In this document: positions 1 to 64,000 of the stretch, in pieces
Layout of the letters: every line of letters starts with the position of its first letter
Position numbering within the stretch: position 1 is the stretch's first letter
Assembly: GCA_964408485.1 (NCBI GenBank)
Contig: CAYOZJ010000005.1
Coordinates: forward strand, 13,203-77,202
Direction of reading: 5' to 3'
From: an uncultured Gammaproteobacteria bacterium
Lineage (GTDB): Bacteria; Patescibacteriota; Microgenomatia; Levybacterales; UBA12049
DNA length: 64,000 nt
Position numbers and translations under genes: made by a program
The notes under the pieces: generated by a model
The model's input: only the letters and a program-made list of their open reading frames with translations
Database searches by the model: none
What the model was told of the DNA's origin: nothing

Positions 1-36
1 CTTGACAAAGCTCTTACAAAACAAAATAATACACAT

Positions 37-828
37 ATGACCTCTATCTATCCTGAATTAAAAATTGATCGCATTAAATCCCCTAACCGCTTTTACGCCG
101 TACCAATAGTCGGCTTTTTAGTAAAACTCATTATGGTAATTCCCGTTGGTATTGAGCTGTGGGTATTAACTATCGCTCAATTTTTTGTGTATGTATTTAA
201 TAGCTTTTATATATCCTTTAAAGGGACATATTGGAAAAGTGCATATCGACTTAATTTGGGCATTATGAGACTGGAAACAAATCTTAATTTTTTCCTTTGG
301 GGACTAACCGATACCTATCCAGGATTTGATTTTAAAACAACAAACTACACTTTAGATATTGCCTATAATAAAAAGCCCAACAGACTTTTTGCAACACCAA
401 TTTTAGGACTTATTATTCGTTTTGTTATGCTTCTTCCGTATTCCATTTATTCTCAGGTTGTATCAACAGCATCATTTATCGCAATTCTTGTTTCCTGGAC
501 AGACGTACTTTTTAAGAAAAAATATCCTGCAACAACTTTCGAGATTGCTAGGGATTCTATTCGCGTTGATCAAGCAGCAAAAATGTATTACCTTGGCATG
601 TCAGACAGTTACCCTTCTTGGTGGATTTCTATGAATCATCAAGGACTCAAAATTCTTCTTCTTATTGCAGCAGCGCTTATTACTCTTTTCCAACTGAATA
701 ACCAAGTACAATCCTACATGCGACTTCCTGAACAAATACAAAAACAAATGGAGCAGCCCAAAACTCATTCAGACTATCAAAGCAAAATAACTTCCCCAGC
801 AGACAACAATTATAACTACTCGTACTAG
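37..828 (+). CDS. Membrane protein with two tandem DUF4389-like domains
   Basis: Two repeats each carrying the YPxL...NR...P(I/V)xGxxxxxIxxxP core and a TDxYPxF / SDSYPSW tail; hydrophobic segments. TTGACA at 2-7 with an A/T-rich -10-like hexamer about 17 nt downstream. Confidence 0.65.
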   Translation: MTSIYPELKIDRIKSPNRFYAVPIVGFLVKLIMVIPVGIELWVLTIAQFFVYVFNSFYISFKGTYWKSAYRLNLGIMRLETNLNFFLWGLTDTYPGFDFKTTNYTLDIAYNKKPNRLFATPILGLIIRFVMLLPYSIYSQVVSTASFIAILVSWTDVLFKKKYPATTFEIARDSIRVDQAAKMYYLGMSDSYPSWWISMNHQGLKILLLIAAALITLFQLNNQVQSYMRLPEQIQKQMEQPKTHSDYQSKITSPADNNYNYSY

Positions 829-858
829 TGGGTTTTAGGAAAATTTACTCTTGTTGGA

Positions 859-1098
859 TCAACTTTTTTTCATTCCTTCACCTCTTGGTCTTCCACGAGG
901 TTTTTCTACTTTATTTATCATATGATAACCCCTTTCACGATCTGGCGTAGGTAATTCAGGCATATCAAGCTGTTCGATATGAGATCTTGCTGCAGCTTTT
1001 GCTGCTTGCTGCTCTGCATTTCGAGCTCTCATTTCCTCTTCACGTTTTAAATAATTATTAACAGTTATCGCGTAAGGACTTTCGTGCTTATCAGTCAT
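859..1098 (-). CDS. Hypothetical small basic protein (79 aa)
   Basis: Intact ORF between flanking genes; Arg/Lys-rich C-terminus; no recognisable family. Confidence 0.3.
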   Translation of the reverse strand: MTDKHESPYAITVNNYLKREEEMRARNAEQQAAKAAARSHIEQLDMPELPTPDRERGYHMINKVEKPRGRPRGEGMKKS

Positions 1099-1137
1099 AA
1101 AGCAACTTTATTATAATAAACTTTCTCCAAAATACAA

Positions 1138-2802
1138 TTGACTTCTTTAATCTCTCCTGAGAGACTATCTTATATGCAATTTCTTAAGCAGATCTCCTGG
1201 AGAGCATATCTAGTCATCTTTTTATTTATTCTCGCCTACTTACTATTAGGAATAATCAAACACAATCACTACTTATCTGGTTACGATTTAGCAGTATCGG
1301 ATCAAGTTATGTGGAAATATAGCGTTTTCCATAATCCTCTTACTACAATTCATGCATATCCTTTTACCTATATGTTTGAGGATCACATTGAATTTATTTA
1401 TGTATTCCTGTCTCCTATTTTTTGGTTGTGGAATACTGTTATTGCGCTTATTAGCATTCAAGCAATATTTTTCTGTCTATCAGGAATTCCCATGTATTTG
1501 CTAGCACGAAAAAAGGGATTACATGAAATTCTTTCACTGACTCTTTTATTTTCTTATTTATTTTTCTTTGGTACACAAAATGCTCTTTGGAATGATGTAC
1601 ACAGCAATGTCTTTGGCGTAAGTTTTCTTGCATGGATGATTTATTTTCTTGAATCAGGAAATACTCTTTGGCTTTGGATTAGTTTTTTCTTTTGTATTAC
1701 AGCAAAAGAAGACATGGCATTTTTAACTGGCGCGGTTGGAGCTGTGTGGCTTCTCAAAAGCGTAAAGCGTAAAGCATTAAGCGTAAAAAACTTAAAGCCT
1801 GTCATCTCGAGCATGCCGCTTCGGGGAAGCAAATACTCTTGGGGTAATGCGAGAGATCTCGTTGAAAGATTTCTCACTTTCGTTCGAAATGACAATATAA
1901 AAACCTCACTCCTTCTTATCTTCTTTTCCCTTTTCTATCTTCTTTTAGTATTTGTTGTATACTTTCCACACTTTACCCCAGGATATAGATTTTCCGGCAA
2001 TGAGAGTCTCCTTGCAAACACACTCCATTGGAATTACTTAGTTGATACAGTGTCAAAGCGACAAATCATTGTCTACTCATTGGGTTGGTTTGGATTTTTA
2101 CCTATTCTAAGTCCATTGTATTTACTCCCCTGGTTTGCAGATATTTTTCATTTCTTTGTCTTAGGACATGCAGTAGATTCTGCAGCAGAAATTTTTCTCC
2201 ATTACCGAGTAAGCATGGCGCCACTTCTTCTTTGGCCAACAATAGAAGGAATACAATTCCTCCTGCAAAGAGCAAACAGACTACCGACTACCGCTGCAGT
2301 CCGTAGTCCGAAAGCCCTAGGCACTACTCTTCAGCTTTTTCTTGCTCTCTACCTTCTTGTTTGCGCTTTTGCTTTACAATACACGCTTCACCTTCCCATA
2401 AGCTATTTGACCAAATCCTGGTTTTGGCATACACCTGCCTCTGTTATAACGATAAACAATACGCTCAAGTATTTACCAAAAAATGCATCTGTTGTTAGTC
2501 AAAATAATATTACGCCACACATTGCCCATAGAGACACTATTTTTACGCTTTGGCCAACTACCAATGGATTTAAAACGCTTGCGGATTCTCCTTGTGGTAA
2601 GTTGACTTGTCCATGGTTTCACTGGGTTGGTAATCCACAGTACATGATTGTTGACTCGTCAAGCGATTTTGATATTCGTCACTTTCTCCAAAATAGACCT
2701 GACTTTTTGGACGCCCTGAATACATTTGAAAAACTTAAAAAAATATCTGTAGTCCACCGTGAAGGCACCACTACTTTGTATAAAGTTCTTCAAAATCCAT
2801 AA
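1138..2802 (+). CDS. Polytopic membrane protein, DUF2079-like
   Basis: N-terminal GYDLAVSDQVMW motif and many TM segments resemble the DUF2079 family. Start uncertain: TTG at 1138 or ATG at 1174. Carries in-frame repeat insertions C1 (1758-1790), A4 (1815-1837) and B3 (1869-1894). Confidence 0.5.
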   Translation: MTSLISPERLSYMQFLKQISWRAYLVIFLFILAYLLLGIIKHNHYLSGYDLAVSDQVMWKYSVFHNPLTTIHAYPFTYMFEDHIEFIYVFLSPIFWLWNTVIALISIQAIFFCLSGIPMYLLARKKGLHEILSLTLLFSYLFFFGTQNALWNDVHSNVFGVSFLAWMIYFLESGNTLWLWISFFFCITAKEDMAFLTGAVGAVWLLKSVKRKALSVKNLKPVISSMPLRGSKYSWGNARDLVERFLTFVRNDNIKTSLLLIFFSLFYLLLVFVVYFPHFTPGYRFSGNESLLANTLHWNYLVDTVSKRQIIVYSLGWFGFLPILSPLYLLPWFADIFHFFVLGHAVDSAAEIFLHYRVSMAPLLLWPTIEGIQFLLQRANRLPTTAAVRSPKALGTTLQLFLALYLLVCAFALQYTLHLPISYLTKSWFWHTPASVITINNTLKYLPKNASVVSQNNITPHIAHRDTIFTLWPTTNGFKTLADSPCGKLTCPWFHWVGNPQYMIVDSSSDFDIRHFLQNRPDFLDALNTFEKLKKISVVHREGTTTLYKVLQNP

Positions 2803-2873
2803 TTTAATCTTTGTCAGGATTATGTCAAGCAACTATTGACTATAGGTATATAATATATTTAGAGGATAAATAT

Positions 2874-3143
2874 ATGGCTCAAGAACCAGAACCAACACTA
2901 TTAGAAGATGTAACAACAGCAATAGGACATGTTTGGAATGGAGCTAATCATGCATCACGTTTTCATCGTCATGTAAGCGATGGACCCAGAATACCAGGTA
3001 AATTGGGCAAAGTAATTCATGCAGCAGAAGGAGCAGGAGTACTTGCTGCATTTGCCATTACTGCGCTTGAACTTAAAGGACATGTGGATGCAGCTCGTAC
3101 TAGAAGGTCAGGACCTAATAAACCTCAGGTTGGTGGACAATAA
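2874..3143 (+). CDS. Hypothetical small protein (89 aa)
   Basis: ATG preceded by agaggataaatat (SD-like) inside listed ORF 2811-3143; no family recognised. Confidence 0.3.
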   Translation: MAQEPEPTLLEDVTTAIGHVWNGANHASRFHRHVSDGPRIPGKLGKVIHAAEGAGVLAAFAITALELKGHVDAARTRRSGPNKPQVGGQ

Positions 3144-3163
3144 AGTTTCCTTACTTAAGGAAT

Positions 3164-3817
3164 TTACAGTAAAATTGTCGCCAAAAGTCCCATTGCCACC
3201 CCCAGTATACTTCCTCCTATGACATCGCTTGCCCAGTGCTCTCCTAAGTAAATTCTGCTAATAAGCATTATTATATCGTATATAGCTATTCCAGCATAAA
3301 TGATATATTTTTGTGTCCGAGAAAGTTTTTTATTTTTCCCAACCAGTATCCCCAAAAATGCTGTCAAAAAGAGTGCTCGACCAGCATGACCCGAAGGATA
3401 TGAATTAGTTGCTTGTACGTAAAACTCAGGAAAGGTAAAAACATCATGAGTACGGAGTAAAAAATGAGGAGGTGGCAAATGGTGAACAAATGCTTTGCCA
3501 TAAATCTCCAAAAAATGCATGAGACCATAAAAAAATAATGCCCCAACAACTACTAACCACTTCCTGTGTGAATAGCTATATATTCCAGCGATAAGAAGTA
3601 AAACAATAGTGACAATCTCAAACTTCCCAATATCACTAAAAAAAGAAAATAGCCCGTCAAACCGTCTACTTACATGGTGTTGAAGTCGTACTGTTGTATT
3701 AAAATCAAAATGGACAAAAAGATTAAGATGCACCAAATACGAAAAAGCGACAAATAAAAGAAGTGTCCCAAGGCCAAACCATACTAGAATCCATGCTTCA
3801 CGAGAAATTTTCACCAT
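3164..3817 (-). CDS. PAP2-family phosphatase (phosphatidic acid / undecaprenyl-diphosphate phosphatase-like)
   Basis: Has the PSGH and SRxxxxxHxxxD motifs (PSGHAGRAL, SRIYLGEHWASDV) and about 6 TM segments. Confidence 0.75.
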   Translation of the reverse strand: MVKISREAWILVWFGLGTLLLFVAFSYLVHLNLFVHFDFNTTVRLQHHVSRRFDGLFSFFSDIGKFEIVTIVLLLIAGIYSYSHRKWLVVVGALFFYGLMHFLEIYGKAFVHHLPPPHFLLRTHDVFTFPEFYVQATNSYPSGHAGRALFLTAFLGILVGKNKKLSRTQKYIIYAGIAIYDIIMLISRIYLGEHWASDVIGGSILGVAMGLLATILL

Positions 3818-3915
3818 AATTTATTCTAACATAGGATAACGACTGCATGAAGGATTTAAAACACTCCCAAGTGCAGTATTTTTTTTAAAAACTATATGAT
3901 ATAATATCCACAATT

Positions 3916-4173
3916 ATGGTAGTAGAAACGCAAGGAGAATTTTGTTCAATCAAGGTTGTTAATACGGCAGAACGAATGAACAACTTTGATCCCGCTAATA
4001 CAGCAGCAACGCTAGAAGCCGTAGACAGACTGGGAACATCAAGTTTGAGAAGAAGAATGCCGGGCACATCTTCTTCAGCCGACGTTGATGCTTTTTATAG
4101 AAATGGCGGTCATGTACAGGTAAAACAAGCAATTGCACGCAGAAATGAACTAAGAAAACAACATCTCCTCTAA
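3916..4173 (+). CDS. Hypothetical protein (85 aa)
   Basis: ORF only; no motif recognised. Confidence 0.2.
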   Translation: MVVETQGEFCSIKVVNTAERMNNFDPANTAATLEAVDRLGTSSLRRRMPGTSSSADVDAFYRNGGHVQVKQAIARRNELRKQHLL

Positions 4174-4259
4174 ATCATACCTCTTCTTTCCATTTATTAT
4201 AAGTCTCTTTCTTGCCTCTTTTTAAACATTCTATTACACTTATAGGCTTAAATTCGTGC

Positions 4260-4288
4260 TTGACAAAGAGTTTAATGGTTGCTATACT
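4260..4288 (+). promoter_or_regulatory. Sigma70-like promoter TTGACA-N17-TATACT
   Basis: TTGACA 4260-4265, 17-nt spacer, TATACT 4283-4288, 9 nt upstream of ATG at 4298. Confidence 0.5.
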
Positions 4289-4297
4289 TTACGTAAT

Positions 4298-4528
4298 ATG
4301 GCAATTGATGTTCAGCGACCAACAAATCTTCTAAAAGAATTGGCAGAGAAATTTTCTGAACCAGTAGCACGCAGAAATCCTGTACCCTCAGCAAAAGCTT
4401 CAACTCACGAAGCTTATTTAGCCACTTTACAACGCCCAAGCAGATCTCGTGATCAACTACGACTCGCTCGACACAATGCAGATCAACAGCATACGCATGT
4501 CTTAGGTTTTCTTCTTCGAAATAAGTAA
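4298..4528 (+). CDS. Hypothetical small protein (76 aa) with near-leaderless start
   Basis: ATG 9 nt after a perfect -10; in frame with listed ORF 4256-4528. Confidence 0.35.
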   Translation: MAIDVQRPTNLLKELAEKFSEPVARRNPVPSAKASTHEAYLATLQRPSRSRDQLRLARHNADQQHTHVLGFLLRNK

Positions 4529-4650
4529 TTCCCTTCCTTTTTGAACCCTTAACTTTTTTATTAACCCTACTCTACCTTCAACTCTTTGAGCAATTTCTTG
4601 AATTCTCTATCCTATTTGACTTCCATTTTTCTTTTCCATCATAATAAAGC

Positions 4651-5988
4651 ATGGCTATACAACCCGGCACTCCAGAAATTACACCACCTAAAGCTAAAAG
4701 CACCAAGGATACTCCTCCATTAACTCCCTTTCATTCTCAATATGTGGAACGTTTAGGACCTAATGGCGAAATAACCAGGTATCGGCTGCGTCAGTCAGGC
4801 GAAGGAAACTCAGGCAACTTGTATGACCTATCTCATCCTGATGTAGATTTTTGGCGAATAAACCAATATAGAACCCTTATGGAAAACACTATTAAGCCAT
4901 ATAAAGTCTTGAGCTCAAAAATGCATGACATAGAACTTTTTTCCAAACCGGAATCAAGACAGCGCCCTATTGTACAAAAGAACTTACAAGACAGCCTAAA
5001 TCAATTACTTGGAGGAGCAACTATCCTTTCATCAGAAATATCTCGCACCATGCGAGAAGCAACTCAAGAAGGAAGTGTAGCGCTAACTATTGGTTCATTT
5101 TTTAAGCATGTTGCCAATGATGGACCAAGGAGTAATTTAGAAATACCTCTTTCTTGGCTTGCAACATCAAGCTTTGAGGGTTATACCATGGTAGATACTC
5201 TCGCTCGATATGTTTATGGAGTAAAAGCAGAACCGGCTGATATAACAACACAAAGAGAATCTCAACAGCAAGACATACCTCAAAGGCTTGAAAAACTGCT
5301 TGATACACAGATTCCTATGGATGTTTTGAAAAGTGCAGCAGAACGCTTGCGAAAAAATCCAGTAGGCATAACGCTCAGCATGCTTTTGCAAGAAGTAAGT
5401 AGATCTTATCCCCCATTCATGGACAATATTGCAGAAAATCTTTCGAGCCAACAACCAATAGAACAACAGTCTGCCCACCTTATGCTGAAAACTTTTCAAG
5501 AATTTATTGCTACCTATCCTGAACCCATGCTCATAAAAGATCCACCGTGGAAAGAATGGTATAACCGCATAAAAAATAATCGCCTATTGGGAAAACCACT
5601 ATTCTCTCGCCAATCCTTTACACCAGAGGAAATGCTTAAAATACTGATAGGAGCTAAAAGCAGAGATAAAAGCATATCTAAAAAAACAGATCAGTTTATG
5701 AGCGCCTTGCATAATGCACCAAGTCAGGTTGGTAAAATGACTATGAATGATGCAATGGAACAAGTGAAAAAAACTTATCCTGATGGAATAATTCCTGGAA
5801 TAGAAGCTGCTGCAAAAACAAATGCAGCATTAAATAATCAGCCCTTCGAAGGAAGACTTCCTCTCTCACCGAATCAGGAAAGATATATAAGAAGAGTACG
5901 AAAAGAAGACAGAGAGAGCATACGATACTATCTGGAGCAGAATAACTACTTGCTTAATTTGTATCAGAAATATGTAGGCTTATTTTAG
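4651..5988 (+). CDS. Hypothetical protein (445 aa)
   Basis: Long intact ORF; no family recognised. Confidence 0.5.
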   Translation: MAIQPGTPEITPPKAKSTKDTPPLTPFHSQYVERLGPNGEITRYRLRQSGEGNSGNLYDLSHPDVDFWRINQYRTLMENTIKPYKVLSSKMHDIELFSKPESRQRPIVQKNLQDSLNQLLGGATILSSEISRTMREATQEGSVALTIGSFFKHVANDGPRSNLEIPLSWLATSSFEGYTMVDTLARYVYGVKAEPADITTQRESQQQDIPQRLEKLLDTQIPMDVLKSAAERLRKNPVGITLSMLLQEVSRSYPPFMDNIAENLSSQQPIEQQSAHLMLKTFQEFIATYPEPMLIKDPPWKEWYNRIKNNRLLGKPLFSRQSFTPEEMLKILIGAKSRDKSISKKTDQFMSALHNAPSQVGKMTMNDAMEQVKKTYPDGIIPGIEAAAKTNAALNNQPFEGRLPLSPNQERYIRRVRKEDRESIRYYLEQNNYLLNLYQKYVGLF

Positions 5989-6867
5989 ATCCAACTCTTT
6001 GAGGAATTTTTTGAATTCTCCATTCAATTCTTCATGCTCTAGTGCCATTTCTACAACTGTTTTCATATATTCCAGCTTATTTCCCGTGTCATAATACCGA
6101 CCATTTTCTATTTCTACTGCGTACACTGGGACTCCTTGCTTTTCTAGCATATTAATTGCATCAATAAGCCAAATTTCTCCACCTTTTCCCGGCTCAACTT
6201 TTCGCAGTGCTTCAAAAATTTCAGGAGGCAAAATATATGCGCCGTGTGTTGCCAAGTTACTTGGAGCCTCATCTGGCTCTGGTTTTTCTATAATTGCTTT
6301 AATTTTAAATACCTTATCCTCCCCTGGTACAGCTTCCAAATCTGCTATTCCATAGCGCTTGAGGTCTTCTTTTTTATCTATTCTCACGCCGGAAATAACA
6401 ATACCGCCGTATTTTTCGTACACTTCAATCATTTGCTGAAGGCGTGGAGGCTTACTGTAAATAAACTCATCTCCCCAGAGGACGGCAAATGGTTCATTTT
6501 CTATTGTTGGCTCAGCTGCTAAGACCGGTGTTCCATTTCCATACGGACCTTTCTGCCTCACATAAATAAAATTGGCCATTTCAGAAATTCGCTCTGTCTC
6601 TTCAAGAAGCTTCTGCTTTTTTCCCATTTCTAAGTTGGCAATAAGCTCAGCATTTGGCTTGTCAAAATGATCCTCAATTGCTCGCTTAAGCGAGCCTGTA
6701 ACAATAATAATATCCTCTATACCTGATGCAACGGCTTCTTCTACAACATACTGAATAACCGGTTTATCAACTATGGGAAGCATTTCTTTTGGCATTGCCT
6801 TTGTCTGAGGGAGAAATCGGGTGCCAAAACCTGCGGCTGGGATAACGGCTTTGCGTATCTTTTTCAT
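5980..6867 (-). CDS. galU: UTP--glucose-1-phosphate uridylyltransferase
   Basis: N-terminal KAVIPAAGFGTRFLPQTKAMPKEMLPIVDKPVIQY is a classic GalU signature; length fits. Confidence 0.9.
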   Translation of the reverse strand: MKKIRKAVIPAAGFGTRFLPQTKAMPKEMLPIVDKPVIQYVVEEAVASGIEDIIIVTGSLKRAIEDHFDKPNAELIANLEMGKKQKLLEETERISEMANFIYVRQKGPYGNGTPVLAAEPTIENEPFAVLWGDEFIYSKPPRLQQMIEVYEKYGGIVISGVRIDKKEDLKRYGIADLEAVPGEDKVFKIKAIIEKPEPDEAPSNLATHGAYILPPEIFEALRKVEPGKGGEIWLIDAINMLEKQGVPVYAVEIENGRYYDTGNKLEYMKTVVEMALEHEELNGEFKKFLKELDLK

Positions 6868-6948
6868 TATGAGTAATTGCTATTGTACCCAAGAATCTCT
6901 TTACTTGTCAATCCAAGTTTGATACAATATCTGCTAGATCAGTACGTT

Positions 6949-7131
6949 ATGACCACACCGGTAACCTTTTTACAGCAAGTCTACGCAGAACTGAAAAAGG
7001 TCACCTGGCCGACAAGGCAAGAGATTGTGAGGCTAACAGCAACAGTTATCTTGATAAGCGTCATTGTGGGAGTATTTATAGGTGGACTTGACTTCATCTT
7101 TACTTCACTCCTTCAACTGGTTGTTAAATAA
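6949..7131 (+). CDS. secE: Preprotein translocase subunit SecE
   Basis: 60-aa protein with a single TM helix and the motif ELKKVTWPTRQE, immediately upstream of nusG. ATG at 6949 is preferred over TTG at 6877. Confidence 0.8.
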   Translation: MTTPVTFLQQVYAELKKVTWPTRQEIVRLTATVILISVIVGVFIGGLDFIFTSLLQLVVK

Positions 7132-7139
7132 TCAAACTT

Positions 7140-8105
7140 ATGACAGACGATACAACAAAATTAGTAGAGGAAGCCATGGAAGAGGCTCAGGACGAACCTA
7201 CTACAGTAACAGAAACAGAAGAAGTTTTCAAAGAGCAAACTCCTGCAGAAAAAGCAGAAGAAGTAGTTGAAGAAGAATCGAAAGATGAAGAAGCAACTGC
7301 ACCGGAGCTTATTGCAGAAGAAGCAGTTGAGCTTGAAAACAAGCCTGAAGAATCATCCGACGCCGAGGCTATGGATGACAAGCCTCAAGTAGAAGAAGTT
7401 TCCAATGAAGAAATAAAGGTTGAAGAAACACCAGTAGAAGAATCCCCTGTCATTTCGAACGAAAGTGAGAAATCTAATACAGACGAGATTGCCGCGTCGC
7501 AAGCTCCTCGCAATGACGATAAGAATGATGAAAAACCTCAAGATGTTTTAGCTGAAGAGAAAAAGGAAATTGTTATTCCAGATAATGCAAAATGGTACAT
7601 TATTCATACCTATGCTGGGCACGAAAATAAAGTGGCAAAAGCTCTTAGACAGCGAGCAGAAACCATGGGTTTTGCAGATAAAATCTTTGATATTATTGTC
7701 CCAACAAGAGAAGTTACTAAAGTTGCAGGCGGTAAAAAGTCTCAAGTCCAAGAAAAAATCTTCCCAGGATATGTTATTGTCCGAATGGTCTTAACTGATG
7801 AGTCATGGATTTTAGTGCGCACTACTCCAGGCGTAACAGCCTTTATTGGTGCAGGCAATAAGCCAACCCCAATCTCAGAAAAAGAAGTAGAAGCAATCCA
7901 GAAATTTATGAAGGTAGAAGAACCTTTATACAAAGCATCTTTTGTTGTTGGTGAGGCTGTAAAGATAGTCGATGGTCCATTTGCTGATTTCTTGGGTACT
8001 ATTGATAGTATTGATGAAACAAAAGGCAAACTTAGAGTGTTAGTCTCTATCTTTGGTCGAGAAACACCAGTTGAGTTAGACCTTTTACAGGTTAGTAAAA
8101 TCTAA
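7140..8105 (+). CDS. nusG: Transcription termination/antitermination factor NusG with a ~140-aa acidic N-terminal extension
   Basis: NGN domain (KWYIIHTYAGHENKV) and KOW domain (FVVGEAVKIVDGPFADFLGTI). The Glu/Asp-rich N-terminal extension contains in-frame repeat element B1 (7449-7517). Confidence 0.9.
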   Translation: MTDDTTKLVEEAMEEAQDEPTTVTETEEVFKEQTPAEKAEEVVEEESKDEEATAPELIAEEAVELENKPEESSDAEAMDDKPQVEEVSNEEIKVEETPVEESPVISNESEKSNTDEIAASQAPRNDDKNDEKPQDVLAEEKKEIVIPDNAKWYIIHTYAGHENKVAKALRQRAETMGFADKIFDIIVPTREVTKVAGGKKSQVQEKIFPGYVIVRMVLTDESWILVRTTPGVTAFIGAGNKPTPISEKEVEAIQKFMKVEEPLYKASFVVGEAVKIVDGPFADFLGTIDSIDETKGKLRVLVSIFGRETPVELDLLQVSKI

Positions 8106-8106
8106 T

Positions 8107-8331
8107 ATGGCAGGAGAACTTACATTAAAGCAAAGGTTTGTAGGAAAATCCTCTGGAAGACCATCAGGTGGAGTCGTCTATGATACAGAAAAACGAGCTT
8201 TCACGGATGGAAGAGATGCTGAACCTGCCACGCGAGCTGAAAAACTTGCTGTCGCAGGAACCGGAGGAAGAAGGCCAAAAAGTGGTTCAGTATGGGTATT
8301 TAATCAAAGCGGAGAAGCAATAAAGCTATAA
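8107..8331 (+). CDS. Hypothetical small basic Gly-rich protein (74 aa) in nusG-rplK insertion
   Basis: ATG 1 nt after the nusG stop; GC-richer than its surroundings; no family recognised. Confidence 0.3.
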   Translation: MAGELTLKQRFVGKSSGRPSGGVVYDTEKRAFTDGRDAEPATRAEKLAVAGTGGRRPKSGSVWVFNQSGEAIKL

Positions 8332-8335
8332 ACTT

Positions 8336-8560
8336 ATGTCAGACAGAAAAACTATATCAAATAAAGCAGCCAAAAGAAGAAGGGGTGGAACAAACCAGGA
8401 GTTTGCTGGGGTAGTTGCACCAAAAAGTGAATCAACCCAATTAACAGAATTACACTTGCATCAAGAACGAACCGGGACAGTACCACCGTCTACTCCTAAG
8501 CGTAAGGTTTTTGATCCGTTTGGTCGGTGGAGTAAAGCAGATGGGAGAAATATAGAATAA
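8336..8560 (+). CDS. Hypothetical small basic protein (74 aa) in nusG-rplK insertion
   Basis: Tightly packed between the preceding ORF and rplK (stop 1 nt before the rplK ATG). Confidence 0.3.
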   Translation: MSDRKTISNKAAKRRRGGTNQEFAGVVAPKSESTQLTELHLHQERTGTVPPSTPKRKVFDPFGRWSKADGRNIE

Positions 8561-8561
8561 T

Positions 8562-8981
8562 ATGGCTAAAAAAATAAAGACATTAATTAAATTAAATATT
8601 CCAGCCGGAAGTGCAACACCAGCACCACCAGTTGGTACAGCTTTAGGCCCACACGGACTTCCTATTATGGAATTCGTGAAAGCATTTAACGACAGAACGC
8701 AAGATCAAAAAGGCAATATCTTACCAGTTGTTATTACTGTCTTTGAAGACCGAACATTTAGTTTTATTACCAAGCGCCCACCTATTGCTGAAATGATTAA
8801 AAAAGCACTAGGAAGAGCAGGATCTGGTAAGCCAGGAAAAGAATCAGCAGGCACACTTTCTATGACACAAGCTCGAAAGATTGCAGAAGATAAATTGGAA
8901 GATTTGAATACAGACAACGTAGATCAGGCAGTAAAAATCGTTGCAGGAGTAGCACGAAGTATGGGAGTAGAAGTCAAGTAA
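8562..8981 (+). CDS. rplK: 50S ribosomal protein L11
   Basis: MAKKIKTLIKLNIPAGSATPAPPVGTALGPHG is the canonical L11 N-terminus. Confidence 0.95.
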   Translation: MAKKIKTLIKLNIPAGSATPAPPVGTALGPHGLPIMEFVKAFNDRTQDQKGNILPVVITVFEDRTFSFITKRPPIAEMIKKALGRAGSGKPGKESAGTLSMTQARKIAEDKLEDLNTDNVDQAVKIVAGVARSMGVEVK

Positions 8982-9097
8982 AACTTGAAGATACGAATTC
9001 ATGCAAATGGTTACTCCAAATGAATCCAAATAAAGGAATATTTGGATCAATTCGGACTAATAATTCGGATACATTAGGTATTTCCTGAAAGGAATTT

Positions 9098-10033
9098 ATG
9101 GGAAAAGTTAAAACAATAGATCCAGAAAAACAAGAGCAATTAGCAAAAGAAAAAGCGGCAAAAGAAGCTGAAAGACTGGCACAAGTTGAGGCTGCACGTT
9201 CGGCTGCTTCTGTGAGAGCAAAGGATAAGGTTGGAAAAGAATTAAGAAGCAAGAATCAAGAATCAAGCTCAGAAGAGAAAAAAGAAACAAGTGTCATTCT
9301 GGGGAACGAAGTGACTCCAGAATCTAACGTAGATGCTGGACAAGCCAGCATGACAGATCAAAAAGAACCCAAAAAAAGTAAAAAGGTCTCTAAATATGCT
9401 GCTAAAAAAGGCGCAAAAGGACGAGAAAGGTCTGAAAATTACAAAAAAGCACTTGCTCAAGTAGACAAATCAAAGCAGTATTCTATAAAAGAAGCGTTAG
9501 CACTCTTAGATAAAACTCATTTGGCAAAATTCGATGAAACAGTAGAGTTACACATAAATACAGCATCAGCTGGCCTTTCTGGACAAGTAACTCTCCCTCA
9601 TGGTACAGGTAAAAACGTTAGAGTTGCTATTCTTGCACCAAGTAAAGACGCAAAAGCAGCAGATGACCTTTTGAAAGAAATTGAATCAGGAAAAATTAAT
9701 TTTGATATTTTAGTGGCAACACCTGATGCAATGCCTAAGCTAGCGCGAGTTGCTAAAGTACTCGGACCTCGAGGACTTATGCCAAATCCAAAGAATGGTA
9801 CTGTTAGTCCAAATCCAGAAGCTGTTGCCAAGCAATATGAAGGTGGACAAATGCATTACAAAACAGAAGCAAAGACTCCTATCATGCATTTAGCAGTTGG
9901 TAAGCTTTCTTTTGGACCAGAAAAACTTGAACAAAATATTACTGCAATGTTAAAAGCAGTAAAAATGGAAAATATTAAAAAAGTTGTTGTTAAATCAACA
10001 ATGTCTCCAGCAGTCAGACTTCTTGTCAAATAA
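9098..10033 (+). CDS. rplA: 50S ribosomal protein L1 with a Lys/Glu-rich N-terminal extension of ~84 aa
   Basis: C-terminal 228 aa align with L1 (SKKVSKYAAKKGAKG...VATPDAMPKLARVAKVLGPRGLMPNP). ATG at 9350 is an alternative start. The extension contains a caagaat-type short repeat. Confidence 0.9.
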   Translation: MGKVKTIDPEKQEQLAKEKAAKEAERLAQVEAARSAASVRAKDKVGKELRSKNQESSSEEKKETSVILGNEVTPESNVDAGQASMTDQKEPKKSKKVSKYAAKKGAKGRERSENYKKALAQVDKSKQYSIKEALALLDKTHLAKFDETVELHINTASAGLSGQVTLPHGTGKNVRVAILAPSKDAKAADDLLKEIESGKINFDILVATPDAMPKLARVAKVLGPRGLMPNPKNGTVSPNPEAVAKQYEGGQMHYKTEAKTPIMHLAVGKLSFGPEKLEQNITAMLKAVKMENIKKVVVKSTMSPAVRLLVK

Positions 10034-10355
10034 CCTTTCTTTCGGTATTATTCTTTGCAATGACCGAACCCATTCCGTTTGATCCACGCCGAAAACCAAA
10101 AACATGTGGTCTTGACGTAGAACATGTTGGCCCAACAGAAAGAATTAGTGCCAATCAAGCAAAAACTAATGCTAGGTGTAGAAATTGCAAAATAGGAAAA
10201 ATTGGATTTGATCCTAATGCTGTTTACTCACGAGTTATGCCCGGCGTAATATATCCACAGTACGAACTGAATAGACGTGGAAGAGAAAGTATATACGAAA
10301 GACAGAGAATCTGTGAAGAAGATCAAAGACTCCAGAGATTTGAAGAATGATCTTC

Positions 10356-10384
10356 TTGACAAAACTATAAGTCTAAGGTATACT
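10356..10384 (+). promoter_or_regulatory. Sigma70-like promoter TTGACA-N17-TATACT
   Basis: TTGACA 10356-10361, 17-nt spacer, TATACT 10379-10384, 6 nt upstream of ATG at 10391. Confidence 0.5.
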
Positions 10385-10390
10385 CCACCC

Positions 10391-10615
10391 ATGCCTTTAA
10401 TACGCAGACAAAGAAGTTTAGATCTCAGATTTGGTATATTGCCAGGATCAGATGGTAAAGAACAATCAGCTGGTTCGTTTAGAATGAAGTTAGTCCCAAA
10501 TCCGGAAAATGAAGGCGTATTAAGAATACTAAGAGAATTTGTCAAAAATCCTTCTGATGAGATACCTAAAAATGGAGCACTCTTCCCTTCTACATCAAAA
10601 ATTGAAAACATATAG
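10391..10615 (+). CDS. Hypothetical small protein (74 aa), probably leaderless
   Basis: ATG 6 nt after a perfect -10 and in frame with listed ORF 10277-10615; lies in the ~1-kb rplA-rplJ spacer. Confidence 0.3.
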   Translation: MPLIRRQRSLDLRFGILPGSDGKEQSAGSFRMKLVPNPENEGVLRILREFVKNPSDEIPKNGALFPSTSKIENI

Positions 10616-10659
10616 TCTTATAGCACTCAATTCCCGAAACAATTAGATTAACTCATAGT

Positions 10660-10688
10660 TTGAACTGGCTCATCATTTAATGTAAAAT
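10660..10688 (+). promoter_or_regulatory. Sigma70-like promoter TTGAAC-N17-TAAAAT
   Basis: TTGAAC 10660-10665, 17-nt spacer, TAAAAT 10683-10688; ATG at 10698. Confidence 0.45.
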
Positions 10689-10697
10689 ATACATCTA

Positions 10698-10937
10698 ATG
10701 GCAACGTGTGATGTGGAGCAAACAGAGAGTTTTGGTAGTCAAGCAGGTGAAGTCGTACGAAAGTATACTTGTCCAAGATCAGACTGCTGCATGGACTTTA
10801 ATGTTAGACCAAAAACAACACGTAACGTCTACCCTATTAGCACCGAGGGACTAAATAAAGCTAGGAAAGAGAGGCTGACAGAAAAAGATGGCATTTCAAA
10901 AGAGTGTCAAAGAAGACAACAGGCACGATTAAATTAA
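10698..10937 (+). CDS. Hypothetical small Cys-containing protein (79 aa)
   Basis: ORF with its own promoter inside the rplA-rplJ spacer; 6 Cys, possibly metal-binding. Confidence 0.3.
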   Translation: MATCDVEQTESFGSQAGEVVRKYTCPRSDCCMDFNVRPKTTRNVYPISTEGLNKARKERLTEKDGISKECQRRQQARLN

Positions 10938-11074
10938 AACCTTGCAACTTTCTATTTTTTACTCTATAATACATATATCCAAAGACCGGAAGCGATCATT
11001 AAGTCTTCCAGAGGAGAATTAGTCAGGTACAATACTGCACCTGACATAGCAATAAAAAGAACAGATTGCTAGCA

Positions 11075-11098
11075 AACACTCCTCGAGAGTGTTTTTTT
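11075..11098 (+). terminator. Hairpin plus T-run directly upstream of rplJ (attenuator/terminator-like)
   Basis: Arms aacactc / gagtgtt with loop ctcga, then ttttt, ending 7 nt before the rplJ ATG. Confidence 0.4.
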
Positions 11099-11104
11099 AA
11101 ATCT

Positions 11105-11644
11105 ATGAACGACACAACAACAGTTTCAAAAAATAAAGAAGCAAAGATAGCAATTGTGGCTGAGGTAAAGGAAAAAGTAGACCGAGCTAAAGCTATGGTC
11201 TTTACTGACTACACAGGACTTACCCACAAACAGCTTGAAGACTTAAAAAAAGAACTTCGTAAAGCAGATGCTGAATACATGGTCGCAAAAAATACCTTAG
11301 TAAAATTAGCTTTGGGTGATAAAGTTGCAGATCAGGAAGATAAATTCCAAAATCCTACAGGCACAATGTTTTTATATGGCGATATCGTTGCTCCTCTTAA
11401 AGCTTTAGCCAAAATGGTCAAGGAAGTAGAAAAACCTTCAATTAAATTCGGTTTACTCGATGGCAAAGTCATGACAGACAAAGAAGTGCTTAAGCTCTCT
11501 ACCCTTCCATCCCGAGAAGTCTTACTCGCACAACTTGCAGGCATGCTTAAGTCACCAATCAGCAACTTACACCGAGCACTCAATTGGAATCTCCAAAAGT
11601 TAGTTTTAACACTTAGCGCAGTACAGAAGACAAAGAGTGTATAA
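11105..11644 (+). CDS. rplJ: 50S ribosomal protein L10
   Basis: KAMVFTDYTGLTHKQLEDLKKELRKADAEYMVAKNTL is typical of L10; ATG at 11105. Confidence 0.9.
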   Translation: MNDTTTVSKNKEAKIAIVAEVKEKVDRAKAMVFTDYTGLTHKQLEDLKKELRKADAEYMVAKNTLVKLALGDKVADQEDKFQNPTGTMFLYGDIVAPLKALAKMVKEVEKPSIKFGLLDGKVMTDKEVLKLSTLPSREVLLAQLAGMLKSPISNLHRALNWNLQKLVLTLSAVQKTKSV

Positions 11645-11745
11645 AGTAGCAAGTATTACGTATTAGGTATAAATAAAGAACTTATTTTTATACTTACTAC
11701 ATACTACTTAATACATAATACAAAGGTAAAGGGGGTGAATTTATA

Positions 11746-12135
11746 ATGGCAAAATTAACACAAGAAGAATTATTAAAAGCAGTCGAAGAAATGTCCGTTT
11801 TGGAGCTTTCTGAATTTGTAAAAGCACTTGAAGAAAAGTTTGGAGTATCAGCAGCAGCTATGGCAGTTGCAGCACCAGCCGGTGCAGCAGCAGGAGCCCC
11901 AGCAGAAGCAGCAGAAGAACAAACAGTCTTTAATGTTGTCTTAGCAAATGCAGGAGCAAATAAAATCGGCGTTATTAAAGCGATCCGAGAATTAGTCCCA
12001 ACATTGGGATTAACAGAAGCAAAAGCATTAGCAGATTCAGCTCCAAAGGAAGTTTTGACTGCAGTTAATAAGGAAACAGCAAATACAGCAAAAGAAAAAC
12101 TTACAGCAGCCGGCGCAACCGTCGAGCTGAAATAA
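11746..12135 (+). CDS. rplL: 50S ribosomal protein L7/L12
   Basis: [34 protein letters not shown], an Ala-rich hinge, and a C-terminal domain ending TVELK. Confidence 0.95.
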
Positions 12136-12174
12136 GTTTTTTTCCGAAAGGAAGCTTGTTTGCAAAAACAAGGA

Positions 12175-12213
12175 CCAGGTACAAGGAATTTCTTTGTACC
12201 TGGTTTTTTATTT
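12175..12213 (+). terminator. Rho-independent terminator after rplL
   Basis: Stem ccaggtacaa / tgtacctgg followed by ttttttatttc. Confidence 0.7.
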
Positions 12214-12242
12214 CTAAAACTCCTCTGTGCTAGAATAGCTTT

Positions 12243-13634
12243 ATGCCACAAAACTCAGAAGGTCCACAACAAAATCAGCCTCCCCAAAATCCAGAAAGCC
12301 AACCAAATACACAACCGCAAAGACCCCAAATAGAATCTCAATCCCCTACTCCGGAAAGGCAATCTCCCTTGCAAGGACTCTTATCCAGACGGGAATTTGC
12401 ATTAAAAGCAGCTGCAACAATAACTGTACTTGCTGGAGGACCAATGCTTACGGAATTTGTTCGCGCGCAGGGAGCTTTAGACAGTGAGAAAAAAGCCTAT
12501 GAAGACGGGAAAAAACCTCCTGAGGTTTTTCTTGCAGAAAATAAAGAGCTTTTAAGCAATATTTCTCTGGGCACAACTTTTATTCCTGAAGATTTCCGCG
12601 AAAATAAAGCCCTTGGCATAAAAGGATTACAGTGGTTACGAAATGATTTAGGAATGACGAATCTTCGCATTGCCATTCGCCAAGATACTGTCCCTGATAT
12701 CACAAATCCAGAGCCTAACTTATCTTATTACAAAGATTTCTTTGCAGAAATGAAACGTTTAGGTTTTAATCTCACTCTTTGTATTGGAGCCAAGACCCCT
12801 GTCTATCCTGAATCACATATTGATGCCAAAACAAAAAATGCAGATGAGGAACTAAAACAAGATAAAAAAGTTATTACTGTAGATCCAAGCTCAAAGGCAG
12901 GAATATTACTGCTCGATGAAACAAAACGTCTTGCAGCTGCTTTTGCTCATCAATTCCCTGACATGATGGGTCTTGTTGACACAATTCAACCAAGCAATGA
13001 ACCATTTGTTGTGGATGGCAAACCACAATTAGATATTTCGCCCTCATATTTACGCGAAGAGATTAGTGCACTTGCAGAAGTTTTTCCGGGCAAATCGATC
13101 TTACTCAATCACTTTGGCGTACCTGATTTACATCATCTAGGTGCGGGTACGCAGCTAACTCGTGCAACTAATTTTGCTGTAGAACTGCGAAAAGCAGGAT
13201 TACCTGTTACGCTTGCCTATGACTATTACCAACGTAATGATTTCAAAACCGAGACGGAGGGCATTGTTCCAGATAGCATTGCTATAACAGAAGCTGTTGC
13301 ACTGCGAGGTAATGAGGTATTTACATGGTCTGGGAATGTTTGTGAAACAAATGGTATTACACGAACAGCAGGAGAAGTTGCATGGGAGCATTGGGGAGAT
13401 CAATATCAACCCGAAGTAGATGTACATCAATTTCAAGGACAATTACTACGCGTAGCACGTACAGTTATTAATCCAAGCAAACCTTCGCGTCTTATGCTAT
13501 TTGGGAGTACATCACAGATACAAGACCGTTTTGTTGTAAATGATGATAAAACTATTTCCGAGAGACTCCTCCTCCCTTCTCAGGAAGCAATGTACCAACA
13601 AATAGCAGCAATTAATAATCTCCAGGCTTCATGA
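12243..13634 (+). CDS. Secreted protein with Tat-like signal (SRREFALKAAATITVLAGG); possible clan GH-A TIM-barrel glycoside hydrolase
   Basis: Pro/Gln-rich N-terminus, then the twin-arginine motif SRREF and a hydrophobic stretch; a NEP motif (IQPSNEPF) resembles the catalytic acid/base of GH5-like enzymes. The family call is tentative. Confidence 0.45.
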   Translation: MPQNSEGPQQNQPPQNPESQPNTQPQRPQIESQSPTPERQSPLQGLLSRREFALKAAATITVLAGGPMLTEFVRAQGALDSEKKAYEDGKKPPEVFLAENKELLSNISLGTTFIPEDFRENKALGIKGLQWLRNDLGMTNLRIAIRQDTVPDITNPEPNLSYYKDFFAEMKRLGFNLTLCIGAKTPVYPESHIDAKTKNADEELKQDKKVITVDPSSKAGILLLDETKRLAAAFAHQFPDMMGLVDTIQPSNEPFVVDGKPQLDISPSYLREEISALAEVFPGKSILLNHFGVPDLHHLGAGTQLTRATNFAVELRKAGLPVTLAYDYYQRNDFKTETEGIVPDSIAITEAVALRGNEVFTWSGNVCETNGITRTAGEVAWEHWGDQYQPEVDVHQFQGQLLRVARTVINPSKPSRLMLFGSTSQIQDRFVVNDDKTISERLLLPSQEAMYQQIAAINNLQAS

Positions 13635-13853
13635 AGAGGAAATTTACTCCAGGCCTTCACTAAAATTTTCTATTTTTGTGGATAAAATGTGTAATGCGCT
13701 AACTACAGGCTTCCTGTATAGAGTAGCCTTCTTAATTATTGTAATAATAACTATTTTTGGAAATAGCGGTACTAATCTTTTATTTTAAAAAAGCGAAATG
13801 CAGAATACGTTATCTTTTCATTTCCTGGATTGAATTCAATGTTATCAAAACTC

Positions 13854-14462
13854 CTATGCAGGTCTAACACGCGGATTTTTGGGCGTCACATCATATCCAT
13901 GATCCTCTGGACGCTGCTTTACATTAACAAGATGACCATAATGTTTGGGAATAGTGTGACTATACATATGAACCGAGCTATGTGTATCACCATCTGTGTC
14001 ATCTGTTAATTGTCCGCTTGAACTCCATCTGCTATAAAAAGGGGATAAGTGTGCAATTGCTCCTGCAACAGCACCAGGGTACACTCGATGCTCATCTTTA
14101 TGCTGATTATGCATACCAATTTTATCCTGCCTTACTCTGTCCTGATTACTGTAGGTGGAGCGTACTCTTACAACAGTTGTTCCATTAGGATAACGCGCCC
14201 ATCCACCTTCGGAAAATCCAAATCGCTCTCCTTCTTCATCTAAAAATGACATTTCTCTATTTTCAACTGTTCCCCCTCCGCCTTTTATGGCAACTTCGCC
14301 TCTTCCATCAGAACTTTTTGCTCGTATATGAATTTGTTGAACTTGCGAGGATTCATCGTTATTTGTCCACTGGTATGATTCAATTTCTTTTCCGTATGCT
14401 TCTTGTAAACGTTGTTCTTCTGCATTAGGTGATATTTCTGGTGAACCATTATTATTTATCAT
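13854..14462 (-). CDS. Hypothetical protein (202 aa)
   Basis: Intact ORF, Gly/His-rich, divergent from the HTH gene; no family recognised. Confidence 0.4.
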   Translation of the reverse strand: MINNNGSPEISPNAEEQRLQEAYGKEIESYQWTNNDESSQVQQIHIRAKSSDGRGEVAIKGGGGTVENREMSFLDEEGERFGFSEGGWARYPNGTTVVRVRSTYSNQDRVRQDKIGMHNQHKDEHRVYPGAVAGAIAHLSPFYSRWSSSGQLTDDTDGDTHSSVHMYSHTIPKHYGHLVNVKQRPEDHGYDVTPKNPRVRPA

Positions 14463-14597
14463 CGTACTGATAATAAAATCATTTTAAAAAATATGCAATG
14501 AGATTATCTTTTTTATTGAGAAAATAATTTTATTTTTTCATTTTCCTTATTGACACTTTTGTTACAGTTTGTTATTTTGTAAGTACATTAACACTAC

Positions 14598-14626
14598 ATT
14601 GATCCCGATACAATCGGGATTGATTA
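14598..14626. promoter_or_regulatory. Palindromic motif (F family) upstream of the HTH gene: TTGATCCCGATACAATCGGGATTGAT
   Basis: Inverted repeat atcccgat / atcgggat 23 nt before the ATG at 14649; related copies at 33031-33060 and 63109-63135. Confidence 0.5.
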
Positions 14627-14648
14627 ACAAACAATTAGTTGTGAGCCT

Positions 14649-14858
14649 ATGATTAATCAAACACTATCAATTCAAAACTTACCAGATCTTTTAACAGTAA
14701 AAGAAGTTGCACAAATTCTTCGCGTCTCTCCATTAACAATAAAACGTTGGGGTAAAAGAGGAAAATTACCAGCAATCAGAATTAATTCAAGGGGCGATAG
14801 ACGATATAAAAAAGAAGCAGTACTTTGGCTTCTAGGTATACAACAAAAAGTTGCATAG
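14649..14858 (+). CDS. Excisionase-family helix-turn-helix DNA-binding protein
   Basis: LTVKEVAQILRVSPLTIKRWGKRGKLPAIRI matches the excisionase/MerR-like HTH_17 pattern. Confidence 0.75.
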   Translation: MINQTLSIQNLPDLLTVKEVAQILRVSPLTIKRWGKRGKLPAIRINSRGDRRYKKEAVLWLLGIQQKVA

Positions 14859-14916
14859 CCTCTAAATTCCAAGATACAAGTTTTCCAAGAGACAAATAAA
14901 TTTCAATTACCAATAC

Positions 14917-15264
14917 TCAAATAGATTTGTTGATGATTGCAGATAGAATATTTTTGAGCTCAACGGATTCTCTAAGAAGTTTCTCAATCTCCATCTTATG
15001 CGTCTTGTTTGATTCAAATAGTAAATCTAACCAATAAATTGTTTCCTTAGCTTCTTTTCGAGAAATTTTGATTCTCATAACAAAATCCTTCTTCCCTAGT
15101 GCATCGTTTGCCTCGCGATAATTAGCACCAATTGATGTTCCGCTTCGCACGACTTGGTCGATGAGAGAATTGTTAATTGAGTTTTTTTGAAGTTTTGAAC
15201 AGAATTGTAATAAGTCTTTGGAAAAAGCGAGAGTTCTTTCTTCTAAATCAAATAGCTTTGCCAT
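14917..15264 (-). CDS. Four-helix-bundle protein (23S rRNA intervening-sequence protein family)
   Basis: VRSGTSIGANYREANDALGKKDFVMRIKISRKEAKETIYWLDL is the hallmark of this family. Confidence 0.8.
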   Translation of the reverse strand: MAKLFDLEERTLAFSKDLLQFCSKLQKNSINNSLIDQVVRSGTSIGANYREANDALGKKDFVMRIKISRKEAKETIYWLDLLFESNKTHKMEIEKLLRESVELKNILSAIINKSI

Positions 15265-15323
15265 TTATTGTATATTTTGGTTATTATTTGTATCTTGCTT
15301 CTTGGTTTTTGGAATTTGCGTAA

Positions 15324-16196
15324 CTACACCCCACGCCGATATTCAGCCATGTATTCTCTGTGAATTAATTCCTCATCTGGATTTTCAAAATGATTCTTAA
15401 TAAATCGTATTGTTTCCTTTGGATCCTGCGTATTAACCCATACACCAGTACCAACTTCAAATGCACCAAGTAACTTACTTCTTGGAATAAGTCGTATATA
15501 CCAATCTCGTCCAGGATAAATATAATAATTAAATGGAAATGCACTGCCATGCCGAATAGACATAATTTGGATAAGTCTACTCATAACAAATGCTAAATCA
15601 ATAATCTCTTCTTCATAAATATCACCAAACAATTGCTTTTTTCTTTTTGGCTGTATCCACACTTCATCCGGCCATTGCGTTGTGATTGGGCAAAAAAGAG
15701 TAAAAAGATTTGTTTCTTGTATTTCCCCATCTGGCTTAAGAGGAGAACGAATATCTAGCGTTACTTGTTTGGGAATAACAACAACTTGTGTATGCGCATG
15801 AGGCAAACTTTCTCCAGCTAATTCTCCTCTATTATGAAACATGTACACCTGCCCTTTTTTCTTATATTTATTGTATCTTTCTTTATAAACGGTAAATAAT
15901 TGCTCGACATGATGCTGAGGAAGCTCATCTATGTTTTTATGATGATCCGGAGAATGAACAATAATTTCATGAACTGGTGCAAAAGGAAATTTATTTTGCA
16001 GGACTCGAATCTGCCAATTACTGTCCCCTGGATTACCACCTACTCGTGCTAATTCTTTCTCATGACCTTCTGTCCCAATACAAAATGGACAATGCGGTAC
16101 TACTTGCTTACTAACATTCGGTCGTTTAGAACGCTTAGGGTCAAGAATCACCCATTTATTCCAAGACAAATCTTTAAGAAATTGAAAATCAGACAT
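15324..16196 (-). CDS. Galactose-1-phosphate uridylyltransferase-like HIT-family protein
   Basis: N-terminal zinc motif VPHCPFCIGTEGHE plus an HxHxQ-type active site (LPHAHTQVVV). Confidence 0.7.
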   Translation of the reverse strand: MSDFQFLKDLSWNKWVILDPKRSKRPNVSKQVVPHCPFCIGTEGHEKELARVGGNPGDSNWQIRVLQNKFPFAPVHEIIVHSPDHHKNIDELPQHHVEQLFTVYKERYNKYKKKGQVYMFHNRGELAGESLPHAHTQVVVIPKQVTLDIRSPLKPDGEIQETNLFTLFCPITTQWPDEVWIQPKRKKQLFGDIYEEEIIDLAFVMSRLIQIMSIRHGSAFPFNYYIYPGRDWYIRLIPRSKLLGAFEVGTGVWVNTQDPKETIRFIKNHFENPDEELIHREYMAEYRRGV

Positions 16197-16303
16197 AGGC
16201 AGTATACTAACAATATGATAAAAAATGACAAAAATAAACTATATCTAAAAGTATAGTAATATACTTTAACTATTCAGAAGAAAACAAAAATGAAGCAGAA
16301 TTA

Positions 16304-16573
16304 TTATTTAACTCTTCGCATTCCATGTCCATTACCATCAGTTGTATGTATAAATGTTCTTGAACCTCCTCTATGGAGAGTTATTGTAACTTCCTCCTCA
16401 GGACTTAATTCTCTTGTCGTTGCTCCACTTCCTGAAAGATTCAATGCATCGGTAACACTCTGAGCATACCCATCACCATGATTTATATCAAATGCTACTG
16501 GCTTTCCATCAGAACCAATAGCAACTCTATGAAAAGCTCTTGCAAGAGATAATCCTCTATGTAATTCACTCAT
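16304..16573 (-). CDS. Hypothetical protein (89 aa)
   Basis: ORF only. Confidence 0.3.
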   Translation of the reverse strand: MSELHRGLSLARAFHRVAIGSDGKPVAFDINHGDGYAQSVTDALNLSGSGATTRELSPEEEVTITLHRGGSRTFIHTTDGNGHGMRRVK

Positions 16574-16617
16574 CCGATGAATTTAGCATAAAAAGCTCTT
16601 TCTTACAATAACTGTTT

Positions 16618-17484
16618 TTAGTAAGCTTTATGGGAAGACAATTTTTGTTTGACGACTAAAAGAGTGAATTTAATCAGTGCGAACTGTCTTTTTAGCCTCC
16701 ACGGTTGAATAATAAGTCTAAACAACCACTCAAAACCTAAATCCCGAACTAATTTCGGTGCTCGAGGCACTTTCCCACTAATATAGTCAAACGCTCCCCC
16801 AACTCCAACCATTACTTTTACTGGAATTTTGCCCACATAACTTGCCATCCACCTCTCCTGCTTAGGCACACCTAAGGCTACAAACAGCACATCTATGTTC
16901 GGAATTAAGAATTTAGAATTAAGAATCAAGGGTTTTTTGTTTTGATCTTCATTCCTTGCTTCTTGCTTCTTGCTTCTTGCTTCTTCCGAGATTGCAACAG
17001 AACTCTCCTCAGGCCAATGATCATCTGCAAAAACAATCTTCAAATTCGGGTAACGTCTCCGCAAGCACTCAGCAGTCATTTCTGCTACATTGGGTCCTGC
17101 ACCAAGAAACCCTATCGTTATAGGCCAATCGTTAGCTCTTTCGCAGAGCTTTTCAACCAATTCTACACCAGTAAAACGCTCCCCTAGTCTTTTACCCATG
17201 ACTAATGCTCCCACACCCATCCCTACTCCATCGTTCAAGGCTATTTTGGCTTGATTAAGGATAGTCTTGAAGTCAGAATTTTTATGAGCGAGTGCTATCA
17301 TTTCTGGATTAGGGGTCACAATGTAGTACGGTTTTGTATTTTTCTTCAAAGAATTAGTAATATACTCCAGGATATTTTCTTTTGATGCATTTGTTATACC
17401 AACTCCTAAGATTTCTGTTTTCACCAAATCACTACTACTGCTATAAGCCTCCTGAGTTTTTTTATTAATTATTCTATTTGGCAT
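16618..17484 (-). CDS. WecB/TagA/CpsF-family glycosyltransferase
   Basis: ILGVGITNASKENILEYI...TPNPEMIALA...ALGVPKQERWM match the family. Contains a low-complexity insertion with a heptanucleotide repeat at 16955-16982. Confidence 0.85.
   Translation of the reverse strand: MPNRIINKKTQEAYSSSSDLVKTEILGVGITNASKENILEYITNSLKKNTKPYYIVTPNPEMIALAHKNSDFKTILNQAKIALNDGVGMGVGALVMGKRLGERFTGVELVEKLCERANDWPITIGFLGAGPNVAEMTAECLRRRYPNLKIVFADDHWPEESSVAISEEARSKKQEARNEDQNKKPLILNSKFLIPNIDVLFVALGVPKQERWMASYVGKIPVKVMVGVGGAFDYISGKVPRAPKLVRDLGFEWLFRLIIQPWRLKRQFALIKFTLLVVKQKLSSHKAY
16955..16982. repeat. Tandem heptanucleotide repeat (cttgctt) x4 inside the TagA-like CDS
   Basis: Direct reading; unit length is not a multiple of 3. 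Confidence 0.8.
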
Positions 17485-17767
17485 ACTTTGTATATATTTT
17501 ATGTTCGCGATAATTGATTTTAAAATTCGTCTTTTACCCTATATTTTTTAATTTATTACGCAATTATTACTTTTTATATTATAAGACTATAATGATATTG
17601 AAAAATGTGAAATACTACACATTAGTCTGAAGCTAGAATATTTACGATAAATCTTATGGGGTAATAATGACATAATTTATTTTATAGAACTATTAAATTC
17701 TTATATTGTTAAATTGTTACGATGTTTGTTTAGCAATTTAGTAATTTAGGAATATAACAATTGGGTT

Positions 17768-18784
17768 CTATTTTTTAGATATGGATCTCTTATAGAGCTC
17801 AATATTCTCTAGTGCAACGCCTGTCCCACGCACAACACACAAAAGAGCATCTTCTGCTACGTGACACGGGACGCCGGTGAGATGTGTCATAAATTTATCC
17901 AGATTATGAAGCAAACTCGTACCTCCACTCATAACAATTCCTTTATCTATAATGTCAGATGCCAACTCAGGAGGTGTATCCTCAAGTACCAGCTTCACTC
18001 CATTCACTATGTCAGTGATAGGCTCGAGGATTGCCTCATTAACTTGAAGCTCAGTCATTTCTATGGTCCGGGGAAGTCCAGTTATGCTATCACGGCCACG
18101 AATTTCCATTTTCTTTGGGTCTTTTTTTTCTGCTTCTGTCGGATATGCATTCCCAATGGTTATTTTTATTTCCTCAGATGTACGCTCTCCTATAAGGAGA
18201 TTAAATTTCTTTCGCGTATAGGTTGCAATTGCCTCATCTATTTTATTTCCCCCAACCCTAACACTATTATGAACAACCACTCCACCTAAAGAAATAACTG
18301 CAGCCTCTGTACTACCTCCTCCAATATCTACAACCATATGTCCTGCAGCTTGTGCAATAGGAATTTTTGCACCAATTGCAGCAGCGAGTGGCTCTTCTAT
18401 TAGATATGCTGCCTTTGCACCGGCTGCCATTGTTGCATCCAAAACAGCCCGTCTTTCTACCTGCGTAACGCCAGATGGAATACAAATCATAACCTCGGGC
18501 TTAAAAAAGCGGGACTTGCCACAGGCTTTGTCGATAAAATAAGAAAGCATTGCCTCGGTTATGGTGTAATCGGCAATCACACCATCTCGCATGGGGCGTT
18601 GAGCAACAATATTTCCAGGTGTTCTGCCAAGCATCTCCTTTGCTTCTTTACCAACAGCAACAACACGATTATCCTCAGCAGTTACCGCAACAACCGTTGG
18701 CTCATTTAAGACAATTCCCTCTCCTGCTAAATAGACAAGTGTATTAGCAGTACCAAGATCTATTCCTACTCTTTTGCTAAACAT
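17768..18784 (-). CDS. mreB: Rod shape-determining protein MreB
   Basis: VGIDLGTANTLVY and a full actin-fold sequence. Confidence 0.95.
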   Translation of the reverse strand: MFSKRVGIDLGTANTLVYLAGEGIVLNEPTVVAVTAEDNRVVAVGKEAKEMLGRTPGNIVAQRPMRDGVIADYTITEAMLSYFIDKACGKSRFFKPEVMICIPSGVTQVERRAVLDATMAAGAKAAYLIEEPLAAAIGAKIPIAQAAGHMVVDIGGGSTEAAVISLGGVVVHNSVRVGGNKIDEAIATYTRKKFNLLIGERTSEEIKITIGNAYPTEAEKKDPKKMEIRGRDSITGLPRTIEMTELQVNEAILEPITDIVNGVKLVLEDTPPELASDIIDKGIVMSGGTSLLHNLDKFMTHLTGVPCHVAEDALLCVVRGTGVALENIELYKRSISKK

Positions 18785-18790
18785 ATATAA

Positions 18791-18906
18791 AAATTTCTAA
18801 TTACTAATTTCTAATTGACCTAATCAAATCTCAAATCCGAATTTTCCAATTGTGCCATTTGTGCTTTTTTAGAAATTAGATTAATTAGGTGAATTAGGTT
18901 AATTGA
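18791..18906. repeat. Intergenic AT-rich repeat element, D family copy 1
   Basis: ttctaattgacctaa...gtgcttttttagaaattagattaattaggtgaattaggttaatt; related copies at 46472-46590 and 33125-33207. Confidence 0.7.
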
Positions 18907-19023
18907 TAATATCAAAAGCTATTGTTTCTATATCACTTTTGTTTACTAGCTTTGATATTACTTGAGTATATACAGCTTACATTTTTCTTGCAAGCTATTC
19001 TTTTAGTAGGTATAATAAGCCAT

Positions 19024-20223
19024 ATGCGTCGGCAAATCCTTATATCTTTCTTCATACTTCTCTTCCTAGGAATTGGCACCCTCATTGCTGTTTTCTATGG
19101 CAGGGGCTATAGAATTGACTTATCTGGCAGTAAAGGAATACTGAAAGGTTCAGGGCTTCTTGTAGCAACAAGTACTCCAGACGGCGCGCAGGTTTTGGTG
19201 AATGAGCATTTAACAACCGCAACCAACAATACAATAAATCTTGCACCAGGAACGTATAAAGTCCGTATCTTTAAAGATGGTTATTTCCCTTGGGAAAAAA
19301 CAATTACTGTCCAAGAAGAAGTGGTAAGCAAAGCAGAAGCGCTCCTTTTCCCAACAACACCAAAATTAGAGAGTATTACGGCAACAGGCGCGTTAAATCC
19401 CGCAATTGATCCATCTATGACCAAAATTGCCTATGCTGTCGCCAGTCAGTCTGCTACAAAAAATGGTGTCTATGTATTAGATATGGCTAATAGATCGCTT
19501 CTCAACCTTCAAAATAATGCAACCCAAATTTCTGATGGGACTGTTGTTGATTTTACGCAGGCAAATTTATCTTGGTCACCTGACGGAAAGCAAATTCTTG
19601 CAAGCATAACTCCAACAGGAACAACGAGGCCTACTATATATCTTTTGGATACATCTAAAATGAATACGACACCTCAAGATGTCACAGAAACTATTGCTAC
19701 TGTTAATACTAACTGGGAAAAGATCGCAACAGAAAAAGAAACAGCACAACTCAATACGCTCAAACCTACACTTAAGCTATTTGCAATGCAAAACATGGCA
19801 AATCTCCAGTGGTCGCCAGATGAAACAAAGTTTTTCTATACTGCATCAGAATCTGGCTTACTACAACAAATAATAACACCAAAGATTATTGGCGCTGACT
19901 CTGTCCAGGAAGACAGGAATCTGGTAAAAGGAAATGCCTACCTGTATGACACGAAGGAAGACAAAAACTTCCTTATTGTTAAGGCAGAAGATGTAGTTGG
20001 TCAAAAAATTATGTGGTTTCCTGATAGTAAGCATCTTATTGTTGTCCACAACAAGCGAGTTGATATTCGTGAATATGACGGAGCAAACAATACAACAATC
20101 TATGCAGGACCATTTATTGATAGTGACGGCTTCCCATGGCCAACAGGAGATAATATTGTAGTGTTAACCAATCTAGGCAATTCTGATATTCAACCAAATC
20201 TCTACACCATATCGCTTAAGTAA
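19024..20223 (+). CDS. Membrane-anchored PEGA-domain protein with TolB-like WD40 beta-propeller repeats
   Basis: N-terminal TM helix, a PEGA-like segment (STPDGAQVLVNEHL...GTYKVRIFKDGYFPWEK) and SWSPDGKQIL / QWSPDETKFFY propeller repeats. ATG at 19024 is preferred over TTG at 18922. Confidence 0.6.
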   Translation: MRRQILISFFILLFLGIGTLIAVFYGRGYRIDLSGSKGILKGSGLLVATSTPDGAQVLVNEHLTTATNNTINLAPGTYKVRIFKDGYFPWEKTITVQEEVVSKAEALLFPTTPKLESITATGALNPAIDPSMTKIAYAVASQSATKNGVYVLDMANRSLLNLQNNATQISDGTVVDFTQANLSWSPDGKQILASITPTGTTRPTIYLLDTSKMNTTPQDVTETIATVNTNWEKIATEKETAQLNTLKPTLKLFAMQNMANLQWSPDETKFFYTASESGLLQQIITPKIIGADSVQEDRNLVKGNAYLYDTKEDKNFLIVKAEDVVGQKIMWFPDSKHLIVVHNKRVDIREYDGANNTTIYAGPFIDSDGFPWPTGDNIVVLTNLGNSDIQPNLYTISLK

Positions 20224-20237
20224 CTTAGTGAATCTTG

Positions 20238-20309
20238 CGTCCCCGGGCAGAATTGAACTGCCATTGGGCCCTTAGGACGGGTCTGTTCTATCCGTTAAAC
20301 TACAGGGAC
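20238..20309 (-). tRNA. tRNA-Arg (anticodon CCU)
   Basis: Manual fold: acceptor GTCCCTG/CGGGGAC, D arm GTTT/GAAC, anticodon loop GTCCTAA (U33, A37), T arm GGCAG-TTCAATT-CTGCC, 72 nt. One A-C mismatch in the anticodon stem. Confidence 0.7.
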
Positions 20310-20323
20310 ACGTGTGCGCTGAG

Positions 20324-20395
20324 TCGGGGTGCTGGGAATTGAACCCAGTGTCTCTTAGTCCCGAACCAAGCGTGATACCGATTCACTACACCCCG
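20324..20395 (-). tRNA. tRNA-Pro (anticodon CGG)
   Basis: Manual fold: acceptor CGGGGTG/CACCCCG, D arm GTGA/TCAC, anticodon stem CTTGG/CTAAG, loop TTCGGGA (U33, G37), T arm CTGGG-TTCAATT-CCCAG, 72 nt. Confidence 0.8.
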
Positions 20396-20461
20396 AGTCT
20401 TTGTATTTTACTTCTATTGTGACTAAAATGAAATGAGTTACTTAAGTCACTTAAGATACTT

Positions 20462-21019
20462 ATGAGTTTTCCTAAATACAAATATCTTCTTACCTATCGG
20501 TATAGCGAGATCATTGTTGACTTAAATGTACAGTTTTGTGAGAAATTCCTGGCTGGATTTGATTATAGACGTACTCGAGAACAAATGATTCAAGCCGGAA
20601 GATCGGGCAAGCAAAATATTATTGAAGGCGTGAGCGATGCTCGCACATCAACACATGTCGAATTGAAACTACTGGGAGTTGCTAATGGGTCTTTGGAAGA
20701 ATTACTGGCAGATTATGAGGACTTTTTGAGACAAAGAAAACTAGAAATATGGGCGAAGGATGACCAAAGAATTCTTGTTTTTCGAAGAAAAGCATTTGAT
20801 CTAAGTAACCTAAGAAACTTAAGTACCTTAGGTGAGCTTATAGAAAAGCCAATTTTGCCAGAAAATCCAGAGCAAGCTACCAATTTTCTTCTGACTCTTC
20901 TTCACCAAGCAACCTATCTTCTATCAAGACAAATCAAAGCTGCTGAGGAAAAATTTATTAAAAACGGTGGCTATACTGAAAACCTTTTGAAGAAAAGACT
21001 GAATGCAAGAAAAAAGTAA
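20462..21019 (+). CDS. Four-helix-bundle-like protein (PF05635-like motif)
   Basis: NIIEGVSDARTSTHVELKLLGVANGSLEEL resembles the IaEG...A.GSlaEL core of the four-helix-bundle family. Confidence 0.45.
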   Translation: MSFPKYKYLLTYRYSEIIVDLNVQFCEKFLAGFDYRRTREQMIQAGRSGKQNIIEGVSDARTSTHVELKLLGVANGSLEELLADYEDFLRQRKLEIWAKDDQRILVFRRKAFDLSNLRNLSTLGELIEKPILPENPEQATNFLLTLLHQATYLLSRQIKAAEEKFIKNGGYTENLLKKRLNARKK

Positions 21020-21041
21020 ATTCCCAGCACTCCGACACAGA

Positions 21042-22229
21042 TTATGCAGTTTGTTGTTTCTCGCGAAGCATCCTAATTGCCATATCCAAAACCATTCCTG
21101 CTGCATGATAATTAAGAAGTCTTGCTTTATGCAGGGTAAATATTTCTTCTGGCGTTGCCATATAAATTTTTCCATCTTGCGTTAATTTCTCAATAACATC
21201 ATCTGGTAGAGGTGGAAATTCTATTGCCAAATTTTTCGAATTAAGTCGATTTGCATCTGCATAAGGCAATGGCTCAGGTCTTACCTCATCTGCTGTTGCT
21301 TCCGGAGTAATAAGAAGACTTGGTTCGATAAGTAAATCGGTAAATTGCTTTCCTTCTGGTACAGTTGCTGCCAAGACATTACTCAGTGGATCATCTGTTA
21401 TCCCTCCTGCTGCAATTGTATTAAGCTTACTGACTGATGTTTGAACTGGTGTTCTGACAAGGGCATGCATATCAGAGTGTGCTCCTGGCTCTTGCTCTAA
21501 GGCAATAGCAATACGTCCTTGACTATCACGGAGGAGTGCAACAAAACCACTTACGGCAATCTCTTTAATACCATTAGGAGTCCAAATACTAACAAGTTCG
21601 GGCTTCTGATCAATAATTGGCTGCCACCATTCCAATACAACCTTGTCTTGACCATTTTCATCTTTTGCATGGCTTCCATCTACATTAAGTTGATATTTCG
21701 TAACGAGTAACCCTTTTACATCAAATGCACTGCCCTTCTCGCCACTAGATTGAATCTCGCCAACTATCTTTTCTCCGTTTTGATTATAAGAAACATATAA
21801 CGCGTGAGGAATATTTCTACCTCCCTTTCCACTATCTTCAACATACCTAATAAGTCCAGGGTCTATTTGATTGTCTACTTGTATTTTTGCATCTTCTGGT
21901 AATGTATCCGTGCTAATGGGACTTACTGAAAATGCTCGCTCCCATCCCCTTTGGGGTACATCGGTTTCCTGAATAACCATTTCAGGAAGTGCTTTCATAC
22001 GCTCCCCAAGCCATCCATTAAGCTCTGGTGTTCCTTCTTTTTGCAAAACATCGCGCATATATGGCTGGACAAATTCTTCACTAAATCTTTTAAGCGCCTC
22101 GGTTTTCCTTTGCATCTCAACGGATATAACTGGTTCTGACTTCATTGACATAACCGGTGCGGGCATAATATCGCCTCTTTGTTGTAATGGCTTTATTCCA
22201 AATTGTTGAGGTCCTTTTCCTTCTACCAT
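21042..22229 (-). CDS. Hypothetical protein (395 aa)
   Basis: Long intact ORF; no family recognised. Confidence 0.5.
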   Translation of the reverse strand: MVEGKGPQQFGIKPLQQRGDIMPAPVMSMKSEPVISVEMQRKTEALKRFSEEFVQPYMRDVLQKEGTPELNGWLGERMKALPEMVIQETDVPQRGWERAFSVSPISTDTLPEDAKIQVDNQIDPGLIRYVEDSGKGGRNIPHALYVSYNQNGEKIVGEIQSSGEKGSAFDVKGLLVTKYQLNVDGSHAKDENGQDKVVLEWWQPIIDQKPELVSIWTPNGIKEIAVSGFVALLRDSQGRIAIALEQEPGAHSDMHALVRTPVQTSVSKLNTIAAGGITDDPLSNVLAATVPEGKQFTDLLIEPSLLITPEATADEVRPEPLPYADANRLNSKNLAIEFPPLPDDVIEKLTQDGKIYMATPEEIFTLHKARLLNYHAAGMVLDMAIRMLREKQQTA

Positions 22230-22276
22230 AGATTAATTATATCATTTTCAGCTTGAAAATTGAGTAAAAACCTGCG

Positions 22277-23119
22277 ATGATAGAACAACCTCACCCCAAC
22301 CCTCTCCTAAAAGGAGAGGGAGATCAAAGTGAAGAATTTATTTATATGGAGCCAAAGCTTACTAAAGACGAGAAAAAAGCGCTTCGCCAAGAGGAATGGA
22401 GAGAAAAAGCAGATAAGGAAAGAAAAAACAGGGTTTACAAAATAATTGCAATTTGGTCTTTGGGTGGCATGCTTCTTATTCTGGCTCTTTGGGCATTAGT
22501 TGCTTTTTCTACTGGAACAACAACATCCTCGTCGGGACCAACACTCACCGCGCCCAAAGTAACTTCGAGTGATTTTCAATCCAATCCTAACCCTTCGACA
22601 AGCTCAGGGAAGATTGTCACCCTTATTGAATATGCAGATTTTCAATGTCCAGCGTGTAAATCATACTATCCAATTGTTAAGCAAATTCAGACAATGTATG
22701 GGACGAGATTAAATTTTGTGTATAGATTTTTCCCACTTAAAAGTGTCCATCAAAATGCTGTTAATAGCGCAAAAGCAGCATATGCAGCAGGCTTGCAAAA
22801 GGATGCATCGAATGGTGCGTCCCAAGGAAAATTCTGGGAAATGCATGATAGATTATTTGAAACGCAGGATAGTTGGGCAACCGTTACTAATCCTGAGTCA
22901 ATCTTTCTTGGCTATGCAAAAGATTTAGGACTTAATAATGATGAATTTAAGAAAGATTATGAGGCACAAGCAACAGCTGATTTTATTGACCAATCGTATA
23001 GCAATGATACTGCAATGGGATTAAATAGCACACCAACATTTTTTGTTAATAACAAGCAAATTGATAATCCACAAAGCTTAGATGACTTTAAAAAGTTGAT
23101 TGATGAAGCAATAAAATAG
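22277..23119 (+). CDS. DsbA-family thiol:disulfide oxidoreductase (membrane-anchored thioredoxin fold)
   Basis: N-terminal TM helix and a CPAC active site (EYADFQCPACKSY). ATG at 22343 is an alternative start. The palindrome ccctctcctaaaaggagaggg (22300-22320) lies in the 5' region and a 22-bp direct repeat is at 22591 and 23121. Confidence 0.75.
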   Translation: MIEQPHPNPLLKGEGDQSEEFIYMEPKLTKDEKKALRQEEWREKADKERKNRVYKIIAIWSLGGMLLILALWALVAFSTGTTTSSSGPTLTAPKVTSSDFQSNPNPSTSSGKIVTLIEYADFQCPACKSYYPIVKQIQTMYGTRLNFVYRFFPLKSVHQNAVNSAKAAYAAGLQKDASNGASQGKFWEMHDRLFETQDSWATVTNPESIFLGYAKDLGLNNDEFKKDYEAQATADFIDQSYSNDTAMGLNSTPTFFVNNKQIDNPQSLDDFKKLIDEAIK

Positions 23120-23120
23120 A

Positions 23121-23175
23121 CCCTTCGACAAGCTCAGGGATAATTTTTTCCTGAGCGAACGAAGTGAGTCGAAGG
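23121..23175. repeat. Palindromic repeat element (A family) immediately after the dsbA-like stop; possible terminator
   Basis: cccttcgacaagctcaggga...tcctgagcgaacgaagtgagtcgaagg followed by atttttat. Confidence 0.6.
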
Positions 23176-23183
23176 ATTTTTAT

Positions 23184-23711
23184 ATGGATGACTATTCGTT
23201 GAAAAAGTTTTTTACCTCTCCTTTTCCGATAAAAGTACTCCCCTACTTATTACTTATCTTTGCTGCTTTAGGGTTTTTGGATGCAGGATATCTTACTATT
23301 CAACACTACCAACATGCTATTCCTCCATGCACTGTTGGAGGCTGTGAGACAGTCTTAACAAGCAGTTTTGCCACAGTTGCAGGTATTCCCCTCGCACTTT
23401 TGGGAGTTGGGTTTTATCTAGCCATATTGGTTCTAACAGGAATTTTTATAAGCTTTCGTCATTCTGGGGACGAACAACGTGAGGACTCCAGAATCTCAAA
23501 CAACCCAGATTCTGGACGCACTACGTTTGCCAGAATGACAGTTACTATTCTCTTTACTCTCTGTTCTCTCGGCCTCTTGGTTGGCCTGGGACTTATTGCT
23601 CTTCAAGCATTTATTCTCCATGCATGGTGTTATTATTGTCTATTTTCCGAGCTGATTGATTTTCTACTGTTTGACACAGCATGGTGGCTGTGGAATAATA
23701 ATCGCGCATGA
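23184..23711 (+). CDS. Vitamin K epoxide reductase (VKOR) family protein
   Basis: GYLTIQHY...CTVGGCETVLTSSFATVAGIPLALLG and a C-terminal CYYC. Carries an in-frame palindrome ccagaatctcaaacaacccagattctgg at 23488-23515. Confidence 0.8.
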   Translation: MDDYSLKKFFTSPFPIKVLPYLLLIFAALGFLDAGYLTIQHYQHAIPPCTVGGCETVLTSSFATVAGIPLALLGVGFYLAILVLTGIFISFRHSGDEQREDSRISNNPDSGRTTFARMTVTILFTLCSLGLLVGLGLIALQAFILHAWCYYCLFSELIDFLLFDTAWWLWNNNRA

Positions 23712-23929
23712 CAGGTGAAGCCACCCCAAGAGAACCAGGAGCTATTGACGCACAACAAAGAGCAACTCGCCATTTAAGACGTTTAGAAATAGGGAATAAG
23801 CACAATGCAGGAATAGGTATAGAGGGAATGAAGCAGAGAGTCGAGCGTACAAGAAAACAAGGAGAAATAGTTAGAATTTACCAAGACTTACACAGTTCTC
23901 CTGAGGATCCAAATCCACCTGCAGCCTAA
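23708..23929 (+). CDS. Hypothetical protein (73 aa)
   Basis: ORF only; starts 4 nt before the VKOR stop (overlap 23708-23711). Confidence 0.2.
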   Translation: MTGEATPREPGAIDAQQRATRHLRRLEIGNKHNAGIGIEGMKQRVERTRKQGEIVRIYQDLHSSPEDPNPPAA

Positions 23930-23931
23930 AA

Positions 23932-24396
23932 TTATTTTAATTCTTCTTCTGAGTACACCTGAGACATGTCCATTTTTGCCCAAGGGAAAATTTCATCATC
24001 CTTAAAAAGAAGTCCTTTTTCTTTTTGCGCATGCTCTGCAGATTCAGATGCATGAATTAAGTTATATTGCTGACTCATACCAAAGTCTCCCCGAATTGTC
24101 CCAGGCTGTGCATCTCGCGCTTTGGTAACACCAATCATTGTGCGTACTGTAGTAGCAGCATCTTTTCCTTCCCACACCATAGCAACAACTGGGTATGACT
24201 GCATATAGTCACGAAGAGACGGAAAAAATGGCTTATCTTTGTGATGCACATACCACTCTTCAAGAAGATCTGAGCTAAGGTTAACCATCTTTAAAGCGGT
24301 TAAGTGAAGACCTTTTCTTTCAAATCTGTGTATGACCTCGCCAATGAGTGCTCTTTGTACTCCGTCTGGCTTAACGAGTACTACTGTTTGTTCCAT
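23932..24396 (-). CDS. ndk: Nucleoside diphosphate kinase
   Basis: MEQTVVLVKPDGVQRALIGEVIHRFE...NLIHASES; start taken at the internal ATG (24396) of listed ORF 23932-24492. Confidence 0.9.
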   Translation of the reverse strand: MEQTVVLVKPDGVQRALIGEVIHRFERKGLHLTALKMVNLSSDLLEEWYVHHKDKPFFPSLRDYMQSYPVVAMVWEGKDAATTVRTMIGVTKARDAQPGTIRGDFGMSQQYNLIHASESAEHAQKEKGLLFKDDEIFPWAKMDMSQVYSEEELK

Positions 24397-24409
24397 ACAA
24401 TCTATTTTT

Positions 24410-24922
24410 TCATGTTTGGTCTTTATTTGCAAGCGGCTTAAACCCTCTTCCTCCTTTTTGCGCCTGCCTTCTGGCATTTTGTCGACGTACATCTTGTAAG
24501 TCTTCCTGCATACCTGCTTTTACTGCTGCGTCTACGTGGTTTTGATAAACAACAGGACTTTTCCAACTTTCCTCGGTGCCTTTCCTCTGTCGTATAGAAG
24601 CAGAAGGAACACTGGGATATCTTTTTGTCACCTCAGGCAAATGAGCACGTAAACTACTCTCTGATACACCCAATGCACTTGCAATTTGACTATTTGTTTT
24701 AAAAGAATGCAATTGATCTGCAATAAGCGGGTAAGATCTCTCCCAATCTATGGCTATAGATGCCTGAGGAACGTCAGGGTGTATCATTCTCACTTCCGGC
24801 ACGTGACGCTTCACATTGCTTTTGGAAATTCCTAACTCATCTGCAATTTGTTGCCTTGTTTTATTAGAACGTAACCCCTGAGCTATGATTTGATATCTCT
24901 TATTTCGCTCTGAAAGTCTCAT
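24410..24922 (-). CDS. Small DNA-binding protein with two tandem HTH repeats (paralog 5 of the array)
   Basis: QIADELGISKSNVKRHVPEV and QIASALGVSESSLRAHLPEV repeats. Confidence 0.5.
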   Translation of the reverse strand: MRLSERNKRYQIIAQGLRSNKTRQQIADELGISKSNVKRHVPEVRMIHPDVPQASIAIDWERSYPLIADQLHSFKTNSQIASALGVSESSLRAHLPEVTKRYPSVPSASIRQRKGTEESWKSPVVYQNHVDAAVKAGMQEDLQDVRRQNARRQAQKGGRGFKPLANKDQT

Positions 24923-24930
24923 TTAATGAT

Positions 24931-25326
24931 TTATCTTTGCCTCTCTTGCCTTTGTTGTCTATTTTCCACTTCTCGTCTTGTTGCGGCGGCTCTTTTTGTT
25001 TGCAACCCTTTCTGTGCTGCTGCAACACGTTGCTCATAGGTTTGAGACTGCCTTATTTTATCTCCAAACTTCTTTTGCTCCTCTTCGCTCATATTTTTCC
25101 ACCATTCCCTGGTTTGCTTACCAACATGAGCTCTCTGTTCCTCTGTCCATATGCCCTTTGGTGCATTTGGAAGTCGTTTTTCGCGAATAAGTCTCCTATA
25201 CCGATCCTCTGTTGCGCTGCTTGAACGATTGATTTCCCTAGCGATTTTCGCTACTGGCCACCCCATCCCTTTTAGACGAATCACCTCACTATCTAGAAAT
25301 GCTTCTTCTTCATCTGTTCGTTGCAT
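24931..25326 (-). CDS. Small HTH protein with a basic C-terminal tail (paralog 4)
   Basis: WPVAKIAREINRSSSATEDRYRRL HTH, a W-containing motif (REWWKNMSEEEQKK) and a KR-rich tail. ATG at 25326 avoids overlap with the upstream gene. Confidence 0.5.
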   Translation of the reverse strand: MQRTDEEEAFLDSEVIRLKGMGWPVAKIAREINRSSSATEDRYRRLIREKRLPNAPKGIWTEEQRAHVGKQTREWWKNMSEEEQKKFGDKIRQSQTYEQRVAAAQKGLQTKRAAATRREVENRQQRQERQR

Positions 25327-25327
25327 A

Positions 25328-25831
25328 TTATTTCCTTCTTGGCCTCCCTTTTGCTTCATGTCCTTTTTTAGCCGCTGCAGCTCTATTTTCCCGAGTTCGA
25401 CGAGTCTGAGCAGCTCTTATCGCATCCTTTGCTGCTCCTCTTTCCTTATCGGTCATAACATCCCATCTTTTTGCTGCCAGATCTGAAGCTTGATCTCTGT
25501 GCTCTTGTGTTCGTGGGTATGATTTACCTTCAGGGGCAGAAAGAGTACCTTGCTCTCTCAGTTTTCTAACTCTATATTTCACATTATGAATAGGCATTCC
25601 TCCAAGATCGTCGCCAATTTCCTTAAGCGTCCTTCCTGCCACAACTCCCTCCCGGATAATCCTTTCTTCTTCAGGACTAATATCTAGAGGCTTCATTAAG
25701 CCTTGTGTACGACTTTGGTATTGTTGAGGAGATAAATTTCTCCAAGAATCATTGGCTCTTTTTCTATTTCGATTTGAAACAGCAGTTGGCTCTTGAGCAC
25801 TACTCAAACTTTCATTTTTTTTATTTGCCAT
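25328..25831 (-). CDS. Small HTH protein with a basic C-terminal tail (paralog 3)
   Basis: RTLKEIGDDLGGMPIHNVKYRVRKL HTH; KRWDVMTDKERGAAKD motif. Confidence 0.5.
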   Translation of the reverse strand: MANKKNESLSSAQEPTAVSNRNRKRANDSWRNLSPQQYQSRTQGLMKPLDISPEEERIIREGVVAGRTLKEIGDDLGGMPIHNVKYRVRKLREQGTLSAPEGKSYPRTQEHRDQASDLAAKRWDVMTDKERGAAKDAIRAAQTRRTRENRAAAAKKGHEAKGRPRRK

Positions 25832-25874
25832 AAGAGACTTAGAAAGATTCTATCAGTTTTTTATCAAAAATATA

Positions 25875-26237
25875 TTACATTTCAGGAGGTTTTCTTTTTC
25901 CTTTCCTCGATATTCTCCCACCTATTCCACCACTCCGTCTTCTATTTGTATGGTATGCTTCATCACCTTTTGCAGCTCGCCTTTTCATCCCGCCAACTGC
26001 TGCATCTCGAAATTCAGAAGACTCTGGTGCCCAAAATCTACTCATGGCATTACTTACTCGCTCGCTTTTATTAGGAAGTAAATCAGGTTCTGTATTTCGA
26101 ATTGAGGCAATACGCCGTATAACTGTGGAGACACTTACATGTAATTCTGAGGCAATTTCTGGATCTGTCTTACCCTCAACGAGAATAAGTCGCTTAATCT
26201 TTTCATCAATATCAGCATCAAGTTTTTTGCCACCCAT
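25875..26237 (-). CDS. Small HTH protein with a basic C-terminal tail (paralog 2)
   Basis: DPEIASELHVSVSTVIRRI HTH; SRFWAPESSEF motif. Confidence 0.5.
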   Translation of the reverse strand: MGGKKLDADIDEKIKRLILVEGKTDPEIASELHVSVSTVIRRIASIRNTEPDLLPNKSERVSNAMSRFWAPESSEFRDAAVGGMKRRAAKGDEAYHTNRRRSGGIGGRISRKGKRKPPEM

Positions 26238-26251
26238 ACTGAACCTGTAAT

Positions 26252-26662
26252 TTAGTTAGTAACCTGACCTTGTCTTCGTTTTTGTTGTTTTACTTCTCTT
26301 GCTTTTGCAATATTGGCTCTTAGTTTTGCAGCTTCATCCTCTCTTTCCATTCTCCTCTTCCCTCCAGCTATTCTGTTATCACGCACAGACTCTAATTTTG
26401 ATGCTTCCTGAAGTCCTCTTTGCCAATTCTCCCGCACATCGGGATCTGACCAAGCTCTACTAAGAGAACGCGATCGACGCTTTTCCCACGGAAGTATACC
26501 TTCTACACCACCTTGCTTCATACGCTCTATTCTATACGCAACAGTGTCTGGGTGACGCCTAACTTCTCTACCAATATCTTCAGTACTAAAACCCTGATCA
26601 AGAAGTTCAAGAATTCTCTGATTTATTGGATCATTCGGATCCTCGGCTCTTACTTGAGGCAT
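26252..26662 (-). CDS. Small HTH protein with a basic C-terminal tail (paralog 1)
   Basis: FSTEDIGREVRRHPDTVAYRIERM HTH; SRAWSDPDVRENW motif; starts 2 nt after the M16 peptidase stop. Confidence 0.5.
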   Translation of the reverse strand: MPQVRAEDPNDPINQRILELLDQGFSTEDIGREVRRHPDTVAYRIERMKQGGVEGILPWEKRRSRSLSRAWSDPDVRENWQRGLQEASKLESVRDNRIAGGKRRMEREDEAAKLRANIAKAREVKQQKRRQGQVTN

Positions 26663-26664
26663 AG

Positions 26665-27936
26665 TTATGCTAATTTAAGAAGTGATTCAAATTGTGCTGT
26701 ATCTTTAAAATCTCCAATAATTGCTAAATTAAGTGTCTCTTCAACTAAGTATTTTTTGGCAACTCGCTCTAAATCAGCAATAGTCACTGCATCAATTTTC
26801 TGCATATTCTCTTCTGGATTTTCCAACCTCTTCTCAAGTAACTCTTGATGAGCATAATAGTCTGCAACAGATCGTGAATCTTCTAAATCAAGGACAAAGT
26901 GACCTTTAATATATTCTTTTGCTTTAATAAGCTCTTCTTCCTTAATATTTCCAGGCTGTTTTATTTTTTCAAGCTCTTCTAAAATAACTTTTATTGCACT
27001 TTCTACTCTATTTTTATCTACTCCCGCTGCGGTAACAAACGTCCCACAGTCTGTATAATTATCAGAGCTTGTTCTTACATAATAGGCTAATCCTCGCTTC
27101 TCTCTAACCTCGTTAAAAAGGCGTGAACTCATTCCTCCACCTAAAATTGCTGCTAATACTTCTAGTGCGTCTTCATCTGGATGGTCAAGCCCAACAGTCC
27201 TAACCCCAAGAGCCAAATGGACTTGTTCTGTTTTTTTATTTTTAATAAAAACAGCTGGTGTTTTTTGTGCGTCTACTACCTTACTCGCTTTTATAGTGCT
27301 AAATTTACTCATTGGGCCAAAGTATTTACTTACCAATTCTTCGGCAGTTGTATCGATACCACCTGCAACAACAACAGTCATATTATCCGGACTATACAGG
27401 CTCTGCATATATGTGACAAAATCCTCCCGCGTGATTGAGCGAATAACTTCTTTTGTCCCTGCTGTGTCCCATCCCATTGGGGTATCACCATACAAAAGTC
27501 TTTCGTAGATGTCTCCTAAATTTCGCATTGGCGTATCTTCATACATATTAATTTCCTCAATAATTACTCCTTTTTCTTTTTCTATCTCTGGCTTTGGAAG
27601 CAAAGAATCAGTAAGCATATCAGACAAAAGATCGAGACATGTCTCCACATGAGTGGATTGTGCTTTTATGTAATACCCAGTCGTCTCTTTACTCGTAAAT
27701 GCGTTAAATTCTCCACCAATTCCATCGATTAATCCTGCAATATCCATTGCAGATGGACGCTTTGTTGTGCCCTTGAAAGCCATGTGCTCGAGGAAATGGG
27801 AAATACCACTATTTTTTACTGTTTCGTATCTACTTCCTGCACCAACCATCACGAGGACTGTTGCGGACTCAAAGGAAGGCATTGGGATAATGAGTACCCG
27901 AAGACCATTTGGTAAAACTGTTTTTCTGTAATCCAT
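26665..27936 (-). CDS. M16-family (pitrilysin/insulinase-like) zinc peptidase
   Basis: HxxEH zinc-binding motif (SHFLEHMAFKGT) and a two-domain length of 423 aa. Confidence 0.85.
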   Translation of the reverse strand: MDYRKTVLPNGLRVLIIPMPSFESATVLVMVGAGSRYETVKNSGISHFLEHMAFKGTTKRPSAMDIAGLIDGIGGEFNAFTSKETTGYYIKAQSTHVETCLDLLSDMLTDSLLPKPEIEKEKGVIIEEINMYEDTPMRNLGDIYERLLYGDTPMGWDTAGTKEVIRSITREDFVTYMQSLYSPDNMTVVVAGGIDTTAEELVSKYFGPMSKFSTIKASKVVDAQKTPAVFIKNKKTEQVHLALGVRTVGLDHPDEDALEVLAAILGGGMSSRLFNEVREKRGLAYYVRTSSDNYTDCGTFVTAAGVDKNRVESAIKVILEELEKIKQPGNIKEEELIKAKEYIKGHFVLDLEDSRSVADYYAHQELLEKRLENPEENMQKIDAVTIADLERVAKKYLVEETLNLAIIGDFKDTAQFESLLKLA

Positions 27937-28680
27937 ACGTTCTAGACGATTGAAAATAGAATATGGAAGATAGGTTTAGAAGATGGAAAAATTGAGGATG
28001 GATTAGGACTTTCTATATTCTATTCTCAACCTTCTACCCCTATTTTCTACTATCAACCTTCTATTTCTTTCCATCTCAAAGTATATCACTGGAAAATTGG
28101 GTGGACAAGAGGGAAAAAAGGAAAAATTATTTCTTTTCCAGCTTATCCAGCTCTTCTCTTATAACGCTGGCTTCCAATTCAAGCCTTCGTGCAGCTGCAG
28201 GGTCATCAACCAATGAAGCACGCTCTCTTTTTGTGAGCCCATGCAAATTGCATAGATTCTAAGATAGATTGTGGAGAAATTCCCTTGCCTTGAGATCTTC
28301 TTCTAAAAGAGCTAAGACCTTCTCTATATCTTTCTCGAGGATCTTTATCTCGTTGTGGTCCAGAATTGGTAGATGTTCTCATGTCTGTATTATACTACAG
28401 GATTTCAAGTAGATCAATTGTATTTTGACTTATAGTAGGTATTACTGATAAAATCAGCTTGTATGAAAAAATGTCCTGCATTTATTGACGCTCTCCCTGG
28501 AGTGGGTGACGTTGCATGCGGTGAGAAACGTCAAGAAGGAATTTACAATATGAGAAGACGCTGTCCAATTAAAAATCAAACTACCGAAAATTGTGAAATA
28601 GAAGGCCCTCTTGCTCCTTGGTTTGTGCGCAAATGGGAACATACCAGAGATGCTACAAAAAGAAGATAAAAACTTAATGT

Positions 28681-30510
28681 CTACATTTTCTCAGGAGCTT
28701 GGATACCAAGCAAATTAAGGCCTTGTTTTAAGACAATTCCCACTCCTTGAGTCAGCGCAAGTCTAAATTCTTTTTCTTTTTCTGAATCTGCATTCAGAAT
28801 TCTGTATTTTTGATAGAAATTGTTAAACATCTGAGATAACTCAAACACATATTCACAAATCATATTTGGTGCATAATTCTCTGCTGCAGATTCTACAGTT
28901 GGACCAAATTGAACAAGTTTTTGTAGTAAGATTTTCTCCTCACTCTGGGGTGTATAATCTGAGGATAATCTATTTTTTGCCTGAGCTGTGCCGCTTCGGG
29001 GAAGCAAATACTGAGTCGAGTGTCGAAGGCCCTTCGACTCACTCTGTTCGCTCAGGGAAGAAGAATTACTTTGGGCTTTACTTAAAACACTTTGGGTCCT
29101 GGCATATGTATACTGAATGTACGGTCCAGAATGCCCATCAAGAGATACTGATTTTTCAATATCAAAAACAGCATTCTGTGCTGTCCCACCTTTGAGAACC
29201 GAATATTTCACTGCACCGATGGTTACTTTTTCCAAAGCTTCATCTCTCTCTTCTCCAACAACTTTCCCTTCTTTAAAAAGACTGTCTGCAGCTGCCTTCA
29301 CCTGGTCAATAAGCCAATCAACAGTGAGTATATCTCCCGTACGTGAGCTCATTTTTTTACCAACCAACTGAACCATTCCCATAGACAGATGATATTGCTT
29401 ATCTTTAAACTTCTCTGGATCAAGTAATTCTAGGGCCTTGAAAACTACTTGAAAATACCCAGCCTGTTCATTGGCAACCACATGAATTTTTTTATCGAAG
29501 TGACTGGCTTCCCATTCATCATATGCATTTTGCATTTCTTTTCCTTCATACGTTGGATTTCCAGCTTGAGTTATGAATACACGCGTGTGAAGACCATACC
29601 TCTCGCCTGGGAAAATAACTGATCCATCTGGATCTTTAACAAATATTTTCCCAACATTTTTCTCAACAAGTTGCTTTCCCTTCTCATACATTTGGCTTTC
29701 TAAGAAAAGCTTGTCGTATTTTGTATAAAACCTACTATAAAACTCATCATAATAATCCATGCTCCACTTGTGCGTTTGCACATACATATCCCAGTGGTAT
29801 CCAGGTACTTTTCGATATAAATCATTATTAATTTTGTCAATTTTTTCCCTTTCCTGCTCATAATCAAGGTTCCCTCGAACATATCCTTCTCCTAAAAAGT
29901 GCGACTTGTCTTTTGCACTCCATTCCTCAACTTCATCAAGTTTTAAATCCTTTTCCTGCATGATTTTTTCTATACCATAGATTGCTTTCGCAACATGTGG
30001 TCCAATATCACCTTGGTAATTCGCACGGAAAACCTTAGCTCCTTGAGATTCTAAAAGCCTAGAAAGAGACTCACCTGTAATAAGCGTACGCATATGGCCA
30101 ATATGCATTTCTTTATGTGTATTTGGATGAGCAAATTCAACAAGATATTGAATATTTTCCATTTTCTTTGTTGTGGCAACTTTTTCCGGAGCATTAAGCA
30201 CATGCTCGAGATCCTTTTTTAATGTCTCTGCTGATAAGTAAAAATTAATAAACCCTGGGGTAGCTGCTTCTACTTTTTCTAGTTCTCCTGAGCCTGCCGA
30301 ATGGATTCCCGAGTAATTACCGAACTCCTTAACTATTTCTTGAGCAGTATCCAGTGGACTTTTACCTAAAATCTTGGATAATTGAAAAGCAACATTACTT
30401 GTGTAATCACCTTTACTGATATCTTTTGGTATAGATATTATAGTATTTACCTGCTTATCTGTTAATTTCTTAACAACTTCTTGTAATTTTTTTTGTAATT
30501 TATCTTTCAT
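28681..30510 (-). CDS. argS: Arginine--tRNA ligase
   Basis: HIGH motif (MHIGHMRT) and a C-terminal DALR domain ending LNLLGIQAPEKM. Contains the in-frame A-family repeat insertion 28975-29060. Confidence 0.9.
   Translation of the reverse strand: MKDKLQKKLQEVVKKLTDKQVNTIISIPKDISKGDYTSNVAFQLSKILGKSPLDTAQEIVKEFGNYSGIHSAGSGELEKVEAATPGFINFYLSAETLKKDLEHVLNAPEKVATTKKMENIQYLVEFAHPNTHKEMHIGHMRTLITGESLSRLLESQGAKVFRANYQGDIGPHVAKAIYGIEKIMQEKDLKLDEVEEWSAKDKSHFLGEGYVRGNLDYEQEREKIDKINNDLYRKVPGYHWDMYVQTHKWSMDYYDEFYSRFYTKYDKLFLESQMYEKGKQLVEKNVGKIFVKDPDGSVIFPGERYGLHTRVFITQAGNPTYEGKEMQNAYDEWEASHFDKKIHVVANEQAGYFQVVFKALELLDPEKFKDKQYHLSMGMVQLVGKKMSSRTGDILTVDWLIDQVKAAADSLFKEGKVVGEERDEALEKVTIGAVKYSVLKGGTAQNAVFDIEKSVSLDGHSGPYIQYTYARTQSVLSKAQSNSSSLSEQSESKGLRHSTQYLLPRSGTAQAKNRLSSDYTPQSEEKILLQKLVQFGPTVESAAENYAPNMICEYVFELSQMFNNFYQKYRILNADSEKEKEFRLALTQGVGIVLKQGLNLLGIQAPEKM
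28975..29060. repeat. A-family palindromic repeat element inserted in frame in argS
   Basis: cctgagctgtgccgcttcggggaagcaaatactgagtcgagtgtcgaaggcccttcgactcactctgttcgctcagggaag; a near-identical copy is in leuS at 43121-43201. Confidence 0.85.
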
Positions 30511-30516
30511 AGTTTT

Positions 30517-30575
30517 GTCATTCCTACGAAGGCAGGAATCTAGTTTCTGGATCCCGGATCAAGTCCGGGATGACA
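30517..30575. repeat. B-family-like hairpin element between argS and the MBL gene (overlaps the last 5 codons of the MBL gene)
   Basis: gtcattcctacgaaggcaggaatc ... gatcccggatcaagtccgggatgac. Confidence 0.5.
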
Positions 30576-31149
30576 TCTTTTTATTCTCAAACATTTTTCC
30601 ATGACCCGGAATAATCCAATCTGCTAGCTCCAAAATTTCTTTACGTGAAGTAACTAACTCATCCATCTTTTCTGCAAAATCATCCGATTTTTCTACATTT
30701 ACCACCTGCTCTTCTCCTTCTGACCACCAAAAACAATCTCCTGCAGCAACAACTGTGCCATTTTCTGTTGGAACAACAAGAGAAGCATGCGCATATTCGT
30801 GCCCAGGGGTTGCAATAACAGTAATATCTGTGTCGGGAAGCATTTTTACGCCTGCAACAGCAACAGACTGCATGTAGACAGCCTCTTCATCTATTACTTT
30901 TGCATTAGGAAATAATCCCACATTCATTGCATGATCCAAATGATGATGGGTAATAAAGACCATATCGATATCTTCAATGCTTAAACTTCTCTTTTTAAGC
31001 TCTGCAAATAATAAATCCCTATTTGCTCCAGGATCTACAAGAATCTTCTTGCCACTACCAGTCACAATAAGAGTACAGGAGCTGCTTGCATCCCAACCAG
31101 CCTCAGTTATCTTTGCATATCCTTCAATTAAAACGTCAACTTTATTCAT
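30559..31149 (-). CDS. MBL-fold metallo-hydrolase
   Basis: HxHxDH motif (ITHHHLDH) and further His/Asp ligands. Confidence 0.8.
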   Translation of the reverse strand: MNKVDVLIEGYAKITEAGWDASSSCTLIVTGSGKKILVDPGANRDLLFAELKKRSLSIEDIDMVFITHHHLDHAMNVGLFPNAKVIDEEAVYMQSVAVAGVKMLPDTDITVIATPGHEYAHASLVVPTENGTVVAAGDCFWWSEGEEQVVNVEKSDDFAEKMDELVTSRKEILELADWIIPGHGKMFENKKMSSRT

Positions 31150-31294
31150 ACTACAGCTATTATACTCACAACAGATTCTGTTTTAAACCATAAAAAAATC
31201 CGCTCCTTCAGGCCTCCTTACTGAGGCCCTGAAGCAACGGACTTTCGGAAGTACTACTTTACTACAGGTTAGCGTGCCTGTCAAGGGGGTAAAA

Positions 31295-31687
31295 TTAGGC
31301 AAAATTACCCTGATCAGATGCATCTGGTGCATTGGTACCATGATGGGTAAATCGCAAATCCTCACTGTTAATGCCTACAACAGTACTTCCACCAGGACCA
31401 AAGCGTGAAATTCTTGCGGGACCGATAACATTTTTACGCGTAATAGTCATTCCCACTGTTGGCCCGTCATCTTTAGCTATAACGCTCCCATCATTATTAC
31501 TACTTACGGTAGTTGAGCCATTGTCTGGTATTACTCTTGTTCCATCCGCTAATGTTTATGTGCCAATACTGTCAACAACTCCCAATCCTTTTCCTACTGG
31601 CACAGGACTAGCATAAATAACACGTGTACCGTTAATTCCTCTATCAACAGCTGGCAAAAGTGCTTCACCGATTAATCTTCCAATCAT
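31295..31687 (-). pseudogene. Interrupted ORF of ~130 codons with a single in-frame TAA (31556-31558)
   Basis: Translation runs MIGRLIGEALLPAVDRGINGTRVIYASPVPVGKGLGVVDSIGT, then a stop, then TLADGTRVIPDNGSTTVSS...GNFA, all in one frame. Confidence 0.4.
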
Positions 31688-31771
31688 TAATCTATTATAT
31701 CATCACTACAGGATAATTCAAGTCTATTTTGCCTTGATTATTACTATAAACGGAGTATAATAATCGGATCT

Positions 31772-32038
31772 ATGGGAATTGAAGTTGAAGAAGCAGGAAA
31801 CAGCACTCTTCCTCAAGGAGGAAAATTTGAGAAATTAACTGATAGTAGAAGATATGCTATCTTGGATTCTTCTGGTCACCCTACTGAAGCTACAGTTCGA
31901 ACATTTCCTCGAGGTGTGGGTCAAGGAGGTTCTGCACACGTTAAAAGAGAAATTTTAGGTGAAACAGAAAGAGTAGAAATCAAAGCTGGTGAGAGAAGAC
32001 CTTTGGGTATAGGCGGTATTGTTTTAAAGGGTTATTAA
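31772..32038 (+). CDS. Hypothetical protein (88 aa)
   Basis: ORF only. Confidence 0.25.
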   Translation: MGIEVEEAGNSTLPQGGKFEKLTDSRRYAILDSSGHPTEATVRTFPRGVGQGGSAHVKREILGETERVEIKAGERRPLGIGGIVLKGY

Positions 32039-32149
32039 TCCTTTCCTCTTGACACCATTCCCCCATTGGTTCAGTATAAAACTAGAGGAGTTACCCTCAC
32101 CTTAATCCTCTCTCTGTCAACAGGGCGAGGAAAATCAAGGAAGGAAAGC

Positions 32150-32587
32150 ATGAAGATACTTTTAATTGATGACGAGGAAGCAATCTTGGATGTTTTTAAG
32201 CAAGCCTTAGAAACCTCCAATTTTGAAGTTATTACCGCACTTACTGGCTCTGAGGGAATGGACAAAACCAAAAATGAGCATCCGGATGTTATTTTTCTTG
32301 ACCAAGTTTTGCCTGACATGAATGGTAATCAAGTACTGCAACAACTAAAGGCAGATCCTGATACAAAGGCCATACCCATTGCAATTCTTTCCAACTTTAA
32401 CCAAGACACACTTGTCCAAAATGCGATGAAAATGGGTGCGTCAGACTATATATTAAAGTATCAAATATCACCAAATGATTTGGCTACAAAGGCTAACGCA
32501 CTTTTACAGGAAGTACACAAAGCAGAGCCTTCTCCACAAACCATTCACCCGGTTAAAATAGTACCAAAAATAGAAATTAAGAATTAA
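32150..32587 (+). CDS. Response-regulator receiver (CheY-like) single-domain protein
   Basis: MKILLIDDEEAIL...FLDQVLPDMNG...AIPIAILSN plus an SD-like aaggaaag upstream; ATG at 32150 within listed ORF 32066-32587. Confidence 0.8.
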   Translation: MKILLIDDEEAILDVFKQALETSNFEVITALTGSEGMDKTKNEHPDVIFLDQVLPDMNGNQVLQQLKADPDTKAIPIAILSNFNQDTLVQNAMKMGASDYILKYQISPNDLATKANALLQEVHKAEPSPQTIHPVKIVPKIEIKN

Positions 32588-32598
32588 AATTTTATACT

Positions 32599-33027
32599 AT
32601 GAATCCAAATCAGGACTACAAACAACTATTAACAGAAGTTATTAAAAAACAAATTGTTATTTTAGGTCCAGATATTACGCTTTCCAAAGCTCGCAATGTG
32701 AAAGGACTTGTGGTTGCAAATGATGGAACTGTTACTGCATATACGGGCGAGCCTCAAGCAGTAACTCAAGCATTGATTGATCAATTTGTCCAACTTTCTG
32801 GCCTTATCGTAAAGCAGACAATGGAACCACTTCTCTCGATGCCACAACCAACACTTCAAAACCCTTCTGTCATTGCGAGTGAAACGAAGCAATCTAATAC
32901 TAATAACGAGATTGCCGCGTCGCAAGCTCCTCGCAATGACGTGAGTACACCAGCTCAACCTATTACATCTGTGGCTACTCCCCCTACAACCACCCCTACT
33001 CCTGCTAAAAATCCATTGGCAGCATAA
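32599..33027 (+). CDS. Hypothetical protein with a Pro/Thr-rich C-terminus
   Basis: ORF translationally coupled to the receiver gene; contains in-frame repeat element B2 (32869-32940). Confidence 0.4.
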   Translation: MNPNQDYKQLLTEVIKKQIVILGPDITLSKARNVKGLVVANDGTVTAYTGEPQAVTQALIDQFVQLSGLIVKQTMEPLLSMPQPTLQNPSVIASETKQSNTNNEIAASQAPRNDVSTPAQPITSVATPPTTTPTPAKNPLAA

Positions 33028-33030
33028 CTG

Positions 33031-33060
33031 TATTGACCCCGATTGAATCGGGGTTGACAA
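33031..33060. promoter_or_regulatory. Palindromic motif (F family): TATTGACCCCGATTGAATCGGGGTTGACAA
   Basis: Perfect 9-bp arms accccgatt / aatcggggt, 4 nt after the stop of the preceding gene. Confidence 0.5.
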
Positions 33061-33124
33061 TTGATCAATGATGGTTGACTATTAAATAGATCCTGGAATT
33101 GGAAGGATGCGCCAGAAAGGAAAG

Positions 33125-33207
33125 TAACCTAATTATCTAATTGACCTAATTAACCTAAAGATAAAGTACCTTATTTTTAGAAATTAGAAATTAGAAATTA
33201 GAAATTT
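33125..33207. repeat. D-family AT-rich intergenic repeat (copy 3) with (agaaatt)x4 at 33178-33205
   Basis: taacctaattatctaattgacctaattaacctaa ... tttttagaaattagaaattagaaattagaaatt. Confidence 0.65.
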
Positions 33208-33213
33208 TAGGCT

Positions 33214-33573
33214 ATGCTTAATATTGACCCACAACGATTATTAACCGTCATAATAGAGGCTGGAAGCTTTATGTCTGCATTTGCCGCAATCGCTGCTGGC
33301 ATTGTCATGGCCAGTGTCACCAAGAAATTTGGTACAGGTATTTTAGCAAGTGGGTTTAAAACAAATTCGTGGGGAGTATTTTTTATTGCATTTGGCATTA
33401 TTATTGACGCGCTCAATTCGTACCTGACTGTTAACAACTATACTGCAGTACTTCCACCATATGTTTCGATATGTATTCTTTTGGCAAAAGAAGCGTGCTT
33501 TGTTGTTGGTACATACATTATTGTTATTGGAAGCAAGAAAACAGGTGATAAATTAGAATCCCTCATGAAATAA
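33214..33573 (+). CDS. Small membrane protein (119 aa, ~3 TM)
   Basis: Hydrophobic ORF between the receiver and sigma-factor genes. Confidence 0.45.
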   Translation: MLNIDPQRLLTVIIEAGSFMSAFAAIAAGIVMASVTKKFGTGILASGFKTNSWGVFFIAFGIIIDALNSYLTVNNYTAVLPPYVSICILLAKEACFVVGTYIIVIGSKKTGDKLESLMK

Positions 33574-33586
33574 TTCCCCATTGCCA

Positions 33587-33616
33587 TTGCTTTTATCTTC
33601 TCTACAGCCTTATAAT
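33587..33616 (+). promoter_or_regulatory. Sigma70-like promoter TTGCTT-N17/18-TATAAT upstream of the sigma factor gene
   Basis: TTGCTT 33587-33592, TATAAT 33611-33616, ATG at 33627. Confidence 0.45.
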
Positions 33617-33626
33617 ACGTCAACTT

Positions 33627-34154
33627 ATGGCTACTGACGAAGCAAGGCAGTACGAACAAATCAATGAAAACTGGGATAGCTTAATGCGTACTGCATTAGG
33701 AAAAGGATTAAGCCCTCAAGATGCTCAGGACGCTGTTCAAAATGCATATCTAACTGTTCTCTCCAAACCCAAATATAGATCAACGGCGCATGTAGGCACA
33801 TTGGTTGCTGTTACCAGATCCAGAGCAGTAGATCTTCAGAGAAGAAATGCTCCAGGAAAAAGACGAGCACAACCAATAGATAGCTTACCAATACATGCGC
33901 AGGAAATATTACTCAGAGATCATCAAACAGAAAGCCCCGAAGCTGTAGCTCTGAGACGAGAAGAGTATGCAGCAATTAGTGATGGATTAAGTAAAACCAA
34001 ACCAAATAACAGAAGAGCGTTTCTTCTTCATGTCAGGGAAGGTATGCCATATAGCGAAATTGCAGATACAACTGAAACAAGCACCAGTAACGTAAAGACA
34101 CAAATTCATAGAGCTCGAGGAAGTATTAAAAAATCTGTTAGCCAACTCGGGTAG
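33627..34154 (+). CDS. ECF-type sigma-70 family RNA polymerase sigma factor
   Basis: Region 2 (AQDAVQNAYLTVLSKPKYRS...TRSRAVDLQRR) and region 4 HTH (MPYSEIADTTETSTSNVKTQIHRARGSI). Confidence 0.8.
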   Translation: MATDEARQYEQINENWDSLMRTALGKGLSPQDAQDAVQNAYLTVLSKPKYRSTAHVGTLVAVTRSRAVDLQRRNAPGKRRAQPIDSLPIHAQEILLRDHQTESPEAVALRREEYAAISDGLSKTKPNNRRAFLLHVREGMPYSEIADTTETSTSNVKTQIHRARGSIKKSVSQLG

Positions 34155-34195
34155 TTCCCCTTTACTTTTTTCTTTCCCCTTTCCATACTAATTGT

Positions 34196-35992
34196 ATGGA
34201 CATATTTCCCCTTTTAACTCTTGGAGGCATGGTTGGATTTGCTATTTTAGCAATATATTTTGCACTGACAAGTAAGAATCTTAAAAAGACCATTAACCAA
34301 CATGATATTGTACAAAAAAGACGCTTGTACGAAATTGCGGTGCTCAAGACAATTCAAGATAGAATTGGCTACTCGCTTGATGTAGAACGTGTTATTGATA
34401 CGCTTACTGGAAGTCTTAAAAATCTCTTTCCCTACTCTACTGTATCCTCTCTTATTTTACATGCTGAAGAAGTTATTATTAAGACAACACTTGAGGAAAA
34501 GGTTGGGACACAATTTTTAGAGCAAGTCAAAAAAAGCATGCTTGCCTCAATGAGCAGTCTTGCTACAACTCCCCTTCCCCAACATGTTGAAGAGATACGC
34601 ACAGGGCTTGTCATAGATGATACGAATCCTAAGCAATTAGCTTCGTTTTTTCATATCCCTCTTATCGTGAATGGTCAAATTGTTGGGCTTATTAGTATTT
34701 GCTCTACCAAACCAGGATTATACAAGGAAGAAGATATGACAATTATGTACCAACTCACTGCAACAGCATCCAATGCGCTTTCCCGTCTGCGTGCTCTCAT
34801 AAGCAATGAGCAAGAAAAGCTAACAGCCATGATAACAAGCCTTGCCGATGGCATTGTGATGATAGATAACACCTATAAATTAACCTTTATTAACCAATCT
34901 GCAAGAAATCTAATTGGCATTCCCCACTTAAGTAATCCCACTATCTTTGATGTCGTGAATATGTTGTCTAAAGAAAAGGATTTTGGCGCAAAAATTAAAG
35001 AAGCGCTTTCGCAAAATAAGATTATTGAAGAAAAAGAACTCCATTTAGGAGATGAAACAGTCGCTCAAGTTATTGTAACCCCCGTTTTGGGGGCTGTAGA
35101 AGACACAGAGACTTTAGATAGAAAGGTTATGGGAGTGACAGTGCTTATTCATGACATAACGCTTGAAAAAGGCCTACAGCAAATGAAGGAAGATTTTACC
35201 AATGCAGTTGTTCATGAATTGAGAAGTCCTTTAACAGCCATTAAAGCAGCAAGCGAGATGATGGTGAGTAATGCCGAGCTTCCTGCATCAGATAAAAAAC
35301 TCGCAACGATTATTGAGCAACAATCTAAACGACTTCTGAATGATATTAATTCCCTTTTGGATGCTGCCAAATTGGAGGCAGGTCATTTTACTGTCTGGCA
35401 AGCACCATTTGACATGAGTAAAGTTGCAACAGAAACAATTTCTCTTTTCCAGCCGGAAGCTATAAAAAAACAAATTACTATTACCTACCAGGTTGAGGAT
35501 GCATTACCACTCGCATTCATAGATAGCAGCCGCATGGCACAGGTACTGAATAATTTATTATCAAATAGCCTTAAATTCACTCCTGCTGGCGGAAAAATTA
35601 CTATTAAAATAGTTGGACAATATAATAATCAGCTTCCCACAACACCAACCAATCCCGGAATACTCGTGTCAGTAAGCGATACTGGTATTGGTATACCACA
35701 GGACAAGCAAAAACAGCTTTTTACAAAATTTGCATCGCTCCAAAAACCACAAATGAGCATGCGCGCAGATCATGGACAGCAACCTGAAATAACCGAAGGC
35801 ACAGGACTTGGACTTTTCATTGCTAAAGGAATTGTAGAGGCACATGGAGGAAATATTTATGTTAATTCTACTCCCGAACATGGGACAACCATTTTCTTTA
35901 CCCTGCCTGTTGCACATGAAGAAGCAAAAACACTACTTAACCCTAAGCTACAAAGTGTCTTGGAACAATATACGCCAAAGGTACTGAATTAA
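34196..35992 (+). CDS. Sensor histidine kinase (TM, GAF/PAS-like, HisKA, HATPase_c)
   Basis: H-box FTNAVVHELRSPLTAI, N-box LLSNSLKFTPAGG, G-boxes DTGIGIP and GTGLGLFIAKGIVEAHGG. Confidence 0.9.
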   Translation: MDIFPLLTLGGMVGFAILAIYFALTSKNLKKTINQHDIVQKRRLYEIAVLKTIQDRIGYSLDVERVIDTLTGSLKNLFPYSTVSSLILHAEEVIIKTTLEEKVGTQFLEQVKKSMLASMSSLATTPLPQHVEEIRTGLVIDDTNPKQLASFFHIPLIVNGQIVGLISICSTKPGLYKEEDMTIMYQLTATASNALSRLRALISNEQEKLTAMITSLADGIVMIDNTYKLTFINQSARNLIGIPHLSNPTIFDVVNMLSKEKDFGAKIKEALSQNKIIEEKELHLGDETVAQVIVTPVLGAVEDTETLDRKVMGVTVLIHDITLEKGLQQMKEDFTNAVVHELRSPLTAIKAASEMMVSNAELPASDKKLATIIEQQSKRLLNDINSLLDAAKLEAGHFTVWQAPFDMSKVATETISLFQPEAIKKQITITYQVEDALPLAFIDSSRMAQVLNNLLSNSLKFTPAGGKITIKIVGQYNNQLPTTPTNPGILVSVSDTGIGIPQDKQKQLFTKFASLQKPQMSMRADHGQQPEITEGTGLGLFIAKGIVEAHGGNIYVNSTPEHGTTIFFTLPVAHEEAKTLLNPKLQSVLEQYTPKVLN

Positions 35993-36288
35993 GAGTTACT
36001 TAAGGGTCCATCAAAATGATTACGAAATGCTTCCTGGGACATAATATGATCTAAACCATCCGCAAGAGCAAAACGAACATGACCTGTTCCCTTTTCTACT
36101 GGTCGGTTATTAATATCCCTCTCTTCTATAGCTTGAACTACCGCACGTTCACCTTCACGAATACCATAACCAATACCATCAGTTACAGGTCTAGGCAAAC
36201 CATTCCTTCTATACAACTGTCCTGCTTGTATTTGAGGCTTTCTTCCTAACATGAATCCTATATTACTCTCTCTCTGAGAAATTTTCAA
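35989..36288 (-). CDS. Hypothetical protein (99 aa)
   Basis: ORF only. Confidence 0.3.
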   Translation of the reverse strand: MKISQRESNIGFMLGRKPQIQAGQLYRRNGLPRPVTDGIGYGIREGERAVVQAIEERDINNRPVEKGTGHVRFALADGLDHIMSQEAFRNHFDGPLSNS

Positions 36289-36386
36289 GAGGTAACTTGA
36301 GGCTAAAAAGGGATAGCATAAAGACTTTAGTAGAATCGCCAGGATAAAAGAAAAATAAGAATTATCCAGTAAAAGAGGTAAAGGTA

Positions 36387-36644
36387 TTAATCCTCGCTAT
36401 AACCATCACGGAATCCCTCAACTGCTCCTACAGTAATCCCGAATCCCTCAACAACGGCACCACCAGGACCTATTAAAATACCCGCTACTAGAGCTGGGCC
36501 AACAGATATTACTGCTCCAACACCTGCACCTTTAAAACCTTCTTCTACTCCATCTAGAACTCTCTCATATTTTGTTCTTCTACCCTGACGAATTCTTGAT
36601 GGCTTTTTTATTACTTCAGTTGATCTTGGTATATCTGCACTCAT
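36387..36644 (-). CDS. Hypothetical Gly-rich small membrane protein
   Basis: GVGAVISVGPALVAGILIGPGGAVVEG hydrophobic Gly-rich segment. Confidence 0.3.
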   Translation of the reverse strand: MSADIPRSTEVIKKPSRIRQGRRTKYERVLDGVEEGFKGAGVGAVISVGPALVAGILIGPGGAVVEGFGITVGAVEGFRDGYSED

Positions 36645-36691
36645 AAAGCTAATATAAATTTTGAAATTATTTGAGGTTTTATCGAATCTAG

Positions 36692-36946
36692 TTATCTAAC
36701 ACGTATGTCGCGTCCGCCTGTAATTTTTCTTATTGAGTGTTCTGTTTGAGCTACTAAATCAGGACGACCTCTTCTTCTTTCTATTGCTGCAAGCCATTGA
36801 TTATCACCTATTATAGCTAACTCAGATCCTGACAAACCCGAACCAGGATTACGTTCTTCAAGGATTCGATGATATCGTGCAAGAGATTCGCTAGTTCCTG
36901 CAAGCTTTTTTCTTAACGAAGCTGCTTCCTCAGTATCTACTCCCAT
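36692..36946 (-). CDS. Hypothetical protein (84 aa)
   Basis: ORF; start moved to the internal ATG so it does not overlap 36978-37202. Confidence 0.25.
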   Translation of the reverse strand: MGVDTEEAASLRKKLAGTSESLARYHRILEERNPGSGLSGSELAIIGDNQWLAAIERRRGRPDLVAQTEHSIRKITGGRDIRVR

Positions 36947-36977
36947 TACGAGATAATAGTACACCATTAGATAAAAA

Positions 36978-37202
36978 TCAACGTCTATTATTTCCTGGAG
37001 AATCAGGCGGTTCCTGATCTCGTCTTGTTTCTTGGTTATATATTGCCCGAGCACCTAAACCTGATATCAACATACTTCCAACAACTACTGCAGCACCAAC
37101 GAGAGGCTTATCTTTAGGAAACCCTCCGCAAATTTCTGCAGCTGTCGTAAGGACTCCTCCTGTCACCGCCCCTGCTAAAGAAAATACTGTTCGTTCTGCC
37201 AT
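36978..37202 (-). CDS. Hypothetical Gly-rich small membrane protein
   Basis: LAGAVTGGVLTTAAEICGG...GAAVVVGSMLISGLGA. Confidence 0.3.
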   Translation of the reverse strand: MAERTVFSLAGAVTGGVLTTAAEICGGFPKDKPLVGAAVVVGSMLISGLGARAIYNQETRRDQEPPDSPGNNRR

Positions 37203-37238
37203 TAAACAATTCTATCAAAAAATATCCTATATAACAAT

Positions 37239-38516
37239 CTATTTTCTTCTGAAGAATATAACTAAGGACACAAGAAGTAAGTAATACCCAAGTGTAAAAA
37301 ATATCGGGAGACTGTTGATTTGCACAAGGACTGCATGACCTGCAAAAAATGCGGTAATAGATTGTAAGTACCAAAGAAGTGGAATACACATCCATACAAT
37401 AAGTCTGCCAAGAGGCTCAAGAATTAATCCTATGACTATTCCCACTCCTCCAATAATCATAATAAGCGGAATTGTCCAAAGTACAAGCACATTAGCAAGA
37501 ATAGAAAGCAAAGAATATTGTCCAAAGGTCGCGAGGATAATGGGCAGAGTTGCAGCTTGCGCTGCAAGTGTTGTTGAGAGGTCATCTCCAAGAATTGAAT
37601 GATTAAATAGGCTCGATTTTAGCACTAATATACCCGCAGTTGCTAAAATAGATAATTGAAACCCCACATCAAATAACAGCAACGGACTCCACAAAAGCAT
37701 GGTTGCACCAACAAGAAATAATATATACAACGCGCTATATTGCCTACCAAAAAGCGAGGCTGAAAAAGCAATACTTCCCATAAGTGCAGCACGTACAATA
37801 GATCCTTCAAAGCCAGAAATTGTGACGTACAGAAAAATTCCTCCAATACTTACCACAATCGCCCACTGCCTTTTTAAGAAAGCGCCAAGCAAGCTAATAA
37901 GAAATCCTGCAACAAGTGTTACATTCATTCCAGACGCTGCAACGATGTGTGAAAGTCCAGTGATACGAAATGATCTAGTTATTTGATCTGTTAGTAAACT
38001 TTTGATACCGAAAATAATACCAACGAGTAGGCCAGAGTATGGTTGTGAAAAATTATTTTCACAAAAATCAATTATTTTCTGGCGAAGAGGAGTGAAAAGT
38101 GGTAAAAAACCACTATTTTTAGCCTTAATTTGAGGGTTTTGGATTGTCAGGACAGTCCTTTCATTCTTTAGCAGACTATCAAATAGAGTGCTTGCCACGT
38201 ATAAATGCCCCTCGGGAGTGCGAGGCTGTAAGCCTCCAGACCGAGGTAAATTTTGTATGTGGCCATTTACCTCTAGTGTCTGTCCATACGAAAAGGATTC
38301 ATCACTATTTGTTTTTACTAAAACTTTTGTACTATGCCAAAAGTCTCCAACAGATAGAAAAAACTGTTGACTATTCCCTACCACTTTTGGGTCCTCTAAA
38401 AGAGTAGTAGTAAAAGAAACTTCCTTGTCTGTTGGAAAAGAAAACGGAGTCAAATAAAAAAGCCCAAGACGAAGAAATAAAAAAAGCGTAGTAAAAACAA
38501 TGAAAAATCTATACAT
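37239..38516 (-). CDS. comEC: ComEC/Rec2-family DNA internalization channel protein (no C-terminal MBL domain)
   Basis: N-terminal DUF4131-like OB region followed by the competence-domain motif GLSHIVAASGMNVTL and multiple TM helices. Confidence 0.8.
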   Translation of the reverse strand: MYRFFIVFTTLFLFLRLGLFYLTPFSFPTDKEVSFTTTLLEDPKVVGNSQQFFLSVGDFWHSTKVLVKTNSDESFSYGQTLEVNGHIQNLPRSGGLQPRTPEGHLYVASTLFDSLLKNERTVLTIQNPQIKAKNSGFLPLFTPLRQKIIDFCENNFSQPYSGLLVGIIFGIKSLLTDQITRSFRITGLSHIVAASGMNVTLVAGFLISLLGAFLKRQWAIVVSIGGIFLYVTISGFEGSIVRAALMGSIAFSASLFGRQYSALYILFLVGATMLLWSPLLLFDVGFQLSILATAGILVLKSSLFNHSILGDDLSTTLAAQAATLPIILATFGQYSLLSILANVLVLWTIPLIMIIGGVGIVIGLILEPLGRLIVWMCIPLLWYLQSITAFFAGHAVLVQINSLPIFFTLGYYLLLVSLVIFFRRK

Positions 38517-38583
38517 AATAATTGCTAAATTGTTAAATTCTTAAGAAGCTTATAGCAATAAAACAATTTAATAATTTAAGAAT

Positions 38584-39231
38584 TTAGTATACCGTTATCT
38601 TGTCTTTTATTTTTGCAAAGACGCTATTTGTCACAACCTTTTTTGCTGTTAAATCTTCAATAGCTCCATACGGGCGTCCTGAAATAATTTTTTGCGCAGT
38701 TACCGGACCAATACCCGGAAGACTATCTAATTGCGATTCTGAAGCTGAATTAATGTTTATCAAACCTGTCTGGGCACCCAAAACACTGGATTCCCCTGCA
38801 TTATTCATGCTGCTTACTGCATTTTGCTGGACTTCCCCAACTTTCGGCACATAGATTTTCACTCCATCTGCCAACTTTGCTGCTAAATTAAGTGATTTTG
38901 TTACAACTGCTCTATCTGCATCGCTAGAAAGTCCTCCTGCGGCAATAAGCCCGTCCTGAACCCTGGCATCTCGAGGCAACTTATACACCCCAGGCTTTAC
39001 TACTGCTCCTTCCACATCTACTTGCATTGTCAAAAGAGGGGTAGAGCTTATGGCAGAAGAGCTTGTCTTAGTAGATATTTCCTGTGAAGTAGCCTGCTTT
39101 TCAGAATGTAGCAACTGTATCAAACCAATGCTAAAAAATATCAAACCACCAAGAAAGAGTACTATTGGAAGATAATATGACTTAGGAATATTCCTAAGAA
39201 AATCAAACAGTTTTTCAGACAACTGCTCCAT
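38584..39231 (-). CDS. comEA: ComEA competence protein (TM anchor, SLBB domain, tandem helix-hairpin-helix)
   Basis: ININSASESQLDSLPGIGPVTAQKIISGRPYGAIEDL HhH motif; immediately upstream of comEC on the same strand. Confidence 0.85.
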   Translation of the reverse strand: MEQLSEKLFDFLRNIPKSYYLPIVLFLGGLIFFSIGLIQLLHSEKQATSQEISTKTSSSAISSTPLLTMQVDVEGAVVKPGVYKLPRDARVQDGLIAAGGLSSDADRAVVTKSLNLAAKLADGVKIYVPKVGEVQQNAVSSMNNAGESSVLGAQTGLININSASESQLDSLPGIGPVTAQKIISGRPYGAIEDLTAKKVVTNSVFAKIKDKITVY

Positions 39232-39237
39232 GGAAAT

Positions 39238-39267
39238 AGCGTAAAGGGTAAAGCGTTAAGGGTCAAG
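39238..39267. repeat. C-family repeat copy (agcgtaaagggtaaagcgttaagggtcaag)
   Basis: Related copies at 1758-1790 and, in reverse orientation, 48986-49012. Confidence 0.6.
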
Positions 39268-39345
39268 AGAGAAAAACGAAAAATGTCAAATAGGATATGA
39301 GAATGTATAAAAGTTAAGAATTTTTATAGACATCGAGGTTTAGAT

Positions 39346-39591
39346 TTAAGAGTTAGGACTCCTCCCTTGTTTTGCGGAGACTCTTCTCTGTTTTCTCTCA
39401 ACTTTTATACCCGTAGATAATCTCAATTCTTGTAATGTGTTCCATATAGAATCAAGTGCAGCATCAAATAGAATATCGTCTGGGATAGTAGGATCATTCA
39501 AAATGCGCCTACTACGGGCAAGTTGTCTTCTAATCGTTCTTAAATCTTTTACTGCTTCTTTTTCCCAAGGAGATGGTTCTGATGATGACAT
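39346..39591 (-). CDS. Small hypothetical protein (81 aa), type-B member of a tandem pair
   Basis: Shares the pattern DLRTIRRQLARSRRILNDPTIPDDILFDAALDSIWN with the ORF at 40087-40308. Confidence 0.4.
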   Translation of the reverse strand: MSSSEPSPWEKEAVKDLRTIRRQLARSRRILNDPTIPDDILFDAALDSIWNTLQELRLSTGIKVERKQRRVSAKQGRSPNS

Positions 39592-39620
39592 ATAGGCATC
39601 CTACTGTTTTAAAAAATAAA

Positions 39621-39660
39621 TTTCAACAAACAAAATTAACTATTTTCCCAGGCACGTAGG
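39621..39660. repeat. leuS-3'-end-like repeat copy E3
   Basis: tttcaacaaacaaaattaactattttcccaggcacgtagg, nearly identical to 40640-40669 inside leuS. Confidence 0.8.
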
Positions 39661-39666
39661 ATACCT

Positions 39667-39939
39667 CTAAGAATTTTGATAAAAACTCCTTCCACTTGGC
39701 AATATTATCTTCTTCTTACCTGTCTGAAGATCTGTTTCAACAACTGTTATTCCATTTGTTCCATATAAACGCGTAGTACGCTTCTGGTCTGTTGTTATCG
39801 CATGGAAAATAACATCCCCGTGACTATTAGATTCCACCTCGTGCATAACTTTTTTGCCATTTATAGAAATTGCTCTTCTCTTGCGGCGATCATCAACTAG
39901 TTTCCAGAGCTCTAAGGGCTTTCTTGGTAATTCTGACAT
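39667..39939 (-). CDS. Small hypothetical protein (90 aa), type-A member of a tandem pair
   Basis: ORF; weak similarity to the ORF at 40383-40601 (GD.IF..I...QKRTT vs GDRWIFYSDGTHSV). Confidence 0.4.
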   Translation of the reverse strand: MSELPRKPLELWKLVDDRRKRRAISINGKKVMHEVESNSHGDVIFHAITTDQKRTTRLYGTNGITVVETDLQTGKKKIILPSGRSFYQNS

Positions 39940-40003
39940 CTTGTCATTAAAGCATTTTTACCTGAGGAGGTCAAAGGTAAATGAAGCTAAAAAGTCTTAG
40001 ATG

Positions 40004-40033
40004 ACAAAATTCAAAATCTTTCCAGGCACGTAG
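40004..40033. repeat. leuS-3'-end-like repeat copy E2
   Basis: acaaaattcaaaatctttccaggcacgtag. Confidence 0.75.
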
Positions 40034-40086
40034 ATGAATCTAGAAAAAACCTTTCATTCCCTTCCTATGCTTTTCCACTTCTTTTC

Positions 40087-40308
40087 TTAGGAGGGATTGA
40101 ACGTCTTCCTTGTAGCTCTATACCTTATACCTATACGTATACTGTTTTCCCATATTGGATGAGAAAGAAGTCTTATCGCAGCACCAAGCTGCTCATCTAC
40201 ATTAGCTTTAGGGTTGTTTAATGTATCCCTATCCTCAGCAATTTCGCTTCGTACATCTGCTAGTTGTTCTTCTAGGGTTTTCTTAGAATGGGTTTGTTCT
40301 GTTGTCAT
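40087..40308 (-). CDS. Small hypothetical protein (73 aa), type-B member of a tandem pair
   Basis: LADVRSEIAEDRDTLNNPKANVDEQLGAAIRLLSHPIWEN parallels the ORF at 39346-39591. Confidence 0.4.
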   Translation of the reverse strand: MTTEQTHSKKTLEEQLADVRSEIAEDRDTLNNPKANVDEQLGAAIRLLSHPIWENSIRIGIRYRATRKTFNPS

Positions 40309-40340
40309 GCTTGCAATACTAATGTTTTAAGGAATAATTT

Positions 40341-40367
40341 TCAATACACAAAATTGAGAATTTCTCT
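40341..40367. repeat. Degenerate leuS-3'-end-like repeat copy E4
   Basis: tcaatacacaaaattgagaatttctct. Confidence 0.4.
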
Positions 40368-40382
40368 ATAAAAATGAAGAAG

Positions 40383-40601
40383 TTACTTATTTTTGAGTAA
40401 ATCTATCGTAATTCTCTTGCGAGGTGTTATTGTTATGTCAGACACAACTCTTCCCGTACTTGTCCTTCTTCTGTGTATAACACTATGTGTTCCATCTGAA
40501 TAGAATATCCACCGATCTCCGTTATCATATTGTCCAGTAGCCACCTGATGTACTTTTTTTGAGGCCTCTTGGTGGCTATTTATATCTTCTTGCGACATCA
40601 T
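40383..40601 (-). CDS. Small hypothetical protein (72 aa), type-A member of a tandem pair
   Basis: ORF directly downstream of leuS. Confidence 0.4.
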   Translation of the reverse strand: MMSQEDINSHQEASKKVHQVATGQYDNGDRWIFYSDGTHSVIHRRRTSTGRVVSDITITPRKRITIDLLKNK

Positions 40602-40629
40602 GCAAGTATAACTTAAGTAAAGGATAAGA

Positions 40630-43317
40630 TCAAAATACTACAAAATTAACTATTTTCCCAGGCACGTAGATAACTTTTCTTACTGTCTTTCCTTCTAAAT
40701 GAGCTTTTACTTTCCCTGATGCCTGTGCTGCTTGTTCTATATCAGATTGCTTCGCATCGCTCGCAATGACGAGAGTGTCGCGGAGTTTTCCATTAATTTG
40801 GACCGCGACCGTAACTGTATCAGAAACTATCAAACTATCATCGTGGCTAGGCCACTTCTCCTGATGAATTGACGTAAATGCCTCATCTCCAGCCTCACTA
40901 TCAGTAAGCTTATTCAACTGCCAAAGCTCTTCTGTTATATGCGGAGCAAACGGGGACAAGATAATCAGAAAATTCTTGAATTCTTCCTCCATAATTTGAG
41001 GCTTAGCATCTAAATAATTAAGCCACTTCATCATTGCTGCAACAGCTGTATTATTTTTTATATCTGCAATGTCTTCCCCAACCTTTTTTATGGCTGTATG
41101 CATCTGAAAGAGATCTTCTCTTGTCATTCCATTTATTGCCTGAGCTTGTCGAAGGCCCTCCCCGACCAAACCTTTCGATTCGCTTCGCTCACTCAGGGAA
41201 GAATTAACAACCCTTGGATACAAGTCCCAAACACGCTTGAGGAAGCGAAACATCCCGTACATTGCTGTTGTTGACCATGGCCCTGTTGCCTGGTACGGCA
41301 TCATAAAAGATAAATAGACACGCACAGCATCTGTACCAAACTCTTTAACAACATCATCCGGATTGATCACATTACCCTTGGACTTACTCATCTTATTGCC
41401 ATCTGGACCCAAAACAATGCCATGCTGAACACGCTTAAGGGCAAATTCATCAAAGTCCACCATACCTAGGTCTTTAAAGAATTTTGTGAAAAATCGTGCG
41501 TAAAGAGTGTGTCCCAAGGTATGCTCTCCCCCTCCAAAATAAATATCTAAAGGCATAAGCTTCGCAACCTCTTTAGGATCAAATGGACCTTTTGTGTACT
41601 GAGGATCAACATATCGGTAGTAATACCAAGCACTATCGAAAAATGTGTCTAATGTCTCTGGATCACGCTTTGCCTCACGTCCACATTTTGGACAAGCTAC
41701 TTTTAGCCACTCGCTATTACTTTCCAAAGGCGCTTTTCCTTTTGGCTGATAATCAACATCGTAGGGAAGATTTACTGGTAAATCTTTTAATGGTACCGGA
41801 ACCATTCCATCTATATCGCAATATATCATTGGAACGGGTGTTCCCCAATATCTTTGGCGACTAACAGACCAATCTCGAAGATGATATTGAATTTTTCTCT
41901 TACCAATGCCTTTCTGCTCTATCTGTTGAGTCATCTTTTCTTTTGCATCCTTACTGCTTAAAGCATTGAATTCTCCTGAATTAAATAATTCTGATTTCTC
42001 TTTATATGTTGTTTTTATTTCTGAATAGCTCCAGAATCCTTCTTCTTCTACTTTGGCACCATCTTCTGTTGGTTTAACTACAAATGTAATTGGTAAATTA
42101 AATTTTTCCGCGAATTCATGATCACGCTCATCATGACCAGGAACACCCATAACTGCACCTGTTCCATAGTTCATTAAAACGTAATCCGCAACCCAAACAG
42201 GAACTTCTTCATTAGTAAAGGGATTAATGACATACCCACCTGTAAAAACACCTGTTTTATCTTTTGTTTCAATGAGTCTATCACGCTCTGTCTTTTCTGA
42301 AGCGTCTTTAACATAGGCTTGAACTTCTTTTTTTATCGTGTCGTCCTTAACTTGTTTTAGAATCTCGTCAACTAATGGATTCTCAGGCGCTAAGACAACG
42401 AAGGAAACGCCAAAAATAGTATCCAGGGCTGTGGTAAATACTTCAATTTTGAATTTTGAATTTTGAATTTTGAATTCGAGCTGAACGCCTTCAGATCGTC
42501 CTATCCAATCATTTTGCGCTGTCATGACGGATTTTGGCCAGTCTACCCCATTACCATCTTTATTCCATAAAAGTTGTTCTGCATAGTCTGTAATGCGTAA
42601 AAACCACTGCTCTACTTCCTTTTGCACAACGGTATCGCCACATCTCCAGCATTTCCCATTTTCTACATGCTCATTGGCAAGGACTGTTTGGTCTGTTGGG
42701 CACCAATTGGAAAGCGTCTTGCCTCTATAAGCAATTCCTTTTTCATACATTTTTTCAAAAATCCATTGATTCCAAATATAATATTCAGGCAGACATGTTA
42801 CAGTTACATGATCCCAATCAATCATTGTACCCATGGTCTCGAATTGCATAGTCATGGTCTCTATATTCTTGAGCGTCCAGTCTTGTGGGTGAATATTACG
42901 CTTGATTGCTGCGTTTTCTGCAGGAAGACCGAAAGCATCGTATCCCATGGGGAAGAAAACATTATAACCTTGCATACGCTTAAAACGAGAGAGCACATCT
43001 GGGGCAACGAAGGTAAACCAATGACCAATATGTAAATCTCCTGAAGGATATGGAAGCTCAACAAGCGTATAAAACTTACCCTTCGATTTCCTAGACTCAG
43101 GACTAGGTTCGCCGAACCGTCGCACTTGCTCACTCAGGGAAAATTTTTTGCCTGAGCTGTGCCGCTTCGGGGAAGCAAATACTGAGTCGAGTGTCGAAGG
43201 CTTATCGCTATTACTGTCAAACTTGTATAGCCCTGCCTCACGCCACACGTCTTGCCATTTCTTTTCTATGTCCTTTGGAAAATATTTTTTCCATTCTGAT
43301 TGCGCTTGCTTATTCAT
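40630..43317 (-). CDS. leuS: Leucine--tRNA ligase
   Basis: HIGH (DLHIGHWFTF) and KMSKS (KMSKSKGN) motifs; 895 aa. Contains in-frame repeat insertions A3 (41139-41201) and A2 (43121-43201), a B-like segment (40745-40785), and the heptanucleotide repeat at 42445-42472. Its last ~30 coding nt (40640-40669) are the E-repeat. Confidence 0.95.
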   Translation of the reverse strand: MNKQAQSEWKKYFPKDIEKKWQDVWREAGLYKFDSNSDKPSTLDSVFASPKRHSSGKKFSLSEQVRRFGEPSPESRKSKGKFYTLVELPYPSGDLHIGHWFTFVAPDVLSRFKRMQGYNVFFPMGYDAFGLPAENAAIKRNIHPQDWTLKNIETMTMQFETMGTMIDWDHVTVTCLPEYYIWNQWIFEKMYEKGIAYRGKTLSNWCPTDQTVLANEHVENGKCWRCGDTVVQKEVEQWFLRITDYAEQLLWNKDGNGVDWPKSVMTAQNDWIGRSEGVQLEFKIQNSKFKIEVFTTALDTIFGVSFVVLAPENPLVDEILKQVKDDTIKKEVQAYVKDASEKTERDRLIETKDKTGVFTGGYVINPFTNEEVPVWVADYVLMNYGTGAVMGVPGHDERDHEFAEKFNLPITFVVKPTEDGAKVEEEGFWSYSEIKTTYKEKSELFNSGEFNALSSKDAKEKMTQQIEQKGIGKRKIQYHLRDWSVSRQRYWGTPVPMIYCDIDGMVPVPLKDLPVNLPYDVDYQPKGKAPLESNSEWLKVACPKCGREAKRDPETLDTFFDSAWYYYRYVDPQYTKGPFDPKEVAKLMPLDIYFGGGEHTLGHTLYARFFTKFFKDLGMVDFDEFALKRVQHGIVLGPDGNKMSKSKGNVINPDDVVKEFGTDAVRVYLSFMMPYQATGPWSTTAMYGMFRFLKRVWDLYPRVVNSSLSERSESKGLVGEGLRQAQAINGMTREDLFQMHTAIKKVGEDIADIKNNTAVAAMMKWLNYLDAKPQIMEEEFKNFLIILSPFAPHITEELWQLNKLTDSEAGDEAFTSIHQEKWPSHDDSLIVSDTVTVAVQINGKLRDTLVIASDAKQSDIEQAAQASGKVKAHLEGKTVRKVIYVPGKIVNFVVF
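42445..42472. repeat. Tandem heptanucleotide repeat (aattttg) x4 inside leuS
   Basis: Direct reading; encodes LEFKIQNSKFKIEVF. Confidence 0.8.
43121..43201. repeat. A-family palindromic repeat element inserted in frame in leuS
   Basis: Near-identical to 28975-29060 in argS. Confidence 0.85.
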
Positions 43318-43318
43318 A

Positions 43319-43747
43319 TTATTTCCACAAAGAGAATTTCTTCGTTAGTTCACGAGCCTGTGCATCGGGTGCAAAAAAACAAATACCATAATACTCCAAC
43401 TCAGCCTCAGGCGTCTCGCTTGTTCGTTTCTTTTGATCAGCAAATGTCCCAACGGTCATAGTACTGGTGAAATCGTTAAAAATCACTCCCACCTCTTGCA
43501 AGTTATTTCGTAACGTTCTAATCTGATTAGAATTGTCTGAGGATAAAACAATAAACGGATTATCTGAAATGCTTGGATGAACTCCACCATCTTTATCTGT
43601 GTAATTATCAAAACGCATTGCTTCCTTATCAGGATTAAAGGCAGATAATCCTGCTGCCATATGAGCAACAGCATTCATAACACTTCCTACAGGTATTTTT
43701 TTATTTAAAACAGCTACAAATCTGTATGTTGTTGGTTCTGTATTCAT
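43319..43747 (-). CDS. DUF2000-family protein
   Basis: YRFVAVLNKKIPVGSVMNAVAHMAAGLSA matches the DUF2000 N-terminal pattern; 142 aa. Confidence 0.55.
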   Translation of the reverse strand: MNTEPTTYRFVAVLNKKIPVGSVMNAVAHMAAGLSAFNPDKEAMRFDNYTDKDGGVHPSISDNPFIVLSSDNSNQIRTLRNNLQEVGVIFNDFTSTMTVGTFADQKKRTSETPEAELEYYGICFFAPDAQARELTKKFSLWK

Positions 43748-43767
43748 ATTTTTAGTATATCACCCAT

Positions 43768-43817
43768 GTCATTCTGAGTGAAACGAAGAATATATCCTTC
43801 ACTCCGTTCAGGATGAC
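43768..43817. repeat. B-family-like hairpin element (intergenic)
   Basis: gtcattctgagtgaaacgaag...ccgttcaggatgac. Confidence 0.5.
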
Positions 43818-43953
43818 AAAATAAAAAACTCCCTTTCGGGAGTTCAATTAAAAAATTACTCCCACACAAACTACTCCTCAAGAAGGAGTGCTGTTGTGAG
43901 AAGCCCTTCGACTACGCTCAGGGTAAAAAGTTTTATTGTCATGAAAGAATTAT

Positions 43954-44664
43954 ATGCCTGAAGGAAATGATATGTCAAGCAATTTTCTCCCCCTTGAAGC
44001 AATCCTTCACTTCTTTTACTATTGTTATATGAAGATTACCCTTCACTCTTTTGTACTTCTTCTTTCTTTTGGGATTATTTTTGCCTGGGAGAATAGCCCA
44101 CTCGCGGATTACACAATACAAGTCCTGGCAATCATGGTCATTATTTACCTTATTGCTCAATTTGTTAAACGCAGGCTTAAGATGCAGGAGACAATTTGGG
44201 AAGGAATACCTGATGTTTTTGCTTTAAATACAGCTATTTTTCTTCTTATTTTTGCAACAGGACAAATGACAAGCTGGTTTTTCTTTCTTCTTTACTTCTT
44301 AGGATTTGGTATAACGTTTATTTTTGAGCCTGCTACGGTTTTTATTTTTGCTATAGGAACTGTTGCTGTTTTTATTCCAACAATACTTACAAATGGCGGT
44401 AACTTAGGCACCTATATTCAGTTAGGATCATTTTTATTTATCTCTCCTCTTCCCTATTTTTTTGGCAAAGAATATCGAGACCGCGAAAAGCAGCAAGATG
44501 AAATTGTTGGGCTCGCAGAGAGGTCTGAAGAAGCTGGCACAACCATAGCAAGTGATGTAGAAAAAGTACTCCAGAATGAAAAAAAGAATTTAAAGTCAGA
44601 AGACGTTGAAAAACTAAATGAAATTCTTGAAGAAACAGAAGACTTACGCTCTGAAACCAAGTAA
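43954..44664 (+). CDS. Polytopic membrane protein with an acidic C-terminal tail
   Basis: About 5 TM segments, then an EEAGTTIASDVEKVLQNEKKNLKSEDVEKLNEILEETEDLR tail; ATG near 44026 is an alternative start. Confidence 0.45.
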   Translation: MPEGNDMSSNFLPLEAILHFFYYCYMKITLHSFVLLLSFGIIFAWENSPLADYTIQVLAIMVIIYLIAQFVKRRLKMQETIWEGIPDVFALNTAIFLLIFATGQMTSWFFFLLYFLGFGITFIFEPATVFIFAIGTVAVFIPTILTNGGNLGTYIQLGSFLFISPLPYFFGKEYRDREKQQDEIVGLAERSEEAGTTIASDVEKVLQNEKKNLKSEDVEKLNEILEETEDLRSETK

Positions 44665-44722
44665 TAAACCAATGACTAATGATAAATACTACCAATCAAT
44701 CTCTTAATAAGAGAATAATCCA

Positions 44723-45493
44723 ATGAAGAAAAAACTTCTATTCAGGCATTCAGCATTTTTTGTATTGATTGGATTATTGGTTTATTTGTCTATTGGATTA
44801 TTTAGTAAAAGCGCAAGCGCTTTTACTATGTCTAATGCTTTCTATATTATTATCTTGGGTAACTTAAATTCCATTTCAGGCCAAGTAAGCGGAAGCAATC
44901 GGACACTTACTTTTACCAGTGGCGAATTGGGTGCGGGACTCTATACCGGGACAAATTACATACTCTGCGCAGGATTTTATGGAGGTATTTTTTGTAATAA
45001 ATCTTCTGTTGTGTCTGGACTTTTTACTTTTACGGTTACTCCAACCAATATTGACTTTGGAACCATTGACCCAACAAGCCCAGTAACTCGCACAAATATA
45101 CTCAATGTATTAAGTACTGCATCAGGATACTCTGTAACAACAATAGAAAACCATAACTTGTCTGCAAGCAGCTCGGCAATTCCAGACACAACATGCGACA
45201 GCGGACTCTGTAATTCTACTACAGCCACTGCCTGGACTAGCAACCTTACGTATGGCTTTGGCTATAGATGTGACAATGTGAGCCAGCTTGATTGCTCAGT
45301 ACTCCCAACAAATTATTACAAACCCTTCCCCAATGCAGCGCTGTCTCAGAATCCACAGGTTATTATGCAAAATGCCAATGGATCAGCAAATGAAAAACAA
45401 GTCCAGGTAACATACAAGGTCAATGTAAGCGGCTCACAGCTCCCTGGCGTATATACGAATACCATTACGTATGTAGCTTCTCCTAATTTTTAA
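44723..45493 (+). CDS. Secreted/cell-surface protein (signal peptide)
   Basis: MKKKLLFRHSAFFVLIGLLVYLSIGLFSKSASA signal; Thr/Ser/Asn-rich body. Confidence 0.5.
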   Translation: MKKKLLFRHSAFFVLIGLLVYLSIGLFSKSASAFTMSNAFYIIILGNLNSISGQVSGSNRTLTFTSGELGAGLYTGTNYILCAGFYGGIFCNKSSVVSGLFTFTVTPTNIDFGTIDPTSPVTRTNILNVLSTASGYSVTTIENHNLSASSSAIPDTTCDSGLCNSTTATAWTSNLTYGFGYRCDNVSQLDCSVLPTNYYKPFPNAALSQNPQVIMQNANGSANEKQVQVTYKVNVSGSQLPGVYTNTITYVASPNF

Positions 45494-45499
45494 TGCAAA

Positions 45500-46474
45500 A
45501 TGAATAATGCTATACGAATTATGCTAAGAGGTACTTTTATTTTTATGCTTATTGCGTACTGCTTATTGCGTACTGCTCCTGCAAAGGCCGAGACTTTTAG
45601 TCTCGGAATTTATCCTCCTATTATGCAAATTCAGACTAATGCACCAACACTTATTACTAAGGATTTTACCGTTGTTAATGCCAATGATAACGCAACGAAT
45701 GTATCTATTGCTCTACGACTCTTTACTTCTTCAAATACTAATAATGGCGCAGTACAATACCTGCCTGCCTCAACCAAACCATCACCTGACGGCAATATAT
45801 TCAAAAGAATTCAAATCTTAGACAATGGTAATCCTATTACGTCCCTCAGCCTTGCCCCCAAGCAGAAAAAAGACTTAACCATTCGCATTGCACTACCAAA
45901 AGACGAGCCTGGGGGAGATTATTATTTTTCTATTCTTTTTCAATCTGCAGATGATATTATTGGAGGCACGAACGGTACACATATTACGGCTGGAATCGCA
46001 AGTAATGTCCTTTTGTCTATTGCTCCCAAAGACGCAACGAGTGGATTTTTGGATGAATTTTCAGCACCTGTATTTGCAACGACTGGTCCAATCCCCTTTA
46101 CAGTAAGAGTCACAAATACCAGCAGGCACTTCGTAGCACCAACAGGACAAATTCTTGTGCGTAATATGTTTGGACAACTCATTGGAAAAGTAGATTTGCT
46201 CTCAGTAAATGTTTTGGGCAATTCAACACGATTCATTCCATCCAAGGATAACAAAGAAATGAATGGCCATCCTATTGCCTTATGGAATGAAAAAGTGCTT
46301 TTTGGAGCCTACAGGGCAAATATTATTTTGTCTCTTTCCAACGATGGACCAGTCTTTACACGCGTTATTTATTTCTTTGTTATGCCGTGGCAATACATGG
46401 TGGGAGCATTTCTTTTGGTTGTTATCGTTAGTGTTGTCATTGTTAGAGTAAGAAAACAAATAAAAAATTCATAA
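45500..46474 (+). CDS. Cell-surface protein with N-terminal signal and a C-terminal TM anchor plus basic tail
   Basis: Signal-like N-terminus; C-terminal AFLLVVIVSVVIVRVRKQIKNS. Confidence 0.5.
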   Translation: MNNAIRIMLRGTFIFMLIAYCLLRTAPAKAETFSLGIYPPIMQIQTNAPTLITKDFTVVNANDNATNVSIALRLFTSSNTNNGAVQYLPASTKPSPDGNIFKRIQILDNGNPITSLSLAPKQKKDLTIRIALPKDEPGGDYYFSILFQSADDIIGGTNGTHITAGIASNVLLSIAPKDATSGFLDEFSAPVFATTGPIPFTVRVTNTSRHFVAPTGQILVRNMFGQLIGKVDLLSVNVLGNSTRFIPSKDNKEMNGHPIALWNEKVLFGAYRANIILSLSNDGPVFTRVIYFFVMPWQYMVGAFLLVVIVSVVIVRVRKQIKNS

Positions 46475-46590
46475 TTTCTAAGTATTCTAATTTCTAATTG
46501 ACCTAAACAAACCCCAAGCTCAAATTTCTAATGTCTTGTCATTGGTGCTTTTTTAGAAATTAGGGTAATTAGGTAAATTAGGTTAATTTA
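46472..46590. repeat. D-family AT-rich intergenic repeat (copy 2) between convergent genes
   Basis: ttctaatttctaattgacctaaacaaa...ggtgcttttttagaaattagggtaattaggtaaattaggttaattt. Confidence 0.7.
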
Positions 46591-47478
46591 GTAGCCTACT
46601 CCCTTCATCCAGTGATGATGAAGCTTACGCTTTTTGAAAAGAAAATCAAATGCATGATTTATTTTAATACTCGGAACAGGTATGCCTGGAAGAGCTGTCG
46701 GACGGTACTTCCGTAAAAGAATAATAATAAGGATAATGACTATCAGGACAAGCAGTAACCAAACCCACCACGGAATTTCAAAAAGGTTAAAACCAGGAAG
46801 TTGCCCAAGACCAGAGGGAGTTGGGCCAGCCGTGGGCTTAAAACCGCTTATTCCTTGAATAAGAATCTTCTTAAGTTGTTGCTCAGATGGCTTACCTGCC
46901 AACACTGAGTCTGCGAAAAGCTCGTTATTTCCTGCTTTTTGAATCTTAATATTACACGCGTAATATCCACCTATATCTGCAATTACCGAACATCCCGTAT
47001 TCCCATTAAGATGAACTGTGATTCTCGCCCCAGGCATACCGTACCCAAAAGCTAATGCATCATCGCCAATTTGCACATCTGTGCGCTGCACTCCAAGCGT
47101 TGGTGGCAAAAATATACCTGTTTTGGTAATTACGCCATTGATCGGCGTTACGCTTACGCATGCCTCAGATTGTCCAAGTTTCTTGTAATCAACTGCATCA
47201 AAACATATCGTACTTGTTGCTTTTGGTACTGTCACATTGCTAAAACTAAAGTTACCCTGCGCGTCTGCTGTGGTCGAGGTAATAACAGTATTATTAATTG
47301 TTAAGACAACTGAGGCAAAAGGAGCAATATAGCCACTAACAGAAAGCGAATATCCAGCAACAGTAACTTGAACATTTGTCTGCGCACTTTGTGTAGCTGA
47401 AGCAGCCTCTACCTTGTCATGAAAAGTGACTGTGAAAATAAATAAAAAGAGAAAAAGTGAAAATAGCCTCAACTTCAT
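46588..47478 (-). CDS. Cell-surface protein with signal peptide, Ig-like beta region and a TM helix near the C-terminus
   Basis: MKLRLFSLFLFLFIFTVTF signal; WWVWLLLVLIVIILIIILLRKYR TM helix. Confidence 0.5.
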   Translation of the reverse strand: MKLRLFSLFLFLFIFTVTFHDKVEAASATQSAQTNVQVTVAGYSLSVSGYIAPFASVVLTINNTVITSTTADAQGNFSFSNVTVPKATSTICFDAVDYKKLGQSEACVSVTPINGVITKTGIFLPPTLGVQRTDVQIGDDALAFGYGMPGARITVHLNGNTGCSVIADIGGYYACNIKIQKAGNNELFADSVLAGKPSEQQLKKILIQGISGFKPTAGPTPSGLGQLPGFNLFEIPWWVWLLLVLIVIILIIILLRKYRPTALPGIPVPSIKINHAFDFLFKKRKLHHHWMKGVGY

Positions 47479-48214
47479 AGTCTCTCTTTATTGTAGACAG
47501 TATAAAATCCAATCACAAGGGACTAGATTTGCTCAGTAAGAAAAATATCTTTGATTGCTAAACGCTTACATCTAAAAATAAAAGAGGGTGGCGCGAGTTG
47601 GGAGTCCCCCATTGAGTGCCCGCAGTGAAACGAGGACATTGAATGAGGGTGACGAGCGACAGGACCCTGAGTAAACATAATACTTTTCACAAGATACGTA
47701 CAAACAAAACAAAGAAAATAGAAAATTGGATGGAAAAAATCAAACTTCCTATTAAACCAATCCAAACAACAGACATATCATATCTGTCACTTTATCCTTC
47801 TCTCTGCTAAAAGCCATGCCTCAAACTCGTGCCTAAGAATTATACGAAAATAAATACAACAAGCATAAAAATACGAAATAAAATATAATTTTGGTTTTCA
47901 CCGGTATTTCCTGTGAAATATACTATTACAGGACTCATTATGTTTTTAGATATAATTTGATATAGATTTATATTACATATTTTATCTACTTTGTGACTGA
48001 TGTTTTACTTTTATTCGGTTTTAAAATCCTTTTTCACGTTTAAAAAATATTATTTTCACAGATTCGATTTTTTATTTTTTACTTTACTCCAGGTCATTGA
48101 CAAGCTAATGTATAATTTCTACGCTTAAATAGTAGTAGTACAGCTCTTGATAATTCGTATAATCCGTATAATCTCGAGGCTAAGGAAACAAAAAGCAAGA
48201 TTTCATACTGCCCT

Positions 48215-51200
48215 ATGGAATATTTACAAAAGTTTAGAATTTATTTACTTTCATTAACACCTGCACCGTCAGCAGTAACTGTGAAAAATTACTGCTTAGA
48301 CGTGAAGCACTTTATTTCGTGGTCAGAACAGAAAAATCACGCACCCTTCGATCCATCAAAAGTTACCCAGGATGAAATAGAAAAGTTTCGACAGGATGAG
48401 AATGGACATCTCTCTGCTCGCTCACTCGATAGGCACGTATCAAGCTTACGAAAATTCTTCCACAGCCTTAAATTACAAGGCGTATTATCAACAAGTCCAT
48501 TTGAAAATACAGTATCTACTCAATTACCAACAGATCCCTACAAGCTAAAACAATTCAAAGATTTCCTTTATGTCTATAACGCAAGTAATCTAACTATAAA
48601 AAACTACATCATTGATGTGAAGCAGTTTTTCAAATGGGCAGAGGAAAAAATTCAAGCTCAGACAGACCAGGAGTCTGAAGAAATTACCCCTCTTTCCTAC
48701 CTAAGTAATGACCTTTTAGCCACATACCGAGATGAATTATTCTCAGGAAATGTTTTCTCAGCCTCATCTATCAACCGAAAGCTCTCTTCTCTTCGCAAGT
48801 ATATTGGCTGGGCAAAGTCACAAAATTTCTTGGAAAACGAATTAGACTCCCGTAATAATCCAAACGAAGTAGCAAACATAGCTAGCGCTCACACTTCTAG
48901 CGTGCTAGAAGTGAATCAGAACAAAGCGGAAAGCGAAAAGCGTAAAGAATTAGAAACCAAAAAAGAAGCAAATGGGAAAAACCTTGACGCTTTACCCTTA
49001 ACGCTTAACGCTGGTTACTCTCCTTTTCCTCCTCTTCGTCTTGCTCAAAAGATATCAAAAGGATTCAATTATGGTTTGGACGTTGCTATTATCGCTCCTC
49101 TTGCTAAGCTCGTATTGCAAGGTACAAAAGTGCTCTGGACACTCCAAGGAAAACCTCTTTTTGTTGCAGCAAAGAAATCATTAAGGCTAGCAAGTCCTGT
49201 GAAAAATATATCTAAGTTTGCAGTACAGGCTGGAGAAGTTTCCACAGCTAACTTTTCATGGTATCAAAAAATTTGGCATCACGCACAAAACACACGACCT
49301 AACTGGTACAGAAGATATCATCAACTACCAGTCGCCCATTATTTTAACTGGGCGATACTCATGATTGTTATGACAATCATTGGTGTTGGTTTTTATAATA
49401 GCTTTATTGCAAAGCCACAGAATAGTAAACCACTTTTAGCAGCAGCCCAACCAAACAGAATTCTTTCTTTCCAGGGTAGACTTACTGATAGCAGCAATAA
49501 TCCAATCACCACTTCTTCAAATTTGCGGTTTGCTATTTATACAGACGCAACTTCAACAGGTTCTGCCCAACTATGGCAAGAATTAGACAATGTTACGCCG
49601 GATGCTAACGGCGTATTTTCTGTTTTGCTTGGAAAAAACAGTAGCATTCAACAATCGCTCTTTGCTAATAATGCGAATTTATATTTGGGTATTACTGTCG
49701 AACAGACACCCGAGCTCACTCCTCGCCAACAACTCGCAACAGTTGCCTATGCGACCAACGCAGAAACACTCCAAGGTCTACCACCTATCACCCAGTCTGG
49801 CGCGGGAACAAGCAATGTCGTCCTCGCACTAAATTCTTCTGGTAATTTATCCATTGGTGCAGCATCCACTTTTCAGACCGTTGGTGGCGCATTTACGCTT
49901 GCTGGAGATACGCTTGTCTTAAATACCAATCCCGGTACAAATGGTAACATAACCATAACCCCAGACGGCCTAGGTTTTATAGATTTGCAAAAGCCACTTG
50001 TTAATACAACACAAAACAATAACATTCCATCAGCTTCAGGCTCTGTGGAAATTGATGATACGCTTGCAATTCTTGCAACATCAGATGCTGTCCCTGCCCA
50101 AACAATTAATCAAGACGGTGCAGGTGCACTTTTCACAGCTTCAGCTGGAGGTATTAGTAAATTCACCATTGGCAATTCAGGGACAATAACTGCCAGCAAT
50201 TACAATACAGCAGGTGGCGTTTTTTATGCAGATGGTACTGGTCTTTTTCTCCAAACAACAGCAGGCGCGATTGGCCAATGTCTTACATCTAATGGATCTT
50301 CTGGTCCAAGCTGGACAGCATGTAGTGGTGGATCTGCAAACAACTTTTGGACAATTACAAATGGCGCATTGTATCCAGTGAATACAACACTTGATGTCCT
50401 CTTTGGCGGAACTGCATCAAATGGCGCTAATTTTGCCTTTATTAACAACGCACCAGGATCCGGCACACCAACAGCATCTGTTTCAGGAAATATTACGCTT
50501 AATAGCGCAGGCCTCATTCAGACAACAAATAACCAACAGCTGACTATTGGCGGCGATACGACAGGCAATATCGTCCTCAAGCCATTGAATGGTGCAGGAA
50601 CTGTTACCTTATCTGGCTACGCAACAGGAATAATTCATTCAACGTCTGGAGTTTTATCTTCAAGTGCTGTTGACTTGGCAAGCGGAGATGTAACTGGTGT
50701 GTTGCCTTTAGCAAATGGGGGTACAAATAATAGCTTGGTTGCAGATAATGGTGGCATCGTCTATTCAGACGCAACAAGACTTCAAGTTTTGGCGCATGCG
50801 GGATCTGCAGGACTTTGTCTTACCTCTGGTGGCGCAGGCGCCCCAAGCTGGGCGAGCTGTTCGGGAAGTAATTCCAACTTCTGGAATGTAAATAACGGCG
50901 TCATTTACCCAAGCAATTCAACGCTTGATTTTATTTTGGGTGGAGACGGCGCAACAACATCTGCAAAATTTGCAGTCCTGAATATGACAGGTTCTGGAAC
51001 ACCAGTTGCATCAGTAAGTAGTGGTTTGAATGGAAATGCTACATATATCGCAGCAGATGGAACACTTCAGACAACAAGAAACCATGCGCTAACAATTGGC
51101 GGAAGCACAACTGGAAACATAATCCTTAGCCCGCTTAACAGCTTGGGATATGTCCAACTAAATGGAACAGTCAATTCTAATCTTGTCCCAACAATCACTG

Positions 51201-54200
51201 ACACCTATAACTTGGGCTCACCAAGTAATGAATGGAATAACTTATATGTTAAAAATCTTGTTGTCTCAGGAAGCATCGCAGGATTTTGGCAAAGAAATTC
51301 AGGTGTCCTCTCCCCTACCAATATTACAGACGACTTAGCGATTGGCGGTATAGCAACAAATACTGCAAGATTCCAAGTCTTTGCAAATACAGGCAATGCA
51401 ACAACTGCAGGTAATTTAACTTTCACCGGAAATGGTAGCCAAATTCAGACAACAAGTAACCAAACTCTCACTCTTGGAGGAAATACCACAGGAGGTATCG
51501 TGTTATCTCCAAGTAATGGAACAGGCACAATTGGTCTCAATGCAAGCAACATAACAACAAATCAAACAACTGTAAATCTTCTCAACACCACAGCAACAAC
51601 GGTTAATTTTGCAGGCGCTGCAACAACAGTAAGTATTGGCAATTCAGGAGGATCTACAACAATCAATGGCGGTTTAGTGGTAAATGCAGACACACAGCTT
51701 CTTGGCAATACAACGTTAGGCGACAGCTCATCTGACACAATTGCCTTTATTGGCCAAGTAAATACCAATATTCTCCCTTCCACAACAAATGCTCGTGATC
51801 TTGGCTCCCTTGCTCAACAATGGAATAATATTTATGGAAATCACATTTTTAGCAATGGTGTTGAATTGTCCCAATTCTTCCAGAGAAATTTTGGCGTTAT
51901 ATCCCCATTGAATATCACTGACGACTTAGCTGTCGGTGGAACAGCAACAAATACTGCTAAATTTCAGGTATCTGGCTTAACAGGCAATGCAACAACTACG
52001 GGTACACTTACGTTTGATGGGACGGGTAACCTTATCCAGACAACTAAATTCCAGGATTTAACAATTGGTGGGACAACAACTGGAAATATTACACTCAGTC
52101 CAAAAAATGGAACAGGCACAGTTACCATTGCAGGGCTGTCATCGGGTGTAGTACATAGTACCGGGGGCATCCTCTCTTCAAGTAACGTAAACTTAACCAG
52201 TGAAGTAACCGGTATCCTTCCTATTGCCAATGGAGGCACAAATACTAATACAATAGGTTCGGCAGGAAGCATTGCCTACTCAACCGGTACTGCATATGCA
52301 TTTAATTCAGTGGGATCCACAGGTCAATGTCTTGTATCTAATGGATCTGGAGCCCCTAACTGGACATCATGTACTACTGCAGCAGGCGCAACAAATTACT
52401 GGACACTCGATGGCGGCAATGGAATTTTGTATCCTGTTAATACAACACTTGATGTGTTGTTTGGTGGAACATCGAGTAACTCTGCTAATTTTGCATTTCT
52501 TAATAATGCACCAGGATCTGGTACACCAACTGCATCCATTTCCGGTAACTTAACTCTCAATAGCGCTGGAAACATTCAAACAACAAATAACCAACCACTG
52601 ACCATTGGCGGCAATACAACGGGAAGTGTTACCTTAGCGCCAAGCAATGGAAATGGAACGCTCAATCTTAATGCTACAAATATTAATACAAATCAGACAA
52701 GTGTAAATCTTCTCAACACAACAGCAACAACAATTAATTTTGGAGGTGCAGCAACAAGTATTAATATCGGTAATGCAGGAGGCTCAGCAACATTTAATGG
52801 CGGGCTTGTCGTCAATGCAGATACAACGCTTAACGGCAACACAACCTTAGGAGATAGCTCGAGTGATCGAGTCACTTTTAACGGACTAGTGAATTCAAAT
52901 ATCATTCCATCTGCAAATAATACCTATGACTTAGGCTCAATCACGAATGCATGGAATAATATTTTTGTTAACAACATTATCTCAAGTGGCAACATATCAG
53001 GACTTTGGCAAAGATTTTTGGGAGTCCTATCCCCTGTTAATATTGGCGATGACTTAGCAATCGGTGGGACAGCAACAGGTACAGCCAAATTTCAAGTGTT
53101 TGGTAACACTGGCAATGCAACAACTGCAGGTAATCTCACATTTAATGGCAATGGAGTAATTCAAGCAACAAATAATCAACCTCTTACGATTGGCGGAGAT
53201 ACAACAGGCAGTATAACAGTAGCGCCTAATAATGGTACTGGCACAGTAAATCTTAACGCTACAAATATTAATACCAATCAAACAAGTGTAAACCTACTTA
53301 ATTCTACTACTACAGCAATTAATTTTGGAGGTGCAGCAACTGCGCTTTCAATCGGTGCAGGATCTGGAACAACAACAGTTAATAATGGTCTCACAGTTAC
53401 CGGAACAAGCACCTTAAATGGCAATGTTGTTTTGGGAGCAAATAGTACCAAAACAATTACCGCAAACGGACAGTTTAATTCCTCTCTTATTCCATCAGTA
53501 ACCGATACTTACGATTTAGGATCAATTGCACTTGAGTGGAATAATCTGTATGTTAAAAATATTATTGCAGGGGGCAATGTATCTGGATTTTGGCAGAGAT
53601 TCTTGGGAGTTATTTCTCCAACAAATATCACGGACGACTTAGCAATTGGTGGAACAGCAACAAATACAGCAAGGTTCCAGGTTTTTGGAAATACAGGCAA
53701 TGCAACAACTACAGGTACACTTACTTTTGATGGGACCGGTAGCCTTATCCAGACAACACGAAACCAAGGCCTAACAATTGGAGGAGATACAACAGGAAAT
53801 ATTACGATAAAACCACTCAATGGAACAGGAACAGTCACTATTGCAGGACTTGGGACAGGAGTAGTACATAGCACAAATGGACTTCTTTCTAGTAGTGCAG
53901 TGAATTTAGCAAATGGCTCAGCAGATATAACTGGAACTCTTTCAACAAGTAATGGCGGTACGGGACAAAATTCATACGCTGGCGGCGATCTTCTGTATTA
54001 TGCATCCGGAACATCTTTATCCAAACTCACTATTGGCGGCGCAAATACAATCCTCACATCAACCGGCACAGCTCCACAATGGTCAAGTAGCCTCACACTT
54101 GGAGGCAACTTAAATGTGAATGGTAACACAACGCTTGGAGACACCGCTGGGGATACGATAACCTTTAATGGTCAAGTTAATTCCAATATTATCCCAACAA

Positions 54201-57200
54201 GCAGTAATGCATTTGATTTAGGATCCATAACCAATGCATGGAACAATTTGTACGTTAACAACATTATCTCAAGCGGTAATATCTCAGGATTCTGGCAAAG
54301 AAATTCTGGCGCACTTTCCCCTGCTAATATTACCGACGATCTTTTAGCAGGCGGTACAGCAACAAGTACAGCAAAGTTTGCAGTCTTAAATATGGCAGGA
54401 GGTACACCTGTTGCTTCTATTTCTTCAGGACTTTCTGGAACAGGACTATATCTCTCAGCAGATGGAAGTATCCAAACAGTAAGAAATCAAGGTCTAACAC
54501 TTGGTGGGGCAACAACGGGAAATATCATTCTCTCTCCACTTGGCGGAACAGGAACAGTAACAATAAATGGCCTTGGAACTGGCATTGTCCACAGTACAAC
54601 GGGGGTACTCTCAAGTAGTGCAGTAAATTTAGCAAATACAGATGTCACAGGAATTTTGCCTTTGGCAAATGGAGGAACAAATGCAAACCTTACCGCAGAT
54701 AATGGCGGCATAGTCTACTCAGATGCTTCTAAGTTGCAGATATTGGCTCATGCAGGCACAGTTGGACAATGTTTGGTAAGCGGCGGATCAGGAGCACCAA
54801 GCTGGACAAATTGTAGTAGTGCCTCGCAAAATTGGTGGAATGTAAATAATGGCGCACTCTTTCCTATCAATTCAACGCTTGATCTTCTCTTAGGTGGAGA
54901 CGGCGCAACAACATCTGCAAAATTTGCAGTACTCAATATGACTGGGAGTGGCACACCAACTGCATCAGTAAGTAGTGGTTTGAATGGAAATGCAACATAC
55001 ATTACAGCAGATGGAACACTTCAAACAACACGCAACCAAGGACTGACGATTGGAGGCGCAACAACAGGAAATATTACGCTTTCTCCTCTTAATGGTGGAA
55101 GTGTAAGTACAATCAATCTTAATGCCAGGACACTTGCAACCAACCAAACGACGGTCGATCTGCTTAACACAACGGCAACAAGTATTAACTTTGGAGGAGC
55201 AGCAACCTCTCTTTCTATTGGAAATTCAGGTGGAACAACAACAGTCAATGGTGCCTTAGCCGTAAATGGCAATACCAACTTAAATGGCAATACAACAATT
55301 GGCGACAACGCATCAGATACCATTGCATTTACTGCACATGTTAACTCCAGCATCCTTCCCAGCACTGATACAACCTATGACTTAGGAAGTGGTTCGCTTA
55401 GGTGGAATAATGTCTATGCTGGCAATCTCATTCTTCCTGTTACAGGCGGAATCGATGGCTATTGGACACTTGCCTCAAGTGTTCTATCACCAACAAATAC
55501 GTGGAATGATTTAGTAATAGGCGGAACGTCAACAAGCAGCGCTAAATTCCAAGTATTTTCCAATACAGGTAATGCTACAACGTCTGGTAATTTGACATTC
55601 AATGGCAATGGAACAATTCAGACAACGAATAATCAGCCACTTACTCTTGGTGGCAACAGTACAGGTAATATCATTCTTTCCCCAAATAACGCAGCAGGAT
55701 CGGTAACAGTTAATGGATTTATAAGCAGTAATCTTATTCCATCAAGAAATGATACGTATGACTTAGGCTCTGGGACAAATGAATGGAATAACTTGTATGT
55801 TAAAAACATTATCTCGACCGGTAATTTAGCAGGATTCTGGCAGAGAAATTCTGGCACACTCGCTCCCCTTAATATTAGTGATGATTTGCTCGCCGGTGGA
55901 ACAGCAACAAGTACAGCGCGATTTGCTGTGCTTAATATGTCTGGCCCTGGTACACCAACAGCATCTGTTAGCTCAGGACTTTCTGGCACTGGTATGTATT
56001 TTGATGCCAATGGAACAATCCAAACAGTCAGAAACCAAGGCTTGACTCTTGGTGGGGCGACAACGGGAAATATCACACTTTCACCTCTTAATGGAAGTGG
56101 AATAGTAACAGTGAATGGGACAAGTTTGCTGAGCTCTGGAACATCATTTAACTTGCTTACTGGCGCAACAACAATTTCCATCGGCGCAGGGTCCGGAACA
56201 ACAACAGTTAATAACGGCCTAACTGTTACCGGAACAAGCACATTAAATGGCAATGTCGTATTAGGCGCGAGCAGTAGTCAAACAATCGCAGCAAATGGTC
56301 AATTTACAACAAGTCTTATCCCAAATACTGACGCGTCATTTGATCTTGGATCTAGTCCATCCAATAGATGGAGAAACCTTTTCCTGTCTGGTAATTCAAC
56401 AGTTGGTGGCAATGAAACAGTTACCGGAACAGCAACAGTTGGTAATTTAGTTTTGGCATCAACTGCTAATTATGGCGGGTTCTGGCAGAGATTTAGCGGT
56501 GCACTCTCCCCTGTTTATTCAACAGATGATATTCTTGTAGGGTCAAATGCAACAACATCTGCAAAGTTTGCACTTTTAAACATCGCAAATGGCACACCTG
56601 TTGCTTCTATTTCATCAGGTTTTTCTGGAACAGGCATGTACTTTGATGCAACTGGGACTATTCAAACAGTGAGAAATGCAGTACTTACTCTTGGCGGCAA
56701 TACAACAGGTGGAGTAGTATTTGGCAGTAATGTTGCATCAAATATTCTGCCAAAGTTTACTAATACCTATGATTTGGGATCACTTGCTCTTCAGTGGAAT
56801 AATGGATATTTCAACAATATTTATGCAAATGGTCAGCCCATAACACAACTATTCCAAAGAAATTCTGGCGCACTTTCCCCTCTCAATATTACTGATGACT
56901 TACTCTTGGGTGGCACAGCAACAAGTACTGCTAGATTTGCATTTATTAATAACACTGGGACAGGCGCACCAACTGCTTCTATCTCAAGTAACTTCTCACT
57001 TGTTGTCCCAACAGGCGCAGCACCAGCAGAAACAATTAATGTCTTAAATGGTGGAAGTCTTAATATTCAACACTCAGCAGGTGGAGACACAGGACTCACA
57101 AGTTCACTCTTTATAGACAAAGCAGGACAAGTTGGTGTTGGGACAGCAAGTGTATCTCATCAGCTTGAAATTGCCGGAAGTTCAACGCAATTTAATTCAA

Positions 57201-60200
57201 CAGTCTATCTGAATCCTTCAACATTTGGATCTTCAAAACGAGCTGGTCTTAATCTTGATAATTGGCTCTTAGCACAAGATATTGGAGGAACAGGTGTAAA
57301 AGATTTTGTTATCTATGACACAGCAAGTGGCCAATCAAAATTCTACATAACTGCCAATGCAAATGGTGGAGCAGGCTTTGGTTTGCCTGTACTTGGCGCT
57401 GTCAATAGCCTTGGTAACTCAGAATTTGTCGTAAATCAACCAAATACCGCTGGAGACATACTAAGTGCATCAACATCTGGCACAACAAAATTTGTGATTA
57501 CCAATGATGGGACCGTTGGTATTGCAAATAATGTAACCGATGCAACTATTCTTAATAAATCTGCTCTTGATGTACGAAAAGATTCCTTTGGTAATGCACT
57601 AACACTCTTCAAACAGCTTTCCTCTGATACCAATGCAGATATTATTACTGCATCTAATTCTGCAGGACTTACGGAATACAGACTCACTAATGCAGGCGTT
57701 GAACAGGCAAGACAATTCCAGGATTTGGATAGCACTGCTTACTTCCTTGATCCTGCAGCATCTGGCAATTCTCTTATCATTGCAGGGACAGCTGGTATTG
57801 GAACAACCTCTCCCCTTGCATCCAGTGGCTTAGATATAGAGAAAAATGCATTAGGCAATGCAGCAGAAGTGGTTAATCAATTAGGTAATGGCGATATCTT
57901 TACTGCTTCTGCATCTGGAGTTAAGAAGTTTACTATTCAAAATGATGGAACACTGGTTGCTGGAAAATACACAACAAACAAAGGCATACTATATATTAAT
58001 GATACAGCTGGAACAATTGCCGAGACAGGACAAGGCGCAGCAAATACTGTACTTCATGGAAATGGCACATCTGCTCCATCATTTAGCGCTGTTGACTTGG
58101 CAGCAGATGTTACAGGCATTCTTCCACTCGCAAATGGAGGAACAAATAATAATATTACTGCAGATAATGGTGGTATAGTCTACTCAGATGCAACCAAACT
58201 CCGACTATTAGCTTCTACGGTAACTGCAGGCCAATGCCTTTTGTCCGGATCAAGCAGCGCGCCAACATGGGGAAGTTGCGGAAGTGGAACAGGCGTAAAT
58301 TGGTGGACAATGAGCAACGGCGCACTCTTCCCTCTTAATAACACCCTTGATTTGTTTGTTGGCGGCAGCGCTACAACATCTGCAAAATTTGCAGTGCTCA
58401 ATATGACTGGGAGTGGCACACCAACAGCATCTGTAAGCTCAGGACTTTCTGGCAATGCAACATATATTACCGCAGACGGATCTTTACAGACAGCACGAGC
58501 AGCAACATTGACCTTGGGCGGAACCACCACCGGCAATATTGTATTAAAACCACAAAATGGTGGAGGCTCTATAACGATCGATGGCCCAACACTTGATACA
58601 ACAAATACAACCTTTAATGCATTTACCACTGCTTCAACGCTTGGTATTGGCGCTGCATCCGGGACAACAACAATAAATAATGGCCTTACTGTAGCTGGCA
58701 ATATTAGTGATAATGGTGGAACATTCACAACAAATCAGACAACATTCAACTTGCTCAATACAACAGCAACAACAATTAATTTTGGTGGCGCTGCAACTGT
58801 TGCACTCAATGTTGGTGCAGCAACAACACCAATTAATCTAAAAGGTAACGTTACACTTGGTACTGATGCAACAAACACTATTACATCAAATGGTTTATAT
58901 GCATCTGATCTTATTCCAACAGGCAATGGATCAATCAACTTGGGATCAGCAACACATTACTATGGCACAGTCTATGCAAATAATTTTATTGCGCCAGTAA
59001 GTGGCGGTGTATCCGGCTTCTGGCAATTAACAAATAGTGTTATCTCCCCTGTTAATGCATGGAATGATTTGGCAATCGGTGGCAATGCAACGGGAAGCGC
59101 AACACCATGGCAAGTATTTGCAACAACTGTTGGCGTTAATACTGCAGGCACAGCAACATCTTCTGGAAATCTTTCATTCAGAGGAACAAATACCAATATT
59201 AACTTGCTTAATGGTAGTATCCTAAGTGTCAAAACATCCATTGGTGGAGACGCAGGACTCGGTACAGTCCTTACCATAGCCAACAATGGCAACCTAACTG
59301 CAACAGGAACATTAAATCTTAACAGTGGAATTCTGGCAACAAATCAAACAACAGCAAGTCTCTTTGATGCAACAGCAACAAGTATTAATATTGGCTCCGG
59401 TGCAACATCAGGTATCGGTATTGGCAATGCAAGTGGAATCAATACAATTAGGGGAAATGTTGTCTTGAATAGCACATCAGGAAATACCCTAACGATTAAT
59501 GGCCGTGTAAATACAGATATCATTCCTGATGTAACTAACTCTCATGATTTGGGCTCTAACGACCTTAAATGGAGAAACATTTTCGCAGGAAGCGCAGTAA
59601 CAACAAATAATCTTTATCTTCCTGTTAGTGGCGGCACTGATGGCTACTGGTCCTTAGCCAGTAATGTGCTATCTCCAACAAATAATTGGAATGACTTGGC
59701 AATAGGAGGAACAGCAACAAGTACTGCTAAATTCCAAGTATTTAGTAACACAGGGAATGCAACAACAGCTGGAAATCTTACTTTTAACGGCAACGGAGTA
59801 ATTCAGACAACCAATAATTTACCATTTACTCTCGGTGGAAATTCTACAGGAACAATTACCCTTGCTCCATCTAATGGTGGCGCAGGCAGTATTCTTAACC
59901 TCAACGCAGCAAATATTAATACTAATCAAACAAGTGTTAATTTACTTAACACAACAGCAACAACAATTAATTTAGGTAACGCCGCAACAACATTAAATCT
60001 TGCTAATAATGCCCTCACAACAACAATTGGTATCGGCGGATCTGGTGGAACAACAACAGTCAATAACGCTCTAACGGTAACTGGTGCAACTACACTAAAT
60101 GGTACGATCAACTTAGGCAATGCAACAAGTGATGACATAACAGCAACAGGATTTTTTGCAAGCTCACTCATTCCAAAAGCAGCAGATACCTATAACCTTG

Positions 60201-63200
60201 GCTCTGTGGCCAATGAATGGGACACACTGTATATCAGACAAATAGTTACTCCATCATCTGGAGGCTTGGCTGGCTTCTGGCAATTATCTAACAAGGGTGT
60301 TTTGGCTCCTGCGAATATTGGTAACGATGTCTTAATTGGCGGCGGCATTGCAACACCATCTGCAGCAACAGATACTGGATTCCAGATTTTTGGAAGTGGA
60401 CCAAACCAAGCAACAGCAACAACATCAGGCAATCTGGCTTTCTATGGCTCAGCACCCACAATCAGCACACAAAGAATGGTTCCATTGACTATTGGCAATG
60501 CAACAACCGGCCCGATTCAACTGTCTCCAAAAGGAACAACAGGCCTGTATGTTGCAGGAACAGGTAATGTTGGGATTGGCACAACTACACCTGGATTTAA
60601 TTTAGAAATTGCTGGTATAACAACACAGTATGGAGCAGCACTGCACATTGATCCGTCAACCTTTGGCTCATCGAAACGAGCTCAACTTGAATTAGACAAC
60701 TGGCAAGTCGCTCAAGACCTCAGTGGAAATGGAACAAAAGACTTTTTCCTTTACGACACTGTTAACGCAGCTACTCGCTTTTACATAAACACCATAGGAG
60801 GTACTGGCATTGGTGCAACAAGTAATCTCGGTAATGCAACACTTATCGTTAATCAAAATAACACGTCTGGTCTTGGGGACATTATCACAGCCTCAGCATC
60901 AGGCACAACACAATTCAAGCTCACCAATGCAGGTATTGTTCAAGCAAAGTCATTCCAGGATTTAGATGATACAAGATACTTTATTGATCCTGCATCATCA
61001 GGTACAGCACTTAGCTTAAACGGTACAGCATCTATGGCGGCTGATCTTACCTTCACTGGTGCTAGTACAACGCATAATATTTATACCTTTAATAATGGCA
61101 ATCTTGATTTCCAAATGAGTCCTGGAGGTGCTATCCCAACGACAGGGGTTGTCCACTCTTTATATCTGCAGGCAGCAACTGGGAATGTAGGTATTGCTAC
61201 AACTTCACCATCAGACACATTAGATATTGCAGGAAATGCCACTGCATCTGGAAATCTTTCTTTCAGAGGAAATGCAACAACACATAATTTAAATCTTCTT
61301 AATAATGGTCAGCTTAATATTAATACGTCTGTTGGAGGCATAGCGACACTTAATACCGCCCTTACTATTGCGGCGGGAAATAATACAACTGCTGGTAATA
61401 TAGGTATAAATAATGTAAGTCCATCGCGCCAGCTTGATGCTTCGGGCTCGTGGGGTGGGAATGTAACAAGCACGCAAGATACAACAGCCTCCAATCATAC
61501 TGATACAGTATCATCGAGTTCTCTTGTATACTTTGTTAATTATACGCTCTCCAGCCCTGGAGGATCTTTCACAACCACCTTTAATATTACTGGTCTACCT
61601 CAAGTTGAAGGCTCATTTTTCATGGTCCGGGTAAGAGCAAATACGAATAATACACAGACCGCAACAGCCTCACTCCAAGCAAATGGGCAAAGCTTAGGAA
61701 GTGCCACAGGAAGCAATGGAGCTAGTAACAAAGATGGCCTTTATGCATATATAGGATCGCAGTGGAATCTTATTGCTAGCAATGACAGCAATAATCAGAA
61801 TGTTGACTTGGCTGAACTTTTCCCATATGGTGCAAAACGCCCAATCCCTGGAGAACTTTTAGCGAGTAATGTACAAAATCATCAAGTACAGTTAGACAGA
61901 ACAGGAAAAGAATATGATCAGAAAGCAATGGGAATTGTCACAACAAATCCAAATATTCTCTTTGGCAAAGATTCAAGTGAAGCAGGCATTCAAAATGATA
62001 ATACATTCCCAATTGATGGAAAAATAGGCTTAGCTCTTGCAGGACGTGTACCAACAATTGTCACCAATCTTGATGGACCTATCGACCAGGGAGATTCTAT
62101 TACCACTTCACCACTTGCAGGCGTTGGCATGAAACCCAACAAAGCAACGCAAACTGTTGGAAAAACACTTGATTCGTTTAATCCTTTAGATGGGAGCACG
62201 GTATGTACATCAGTCGCAAGCTACGACAGCATTCCTTGGCCAAATGACAATGGGACAAATGCTGCTCATCCTTGCTTTAGTGTTCCTGTTGCATCATTCG
62301 ATCAAGCAACGCAACAAATCTTAAATAGTGAATATCATCTTAATCAAACAGACTCAGTATATGTTGGTAAAGTTATGGTTTTGGTAGGCAATGGCTTTGT
62401 GGATCCAGACGTATACCTTACAACAACTGGTGACATACACTTTACCGATGCATCAGCATCTGCTAACTTCACCGTACCACACTACTATAGTGTTGCAGAT
62501 GCAGTAGGACTTCCTATTACCAGAATGGGAAGATTTCTAGAACTTGCAGTGGGTAATCTACGAGCAGGTAGTATCCAAACCCAACAACTCTTTACTAATT
62601 CTCTTGCTATCGCAACAAGCAATGTGACTATTGCCGGAGTAAGTCTCCATGATTATATACAAAATATTGTTACAGAAGTGTTGCAAAACAATCAACAAAC
62701 AGTGAATAGTCCAATAGCCTCAGTTGATCAACTTCATGCTGGTGTTATATCACCTCTTGGCACAGACAATAGTATTGCACTAAGCATAAATAACTCTAGG
62801 TTAGAAGTGAAAAATGGCGCATCTGGGTCTGCTGTGGCTACAATAGACAATCAAGGAAATGCGTCATTTAGTGGCACATTAAATTCACAAAATCTTGCAG
62901 TAAATGCAGATGCAACAATCTCTGGAACACTTCATGCAGGAAAAATCGTGGCTGATGATATCGTAGGACTCAGAGCAGCTGTGGGTACATTATCTGCTCA
63001 AAACATAACGAATGTAACCAACATTTACTTCGCTACACCAAGCGCAGCACCTACTGGGGTAAATTTTGCTACAGGACCTAGTGGTAATAGCAGTACGAAT
63101 TCTGGAGTGCTAACCCCGATTCAATCGGGGCTAAATCCATACATCGGTTATACCAATTTAGCCTCATATTCTGGCTTCTTGGCATATGTACCAAATCTTT

Positions 63201-63910
63201 CTGCAGACACTGCAATGTTTAATCAAGGCCTTGTGTCCTTGGGTACAACAAGTCTTGGAGACACAACAGTAACAGGACAACTCTCTATTGGAACAAATCT
63301 GATCCTCGCGGATAGTAGTGTTAATGTCCTTGGGTCATCATTTGAAATCCAGTCACTGAGACAAGGTGGAGTAAATTTTGAAGGAGGACTTATTGCAATC
63401 GATACTGACGGCAATTTAATGGTTAACGGCAATGCAGTATTTAGTAAAAACTTGGCAGCAAATGTTATCTCGCCACTAAGCAATGATCGCAACCTAACTA
63501 TTAAATTGGGAGAGAATTCTCAAGACTCAGCCTTAGCAACCTCAAATCTTGCAGTACAAAATGCATCTGGATCTGGAGTATTTAGTATTGATCAATTGGG
63601 CAATATCTTAGCAAGCGGTGCAGCAACTATCGGTAAACTTAACCTGACTGCTGCACAGCCTGCTTTGGCAGTAAGTAATACCGAACAAATTGCAACTGGA
63701 TCAGCTGGAACAGCTGCTATTAAGGCAAATCATACAGAAATAACAATCGATAACAAACTAGTAACTAATAGATCACTTATCTATATTACTCCTGTTGGTG
63801 CAAGCTCAGTACCATACCTACTGCGACAGGTAACAAATACTTCATTTACTGTGGGGATCCCTACATCACAATTTACCGATACCACATTTAACTGGCTCAT
63901 CGTTAATTAA
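48215..63910 (+). CDS. Giant (5231 aa) membrane-anchored surface protein: two N-terminal integrase core-binding (SAM-like) domains, one TM helix, long Thr/Asn/Gly-rich beta-rich repeat region
   Basis: Single uninterrupted 15.7-kb ORF. Residues ~5-100 and ~110-205 each match the Phage_int_SAM-like pattern (FRIYLLSLTPAPSAVTVKNYCLDVKHFISW...SARSLDRHVSSLRKFFHSL; FKDFLYVYNASNLTIKNYIIDVKQFFKW...SINRKLSSLRKYIGW). TM helix VAHYFNWAILMIVMTIIGVGFY. Many ~250-aa repeats carrying NQPLTIGGNTTGNI, NINTNQTSVNLLNTTATTINFGGAAT and ISGFWQRNSGVLSPTNITDDLAIGGTATNTAKFQVF. Carries in-frame repeat elements C3 (48925-49012) and F3 (63109-63135). Confidence 0.9.
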   Translation: MEYLQKFRIYLLSLTPAPSAVTVKNYCLDVKHFISWSEQKNHAPFDPSKVTQDEIEKFRQDENGHLSARSLDRHVSSLRKFFHSLKLQGVLSTSPFENTVSTQLPTDPYKLKQFKDFLYVYNASNLTIKNYIIDVKQFFKWAEEKIQAQTDQESEEITPLSYLSNDLLATYRDELFSGNVFSASSINRKLSSLRKYIGWAKSQNFLENELDSRNNPNEVANIASAHTSSVLEVNQNKAESEKRKELETKKEANGKNLDALPLTLNAGYSPFPPLRLAQKISKGFNYGLDVAIIAPLAKLVLQGTKVLWTLQGKPLFVAAKKSLRLASPVKNISKFAVQAGEVSTANFSWYQKIWHHAQNTRPNWYRRYHQLPVAHYFNWAILMIVMTIIGVGFYNSFIAKPQNSKPLLAAAQPNRILSFQGRLTDSSNNPITTSSNLRFAIYTDATSTGSAQLWQELDNVTPDANGVFSVLLGKNSSIQQSLFANNANLYLGITVEQTPELTPRQQLATVAYATNAETLQGLPPITQSGAGTSNVVLALNSSGNLSIGAASTFQTVGGAFTLAGDTLVLNTNPGTNGNITITPDGLGFIDLQKPLVNTTQNNNIPSASGSVEIDDTLAILATSDAVPAQTINQDGAGALFTASAGGISKFTIGNSGTITASNYNTAGGVFYADGTGLFLQTTAGAIGQCLTSNGSSGPSWTACSGGSANNFWTITNGALYPVNTTLDVLFGGTASNGANFAFINNAPGSGTPTASVSGNITLNSAGLIQTTNNQQLTIGGDTTGNIVLKPLNGAGTVTLSGYATGIIHSTSGVLSSSAVDLASGDVTGVLPLANGGTNNSLVADNGGIVYSDATRLQVLAHAGSAGLCLTSGGAGAPSWASCSGSNSNFWNVNNGVIYPSNSTLDFILGGDGATTSAKFAVLNMTGSGTPVASVSSGLNGNATYIAADGTLQTTRNHALTIGGSTTGNIILSPLNSLGYVQLNGTVNSNLVPTITDTYNLGSPSNEWNNLYVKNLVVSGSIAGFWQRNSGVLSPTNITDDLAIGGIATNTARFQVFANTGNATTAGNLTFTGNGSQIQTTSNQTLTLGGNTTGGIVLSPSNGTGTIGLNASNITTNQTTVNLLNTTATTVNFAGAATTVSIGNSGGSTTINGGLVVNADTQLLGNTTLGDSSSDTIAFIGQVNTNILPSTTNARDLGSLAQQWNNIYGNHIFSNGVELSQFFQRNFGVISPLNITDDLAVGGTATNTAKFQVSGLTGNATTTGTLTFDGTGNLIQTTKFQDLTIGGTTTGNITLSPKNGTGTVTIAGLSSGVVHSTGGILSSSNVNLTSEVTGILPIANGGTNTNTIGSAGSIAYSTGTAYAFNSVGSTGQCLVSNGSGAPNWTSCTTAAGATNYWTLDGGNGILYPVNTTLDVLFGGTSSNSANFAFLNNAPGSGTPTASISGNLTLNSAGNIQTTNNQPLTIGGNTTGSVTLAPSNGNGTLNLNATNINTNQTSVNLLNTTATTINFGGAATSINIGNAGGSATFNGGLVVNADTTLNGNTTLGDSSSDRVTFNGLVNSNIIPSANNTYDLGSITNAWNNIFVNNIISSGNISGLWQRFLGVLSPVNIGDDLAIGGTATGTAKFQVFGNTGNATTAGNLTFNGNGVIQATNNQPLTIGGDTTGSITVAPNNGTGTVNLNATNINTNQTSVNLLNSTTTAINFGGAATALSIGAGSGTTTVNNGLTVTGTSTLNGNVVLGANSTKTITANGQFNSSLIPSVTDTYDLGSIALEWNNLYVKNIIAGGNVSGFWQRFLGVISPTNITDDLAIGGTATNTARFQVFGNTGNATTTGTLTFDGTGSLIQTTRNQGLTIGGDTTGNITIKPLNGTGTVTIAGLGTGVVHSTNGLLSSSAVNLANGSADITGTLSTSNGGTGQNSYAGGDLLYYASGTSLSKLTIGGANTILTSTGTAPQWSSSLTLGGNLNVNGNTTLGDTAGDTITFNGQVNSNIIPTSSNAFDLGSITNAWNNLYVNNIISSGNISGFWQRNSGALSPANITDDLLAGGTATSTAKFAVLNMAGGTPVASISSGLSGTGLYLSADGSIQTVRNQGLTLGGATTGNIILSPLGGTGTVTINGLGTGIVHSTTGVLSSSAVNLANTDVTGILPLANGGTNANLTADNGGIVYSDASKLQILAHAGTVGQCLVSGGSGAPSWTNCSSASQNWWNVNNGALFPINSTLDLLLGGDGATTSAKFAVLNMTGSGTPTASVSSGLNGNATYITADGTLQTTRNQGLTIGGATTGNITLSPLNGGSVSTINLNARTLATNQTTVDLLNTTATSINFGGAATSLSIGNSGGTTTVNGALAVNGNTNLNGNTTIGDNASDTIAFTAHVNSSILPSTDTTYDLGSGSLRWNNVYAGNLILPVTGGIDGYWTLASSVLSPTNTWNDLVIGGTSTSSAKFQVFSNTGNATTSGNLTFNGNGTIQTTNNQPLTLGGNSTGNIILSPNNAAGSVTVNGFISSNLIPSRNDTYDLGSGTNEWNNLYVKNIISTGNLAGFWQRNSGTLAPLNISDDLLAGGTATSTARFAVLNMSGPGTPTASVSSGLSGTGMYFDANGTIQTVRNQGLTLGGATTGNITLSPLNGSGIVTVNGTSLLSSGTSFNLLTGATTISIGAGSGTTTVNNGLTVTGTSTLNGNVVLGASSSQTIAANGQFTTSLIPNTDASFDLGSSPSNRWRNLFLSGNSTVGGNETVTGTATVGNLVLASTANYGGFWQRFSGALSPVYSTDDILVGSNATTSAKFALLNIANGTPVASISSGFSGTGMYFDATGTIQTVRNAVLTLGGNTTGGVVFGSNVASNILPKFTNTYDLGSLALQWNNGYFNNIYANGQPITQLFQRNSGALSPLNITDDLLLGGTATSTARFAFINNTGTGAPTASISSNFSLVVPTGAAPAETINVLNGGSLNIQHSAGGDTGLTSSLFIDKAGQVGVGTASVSHQLEIAGSSTQFNSTVYLNPSTFGSSKRAGLNLDNWLLAQDIGGTGVKDFVIYDTASGQSKFYITANANGGAGFGLPVLGAVNSLGNSEFVVNQPNTAGDILSASTSGTTKFVITNDGTVGIANNVTDATILNKSALDVRKDSFGNALTLFKQLSSDTNADIITASNSAGLTEYRLTNAGVEQARQFQDLDSTAYFLDPAASGNSLIIAGTAGIGTTSPLASSGLDIEKNALGNAAEVVNQLGNGDIFTASASGVKKFTIQNDGTLVAGKYTTNKGILYINDTAGTIAETGQGAANTVLHGNGTSAPSFSAVDLAADVTGILPLANGGTNNNITADNGGIVYSDATKLRLLASTVTAGQCLLSGSSSAPTWGSCGSGTGVNWWTMSNGALFPLNNTLDLFVGGSATTSAKFAVLNMTGSGTPTASVSSGLSGNATYITADGSLQTARAATLTLGGTTTGNIVLKPQNGGGSITIDGPTLDTTNTTFNAFTTASTLGIGAASGTTTINNGLTVAGNISDNGGTFTTNQTTFNLLNTTATTINFGGAATVALNVGAATTPINLKGNVTLGTDATNTITSNGLYASDLIPTGNGSINLGSATHYYGTVYANNFIAPVSGGVSGFWQLTNSVISPVNAWNDLAIGGNATGSATPWQVFATTVGVNTAGTATSSGNLSFRGTNTNINLLNGSILSVKTSIGGDAGLGTVLTIANNGNLTATGTLNLNSGILATNQTTASLFDATATSINIGSGATSGIGIGNASGINTIRGNVVLNSTSGNTLTINGRVNTDIIPDVTNSHDLGSNDLKWRNIFAGSAVTTNNLYLPVSGGTDGYWSLASNVLSPTNNWNDLAIGGTATSTAKFQVFSNTGNATTAGNLTFNGNGVIQTTNNLPFTLGGNSTGTITLAPSNGGAGSILNLNAANINTNQTSVNLLNTTATTINLGNAATTLNLANNALTTTIGIGGSGGTTTVNNALTVTGATTLNGTINLGNATSDDITATGFFASSLIPKAADTYNLGSVANEWDTLYIRQIVTPSSGGLAGFWQLSNKGVLAPANIGNDVLIGGGIATPSAATDTGFQIFGSGPNQATATTSGNLAFYGSAPTISTQRMVPLTIGNATTGPIQLSPKGTTGLYVAGTGNVGIGTTTPGFNLEIAGITTQYGAALHIDPSTFGSSKRAQLELDNWQVAQDLSGNGTKDFFLYDTVNAATRFYINTIGGTGIGATSNLGNATLIVNQNNTSGLGDIITASASGTTQFKLTNAGIVQAKSFQDLDDTRYFIDPASSGTALSLNGTASMAADLTFTGASTTHNIYTFNNGNLDFQMSPGGAIPTTGVVHSLYLQAATGNVGIATTSPSDTLDIAGNATASGNLSFRGNATTHNLNLLNNGQLNINTSVGGIATLNTALTIAAGNNTTAGNIGINNVSPSRQLDASGSWGGNVTSTQDTTASNHTDTVSSSSLVYFVNYTLSSPGGSFTTTFNITGLPQVEGSFFMVRVRANTNNTQTATASLQANGQSLGSATGSNGASNKDGLYAYIGSQWNLIASNDSNNQNVDLAELFPYGAKRPIPGELLASNVQNHQVQLDRTGKEYDQKAMGIVTTNPNILFGKDSSEAGIQNDNTFPIDGKIGLALAGRVPTIVTNLDGPIDQGDSITTSPLAGVGMKPNKATQTVGKTLDSFNPLDGSTVCTSVASYDSIPWPNDNGTNAAHPCFSVPVASFDQATQQILNSEYHLNQTDSVYVGKVMVLVGNGFVDPDVYLTTTGDIHFTDASASANFTVPHYYSVADAVGLPITRMGRFLELAVGNLRAGSIQTQQLFTNSLAIATSNVTIAGVSLHDYIQNIVTEVLQNNQQTVNSPIASVDQLHAGVISPLGTDNSIALSINNSRLEVKNGASGSAVATIDNQGNASFSGTLNSQNLAVNADATISGTLHAGKIVADDIVGLRAAVGTLSAQNITNVTNIYFATPSAAPTGVNFATGPSGNSSTNSGVLTPIQSGLNPYIGYTNLASYSGFLAYVPNLSADTAMFNQGLVSLGTTSLGDTTVTGQLSIGTNLILADSSVNVLGSSFEIQSLRQGGVNFEGGLIAIDTDGNLMVNGNAVFSKNLAANVISPLSNDRNLTIKLGENSQDSALATSNLAVQNASGSGVFSIDQLGNILASGAATIGKLNLTAAQPALAVSNTEQIATGSAGTAAIKANHTEITIDNKLVTNRSLIYITPVGASSVPYLLRQVTNTSFTVGIPTSQFTDTTFNWLIVN

Positions 63911-63945
63911 CGATTGTTAGTCATATTGGTATCTTGCTAGAATAG

Positions 63946-64000
63946 AGTGAAACATATGAAAAAATACCTTCCGCTTCTGGGTATTGTCACTTTCTTTATT
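63946..64000 (+). CDS. Start of a downstream gene (partial; signal-peptide-like MKKYLPLLGIVTFFI)
   Basis: ATG at 63946; the ORF runs off the window. Confidence 0.3.

What the first reader, a model, noticed from the sequence alone, without database searches (positions are those of the whole stretch)
7449..7517. B-family hairpin elements (gtcattgcgag...gattgccgcgtcgcaagctcctcgcaatgac) in frame in nusG and elsewhere
Copies occur in the NusG N-terminal extension (7449-7517, encoding SNESEKSNTDEIAASQAPRNDD) and in the hypothetical gene 32599-33027 (32869-32940, encoding VIASETKQSNTNNEIAASQAPRND). Partial copies sit in the DUF2079-like gene (1869-1894, inverted) and leuS (40745-40785), and intergenic relatives are at 30517-30575 and 43768-43817. 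Arms of the gtcattgcgag/ctcgcaatgac type give a long imperfect hairpin. Again the coding copies stay in frame.
Basis: seen in the sequence. Interest (0 to 1): 0.65.

Follow-up and report, generated by a model that had tools for sequence, protein, structure and literature searches.

The report
Ssn-type hairpin repeats inside genes
The repeated segments in nusG and other genes of this candidate-phyla-radiation bacterium are copies of a widespread selfish DNA hairpin, of the kind that small Ssn (GIY-YIG) single-strand nucleases recognise, and they survive inside genes as short translated passengers: a known phenomenon seen here in a new host group and a new hairpin subfamily.

Summary
The 33-mer GAGATTGCCGCGTCGCAAGCTCCTCGCAATGAC occurs identically at 7485-7517 and 32908-32940. 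Six B-type units lie in the window where shuffles give none.

The 69-72 nt "element" is two inverted hairpin units of 26-31 nt. Each has a (C/T)GTC tag, a palindrome that starts AT and ends AT, then a C. Single units sit in the DUF2079 gene and in leuS.

These are DNA-level repeats, not protein motifs. The same unit is read on opposite strands in different genes. It lies in non-coding DNA of relatives, and the exact 31-mer occurs in 91 metagenome stretches of 33-63% GC. Some NusG orthologues lack it; others carry different units.

The anatomy fits the CGTC-tagged REP superfamily and the NTS/SRM hairpins cut by Ssn nucleases. In six other contigs a 96-99 aa GIY-YIG gene, 50% identical to gonococcal SsnA, is flanked by B units. 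In one contig the exact 31-mer brackets it on both sides.

I read the window's dimers as gene-less derivatives of such Ssn mini-elements. No Ssn gene lies in the 64 kb, and mobilisation is inferred.

The leuS unit is not an insertion; it occupies native codons. This is a new member of a known kind.

The parts
7449..7474 (+). B-type unit GTCATTTCGAACGAAAGTGAGAAATC, the left arm of the nusG dimer, read as VISNESEKS
   Evidence: It is identical to the unit at 1868-1893. It is also identical, flank included, in the orthologous nusG of L002 and L003.
7475..7486 (.). 12-nt spacer between the two inverted units in nusG
7487..7517 (-). B-type 31-nt unit GTCATTGCGAGGAGCTTGCGACGCGGCAATC, the right arm of the nusG dimer, read antisense as EIAASQAPRND
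   Evidence: The exact 31-mer also occurs in L001 and in 91 metagenome stretches. In L246 it brackets an Ssn-like gene on both sides.
32869..32894 (+). B-type unit GTCATTGCGAGTGAAACGAAGCAATC, the left arm of the dimer in ORF 32599-33027
32910..32940 (-). Same 31-nt unit as at 7487-7517, the right arm. With the left arm it folds into a long hairpin.
   Evidence: DNA fold -18.7 kcal/mol, z = -4.8
1868..1893 (-). Single B-type unit inside the DUF2079-family gene, antisense to the gene, read as RFLTFVRND
   Evidence: Pfam DUF2079 match
40745..40770 (-). Single B-type unit GTCATTGCGAGCGATGCGAAGCAATC in leuS, in the sense orientation, read as VIASDAKQS. It occupies native codons and is not an insertion.
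   Evidence: It is 25/26 identical to the commonest B unit among the viral-contig matches. LeuRS aligns gap-free to solved LeuRS structures across it. Relatives are compared.
30517..30574 (.). Intergenic head-to-head dimer of two other subfamilies: GTCATTCCTACGAAGGCAGGAATC (+) and GTCATCCCGGACTTGATCCGGGATC (-). It lies between the metallo-beta-lactamase-fold gene and argS.
   Evidence: The right unit is the only one in the window that matches the published SRM search motif. It closely resembles a unit that flanks an Ssn homologue in L316.
43768..43817 (.). Intergenic head-to-head dimer GTCATTCTGAGTGAAACGAAGAATA / GTCATCCTGAACGGAGTGAAGGATA
   Evidence: A near-identical dimer lies at a different locus in L002, at 289-338.
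9293..9354 (.). Dimer of a related subfamily (stems ATTCTGGGG and ATGCTGG) in the N-terminal extension of rplA, read as VILGNEVTPES..DAGQASMT
   Evidence: z = -3.0. The units are absent from the L002 orthologue.
23458..23539 (.). Dimer of the same related subfamily inside the VKOR-family gene
   Evidence: z = -5.1; the reading frame is
7353..7380 (-). Possible degenerate unit (GTCATCCATAGCCTCGGCGTCGGATGA) read as SSDAEAMDD. Uncertain.
   Evidence: Read directly from the sequence. A similar peptide, SSDAKAMD(D/E)K, appears at varying positions in NusG orthologues. Its hairpin is weak and it was not verified.

Best explanation
The repeats are small tagged DNA hairpins of the CGTC/TGTC-tagged REP superfamily. 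They are the same kind as the Neisseria NTS/dRS3 repeats and the 'Ssn-related motifs' (SRM).

Each unit reads (C/T)GTC, then a palindrome that starts AT and ends AT, then C. In the B subfamily the palindrome is a 5-bp outer stem (ATTGC/GCAAT or ATTTC/GAAAT). Inside it is a GA-rich internal loop and a variable, covarying inner stem-loop.

Elsewhere, two such units with their tags pointing outward bracket a gene of about 300 nt for a single-domain Ssn-family GIY-YIG nuclease. That nuclease family binds these hairpins as single-stranded DNA and cuts a few bases 5' of the GTC tag.

The 69-72 nt elements in nusG and in ORF 32599-33027 have the same two-ended layout without the gene. I therefore read them as non-autonomous (REPIN- or MITE-like) derivatives. 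Single units would be half-elements.

Inferred, not shown: they were spread in trans by an Ssn-type nuclease, encoded elsewhere in this genome or formerly present.

In this gene-dense genome most landing places are coding. The copies that persist keep the frame, lack stop codons and sit in tolerant segments: acidic N-terminal extensions, loops and tails. There they are translated as passenger peptides of about 9-24 residues with no demonstrated function.
For: Anatomy:
- All 14 units in the window have a c or t before GTC and a palindrome beginning AT. Twelve of the 14 have C right after the palindrome. Eight different stems all keep complementarity.
- These are the defining features of CGTC-tagged REPs (PMC3733652).
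- They are also the positions that matter for SsnA: the three bases upstream of the palindrome for cleavage, and the C after it for binding (PMC11893778).

Structure: among 146 distinct B-unit inner segments, the closing stem averages 2.45 bp against 0.58 in shuffles. Many stems are of different sequence, for example GC/GC, GGCC/GGCC, GCCTC/GAGGC and GTCCCGA/TCGGGAC.

DNA-level and mobile:
- The same unit occurs on both strands of genes and in non-coding DNA.
- NusG orthologues either lack units or carry different ones.
- The rplA units are absent from L002.
- The same intergenic dimer sits at non-orthologous loci in the window and in L002.
- The exact 31-mer occurs in 91 metagenome stretches of GC 0.33-0.63.

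Link to Ssn:
- In L246 the exact 31-mer lies at 5571-5601(+) and 5938-5968(-), around a 96-aa GIY-YIG gene.
- L279 has units on both sides of its gene.
- Four contexts chosen by protein alone all have B units within about 100 nt of the gene. Their source labels are Burkholderiales, Oscillospiraceae and Spirochaetaceae; the fourth (GC 0.34; one sample is a gut metagenome) has no taxon label.
- These proteins are 50% identical, gap-free over 90 residues, to gonococcal SsnA (E = 2e-33 and 3e-35). I identified that SsnA as a 94-aa ORF with Y6, Y17 and E64, flanked by NTS repeats.
- Ssn homologues in viral contigs are flanked by other GTCAT/GTCAC hairpins. One of these closely resembles the unit at 30550-30574.

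Translation: the nusG dimer lies downstream of the last canonical in-frame start codon and upstream of the NGN domain.
Against: - No Ssn-like gene lies in the 64-kb window (tblastn). The rest of the genome could not be reached, because its proteins are not on record.
- Ssn nucleases have been shown to bind and cut ssDNA, not to transpose anything. Mobilisation is an inference from the IS-like layout.
- The published SRM search motif matches only one unit in the window and none of the B units.
- Single B units and the nusG hybrid dimer do not fold better than shuffles with standard DNA parameters. Their structure rests on family covariation, not on thermodynamics.
- The leuS unit sits in place of native codons with no length change against solved LeuRS structures. 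The rplA dimer region is only 3 residues longer than in L002. Simple insertion therefore does not describe every copy.
Confidence: 0.65

Rival explanations
1. The units are inert relics. They entered the lineage long ago, or by transfer, and are no longer mobilised. They are merely inherited and slowly decaying inside tolerant protein segments.
For: - No nuclease gene lies in the window.
- The left nusG unit is at the same place, with the same 9-nt flank, in the window and in L002, so at least that copy is inherited.
- The nusG dimer is a hybrid that no longer forms a long hairpin.
- Other CPR contigs have few units: 0.045 per kb, mostly chance hits.
Against: - The 26-nt unit and its flank are 100% identical between the window and L002, while the surrounding extension is too diverged to align. 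That argues for constraint or recent homogenisation.
- The right arm differs between the two orthologues, which indicates turnover.
- The two 33-mers in the window are identical.
- Identical dimers sit at non-orthologous loci.
Confidence: 0.25
2. They are host-selected RNA or DNA structural elements that act as terminators, mRNA stabilisers or regulatory hairpins, as proposed for classical REPs. Their presence in genes would be incidental.
For: - The intergenic copy at 30517-30574 fills the 48-nt gap between two co-oriented genes.
- REPs are often found just 3' of genes and are thought to act in RNA (PMC3733652).
- Several dimers fold significantly better than shuffles.
Against: - Ten of the 14 units lie inside ORFs, in both orientations relative to the gene.
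- The 43768-43817 copy lies between divergent genes.
- No T-run follows the hairpins.
- SsnA does not bind the RNA form of the NTS (PMC11893778).
- No Rfam family matches.
Confidence: 0.1
3. They are REP/REPIN elements mobilised by a RAYT (an IS200/IS605-like Y1 transposase).
For: They share the overall logic: short tagged palindromes, inverted doublets, and a doublet layout like REPINs.
Against: - The tag is (C/T)GTC, not GTAG.
- CGTC repeats were found not to flank tyrosine-transposase genes (PMC3733652).
- Clustering ORFs near 91 copies of the 31-mer recovered a GIY-YIG gene next to the unit and no Y1 transposase.
Confidence: 0.05
4. The shared segments are conserved protein motifs selected at the amino-acid level.
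For: - Unit-like peptides recur in NusG orthologues (VISNESEKS, EIAASSSTPRND).
- The leuS unit encodes a peptide that fits the native V-x-x-x-D-A motif.
Against: - The same DNA is read on opposite strands to give unrelated peptides.
- Copies lie in non-coding DNA.
- The repeats are identical at synonymous positions.
- Some orthologues lack the segment.
Confidence: 0.02

Closest known systems
NTS / Ssn-related motifs (SRM) and the Ssn family of GIY-YIG single-strand nucleases (Chenal et al. 2025, PMC11893778)
   Same: - A GTC tag lies three bases before the palindrome, the palindrome starts AT, and a C follows it.
- Units bracket a single-domain GIY-YIG gene of 94-99 aa, as in NTS-ssnA-NTS.
- The B-associated nuclease is 50% identical to gonococcal SsnA.
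   Different: - The B hairpin has a 5-bp outer stem, a GA-rich internal loop and a variable inner hairpin, instead of an 8-bp stem with a 4-nt loop.
- It is not found by the published SRM search motif.
- Here most copies are inside genes (10 of 14), against 2% in N. meningitidis.
- The host is a Patescibacteria genome, and no ssn gene is seen in the 64 kb.
CGTC-tagged REP superfamily (Di Nocera et al. 2013, PMC3733652), which includes Neisseria dRS3
   Same: - The tag is CGTC or TGTC.
- A and T occupy the first two stem positions.
- Head-to-head dimers predominate, including hybrid dimers.
- Intragenic in-frame copies are known.
- No dedicated transposase is known.
   Different: - The four described families have stems of 8-9 bp and loops of 4-5 nt. 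The B units do not.
- The superfamily was described in five phyla, and candidate phyla radiation bacteria were not among them.
Rickettsia palindromic elements (RPE; RPE-4 and RPE-6 are CGTC-type according to Di Nocera et al.)
   Same: Palindromic repeats inserted in frame in protein-coding genes of a small genome, translated as extra peptide segments.
   Different: - RPE-1 is longer (this rests on my own knowledge).
- The host lineage is different.
- Sequence relatedness of the B units to RPEs was not tested.
REPIN / RAYT systems
   Same: Inverted doublets of short palindromes, seen as non-autonomous partners of a single-copy enzyme gene that is flanked by the same repeats.
   Different: - The tag differs (GTAG).
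- The enzyme class differs (a Y1 HUH transposase rather than a GIY-YIG nuclease).
- No RAYT was found next to B units.

Membership tests
CGTC-tagged REP superfamily | Unpaired 5' tag CGTC (or TGTC) next to the stem | tested here: met
   All 14 units have c or t followed by GTC before the palindrome.
CGTC-tagged REP superfamily | Complementary A and T at the first and second stem positions | tested here: met
   Every stem starts AT and ends AT: ATTGC, ATTTC, ATTCT, ATGCT, ATTCC, ATCCC, ATCCT.
CGTC-tagged REP superfamily | Stem of 8-9 bp and loop of 4-5 nt (families CGTC-1 to CGTC-4) | tested here: not met
   The feature is met only by the unit at 30550-30574 (8 bp stem, 5 nt loop). B units have a 5-bp outer stem, an internal loop and an inner hairpin. 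B is therefore a separate family within the superfamily.
CGTC-tagged REP superfamily | Predominantly head-to-head dimers; high copy number in the genome | tested here: inconclusive
   Six of the eight loci are head-to-head dimers. Only 64 kb is available, so genome-wide copy number is unknown: 14 units, of which 6 are B units against 0 expected.
NTS/SRM-Ssn system | GTC immediately upstream of the palindrome and C immediately after it, the positions critical for SsnA cleavage and binding | tested here: met
   GTC is present in 14 of 14 units and C after the palindrome in 12 of 14. The two units at 43768-43817 end in ATA.
NTS/SRM-Ssn system | Match to the published degenerate SRM search sequence | tested here: not met
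   Only 30547-30575 matches, against a shuffle mean of 0.14. None of the B units matches.
NTS/SRM-Ssn system | Units spatially associated with, or bracketing, an ssn gene | tested here: met
   The feature is met for the B family in other contigs: L246, L279, L295, L296, L297 and L298. It is not seen in the window itself.
NTS/SRM-Ssn system | The associated protein is an Ssn-family member: a single GIY-YIG domain of about 94 aa, homologous to SsnA | tested here: met
   - The proteins are 96-99 aa and match only Pfam GIY-YIG above its threshold.
- They are 50% identical, gap-free, to the gonococcal 94-aa SsnA orthologue, E = 2e-33 and 3e-35.
- The catalytic Tyr, Tyr and Glu have the same spacing.
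- Assignment to CDD cd10448 itself could not be run.
NTS/SRM-Ssn system | An ssn gene in the same genome as the repeats | not testable with these tools
   There is none in the 64-kb window. The source genome is not in the protein or contig collections.
NTS/SRM-Ssn system | Sequence-specific binding and cleavage of the hairpin as ssDNA | not testable with these tools
   This needs biochemistry.
REPIN/RAYT | GTAG tag and a flanked Y1 (RAYT) transposase gene | tested here: not met
   The tag is (C/T)GTC. No Y1 transposase appears among the ORFs that recur near 91 copies of the 31-mer.
Rickettsia palindromic elements | Palindromic repeat inserted in frame in ORFs, with element-free orthologues | tested here: met
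   - nusG: orthologues P0001, P0002 and P0004 lack it.
- rplA: the units are absent in L002.
- leuS is an exception, an in-place copy.
- Sequence homology to RPEs was not tested.

The most novel reading that the evidence does not exclude
The B hairpin and its roughly 300-nt ssn gene may form one of the smallest autonomous mobile elements, about 400 bp, moving between phyla. The exact 31-mer occurs in contigs of 33-63% GC. The nuclease is 72-92% identical in contigs labelled Burkholderiales, Clostridia, Spirochaetaceae and Deferribacteraceae.

In gene-dense candidate phyla radiation genomes, its gene-less derivatives may do more than insert. They may overwrite native codons by a nick-and-copy (conversion-like) process, as the gap-free leuS copy and the length-neutral rplA copy suggest. 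That would make selfish hairpins a regular source of new sequence in essential proteins such as the NusG and L1 extensions and the LeuRS C-terminal domain.
Probability: 0.2. Interest if true: 0.7.

Novelty: new member of a known kind. Interest (0 to 1): 0.45.

Why it matters
- It extends tagged-hairpin (SRM / CGTC-REP) elements to Patescibacteria. It also defines a hairpin subfamily, with its cognate Ssn nuclease, that the published search motif misses.
- It shows that in a streamlined genome these elements live mostly inside genes, including essential ones (nusG, rplA, leuS). This parallels the Rickettsia palindromic elements.
- It explains part of the variable N-terminal extensions of NusG and L1 in this lineage.
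- Practically, it flags a source of spurious 'conserved peptides' (VIASEAKQS, LLRFARND and the like) in protein databases.
- It supplies a candidate ssDNA nuclease-and-site pair for the Ssn toolbox.

Tried and rejected
1. The 78-aa GIY-YIG gene near two units in the related contig L001 looked like a candidate partner. Eighty genome loci of that family (L004-L083) show no units within 250 nt of the gene: 25 mostly chance hits in about 560 kb. The protein is only 25% identical to SsnA. Rejected.
2. The published SRM regular expression caught one unit only.
3. Clustering ORFs in 80 viral contigs that carry B units gave only phage structural genes and no recurrent nuclease.
4. Rfam gave nothing but two tRNAs in the whole window at gathering score, and nothing in 8050-8620.
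5. Full-text searches for the unit sequence or its peptides found only unrelated primer matches. A search for REPs in candidate phyla radiation bacteria found nothing relevant.
6. Looking up the source contig through the exact product of ORF 32599-33027 found nothing on record.
7. A loose 'GTCAT plus any 5-bp hairpin' scan is not enriched over shuffles (29 against 20.7; 19 against 10.1). The signal lies in the specific families, not in the generic pattern.
8. Thermodynamic folding of single B units is not significant.

Full report
**Setting.** The window has about 39% GC. It carries secE-nusG-rplK-rplA, leuS, argS and other housekeeping genes. The best NusG matches that carry a name are labelled Patescibacteria, several of them Levybacteria, so this is a candidate phyla radiation (CPR) genome. 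ORFs cover roughly 84% of the window.

**Observation.** The 33-mer GAGATTGCCGCGTCGCAAGCTCCTCGCAATGAC is identical at 7485-7517 and 32908-32940, with no match in 100 shuffles. A pattern for the family, GTCATTKCGARN{9,14}GMAATC, finds six copies against 0.00 expected. The copies are 1868-1893(-), 7449-7474(+), 7487-7517(-), 32869-32894(+), 32910-32940(-) and 40745-40770(-).

**Anatomy.**
- The 69-nt (nusG) and 72-nt (ORF 32599-33027) elements are each two inverted units of 26-31 nt, separated by 12-15 nt.
- Each unit reads (c/t)GTC, then a palindrome that starts AT and ends AT, then C.
- The left unit of nusG is identical to the lone unit in the DUF2079 gene. The right units of nusG and ORF 32599-33027 are identical to each other.
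- The same layout with other stems occurs at 30517-30574 and 43768-43817 (intergenic), at 9293-9354 (rplA) and at 23458-23539 (VKOR gene).
- This gives eight different stems, all complementary.
- The homodimer in ORF 32599-33027 folds into a long hairpin (z = -4.8).
- The nusG element is a hybrid of an ATTTC-type and an ATTGC-type unit. It does not fold better than shuffles (z = -0.3).
- Single B units are not significant either.

**Family structure.**
- 120 B-pattern matches taken from 80 viral-contig loci give the consensus GTC ATTGC GA [GC GAA GC] GAA GCAAT C.
- Across 146 distinct inner segments from all loci, the inner part closes into a stem of 2.45 bp on average, against 0.58 when shuffled.
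- Many of these stems differ in sequence, for example GGCC/GGCC, GCCTC/GAGGC and GTCCCGA/TCGGGAC.
- So the hairpin is conserved as a structure: a fixed outer stem, GA-rich internal loops and a free inner hairpin.
- The window's 31-mer belongs to a 'GGAG...CGAC' variant of this scheme.

**DNA repeat, not protein motif.**
- The same 26-mer is read as VISNESEKS in nusG and as RFLTFVRND on the other strand in the DUF2079 gene.
- The two 33-mers are identical at every synonymous position.
- The 31-mer lies in non-coding DNA in the related contig L001.
- It also occurs in 91 metagenome stretches whose contigs range from 33 to 63% GC and have unrelated flanks.
- NusG orthologues with the same conserved N-terminus (P0001, P0002, P0004) lack the segment.
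- Other orthologues carry different units in their extensions: P0005 has VISNESEKSQ...DSIASLQND, P0006 has EIAASSSTPRND, P0010 has VILGSEATPESK...DAGQASMT and P0017 has VILSDSEGS.
- In the orthologous nusG of L002, the left unit and 9 nt of flank are 100% identical to the window, while the rest of the extension cannot be aligned. Its right arm is a different unit.
- The rplA units are absent from L002.
- The intergenic dimer at 43768-43817 recurs, nearly identical, at a non-orthologous place in L002.

**Translation.**
- In nusG there is no ATG, GTG or TTG in frame between codon 78 (7371) and codon 165, which lies inside the NGN domain. The dimer, at codons 104-126, must therefore be translated.
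- An ATT codon preceded by AAGGA at codon 146 cannot be excluded as a minor start. However, the long N-terminus is conserved among orthologues.
- Four of the six frames of each B dimer are open and both lengths are multiples of three. 'Staying in frame' is thus survivorship under a loose constraint.

**What it is like.**
- The tag, the AT start of the stem, head-to-head dimers, hybrid dimers and intragenic copies are the described features of CGTC-tagged REPs. That superfamily includes Neisseria dRS3 and Rickettsia RPE-4 and RPE-6, and it had no known transposase (PMC3733652).
- In 2025 the longer form of dRS3 (NTS, CGTCATTCCCGCGMAVGCGGGAATCYRG) and related 'SRM' hairpins were shown to be bound and cut as ssDNA by small GIY-YIG nucleases called Ssn.
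- The genes for these nucleases are often bracketed by the repeats.
- The three bases before the palindrome matter for cleavage and the C after it for binding (PMC11893778).
- The window's units keep exactly those positions.

**Test of the link.**
- Clustering ORFs near the 91 copies of the 31-mer recovered a 96-99 aa GIY-YIG gene 4-28 nt from the unit.
- In L246 the exact 31-mer lies on both sides of this gene, with tags outward.
- In L279 units and dimers lie on both sides of the gene.
- Four further contexts chosen only by protein all have B units within about 100 nt of the gene. Three of the proteins carry the source labels Burkholderiales, Oscillospiraceae and Spirochaetaceae. The fourth context (GC 0.34; one sample is a gut metagenome) has no taxon label.
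- The protein family is 72-92% identical across these labels.
- It is 50% identical, without gaps, to a 94-aa N. gonorrhoeae ORF that has Y6, Y17 and E64 and is flanked by NTS repeats, that is, to SsnA.
- Ssn homologues in viral contigs are flanked by other GTCAT or GTCAC hairpins. One of these is close to the window's 30550-30574 unit.

**Interpretation.**
- The window's head-to-head dimers have the two-ended layout of an ssn mini-element without the gene, as REPINs relate to RAYTs.
- The homology, the bracketing and the dispersal are shown.
- That an Ssn nuclease moves them, and that this genome has one, is inferred.
- None lies in the 64 kb, and the source genome is not in the collections.

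**Anomaly.**
- The leuS unit is 25/26 identical to the commonest B unit among the viral-contig matches.
- Even so, LeuRS aligns without a gap to solved LeuRS structures across it: VIASDAKQS against TVAADASKA.
- Closer relatives have a native loop of 7-13 residues there in the alignment, for example VVSASDKDKK.
- The single departure from the consensus (GAA to GAT) encodes the Asp of the D-A pair that the aligned solved LeuRS also has.
- The rplA dimer region is likewise only 3 residues longer than in L002.
- Some copies therefore replace sequence rather than add to it. I cannot explain how.

**Negative results.**
- A different 78-aa GIY-YIG family common in CPR genomes is not flanked by units and is only distantly related to SsnA.
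- The published SRM motif misses the B family.
- There are no Rfam matches.
- No paper names this sequence.

**Verdict.** This is a real, non-random, DNA-level hairpin repeat family. It is a new subfamily and a new host group of a known kind of element, and it is translated in frame inside essential genes. Identification as SRM / CGTC-REP type has high confidence. The mode of spread has moderate to low confidence.

Noticed in passing
window 40745-40770 (leuS): A complete B unit sits in LeuRS with no length change relative to solved LeuRS structures. Its one deviation from the consensus encodes Asp at the D-A position that the aligned solved LeuRS also has. It looks like an in-place replacement rather than an insertion.
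   Followed up: partly
window 8107-8331 and 8336-8560: Two 74-aa ORFs lie between nusG and rplK. They are also present in the related contig L002 (4051-4200 and 4202-4435). There is no Rfam match and the function is unknown.
   Followed up: partly
window 48215-63910: A single 5231-aa ORF with a large internal repeat. The same 33-mer recurs at 50956, 54910 and 58375.
   Followed up: no
window 9293-9354 and 23458-23539: Dimers of another GTCAT-tagged subfamily (ATTCTGG / CCAGAAT stems) lie in frame in the L1 N-terminal extension and in a loop of a VKOR-family membrane protein.
   Followed up: partly
L204-L294 (many from sample Ga0099364): In one metagenome the exact 31-mer is one arm of a longer, many-copy element with a conserved spacer of about 35 nt (cagacgaaaacatgacaatcggcgcaaaaagactg). 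It often lies on short contigs.
   Followed up: no
L001 5605-5841; L004-L083: A 78-aa GIY-YIG family is common in candidate phyla radiation genomes; in one case two members lie on the same 91-kb contig. It is not flanked by the hairpins and is only 25% identical to SsnA.
   Followed up: yes
L116 2670-2856; L138 8305-8491: Viral contigs carry head-to-tail arrays of five B units at 37-42 nt spacing.
   Followed up: no
L304 (NZ_CP119140.1, 2.17 Mb): A whole N. gonorrhoeae chromosome is filed as a plasmid in the plasmid collection, with almost no annotation. It served here to recover the SsnA orthologue and its NTS flanks.
   Followed up: yes
window 7353-7380: A possible degenerate unit encodes SSDAEAMDD. 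A similar peptide appears at shifting positions in several NusG orthologues.
   Followed up: no

What the first reader, a model, noticed from the sequence alone, without database searches (positions are those of the whole stretch)
8103..8566. 455-bp insertion carrying two 74-aa ORFs between nusG and rplK, flanked by 9-bp direct repeats
nusG and rplK are normally adjacent. Here TAATATGGC occurs at 8103-8111, spanning the nusG stop and the ATG of ORF 1, and again at 8558-8566, spanning the rplK ATG. It brackets a GC-richer 455-bp segment with two translationally coupled 74-aa basic ORFs (8107-8331, 8336-8560). The direct repeat looks like a target-site duplication or duplicated gene start, i.e. 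a small insertion into the most conserved operon in bacteria. The ORFs would be co-transcribed with L11/L1 and might be novel ribosome-associated proteins or cargo of a minimal element.
Basis: seen in the sequence. Interest (0 to 1): 0.6.

Follow-up and report, generated by a model that had tools for sequence, protein, structure and literature searches.

The report
Two orphan small genes between nusG and rplK
Two small, basic protein genes with no detectable relatives sit between nusG and rplK in a Levyibacteria genome, at a spot that holds different small genes in related genomes, and the flanking 9-bp repeat looks like a repeated stop/start junction, not a transposon footprint.

Summary
TAATATGGC lies at 8103-8111 and 8558-8566, and two 74-codon ORFs (8107-8331, 8336-8560) fill the nusG-rplK gap.

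Both ORFs look like real coding sequence. Each scores best in its own frame. GC at codon positions 1/2/3 is .59/.56/.21 and .49/.52/.26, against .50/.42/.29 for the window's genes. Neither has a credible homologue in any protein, family, phage or metagenome search.

The genome is a Levyibacteriota (Patescibacteria). In this group the junction is not a fixed adjacency:
- In 53 Microgenomates-type genomes the gap runs from 1 to 3,644 bp.
- In 12 contigs with about 95% identical L11 it is either 14-27 bp or 211-514 bp.
- The long gaps are filled by one or two mutually unrelated ORFs of 66-83 aa, nearly all basic.
- Two relatives share the first 28 codons of their ORF, then become unrelated up to rplK.

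The transposon reading is not supported: there are no inverted ends, no second copy, and host-like third-position GC. The same TAAtATGGC junction precedes rplK in two relatives.

Best reading: lineage-restricted small genes in a fast-changing slot, translated in a chain from nusG to rplK. Their function is unknown. Interest is moderate.

The parts
7140..8105 (+). nusG. It has a roughly 150-aa acidic N-terminal extension, then NusG-N and KOW domains. Stop TAA at 8103-8105.
   Evidence: Pfam NusG 4.9e-29 and KOW 1.8e-6; ORF list.
8103..8111 (+). Junction 1, TAATATGGC: nusG stop, one T, then ATG+GC of ORF1. First copy of the 9-mer.
8107..8331 (+). ORF1, 74 aa, pI 10.1, hydrophilic, no Cys. Orphan protein-coding gene.
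   Evidence: Best of six frames, score 0.40, z 4.3 against an open-frame null, GC1/2/3 .59/.56/.21. Only a self hit in the homologue searches. No family above noise. AF2 mean pLDDT 56.
8329..8338 (+). Junction ORF1 to ORF2: TAA, then actt, then ATG (4-nt spacer).
8336..8560 (+). ORF2, 74 aa, pI 10.6, hydrophilic, no Cys. Orphan protein-coding gene. AF2 puts a beta-hairpin at residues 55-69. That stretch holds a DPFGRW motif, and L085 has DPFALGRW at the matching place.
   Evidence: Best of six frames, score 0.20, z 2.5, GC1/2/3 .49/.52/.26. Only a self hit. AF2 mean pLDDT 67, about 77-86 over residues 51-70. Motif match to L085 is not significant, E 0.64.
8558..8566 (+). Junction 2, TAATATGGC: ORF2 stop, one T, then ATG+GC of rplK. 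Second copy of the 9-mer.
   Evidence: The same junction precedes rplK in L085 and L086.
8562..8981 (+). rplK (ribosomal protein L11).
   Evidence: Pfam Ribosomal_L11_N 1.1e-26 and Ribosomal_L11 5.4e-22.
9098..10033 (+). rplA (L1) with a roughly 130-aa N-terminal extension. It lies 116 nt after rplK and is one of the few genes in the window with a well-placed Shine-Dalgarno core.
   Evidence: Pfam Ribosomal_L1 5.9e-36. SD survey. N-terminal insertion of uL1 in Microgenomates is described in PMC9297842.

Best explanation
ORF1 and ORF2 are two real, lineage-restricted ('orphan') genes for small, basic, hydrophilic and probably largely disordered proteins. They occupy a fast-changing slot between nusG and rplK in a Levyibacteriota clade.

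Inferred: they are co-transcribed with nusG, rplK and rplA.

Inferred: because the stop-start junctions are so tight (TAAtATG, TAAacttATG, TAAtATG) and no well-placed Shine-Dalgarno sequence precedes ORF1, ORF2 or rplK, ribosomes finishing nusG re-initiate on ORF1, then ORF2, then rplK. L11 synthesis would then depend on both frames staying open.

On this reading the 9-bp 'direct repeat' is that stop-start junction used twice, followed by a Met-Ala start. It is not a transposon footprint.

The slot's content changes by replacement of segments, and there is no visible purifying selection on the amino-acid sequence. The only shared properties are size, charge and hydrophilicity. No specific biochemical role for the peptides can be assigned. 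The likeliest general one is non-specific RNA or ribosome binding by basic disordered peptides.
For: Shown: coding.
- The chance of each frame being open is about 0.009 and 0.008.
- Each ORF scores best in its own frame.
- The codon scores are 0.40 and 0.20, against a mean of 0.34 for real-gene segments. They lie 4.3 and 2.5 sd above an open-frame null.
- Three-base periodicity is strong and third-position GC is host-like.

Shown: orphan status.
- Only self hits among 5.8 billion protein clusters.
- Only self hits, plus one repeat-protein artefact, among 1.84 billion representatives.
- No family above noise in Pfam, PHROGs, NCBIfam or PADLOC.
- No credible relative in metagenome, viral or phage collections.

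Shown: the slot.
- The gap is 1-3,644 bp in 53 Microgenomates genomes.
- In 12 contigs with about 95% identical L11 it is 14-27 bp or 211-514 bp.
- The long gaps are tiled by one or two plus-strand ORFs of 66-83 aa. These are mutually non-homologous, score above the open-frame null (z 2.0-5.1), and are basic and Cys-free.

Shown: mosaic turnover. L085 and L093 share the first 28 codons at 94% nt identity, with 1 synonymous and 4 non-synonymous changes. They are then unrelated up to rplK. Their flanks are only 85% and 80% identical, and nusG shows 33 synonymous to 2 non-synonymous changes (Fisher p 0.003).

Shown: one transcription unit is plausible, and the segment is not a structured RNA.
- No promoter-like or terminator-like site lies between 7140 and 9097.
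- The RNA fold z-score is +0.26.
- Rfam finds nothing.

Shown: most genes in the window lack a Shine-Dalgarno core.
Against: - No transcript, ribosome-profiling or peptide evidence was available, so translation and coupling are inferred from sequence alone.
- No strain-level relative carries the same ORFs, so selection on ORF1 and ORF2 themselves could not be measured.
- Four-fold degenerate sites in rplK are only 47-70% identical to the 'close' relatives. The unrelated slot ORFs could therefore be very diverged orthologues and not independent replacements.
- By genome-wide frequencies the shared 9-mer is fairly unlikely. TAA is 31 of 45 stops, and ATGGC starts are 5 of 45 genes including ORF1 and rplK. 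My rough estimate is about 0.02 given a 1-nt spacer, so a real duplication of the rplK start is not excluded.
- Strong GC1/GC2 over GC3 periodicity implies selection on amino-acid make-up. The products may therefore matter more than a pure 'relay' view suggests.
Confidence: 0.6

Rival explanations
1. The 9-mer is a true duplication of the ancestral nusG-stop/rplK-start junction. New DNA was inserted just after the rplK start codon, for example by fill-in of a staggered break or by illegitimate recombination. The old rplK start signals now drive ORF1, and the recreated copy serves rplK. The ORFs were then shaped within the inserted DNA.
For: - Relatives have tight junctions that are the same or nearly so: L057 TAAtATGGCT, L002 TAAttATGGCA, L015 TAAttATGGCT, L039 TAAaATGGCC.
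- ORF1 uses the ATG of copy 1 and ORF2 uses the TAA of copy 2.
- Other slot ORFs also start ATGGCA like rplK: L085/L093 and the second ORF of L082. L085 has an 8-nt repeat, ATATGGCA, at the ORF start and the rplK start.
- ATGGC starts are rare in the window, 5 of 45 genes including ORF1 and rplK.
Against: - The six nearest insert-free relatives have 14-27 nt spacers, several with SD-like motifs, not a single TAATATGGC. L057 is distant, at 60% NusG identity.
- The source of the 446 bp is unknown.
- Junction repeats in the other slot ORFs run from 4 to 8 nt, a continuum that similar start contexts would also give.
- A Met-Ala start after TAA can arise by convergence.
Confidence: 0.2
2. A miniature non-autonomous transposable element (MITE-like, derived from an insertion sequence) inserted into the nusG/rplK junction and made a 9-bp target-site duplication. 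The ORFs would be its cargo.
For: - A 9-bp direct repeat lies exactly at both boundaries.
- The segment is absent from the nearest relatives.
- From general knowledge, 9 bp is a usual duplication length for several insertion-sequence families (IS1, IS4/IS10/IS50).
- An IS200-like transposase lies in the same slot in distant relative L041.
Against: - No terminal inverted repeats.
- A single copy in the 64-kb window and none in 92 related loci, the metagenome scans or the viral scans.
- No transposase.
- Third-position GC and codon usage are host-like.
- The 'element' would lack its own start and stop codons, borrowing both from the duplicated target.
- The same junction occurs before rplK in L085 and L086 without a matching left copy.
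Confidence: 0.08
3. ORF1 and ORF2 are a type II toxin-antitoxin pair, or another small two-gene selfish or defence module, that landed in the operon.
For: Two translationally coupled ORFs of about 74 aa is the usual layout and size of such modules. Such modules are mobile and patchily distributed (general knowledge).
Against: - No match in Pfam, NCBIfam, PADLOC or PHROGs, even at E up to 1, beyond noise.
- Both proteins get low-confidence, largely unstructured models.
- Relatives carry one ORF as often as two in the slot.
- No promoter-like site of its own.
Confidence: 0.04
4. The ORFs encode new, functionally conserved ribosome- or transcription-associated proteins that belong to the L11/L1 operon.
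For: - Co-transcription with nusG, rplK and rplA appears likely, because no promoter-like or terminator-like site lies between them.
- Both are basic, pI 10.1 and 10.6.
- Proteins of this operon in this group carry lineage-specific extensions (nusG and rplA; uL1 in PMC9297842).
Against: - No homologue in about 15 billion proteins.
- Relatives with about 95% identical L11 have nothing, or unrelated ORFs, at the site.
- The one comparable pair shows 4 non-synonymous to 1 synonymous changes.
Confidence: 0.05
5. The segment is a non-coding spacer or leader RNA, and the ORFs are chance open frames.
For: The region lies upstream of rplK, where L1-binding leaders occur in other bacteria (general knowledge).
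Against: - The joint chance of the two open frames is about 7e-5.
- Codon periodicity and frame preference are gene-like.
- There is no Rfam hit and no excess folding energy.
- Five independent long spacers in relatives are likewise tiled by ORFs that score above the open-frame null.
Confidence: 0.03

Closest known systems
Taxonomically restricted (orphan) small protein genes and candidate de novo genes in bacteria
   Same: - No detectable homologues.
- Short, hydrophilic and predicted largely disordered.
- Host-like codon usage.
- Present or absent among close relatives.
   Different: - These sit inside one of the most conserved gene strings, chained by stop-start junctions between two essential genes.
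- The same slot holds non-homologous ORFs of similar size and charge in sister lineages.
- No non-coding precursor sequence was found, so de novo birth is not shown.
Translational coupling in the E. coli L11 operon (rplK-rplA) and other ribosomal-protein operons (general knowledge)
   Same: Tight stop-start junctions within a ribosomal-protein operon. Downstream genes probably depend on translation of the upstream frame.
   Different: - The coupled frames here are non-conserved orphan ORFs placed between nusG and rplK.
- Coupling is inferred from spacing and the lack of Shine-Dalgarno sequences, not measured.
MITEs and insertion-sequence insertions with 9-bp target-site duplications
   Same: A short segment (446 bp) flanked by a perfect 9-bp direct repeat and absent from relatives.
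   Different: - No inverted ends, no other copies and no transposase.
- It is coding and has host-like composition.
- The repeat coincides with functional stop and start codons.
Phage 'morons' and hyperplastic regions (small unrelated ORFs inserted between conserved genes)
   Same: Mosaic presence and absence of small unrelated ORFs at a fixed position between conserved genes, with sharp homology breakpoints (L085/L093).
   Different: - This is a cellular chromosome and an essential operon.
- The ORFs have no promoter-like or terminator-like sites of their own.
- No phage or viral relatives were found.
Type II toxin-antitoxin modules
   Same: Two coupled ORFs of about 70-100 aa.
   Different: - No family match.
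- No confident folded domains predicted.
- Relatives often have a single ORF.

Membership tests
Protein-coding gene (each of ORF1 and ORF2) | An open frame unlikely by chance, the annotated frame best of six, and codon-position periodicity like the host's genes | tested here: met
   P(open) 0.009 and 0.008. Scores 0.40 and 0.20 against 0.34 +/- 0.16 for real-gene segments. z 4.3 and 2.5 against an open-frame null. GC1/2/3 .59/.56/.21 and .49/.52/.26.
Protein-coding gene (each of ORF1 and ORF2) | Evidence of expression (transcript, ribosome footprints or peptide) | not testable with these tools
   No expression data were available.
MITE / insertion-sequence insertion | Target-site duplication flanking the element | tested here: inconclusive
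   A perfect 9-bp repeat lies at both ends. It equals a stop-start junction that also precedes rplK in L085 and L086.
MITE / insertion-sequence insertion | Terminal inverted repeats | tested here: not met
   No inverted repeat involves the two ends of 8112-8557.
MITE / insertion-sequence insertion | Multiple copies in the genome or in relatives | tested here: not met
   No second copy in the 64-kb window or the related loci, nor in the metagenome or viral scans. The rest of the genome was not available.
MITE / insertion-sequence insertion | An empty site in a close relative with one copy of the target | tested here: inconclusive
   The nearest insert-free relatives have 14-27 nt spacers of other sequence. 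The exact 9-mer occurs as the junction only in distant L057.
Type II toxin-antitoxin module | Match of either protein to a known toxin or antitoxin family or fold | tested here: not met
   No hits in Pfam, NCBIfam or PADLOC at E up to 1. AF2 models are of low confidence.
Type II toxin-antitoxin module | Two small adjacent co-directional coupled genes | tested here: met
   Two ORFs of 74 aa each with a 4-nt spacer.
Ribosomal or ribosome-associated protein family | Conservation across related genomes at the same locus | tested here: not met
   Absent from, or replaced by unrelated ORFs in, relatives with about 95% identical L11. No homologues anywhere.
Structured RNA / rplK leader | A covariance-model match or folding energy beyond shuffles | tested here: not met
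   Rfam found no match at E up to 1. The fold z-score is +0.26.
De novo (orphan) gene | No homologues outside a narrow lineage | tested here: met
De novo (orphan) gene | A syntenic non-coding precursor sequence in outgroups | tested here: not met
   Outgroup spacers share no detectable similarity with the insert. Synonymous sites are near saturation, so the test has little power.

The most novel reading that the evidence does not exclude
In this Levyibacteria clade the nusG-rplK junction, and perhaps also the rplA-rplJ junction, may be a cradle for small genes. Newly inserted or replaced DNA there would at once be transcribed at ribosomal-operon levels. It would have to stay open to pass ribosomes on to rplK. 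This would give a series of unrelated, similarly sized, basic, disordered 'relay' proteins, selected first for being translated and for a harmless composition, and only later, if ever, for a function. That would be a natural and repeatable setting in which to study bacterial gene birth and turnover inside an essential operon.
Probability: 0.25. Interest if true: 0.65.

Novelty: new variant of a known kind. Interest (0 to 1): 0.42.

Why it matters
If the reading holds, one of the most conserved gene neighbourhoods in bacteria tolerates rapid turnover of small translated ORFs in at least one lineage of the Candidate Phyla Radiation.

This gives a well-defined system of related genomes, one slot and unrelated occupants. 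It could be used to ask:
- how orphan small proteins arise;
- whether translational coupling alone can keep a frame open;
- what basic disordered peptides expressed with ribosomal proteins do.

It also cautions against reading short direct repeats at stop-start junctions as transposon footprints.

Tried and rejected
- **Homology searches.** Every search gave nothing credible:
  - the word-indexed search of 5.8 billion clusters for each ORF;
  - exhaustive phmmer of the ORF1+ORF2 concatenation against 1.84 billion representatives;
  - Pfam, PHROGs, NCBIfam and PADLOC;
  - phage tblastn;
  - viral and metagenome contig scans.

  In one search the only non-self hit, P0003, is a 1,911-aa repeat protein. 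Its match spans my artificial junction, so it is an artefact.
- **The one metagenome hit.** L081 lies in an antisense frame of a high-GC soil contig and is spurious.
- **Apparent resemblances by eye.** Similarities between the window ORFs and the L082 ORFs did not survive BLASTP or shuffle tests.
- **The DPFxxGRW motif.** It is shared by ORF2 and L085 but is not significant (E 0.64; local alignment p 0.075).
- **ORF1 and ORF2 as paralogues.** Rejected.
- **A single frameshifted gene.** Unlikely. The concatenated query found nothing spanning both ORFs, and L082 also has two separate ORFs.
- **A decayed tandem copy of rplK.** The 455-bp period is close to the gene length, but the insert shows no similarity to rplK.
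- **Other reading frames.** All are fragmented.
- **Structure.** Single-sequence AF2 gave low-confidence models, so no fold search was run.
- **Phylogeny.** A tree of the nusG 3' end plus rplK is star-like, with all relatives 80-85% identical. Gains and losses could not be ordered.
- **Literature.** Two full-text searches found no description of small ORFs at this junction.
Full report
**1. The observation**

- nusG is 7140-8105 (Pfam NusG plus KOW) and ends with TAA at 8103-8105.
- After one T, ORF1 runs 8107-8331 (74 aa).
- After four bases (ACTT), ORF2 runs 8336-8560 (74 aa).
- After one T, rplK runs 8562-8981 (both L11 domains).
- secE (6877-7131) lies upstream and rplA (9098-10033) downstream.

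TAATATGGC occurs at 8103-8111 and 8558-8566, 455 bp apart. It also occurs at 4294, giving 3 copies against 0.86 expected; 11 of 100 shuffles reach 3. The 900 bp around the finding contain two other exact 9-10 nt repeats. The repeat is therefore notable only for where it sits.

The claimed higher GC is weak. The peak is 0.455, against 0.355-0.445 in the neighbours. The two ORFs are not paralogues.

**2. Are the ORFs genes?**

I trained a codon model on 42-43 long ORFs of the window.
- Both ORFs score best in their annotated frame, at 0.40 and 0.20 bits per codon. Segments of real genes of the same length average 0.34 +/- 0.16. Shadow ORFs average -0.11.
- Against a null of random open frames of the same base composition, they lie 4.3 and 2.5 sd above the mean.
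- The chance of each frame being open is about 0.009 and 0.008.
- GC at codon positions 1/2/3 is .59/.56/.21 and .49/.52/.26. The window's genes give .50/.42/.29.

So the slight GC excess comes from Gly, Ala, Arg and Pro codons. Third-position GC is host-like, which argues against recently imported foreign DNA.

Other checks on the segment:
- Rfam finds nothing between 6800 and 11800.
- The RNA folds no better than shuffles, z +0.26.
- No promoter-like or terminator-like site lies between the site just upstream of nusG and rplA.

The segment is coding and probably part of the nusG-rplK-rplA transcript.

**3. What are the proteins?**

Both are basic (pI 10.1 and 10.6), hydrophilic and Cys-free, with about 77% disorder-promoting residues. 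Single-sequence AF2 models are of low confidence, with mean pLDDT 56 and 67. The only better-scored element is a beta-hairpin at ORF2 residues 55-69.

No search returned a credible relative.
- Only self hits appear among 5.8 billion clusters.
- Exhaustive phmmer of the ORF1+ORF2 concatenation against 1.84 billion representatives gave the two self hits and one other match. That match is to a repeat protein and spans my artificial junction.
- Nothing above noise in Pfam, PHROGs, NCBIfam or PADLOC.
- Nothing in phage records or viral contigs.
- Nothing in metagenome contigs except one spurious antisense match.

They are orphans.

**4. The junction in related genomes**

The NusG core retrieved 80 genomes. 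The nearest are Levyibacteriota and other Patescibacteria, with NusG core identity up to 91%.

Among the 53 Microgenomates-type loci with both genes on the contig:
- 27 have a nusG-rplK gap of 130 bp or less;
- 10 have 149-447 bp;
- 16 have 0.9-3.6 kb.

Among 19 more distant genomes (Dormibacterota, Chloroflexota, Saccharibacteria and others) the largest gap is 272 bp.

Cargo in the distant relatives is varied:
- a 23S-rRNA-intervening-sequence / bAvd-like protein (L011);
- an IS200-like transposase (L041);
- a TAT-signal protein;
- an Ig-domain protein;
- a Trp-repressor-like protein;
- a PaaX/Cas2-like protein;
- a glycosyltransferase.

So 'nusG and rplK are normally adjacent' does not hold for this group. 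The junction is a general hot spot.

**5. The closest relatives**

The 90%-identity cluster of the window's L11 has ten other members. Their contigs were fetched as L082-L093. The gaps are:

| Loci | Gap (bp) | ORFs in the gap |
|---|---|---|
| L084, L088, L089, L092 | about 14 | none |
| L087 | 24 | none |
| L083 | 27 | none |
| L086 | 211 | one, 66 aa |
| L085 | 236 | one, 74 aa |
| L090 and L091 (identical, from two samples) | 256 | one, 75 aa |
| L093 | 269 | one, 81 aa |
| the window | 456 | two, 74 + 74 aa |
| L082 | 514 | two, 83 + 70 aa |

Every long gap is tiled by plus-strand ORFs. They start 1-13 nt after the nusG stop and end 1-17 nt before rplK. All score above the open-frame null with the window's codon model, z 2.0-5.1. 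All are basic (pI 8.2-10.8), hydrophilic and Cys-free. In BLASTP and shuffle-calibrated alignments they are not detectably related to one another or to ORF1 and ORF2. The exceptions are L085/L093 and an insignificant DPFxxGRW motif shared by ORF2 and L085.

Two cautions apply.
- These relatives are 'close' only at the protein level. Their nucleotide identity to the window is 80-85%, and four-fold degenerate sites are 47-70% identical. Weakly constrained orthologues would therefore be unrecognisable.
- The tree is star-like, so gains and losses cannot be ordered.

**6. Evidence for segmental turnover**

L085 and L093 share the end of nusG and the first 28 codons of their small ORF at 94% nt identity. 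The five changes are 1 synonymous and 4 non-synonymous. Identity then falls abruptly to about 40% until rplK.

Their flanking genes are less alike: nusG 85%, with 33 synonymous to 2 non-synonymous codon changes, and rplK 80%. The difference from the shared module gives Fisher p = 0.003.

The slot therefore evolves by replacement or exchange of segments. The one measurable stretch shows no purifying selection on the peptide.

**7. The 9-bp repeat**

*Against a transposon footprint:*
- no terminal inverted repeats;
- no second copy anywhere that was searched;
- no transposase;
- host-like third-position GC;
- the 'element' would have to borrow its start codon and its stop codon from the duplicated target;
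- TAAtATGGC also joins unrelated upstream ORFs to rplK in L085 and L086, where the left junction is different.

*For a real duplication of the rplK start:*
- tight junctions identical or nearly identical to the 9-mer exist in relatives L057, L002, L015 and L039;
- several slot ORFs start ATGGCA like rplK, and L085 has an 8-nt repeat at the ORF start and the rplK start;
- ATGGC starts are only 5 of 45 genes in the window, and TAA is 31 of 45 stops.

From those frequencies my rough estimate for the chance of the exact 9-mer is about 0.02, given a 1-nt spacer.

*Against that reading:* the six nearest insert-free relatives carry 14-27 nt spacers of other sequence, not a single copy of the 9-mer.

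I give junction reuse or convergence the larger share, a non-transposon start duplication about 0.2, and a MITE-like element under 0.1.

**8. How it probably works (inferred)**

Most genes in the window lack a Shine-Dalgarno core. ORF1, ORF2 and rplK have none at a useful distance. rplA, 116 nt downstream of rplK, does have one.

With 1-, 4- and 1-nt stop-start spacers, the simplest mechanism is termination followed by re-initiation. Ribosomes leaving nusG would translate ORF1, then ORF2, then rplK. A nonsense mutation in either ORF would then lower L11 synthesis. That would keep the frames open whatever the peptide sequence.

The strong GC1/GC2 over GC3 periodicity shows that amino-acid make-up is also under some selection, either for solubility and harmlessness or for a function as basic, RNA-binding-like peptides. 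None of this was tested experimentally.

**9. Comparison with known things, and novelty**

The closest known kinds are:
- lineage-restricted orphan small genes;
- translational coupling in ribosomal-protein operons;
- the mosaic small-ORF regions of phages.

It is not a member of the MITE/insertion-sequence, toxin-antitoxin, ribosomal-protein or leader-RNA classes by the features tested (see the membership table). Two full-text searches found no description of small ORFs at this junction. The N-terminal extension of uL1 in Microgenomates is already described (PMC9297842).

**10. Verdict**

The ORFs are real orphan genes. The insertion idea is partly right, and the transposon and ribosomal-protein readings are unsupported.

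The most interesting result lies outside the original claim. A conserved-operon junction behaves as a fast-turnover slot for unrelated small basic ORFs. Interest is moderate (0.42), and I class it as a new variant of a known kind.

Noticed in passing
window 10034-11104 (rplA-rplJ spacer); L082 2098-5182: The rplA-rplJ gap is also expanded: about 1.07 kb in the window and 3.1 kb in L082. It is filled with small ORFs that match no family. The window ORFs are 10060-10350, 10277-10615 and 10698-10937. L082 has nine, 69-143 aa. Many contain several Cys, unlike the nusG-rplK slot ORFs. Window 10060-10350 weakly resembles L082 2140-2391 (both start MTEPI and share a CRxCK motif; E 0.045). L082 3717-3965 and 4006-4263 are paralogues (E 1e-11). 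Gaps of 1.3-2.3 kb also occur in L003, L007, L010 and L017.
   Followed up: partly
window about 10964-11015 and 11074-11094: A stretch of about 52 nt just upstream of rplJ is 88% identical between the window and L082, although the rest of the spacer is unrelated. A terminator-like hairpin with a T-run lies at 11074-11094, directly before the likely rplJ start at 11105. This may be an L10-leader-type regulatory element that Rfam does not recognise (no hit).
   Followed up: no
whole window; gene starts listed: Few of the 45 gene starts examined have a Shine-Dalgarno core at a useful distance. Many have a TAnAAT-like box 6-12 nt upstream of the ATG. This suggests widespread leaderless or SD-independent initiation in this genome.
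   Followed up: no
window 48215-63910 (+): A single open reading frame of 5,231 codons, a giant protein gene, takes up a quarter of the window.
   Followed up: no
window 7140-7586 and 9098-9500: NusG carries an acidic, Glu-rich N-terminal extension of about 150 aa. L1 carries a Lys/Glu-rich N-terminal extension of about 130 aa. The L1 extension is a described Microgenomates trait (PMC9297842). I did not find the NusG extension described.
   Followed up: partly
L085 300-600 versus L093 280-612: Two contigs from the same farmland study (different ENA assemblies) share the nusG end and the first 28 codons of their slot ORF at 94% nt identity. They are then unrelated up to rplK. Their flanking genes are only 80-85% identical. 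This is a sharp recombination-type breakpoint inside a small ORF.
   Followed up: yes
L011 3311-3691; L041 4578-5225; L047 4631-5254 (-); L022-L037 nusG-rplK gaps: In Gottesmanbacteria-like and other Microgenomates the same junction holds 0.9-3.6 kb of varied cargo. Examples are a 23S-rRNA-intervening-sequence / bAvd-like protein, an IS200-like transposase, a PaaX/Cas2-like protein, and TAT-signal and Ig-domain proteins. A conserved element of about 28 nt lies just upstream of rplK in several of them.
   Followed up: partly
window 3916-4173 and 4298-4528 (+); 9-mer at 4294-4302: Two more small ORFs (85 and about 76 aa) score above the open-frame null (z 3.2 and 3.5) and lie upstream of the 445-aa gene at 4651. 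They were not searched against any family library. The third copy of TAATATGGC (4294) contains the ATG at 4298, but its TAA is not the stop of an upstream ORF.
   Followed up: partly

What the first reader, a model, noticed from the sequence alone, without database searches (positions are those of the whole stretch)
24410..27936. Operon of an M16 peptidase followed by five paralogous small HTH proteins and ndk
Five consecutive, tightly packed minus-strand genes (gaps of 1-40 nt, one abutting by 2 nt) encode 120-170-aa proteins. Each has a sigma-70-region-4/LuxR-like helix-turn-helix (one gene has two copies) followed by a conserved Trp-containing motif (SRAWSDPDVRENW, SRFWAPESSEF, KRWDVMTDKERG, REWWKNMSEEEQKK) and an Arg/Lys/Gln-rich tail. 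The first gene starts 2 nt after the M16 peptidase stop and the last ends 14 nt before the ndk start. Such a lineage-specific tandem expansion of one DNA-binding family inside a housekeeping operon is not a described system. It may be a rapidly diversifying regulator or nucleoid-protein family, or substrates or partners of the co-transcribed protease.
Basis: seen in the sequence. Interest (0 to 1): 0.65.

Follow-up and report, generated by a model that had tools for sequence, protein, structure and literature searches.

The report
Five small HTH paralogs inserted between M16 and ndk
A Levybacteria-like (CPR) genome carries five diverged tandem copies of a gene for a small, very basic helix-turn-helix DNA-binding protein, inserted between two housekeeping genes that are direct neighbours in its relatives; it is a real lineage-specific gene family of an ordinary kind, with a C-terminal tail that matches nothing known.

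Summary
Five tightly packed minus-strand genes (A 26252-26662, B 25875-26237, C 25328-25831, D 24931-25326, E 24410-24922) lie between an M16 peptidase gene with an intact HxxEH motif and ndk. All code in the annotated frame with host-like codon usage. Each product has an N-terminal three-helix HTH (E has two), a Pro-containing linker, and a helical basic tail with one invariant Trp (pI 10.2-10.6). Shuffle tests link all five transitively.

New here: in 28 of 34 relatives with ndk downstream on the same strand, ndk lies within 300 nt of M16. So the 2.25-kb cassette is an insertion. Six other lineages carry longer intervals there, with unrelated ORFs in five, so the junction looks permissive. 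No copy of the family was found in 160 related loci, viral contigs or three protein searches. An exhaustive profile search matched only the HTH unit, mainly in metagenomic proteins with 3-14 tandem copies. The tail is an orphan; HMG-box, NUMOD3 and decayed-HTH readings were tested and rejected.

Most likely these are locally duplicated DNA-binding regulators or nucleoid-type proteins co-transcribed with M16 and ndk. A protease-substrate link has no support. Modest interest.

The parts
26665..27936 (-). M16 (pitrilysin-type) zinc peptidase gene, 423 aa, HxxEH motif present. It is the upstream neighbour and the probable first gene of the transcription unit.
   Evidence: Pfam Peptidase_M16 5.8e-38 and Peptidase_M16_C 1.3e-45. 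It is 60-67% identical to Levyibacteriota MAG orthologues.
26252..26662 (-). Paralog A, 136 aa: HTH (about aa 10-57), linker GILPWEK, W-tail (SRAWSDPDVRENW...), basic C-terminus.
   Evidence: HTH_23 and HTH_28 score above the Pfam cut-off. It is 37% identical over about 60-75 aa to the repeat unit of poly-HTH protein P0007. The identical sequence occurs in two Logan assemblies.
25875..26237 (-). Paralog B, 120 aa: HTH, W-tail (SRFWAPESSEF), Gly/Arg/Lys-rich end.
   Evidence: Sub-threshold HTH_11/HTH_23/Sigma70_r4_2 hits. HTH z 9.5 to E1 and tail z 3.2 to A.
25328..25831 (-). Paralog C, 167 aa: 45-aa polar N-terminal extension, HTH (aa about 50-100), W-tail (AAKRWDVMTDKERG), basic end.
   Evidence: HTH_20 4e-3. 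HTH z 7.4 to E1. Tail z 6.5 to D, and 35% identity over 77 aa.
24931..25326 (-). Paralog D, 131 aa (alternative start at 25359 gives 142 aa): HTH, disordered linker 54-60, three tail helices (62-78, 81-94, 97-130).
   Evidence: AlphaFold2 with the 5-sequence alignment, pLDDT 78.8. The HTH superposes on RcsB/NarL over about 44 aa at rmsd about 2.1-2.3. phrog_323 1e-5. HMG_box scores only 15.6 bits against a cut-off of 25.4.
24410..24922 (-). Paralog E, 170 aa: two HTH units (aa about 1-52 and 53-104) from an internal duplication, then the W-tail (EESWKSPVVYQNH).
   Evidence: GerE 1.2e-8 and Sigma70_r4_2 4e-7, each with two stretches; NUMOD1 3.9e-4 on the second unit. E1-E2 z 21.
23932..24396 (-). 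ndk (nucleoside diphosphate kinase), 154 aa, starting 13 nt after the stop of E. It is the last gene of the unit; the next gene (VKOR, 23184-23711) is convergent.
   Evidence: Pfam NDK 1.3e-50. The start MEQTVVLVKPDG is shared with most relatives listed. VKOR and DsbA lie on the plus strand.
27943..28063 (-). Candidate operator region upstream of M16. It holds two tandem copies (28013-28036, 28040-28063) and one inverted copy (27943-27968) of a 24-nt motif, TAGAAGGTTGAGAATAGAATATAG. Its membership of the system is inferred only.
   Evidence: Found by the repeat finder as I2 and D9. The motif is unique in the window and expected 0 times by chance. The RNA fold is no better than shuffles, z -1.0.

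Best explanation
The five genes are diverged paralogs made by local tandem duplication of one gene for a small, strongly basic DNA-binding protein. In E the duplication also happened inside the gene. The cassette sits in the short spacer between the M16 peptidase gene and ndk of a Levybacteria-like (CPR/Patescibacteria) genome, and it is most likely transcribed with those two genes.

Each protein has three parts:
1. A three-helix HTH of the sigma-70-region-4 / LuxR-GerE structural class. Its unit (...ILELLxxGxSxxEIAxxLGVSxxTVxxRIxxMRxxG..P) is the same unit that elsewhere occurs as 3-14 head-to-tail copies in single metagenomic polypeptides.
2. A short Pro-containing flexible linker.
3. A helical Arg/Lys/Gln-rich tail of 64-79 aa with one invariant Trp.

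Proposed mechanism. The HTH reads a DNA site. The basic tail adds non-specific backbone contacts and/or mediates self- or hetero-association. The set of six HTH units therefore acts as transcription regulators or nucleoid-type DNA-organising proteins, possibly binding adjacent sites together as the poly-HTH proteins presumably do.

What is shown: gene structure, paralogy, the HTH fold class, the insertion relative to relatives, and host-like codon usage. What is inferred: DNA binding, co-transcription, the role of the tail, and any target.
For: - Gene structure and spacing.
- HTH assignment: (GerE 1fse 8.8e-5).
- Paralogy beyond chance. Adjacent genes C and D have the most similar tails, as expected from tandem duplication.
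- Insertion: 28 of 34 relatives with ndk downstream on the same strand have it within 300 nt of M16.
- No family member in 160 related loci or in the rest of the window.
- Native-like codon usage and a frame-specific coding signal.
- No flanking repeats, integrase or transposase.
- The HTH unit is shared with poly-HTH array proteins. The exhaustive profile search gave 1617 hits at E <= 1e-3; the listed non-self hits have 2-14 matched stretches and a median unit spacing of 57 aa.
- High pI and basic C-termini.
- No minus-strand terminator-like or promoter-like site inside the cassette.
Against: - There is no direct evidence of DNA binding, of expression, or of co-transcription.
- Several pairwise similarities are not significant on their own. 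D has no Pfam HTH hit.
- No orthologues exist in any collection searched. Purifying selection therefore cannot be shown, and the family could be evolving neutrally.
- The tail has no detectable homologue or fold match, so its role is a guess.
- The AlphaFold model rests on a 5-sequence alignment (pTM 0.39).
Confidence: 0.6

Rival explanations
1. The cassette is a remnant or cargo of a mobile element or phage. The proteins would be the DNA-binding N-terminal modules of transposases (IS630/IS30-type HTH), small-terminase or excisionase-like HTH proteins, or phage regulators, left behind after insertion at a permissive junction.
For: - Weak hits of A to the IS630 transposase N-terminus (2.5e-5, 23.9 bits against a cut-off of 100) and to HTH_23/28/29/38.
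- E hits phage small-terminase HTH families and phrog_664; D hits phrog_323 'D5-like regulator' at 1e-5.
- The M16-ndk junction also received unrelated insertions in other lineages.
Against: - No integrase, transposase catalytic domain or flanking direct or inverted repeats.
- Codon usage and GC3 are host-like.
- No match in 50,697 phage genomes for D or in IMG/VR for A and D.
- No significant match to predicted viral structures.
- All hits are to the generic HTH only and lie far below family cut-offs.
Confidence: 0.12
2. The five ORFs are the broken pieces of one former poly-HTH gene, like the metagenomic proteins with up to 12-14 HTH units, and are now pseudogene fragments.
For: The best database matches are poly-HTH proteins. 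E still has two units. The genes are collinear and almost abutting.
Against: - In poly-HTH proteins the units recur every 57 aa or so. Here each HTH is followed by a 64-79-aa tail that is shared among the five (C-D z 6.5, A-E 4.6) and scores <= 0.2 bits against HTH-unit HMMs.
- Every ORF has its own ATG and stop, with no internal stops, and shows a frame-specific coding signal.
- None of the listed poly-HTH hits contains the tail.
Confidence: 0.04
3. The small proteins are functionally tied to the co-transcribed M16 peptidase, as substrates, precursors or regulators of it.
For: Gene A starts 2 nt after the M16 stop, and the genes share strand and tight packing. Some M16 peptidases process small-protein precursors encoded nearby (general knowledge, not tested here).
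Against: - The M16 gene is orthologous (60-67% identity) to that of relatives that lack the cassette and have ndk directly downstream.
- Unrelated genes occupy the same junction in other lineages.
- Proteins of 120-170 aa with a folded HTH do not look like peptide precursors.
Confidence: 0.05
4. The proteins bind RNA or the ribosome rather than DNA. The basic helical tails would act like the extensions of ribosomal proteins.
For: The tail-only profile gives its (non-significant) best PDB scores to eS24 and uL3 tails (E 0.2-1). The pI is very high.
Against: Those scores are at chance level. The only significant domain is a DNA-type HTH.
Confidence: 0.04

Closest known systems
Stand-alone LuxR/GerE-type and sigma-70 region-4-type HTH proteins (e.g. 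GerE, PDB 1fse; DNA-binding domains of NarL and RcsB)
   Same: The HTH has the same structural class. The family profile hits GerE at 8.8e-5 and NarL/VraR/RcsB-type domains. Foldseek superposes the D model on RcsB/NarL over about 44 aa at rmsd about 2.1-2.3 and about 30% identity. Like these, the proteins are small and have no sensor domain.
   Different: The model shows three helices rather than the four-helix LuxR effector domain. Only E exceeds the GerE cut-off. There is no receiver or ligand domain. A basic helical tail of 64-79 aa with an invariant Trp follows, which those families lack.
Unnamed metagenomic poly-HTH array proteins (P0007, P0008, P0010, P0014, P0034 and others; listed hits have 2-14 matched stretches)
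   Same: The HTH unit is the same, including the post-helix 'RIxxMRxxG(V)x(I)P' extension. A is 37% identical to the best-matching P0007 unit, and these proteins are the top hits of the exhaustive search. E, with two units, is a minimal array.
   Different: Those proteins are single polypeptides with about a 57-aa period and short linkers, and several share a different C-terminal domain (TKxAS.EQV..M...YGVD). None has the W-tail. Here the units are spread over five genes. The function of the poly-HTH proteins is itself unknown.
HMG-box (HMGB1 box A), helices II-III
   Same: There is a local motif resemblance in D and C: REWWKNMSEEEQKKFGDK against SERWKTMSAKEKGKFEDM. BLASTP gives 34% identity over 35 aa. 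The whole-family profile scores E about 3e-3 against PDB HMGB1 chains.
   Different: Pfam HMG_box scores 15.6 bits against a cut-off of 25.4, and only for D. The tail-only profile gives E 0.2-0.8. hhalign probability is 18% over 20 columns. There is no helix I equivalent, and no HMG-box structure appears among the Foldseek matches. This is not a member.
N-terminal DNA-binding modules of IS630/Tc1-mariner and IS30 transposases (HTH_23/HTH_28/HTH_29/HTH_38)
   Same: These are the best Pfam hits for A, and NCBIfam transpos_IS630 positions 3-51 match A. They share the pattern of an HTH followed by a basic Pro/Gly-containing linker.
   Different: There is no DDE catalytic domain, no second (RED-type) HTH and no terminal inverted repeats. 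The score is 24 bits against a cut-off of 100.

Membership tests
LuxR/GerE-type HTH (Pfam PF00196) | Score at or above the Pfam gathering threshold (23.5 bits) | tested here: inconclusive
   E scores 34.8 bits over two stretches and so meets the threshold. B scores 14.3 bits. A, C and D are not listed. The family profile hits GerE 1fse at E 8.8e-5.
LuxR/GerE-type HTH (Pfam PF00196) | Four-helix effector domain with the HTH as helices 2-3 and a C-terminal dimerisation helix | tested here: not met
   The AlphaFold model of D has three helices (5-20, 25-31, 36-49) followed by a disordered linker. Only about 44 residues superpose on RcsB/NarL.
Sigma-70 region 4 (PF04545/PF08281) | Score above the gathering threshold, and presence of regions 2/3 for a true sigma factor | tested here: not met
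   Sigma70_r4_2 scores 30.0 bits in E (cut-off 25.7) but 18.3 in B, and is absent for A, C and D. No region 2 is present in any of them. A genuine ECF sigma factor lies elsewhere in the window, at 33627-34154.
HMG box (PF00505) | Pfam score at or above 25.4 bits and a three-helix L-shaped fold including helix I | tested here: not met
   D scores 15.6 bits and the other four tails have no HMG_box hit. hhalign probability is 18%. There are no HMG-box structures among the Foldseek hits.
NUMOD1/NUMOD3 DNA-binding modules of homing endonucleases | Match to the NUMOD models, a short repeated motif in the tail, and an associated nuclease domain | tested here: not met
   NUMOD1 matches only E's second HTH, at 21.0 bits against a cut-off of 22.8. 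NUMOD3 gives no hit even at E <= 10 on the isolated tails. The tails show no internal periodicity (z -1.1 to 0.8). No nuclease domain is present.
IS630-family transposase (NCBIfam NF033545) | Full-length match (cut-off 100 bits) with a DDE catalytic domain | tested here: not met
   A scores 23.9 bits over model positions 3-51 of 299.
Poly-HTH array proteins (unnamed; metagenomic) | Three or more head-to-tail HTH units of this type in one polypeptide, with a period of about 57 aa | tested here: not met
   A-D have one unit each and E has two. The units are homologous, but the architecture differs.
Anti-phage defence system components (PADLOC) | Significant match to any defence-system model | tested here: not met
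   The only hits are weak ones (E >= 1e-3) to the HTH of Csa3/CARF proteins.

The most novel reading that the evidence does not exclude
The five genes encode a 'split' poly-HTH array. The six HTH units, each with its own recognition helix, would assemble side by side on DNA through their Trp-containing helical tails. They would then read a long, asymmetric composite site, for example the triple 24-nt motif upstream of M16. That would be the same job done elsewhere by single polypeptides with 3-14 tandem HTH units. It would make this a modular, duplication-driven DNA-reading system with a previously unseen oligomerisation and DNA-contact tail domain.
Probability: 0.08. Interest if true: 0.6.

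Novelty: new member of a known kind. Interest (0 to 1): 0.3.

Why it matters
If they are functional, these proteins add a lineage-specific set of DNA-binding factors to a CPR bacterium, a group usually described as having very few regulators. They would also show gene-family birth by tandem duplication inside a conserved housekeeping gene pair. The orphan Trp-containing basic tail and the link to uncharacterised poly-HTH array proteins are the only parts that could lead somewhere new. Otherwise this is a cluster of hypothetical HTH proteins of a common superfamily, confined as far as can be seen to one genome.

Tried and rejected
- **HMG-box tail.** This was suggested by REWWKNMSEEEQKKF against HMGB1 SERWKTMSAKEKGKF. 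It was rejected on four counts: Pfam 15.6 bits for D only, tail-only PDB profile E 0.2-0.8, hhalign probability 18%, and no HMG structure in Foldseek.
- **NUMOD3-like 16-aa repeats in the tails** (my own recollection of 'W.DPE.R' motifs in homing-endonuclease DNA-binding modules). There is no NUMOD3 hit at E <= 10 and no internal periodicity against shuffles.
- **Tail as a decayed second HTH unit**, suggested by a BLAST alignment of A to P0007. HTH-unit HMMs score <= 0.2 bits on all tails.
- **Degraded poly-HTH gene.** Rejected on architecture and coding signal.
- **Phage or mobile origin.** No matches for D in phage genomes or for A and D in IMG/VR. PHROGs gives only generic HTH hits, BFVD gives nothing significant, and there are no flanking repeats.
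- **Defence system.** PADLOC is negative.
- **Orthologue hunt.** The word-index searches with A, with the five-way alignment and with the tails found only the window's own proteins. Scans of species-representative genomes and JGI metagenomes using M16 as anchor found no relative closer than 67% M16 identity, and none has the cassette.
- **5' UTR hairpin upstream of M16.** The fold is no better than shuffles.
- **Small ORFs in the argS-M16 gap.** No Pfam hit, and no match in 162 loci.


Full report
**What is there.** The region 23932-27936 carries seven collinear minus-strand genes.
- The first is an M16 peptidase (26665-27936, 423 aa), with both M16 domains and the HFLEHMAF zinc motif.
- Five small genes follow: A 26252-26662 (136 aa), B 25875-26237 (120 aa), C 25328-25831 (167 aa), D 24931-25326 (131 aa; an upstream ATG at 25359 would give 142 aa and overlap C) and E 24410-24922 (170 aa).
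- The last is ndk (23932-24396).

The ndk start is fixed by comparison: nearly all relatives listed begin at or within a few residues of MEQTVVLVKPDG or a close variant. The spacers are 2, 14, 43, 1, 8 and 13 nt. The genes downstream of ndk (VKOR, DsbA) are convergent. A 745-nt gap separates M16 from argS upstream. The consensus scan finds no promoter-like or terminator-like site on the minus strand inside the cassette. One transcription unit from M16 to ndk is therefore a reasonable inference, but it is not shown.

The organism is a Levybacteria-like member of the Patescibacteria/CPR. The M16 protein is 60-67% identical to proteins from Levyibacteriota MAGs.

**Are the five genes real and related?** All five have a positive codon-usage log-likelihood in the annotated frame and negative values in the other two frames. 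Their GC3 (0.23-0.35) falls around the host mean of 0.29. Two independent read-set assemblies contain identical M16-A-B(-C) segments.

Pfam puts A and E above the gathering thresholds of several HTH families: A for HTH_23 and HTH_28; E for GerE, Sigma70_r4_2, HTH_5 and HTH_24, each with two stretches. B and C are sub-threshold and D is unmatched.

Plain pairwise BLAST scores are weak, at 25-36 bits. Local alignments compared with 500 shuffles nevertheless link all five:
- HTH parts: E1-E2 z 21, B-E1 9.5, C-E1 7.4, B-E2 5.3, A-D 4.8, A-C 3.7.
- Tails: C-D z 6.5, A-E 4.6, A-B 3.2.

The architecture is collinear in all five. It runs from the HTH, through a linker ending in Pro, to a helix carrying the single invariant Trp, two further helices, and a Lys/Arg/Gln-rich end. 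The pI is 10.2-10.6. An AlphaFold2 model of D built with the five-sequence alignment reaches pLDDT 78.8. It has helices 5-20, 25-31 and 36-49 (the HTH), a disordered stretch at 54-60, and tail helices 62-78, 81-94 and 97-130. Foldseek matches only the HTH, to RcsB/NarL-type domains, over about 44 residues at rmsd about 2.1-2.3 and about 30% identity.

**The cassette is an insertion.** I used M16 as an anchor to fetch 80 loci from species-representative genomes and 80 from metagenomes. Among the loci with ndk downstream on the same strand, 28 of 34 have it within 300 nt of the M16 stop, and often within 1-100 nt. In the window the interval is 2.27 kb and is filled by A-E.

Six other lineages also have longer intervals. 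In five of them the interval holds unrelated ORFs of at least 70 aa:
- L010: three large ORFs, not characterised here
- L013: several unrelated ORFs, not characterised here
- L083: a 312-aa minus-strand ORF
- L011: a 159-aa minus-strand ORF
- L053: ORFs of 72-177 aa
- L115: only a 75-aa ORF in a 366-nt interval

The junction therefore tolerates insertions repeatedly. This argues against a special functional tie between the cassette and M16 or ndk. No repeats, integrase or transposase flank the cassette.

**Distribution.** An HMM of the five proteins finds nothing else in the window or in the 160 related loci. Word-index searches of 5.8 billion proteins with A, with the five-way alignment and with the tails alone return only the window's own proteins.

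The exhaustive HMMER scan of 1.84 billion representatives with the five-way profile gives 1617 hits at E <= 1e-3. In most of the listed non-self hits the best-matching stretch covers only profile positions of about 5-60, the HTH unit, and most are proteins with 3-14 matched copies of it. Examples such as P0007 (740 aa, 12 units) show a unit NDEKILELLEKGLSQKEVGEQLGVSPDAISKRIKKMRERGVDIPERK. A aligns with the best-matching P0007 unit at 37% identity, including the post-helix RIERMKQGGVEGILP segment. Across the 150 listed proteins the median unit spacing is 57 aa, and none contains the W-tail. Pfam has no dedicated family for these arrays; they hit dozens of generic HTH models.

So the HTH unit belongs to a widespread but unnamed unit type that tends to be arrayed. 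The combination of HTH and W-tail is so far confined to this genome.

**The tail.** I tested three ideas.
1. HMG box. The family profile touches HMGB1 box A at E about 3e-3, and D resembles helices II-III locally. Against that, Pfam gives 15.6 bits against a cut-off of 25.4, and only for D. The tail-only profile gives E 0.2-0.8. hhalign probability is 18%. No HMG structure appears in Foldseek. Rejected.
2. NUMOD3-like short repeats. There is no Pfam hit even at E <= 10 and no internal periodicity. Rejected.
3. A decayed HTH unit. HTH-unit HMMs score <= 0.2 bits on every tail. Rejected.

The tail remains an orphan: helical, basic and Trp-containing.

**Other origins.** Searches of phage genomes (D), IMG/VR contigs (A and D), PHROGs, BFVD structures (D model) and PADLOC give nothing beyond generic HTH similarity. 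Codon usage is native. A degraded poly-HTH gene is excluded by the HTH-plus-tail repeat unit, by the separate starts and stops in frames 1, 2, 1, 0, 1, and by the coding signal.

**Interpretation.** The best-supported reading is a locally duplicated family of small, basic HTH DNA-binding proteins, either regulators or nucleoid-type proteins. They were inserted at a permissive spot in a conserved M16-ndk pair and are probably expressed with it.
- Shown: the genes, the paralogy, the HTH class, the insertion, and the absence from relatives.
- Inferred: DNA binding, co-transcription, and a role of the tail in backbone contacts or oligomerisation.

A candidate target lies just upstream of M16. It consists of two tandem copies and one inverted copy of a 24-nt motif that is unique in the window. 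As RNA it does not fold better than shuffles. Any link to A-E is speculation.

**Verdict.** Its 'lineage-specific tandem expansion inside a housekeeping gene pair' is confirmed and is now backed by synteny. Its protease-substrate suggestion has no support, and its 'rapid diversification' suggestion cannot be tested. In kind, this is a new member of the very large class of small HTH DNA-binding proteins, with an orphan tail. The interest is modest. The most novel reading still open is that the five genes act as a split version of the poly-HTH arrays.

Noticed in passing
window 27943-28063: A 24-nt motif, TAGAAGGTTGAGAATAGAATATAG, occurs twice in tandem on the minus strand (28013-28036, 28040-28063). 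An inverted copy lies at 27943-27968, ending 7 nt before the M16 start codon. The motif is unique in the window and expected 0 times by chance. It could be an operator. The RNA fold is not significant (z -1.0).
   Followed up: partly
window 27937-28680: A 745-nt gap between argS and M16 is unusually long for this compact genome. It has a promoter-like TTGATC-17-TATAAT at 28417-28389 and only short ORFs (28206-28382 minus, 58 aa, basic; 28463-28669 plus, 68 aa with 5 Cys). These ORFs have no Pfam hit and no match in 162 related loci.
   Followed up: partly
proteins P0007, P0008, P0010, P0014, P0034, P0063, P0072 (metagenomic): These proteins are made of 4-12 head-to-tail copies of one HTH unit (other hits such as P0044 have up to 14), with a median period of 57 aa over all listed hits. 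Several end in a shared C-terminal domain (…TKxAS.EQV..M...YGVD…LDE.ER). No dedicated Pfam family exists and the sources give them no name. The class appears uncharacterised.
   Followed up: partly
loci L010 7272-11286, L013 2328-7641, L083 6299-7331, L011 7269-7892: Other Levybacteria-like lineages carry unrelated insertions at the same M16-ndk junction. L010 has three large ORFs (387, 423 and 228 aa); L013 has several ORFs of 97-432 aa; L083 and L011 each have a single reverse-strand ORF. None was run against a family library. The junction looks like a recurrent insertion site.
   Followed up: partly
window 33627-34154 (+): An ECF-type sigma-70 factor (regions 2 and 4). It was the only other ORF in the window with even marginal similarity (E 0.05) to the HTH profile. 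It is not a family member.
   Followed up: yes
window 20238-22229: Two adjacent tRNA genes (20238-20309, 20324-20395, minus strand) lie next to a 185-aa ORF with weak similarity to 23S-rRNA-intervening-sequence proteins (20462-21019). Next to that is a 395-aa ORF (21042-22229, minus strand) with no Pfam match.
   Followed up: no
window 22277-23711 (+): A DsbA-like thioredoxin (22277-23119) and a VKOR (23184-23711) form a disulfide-bond formation pair, convergent with ndk.
   Followed up: no
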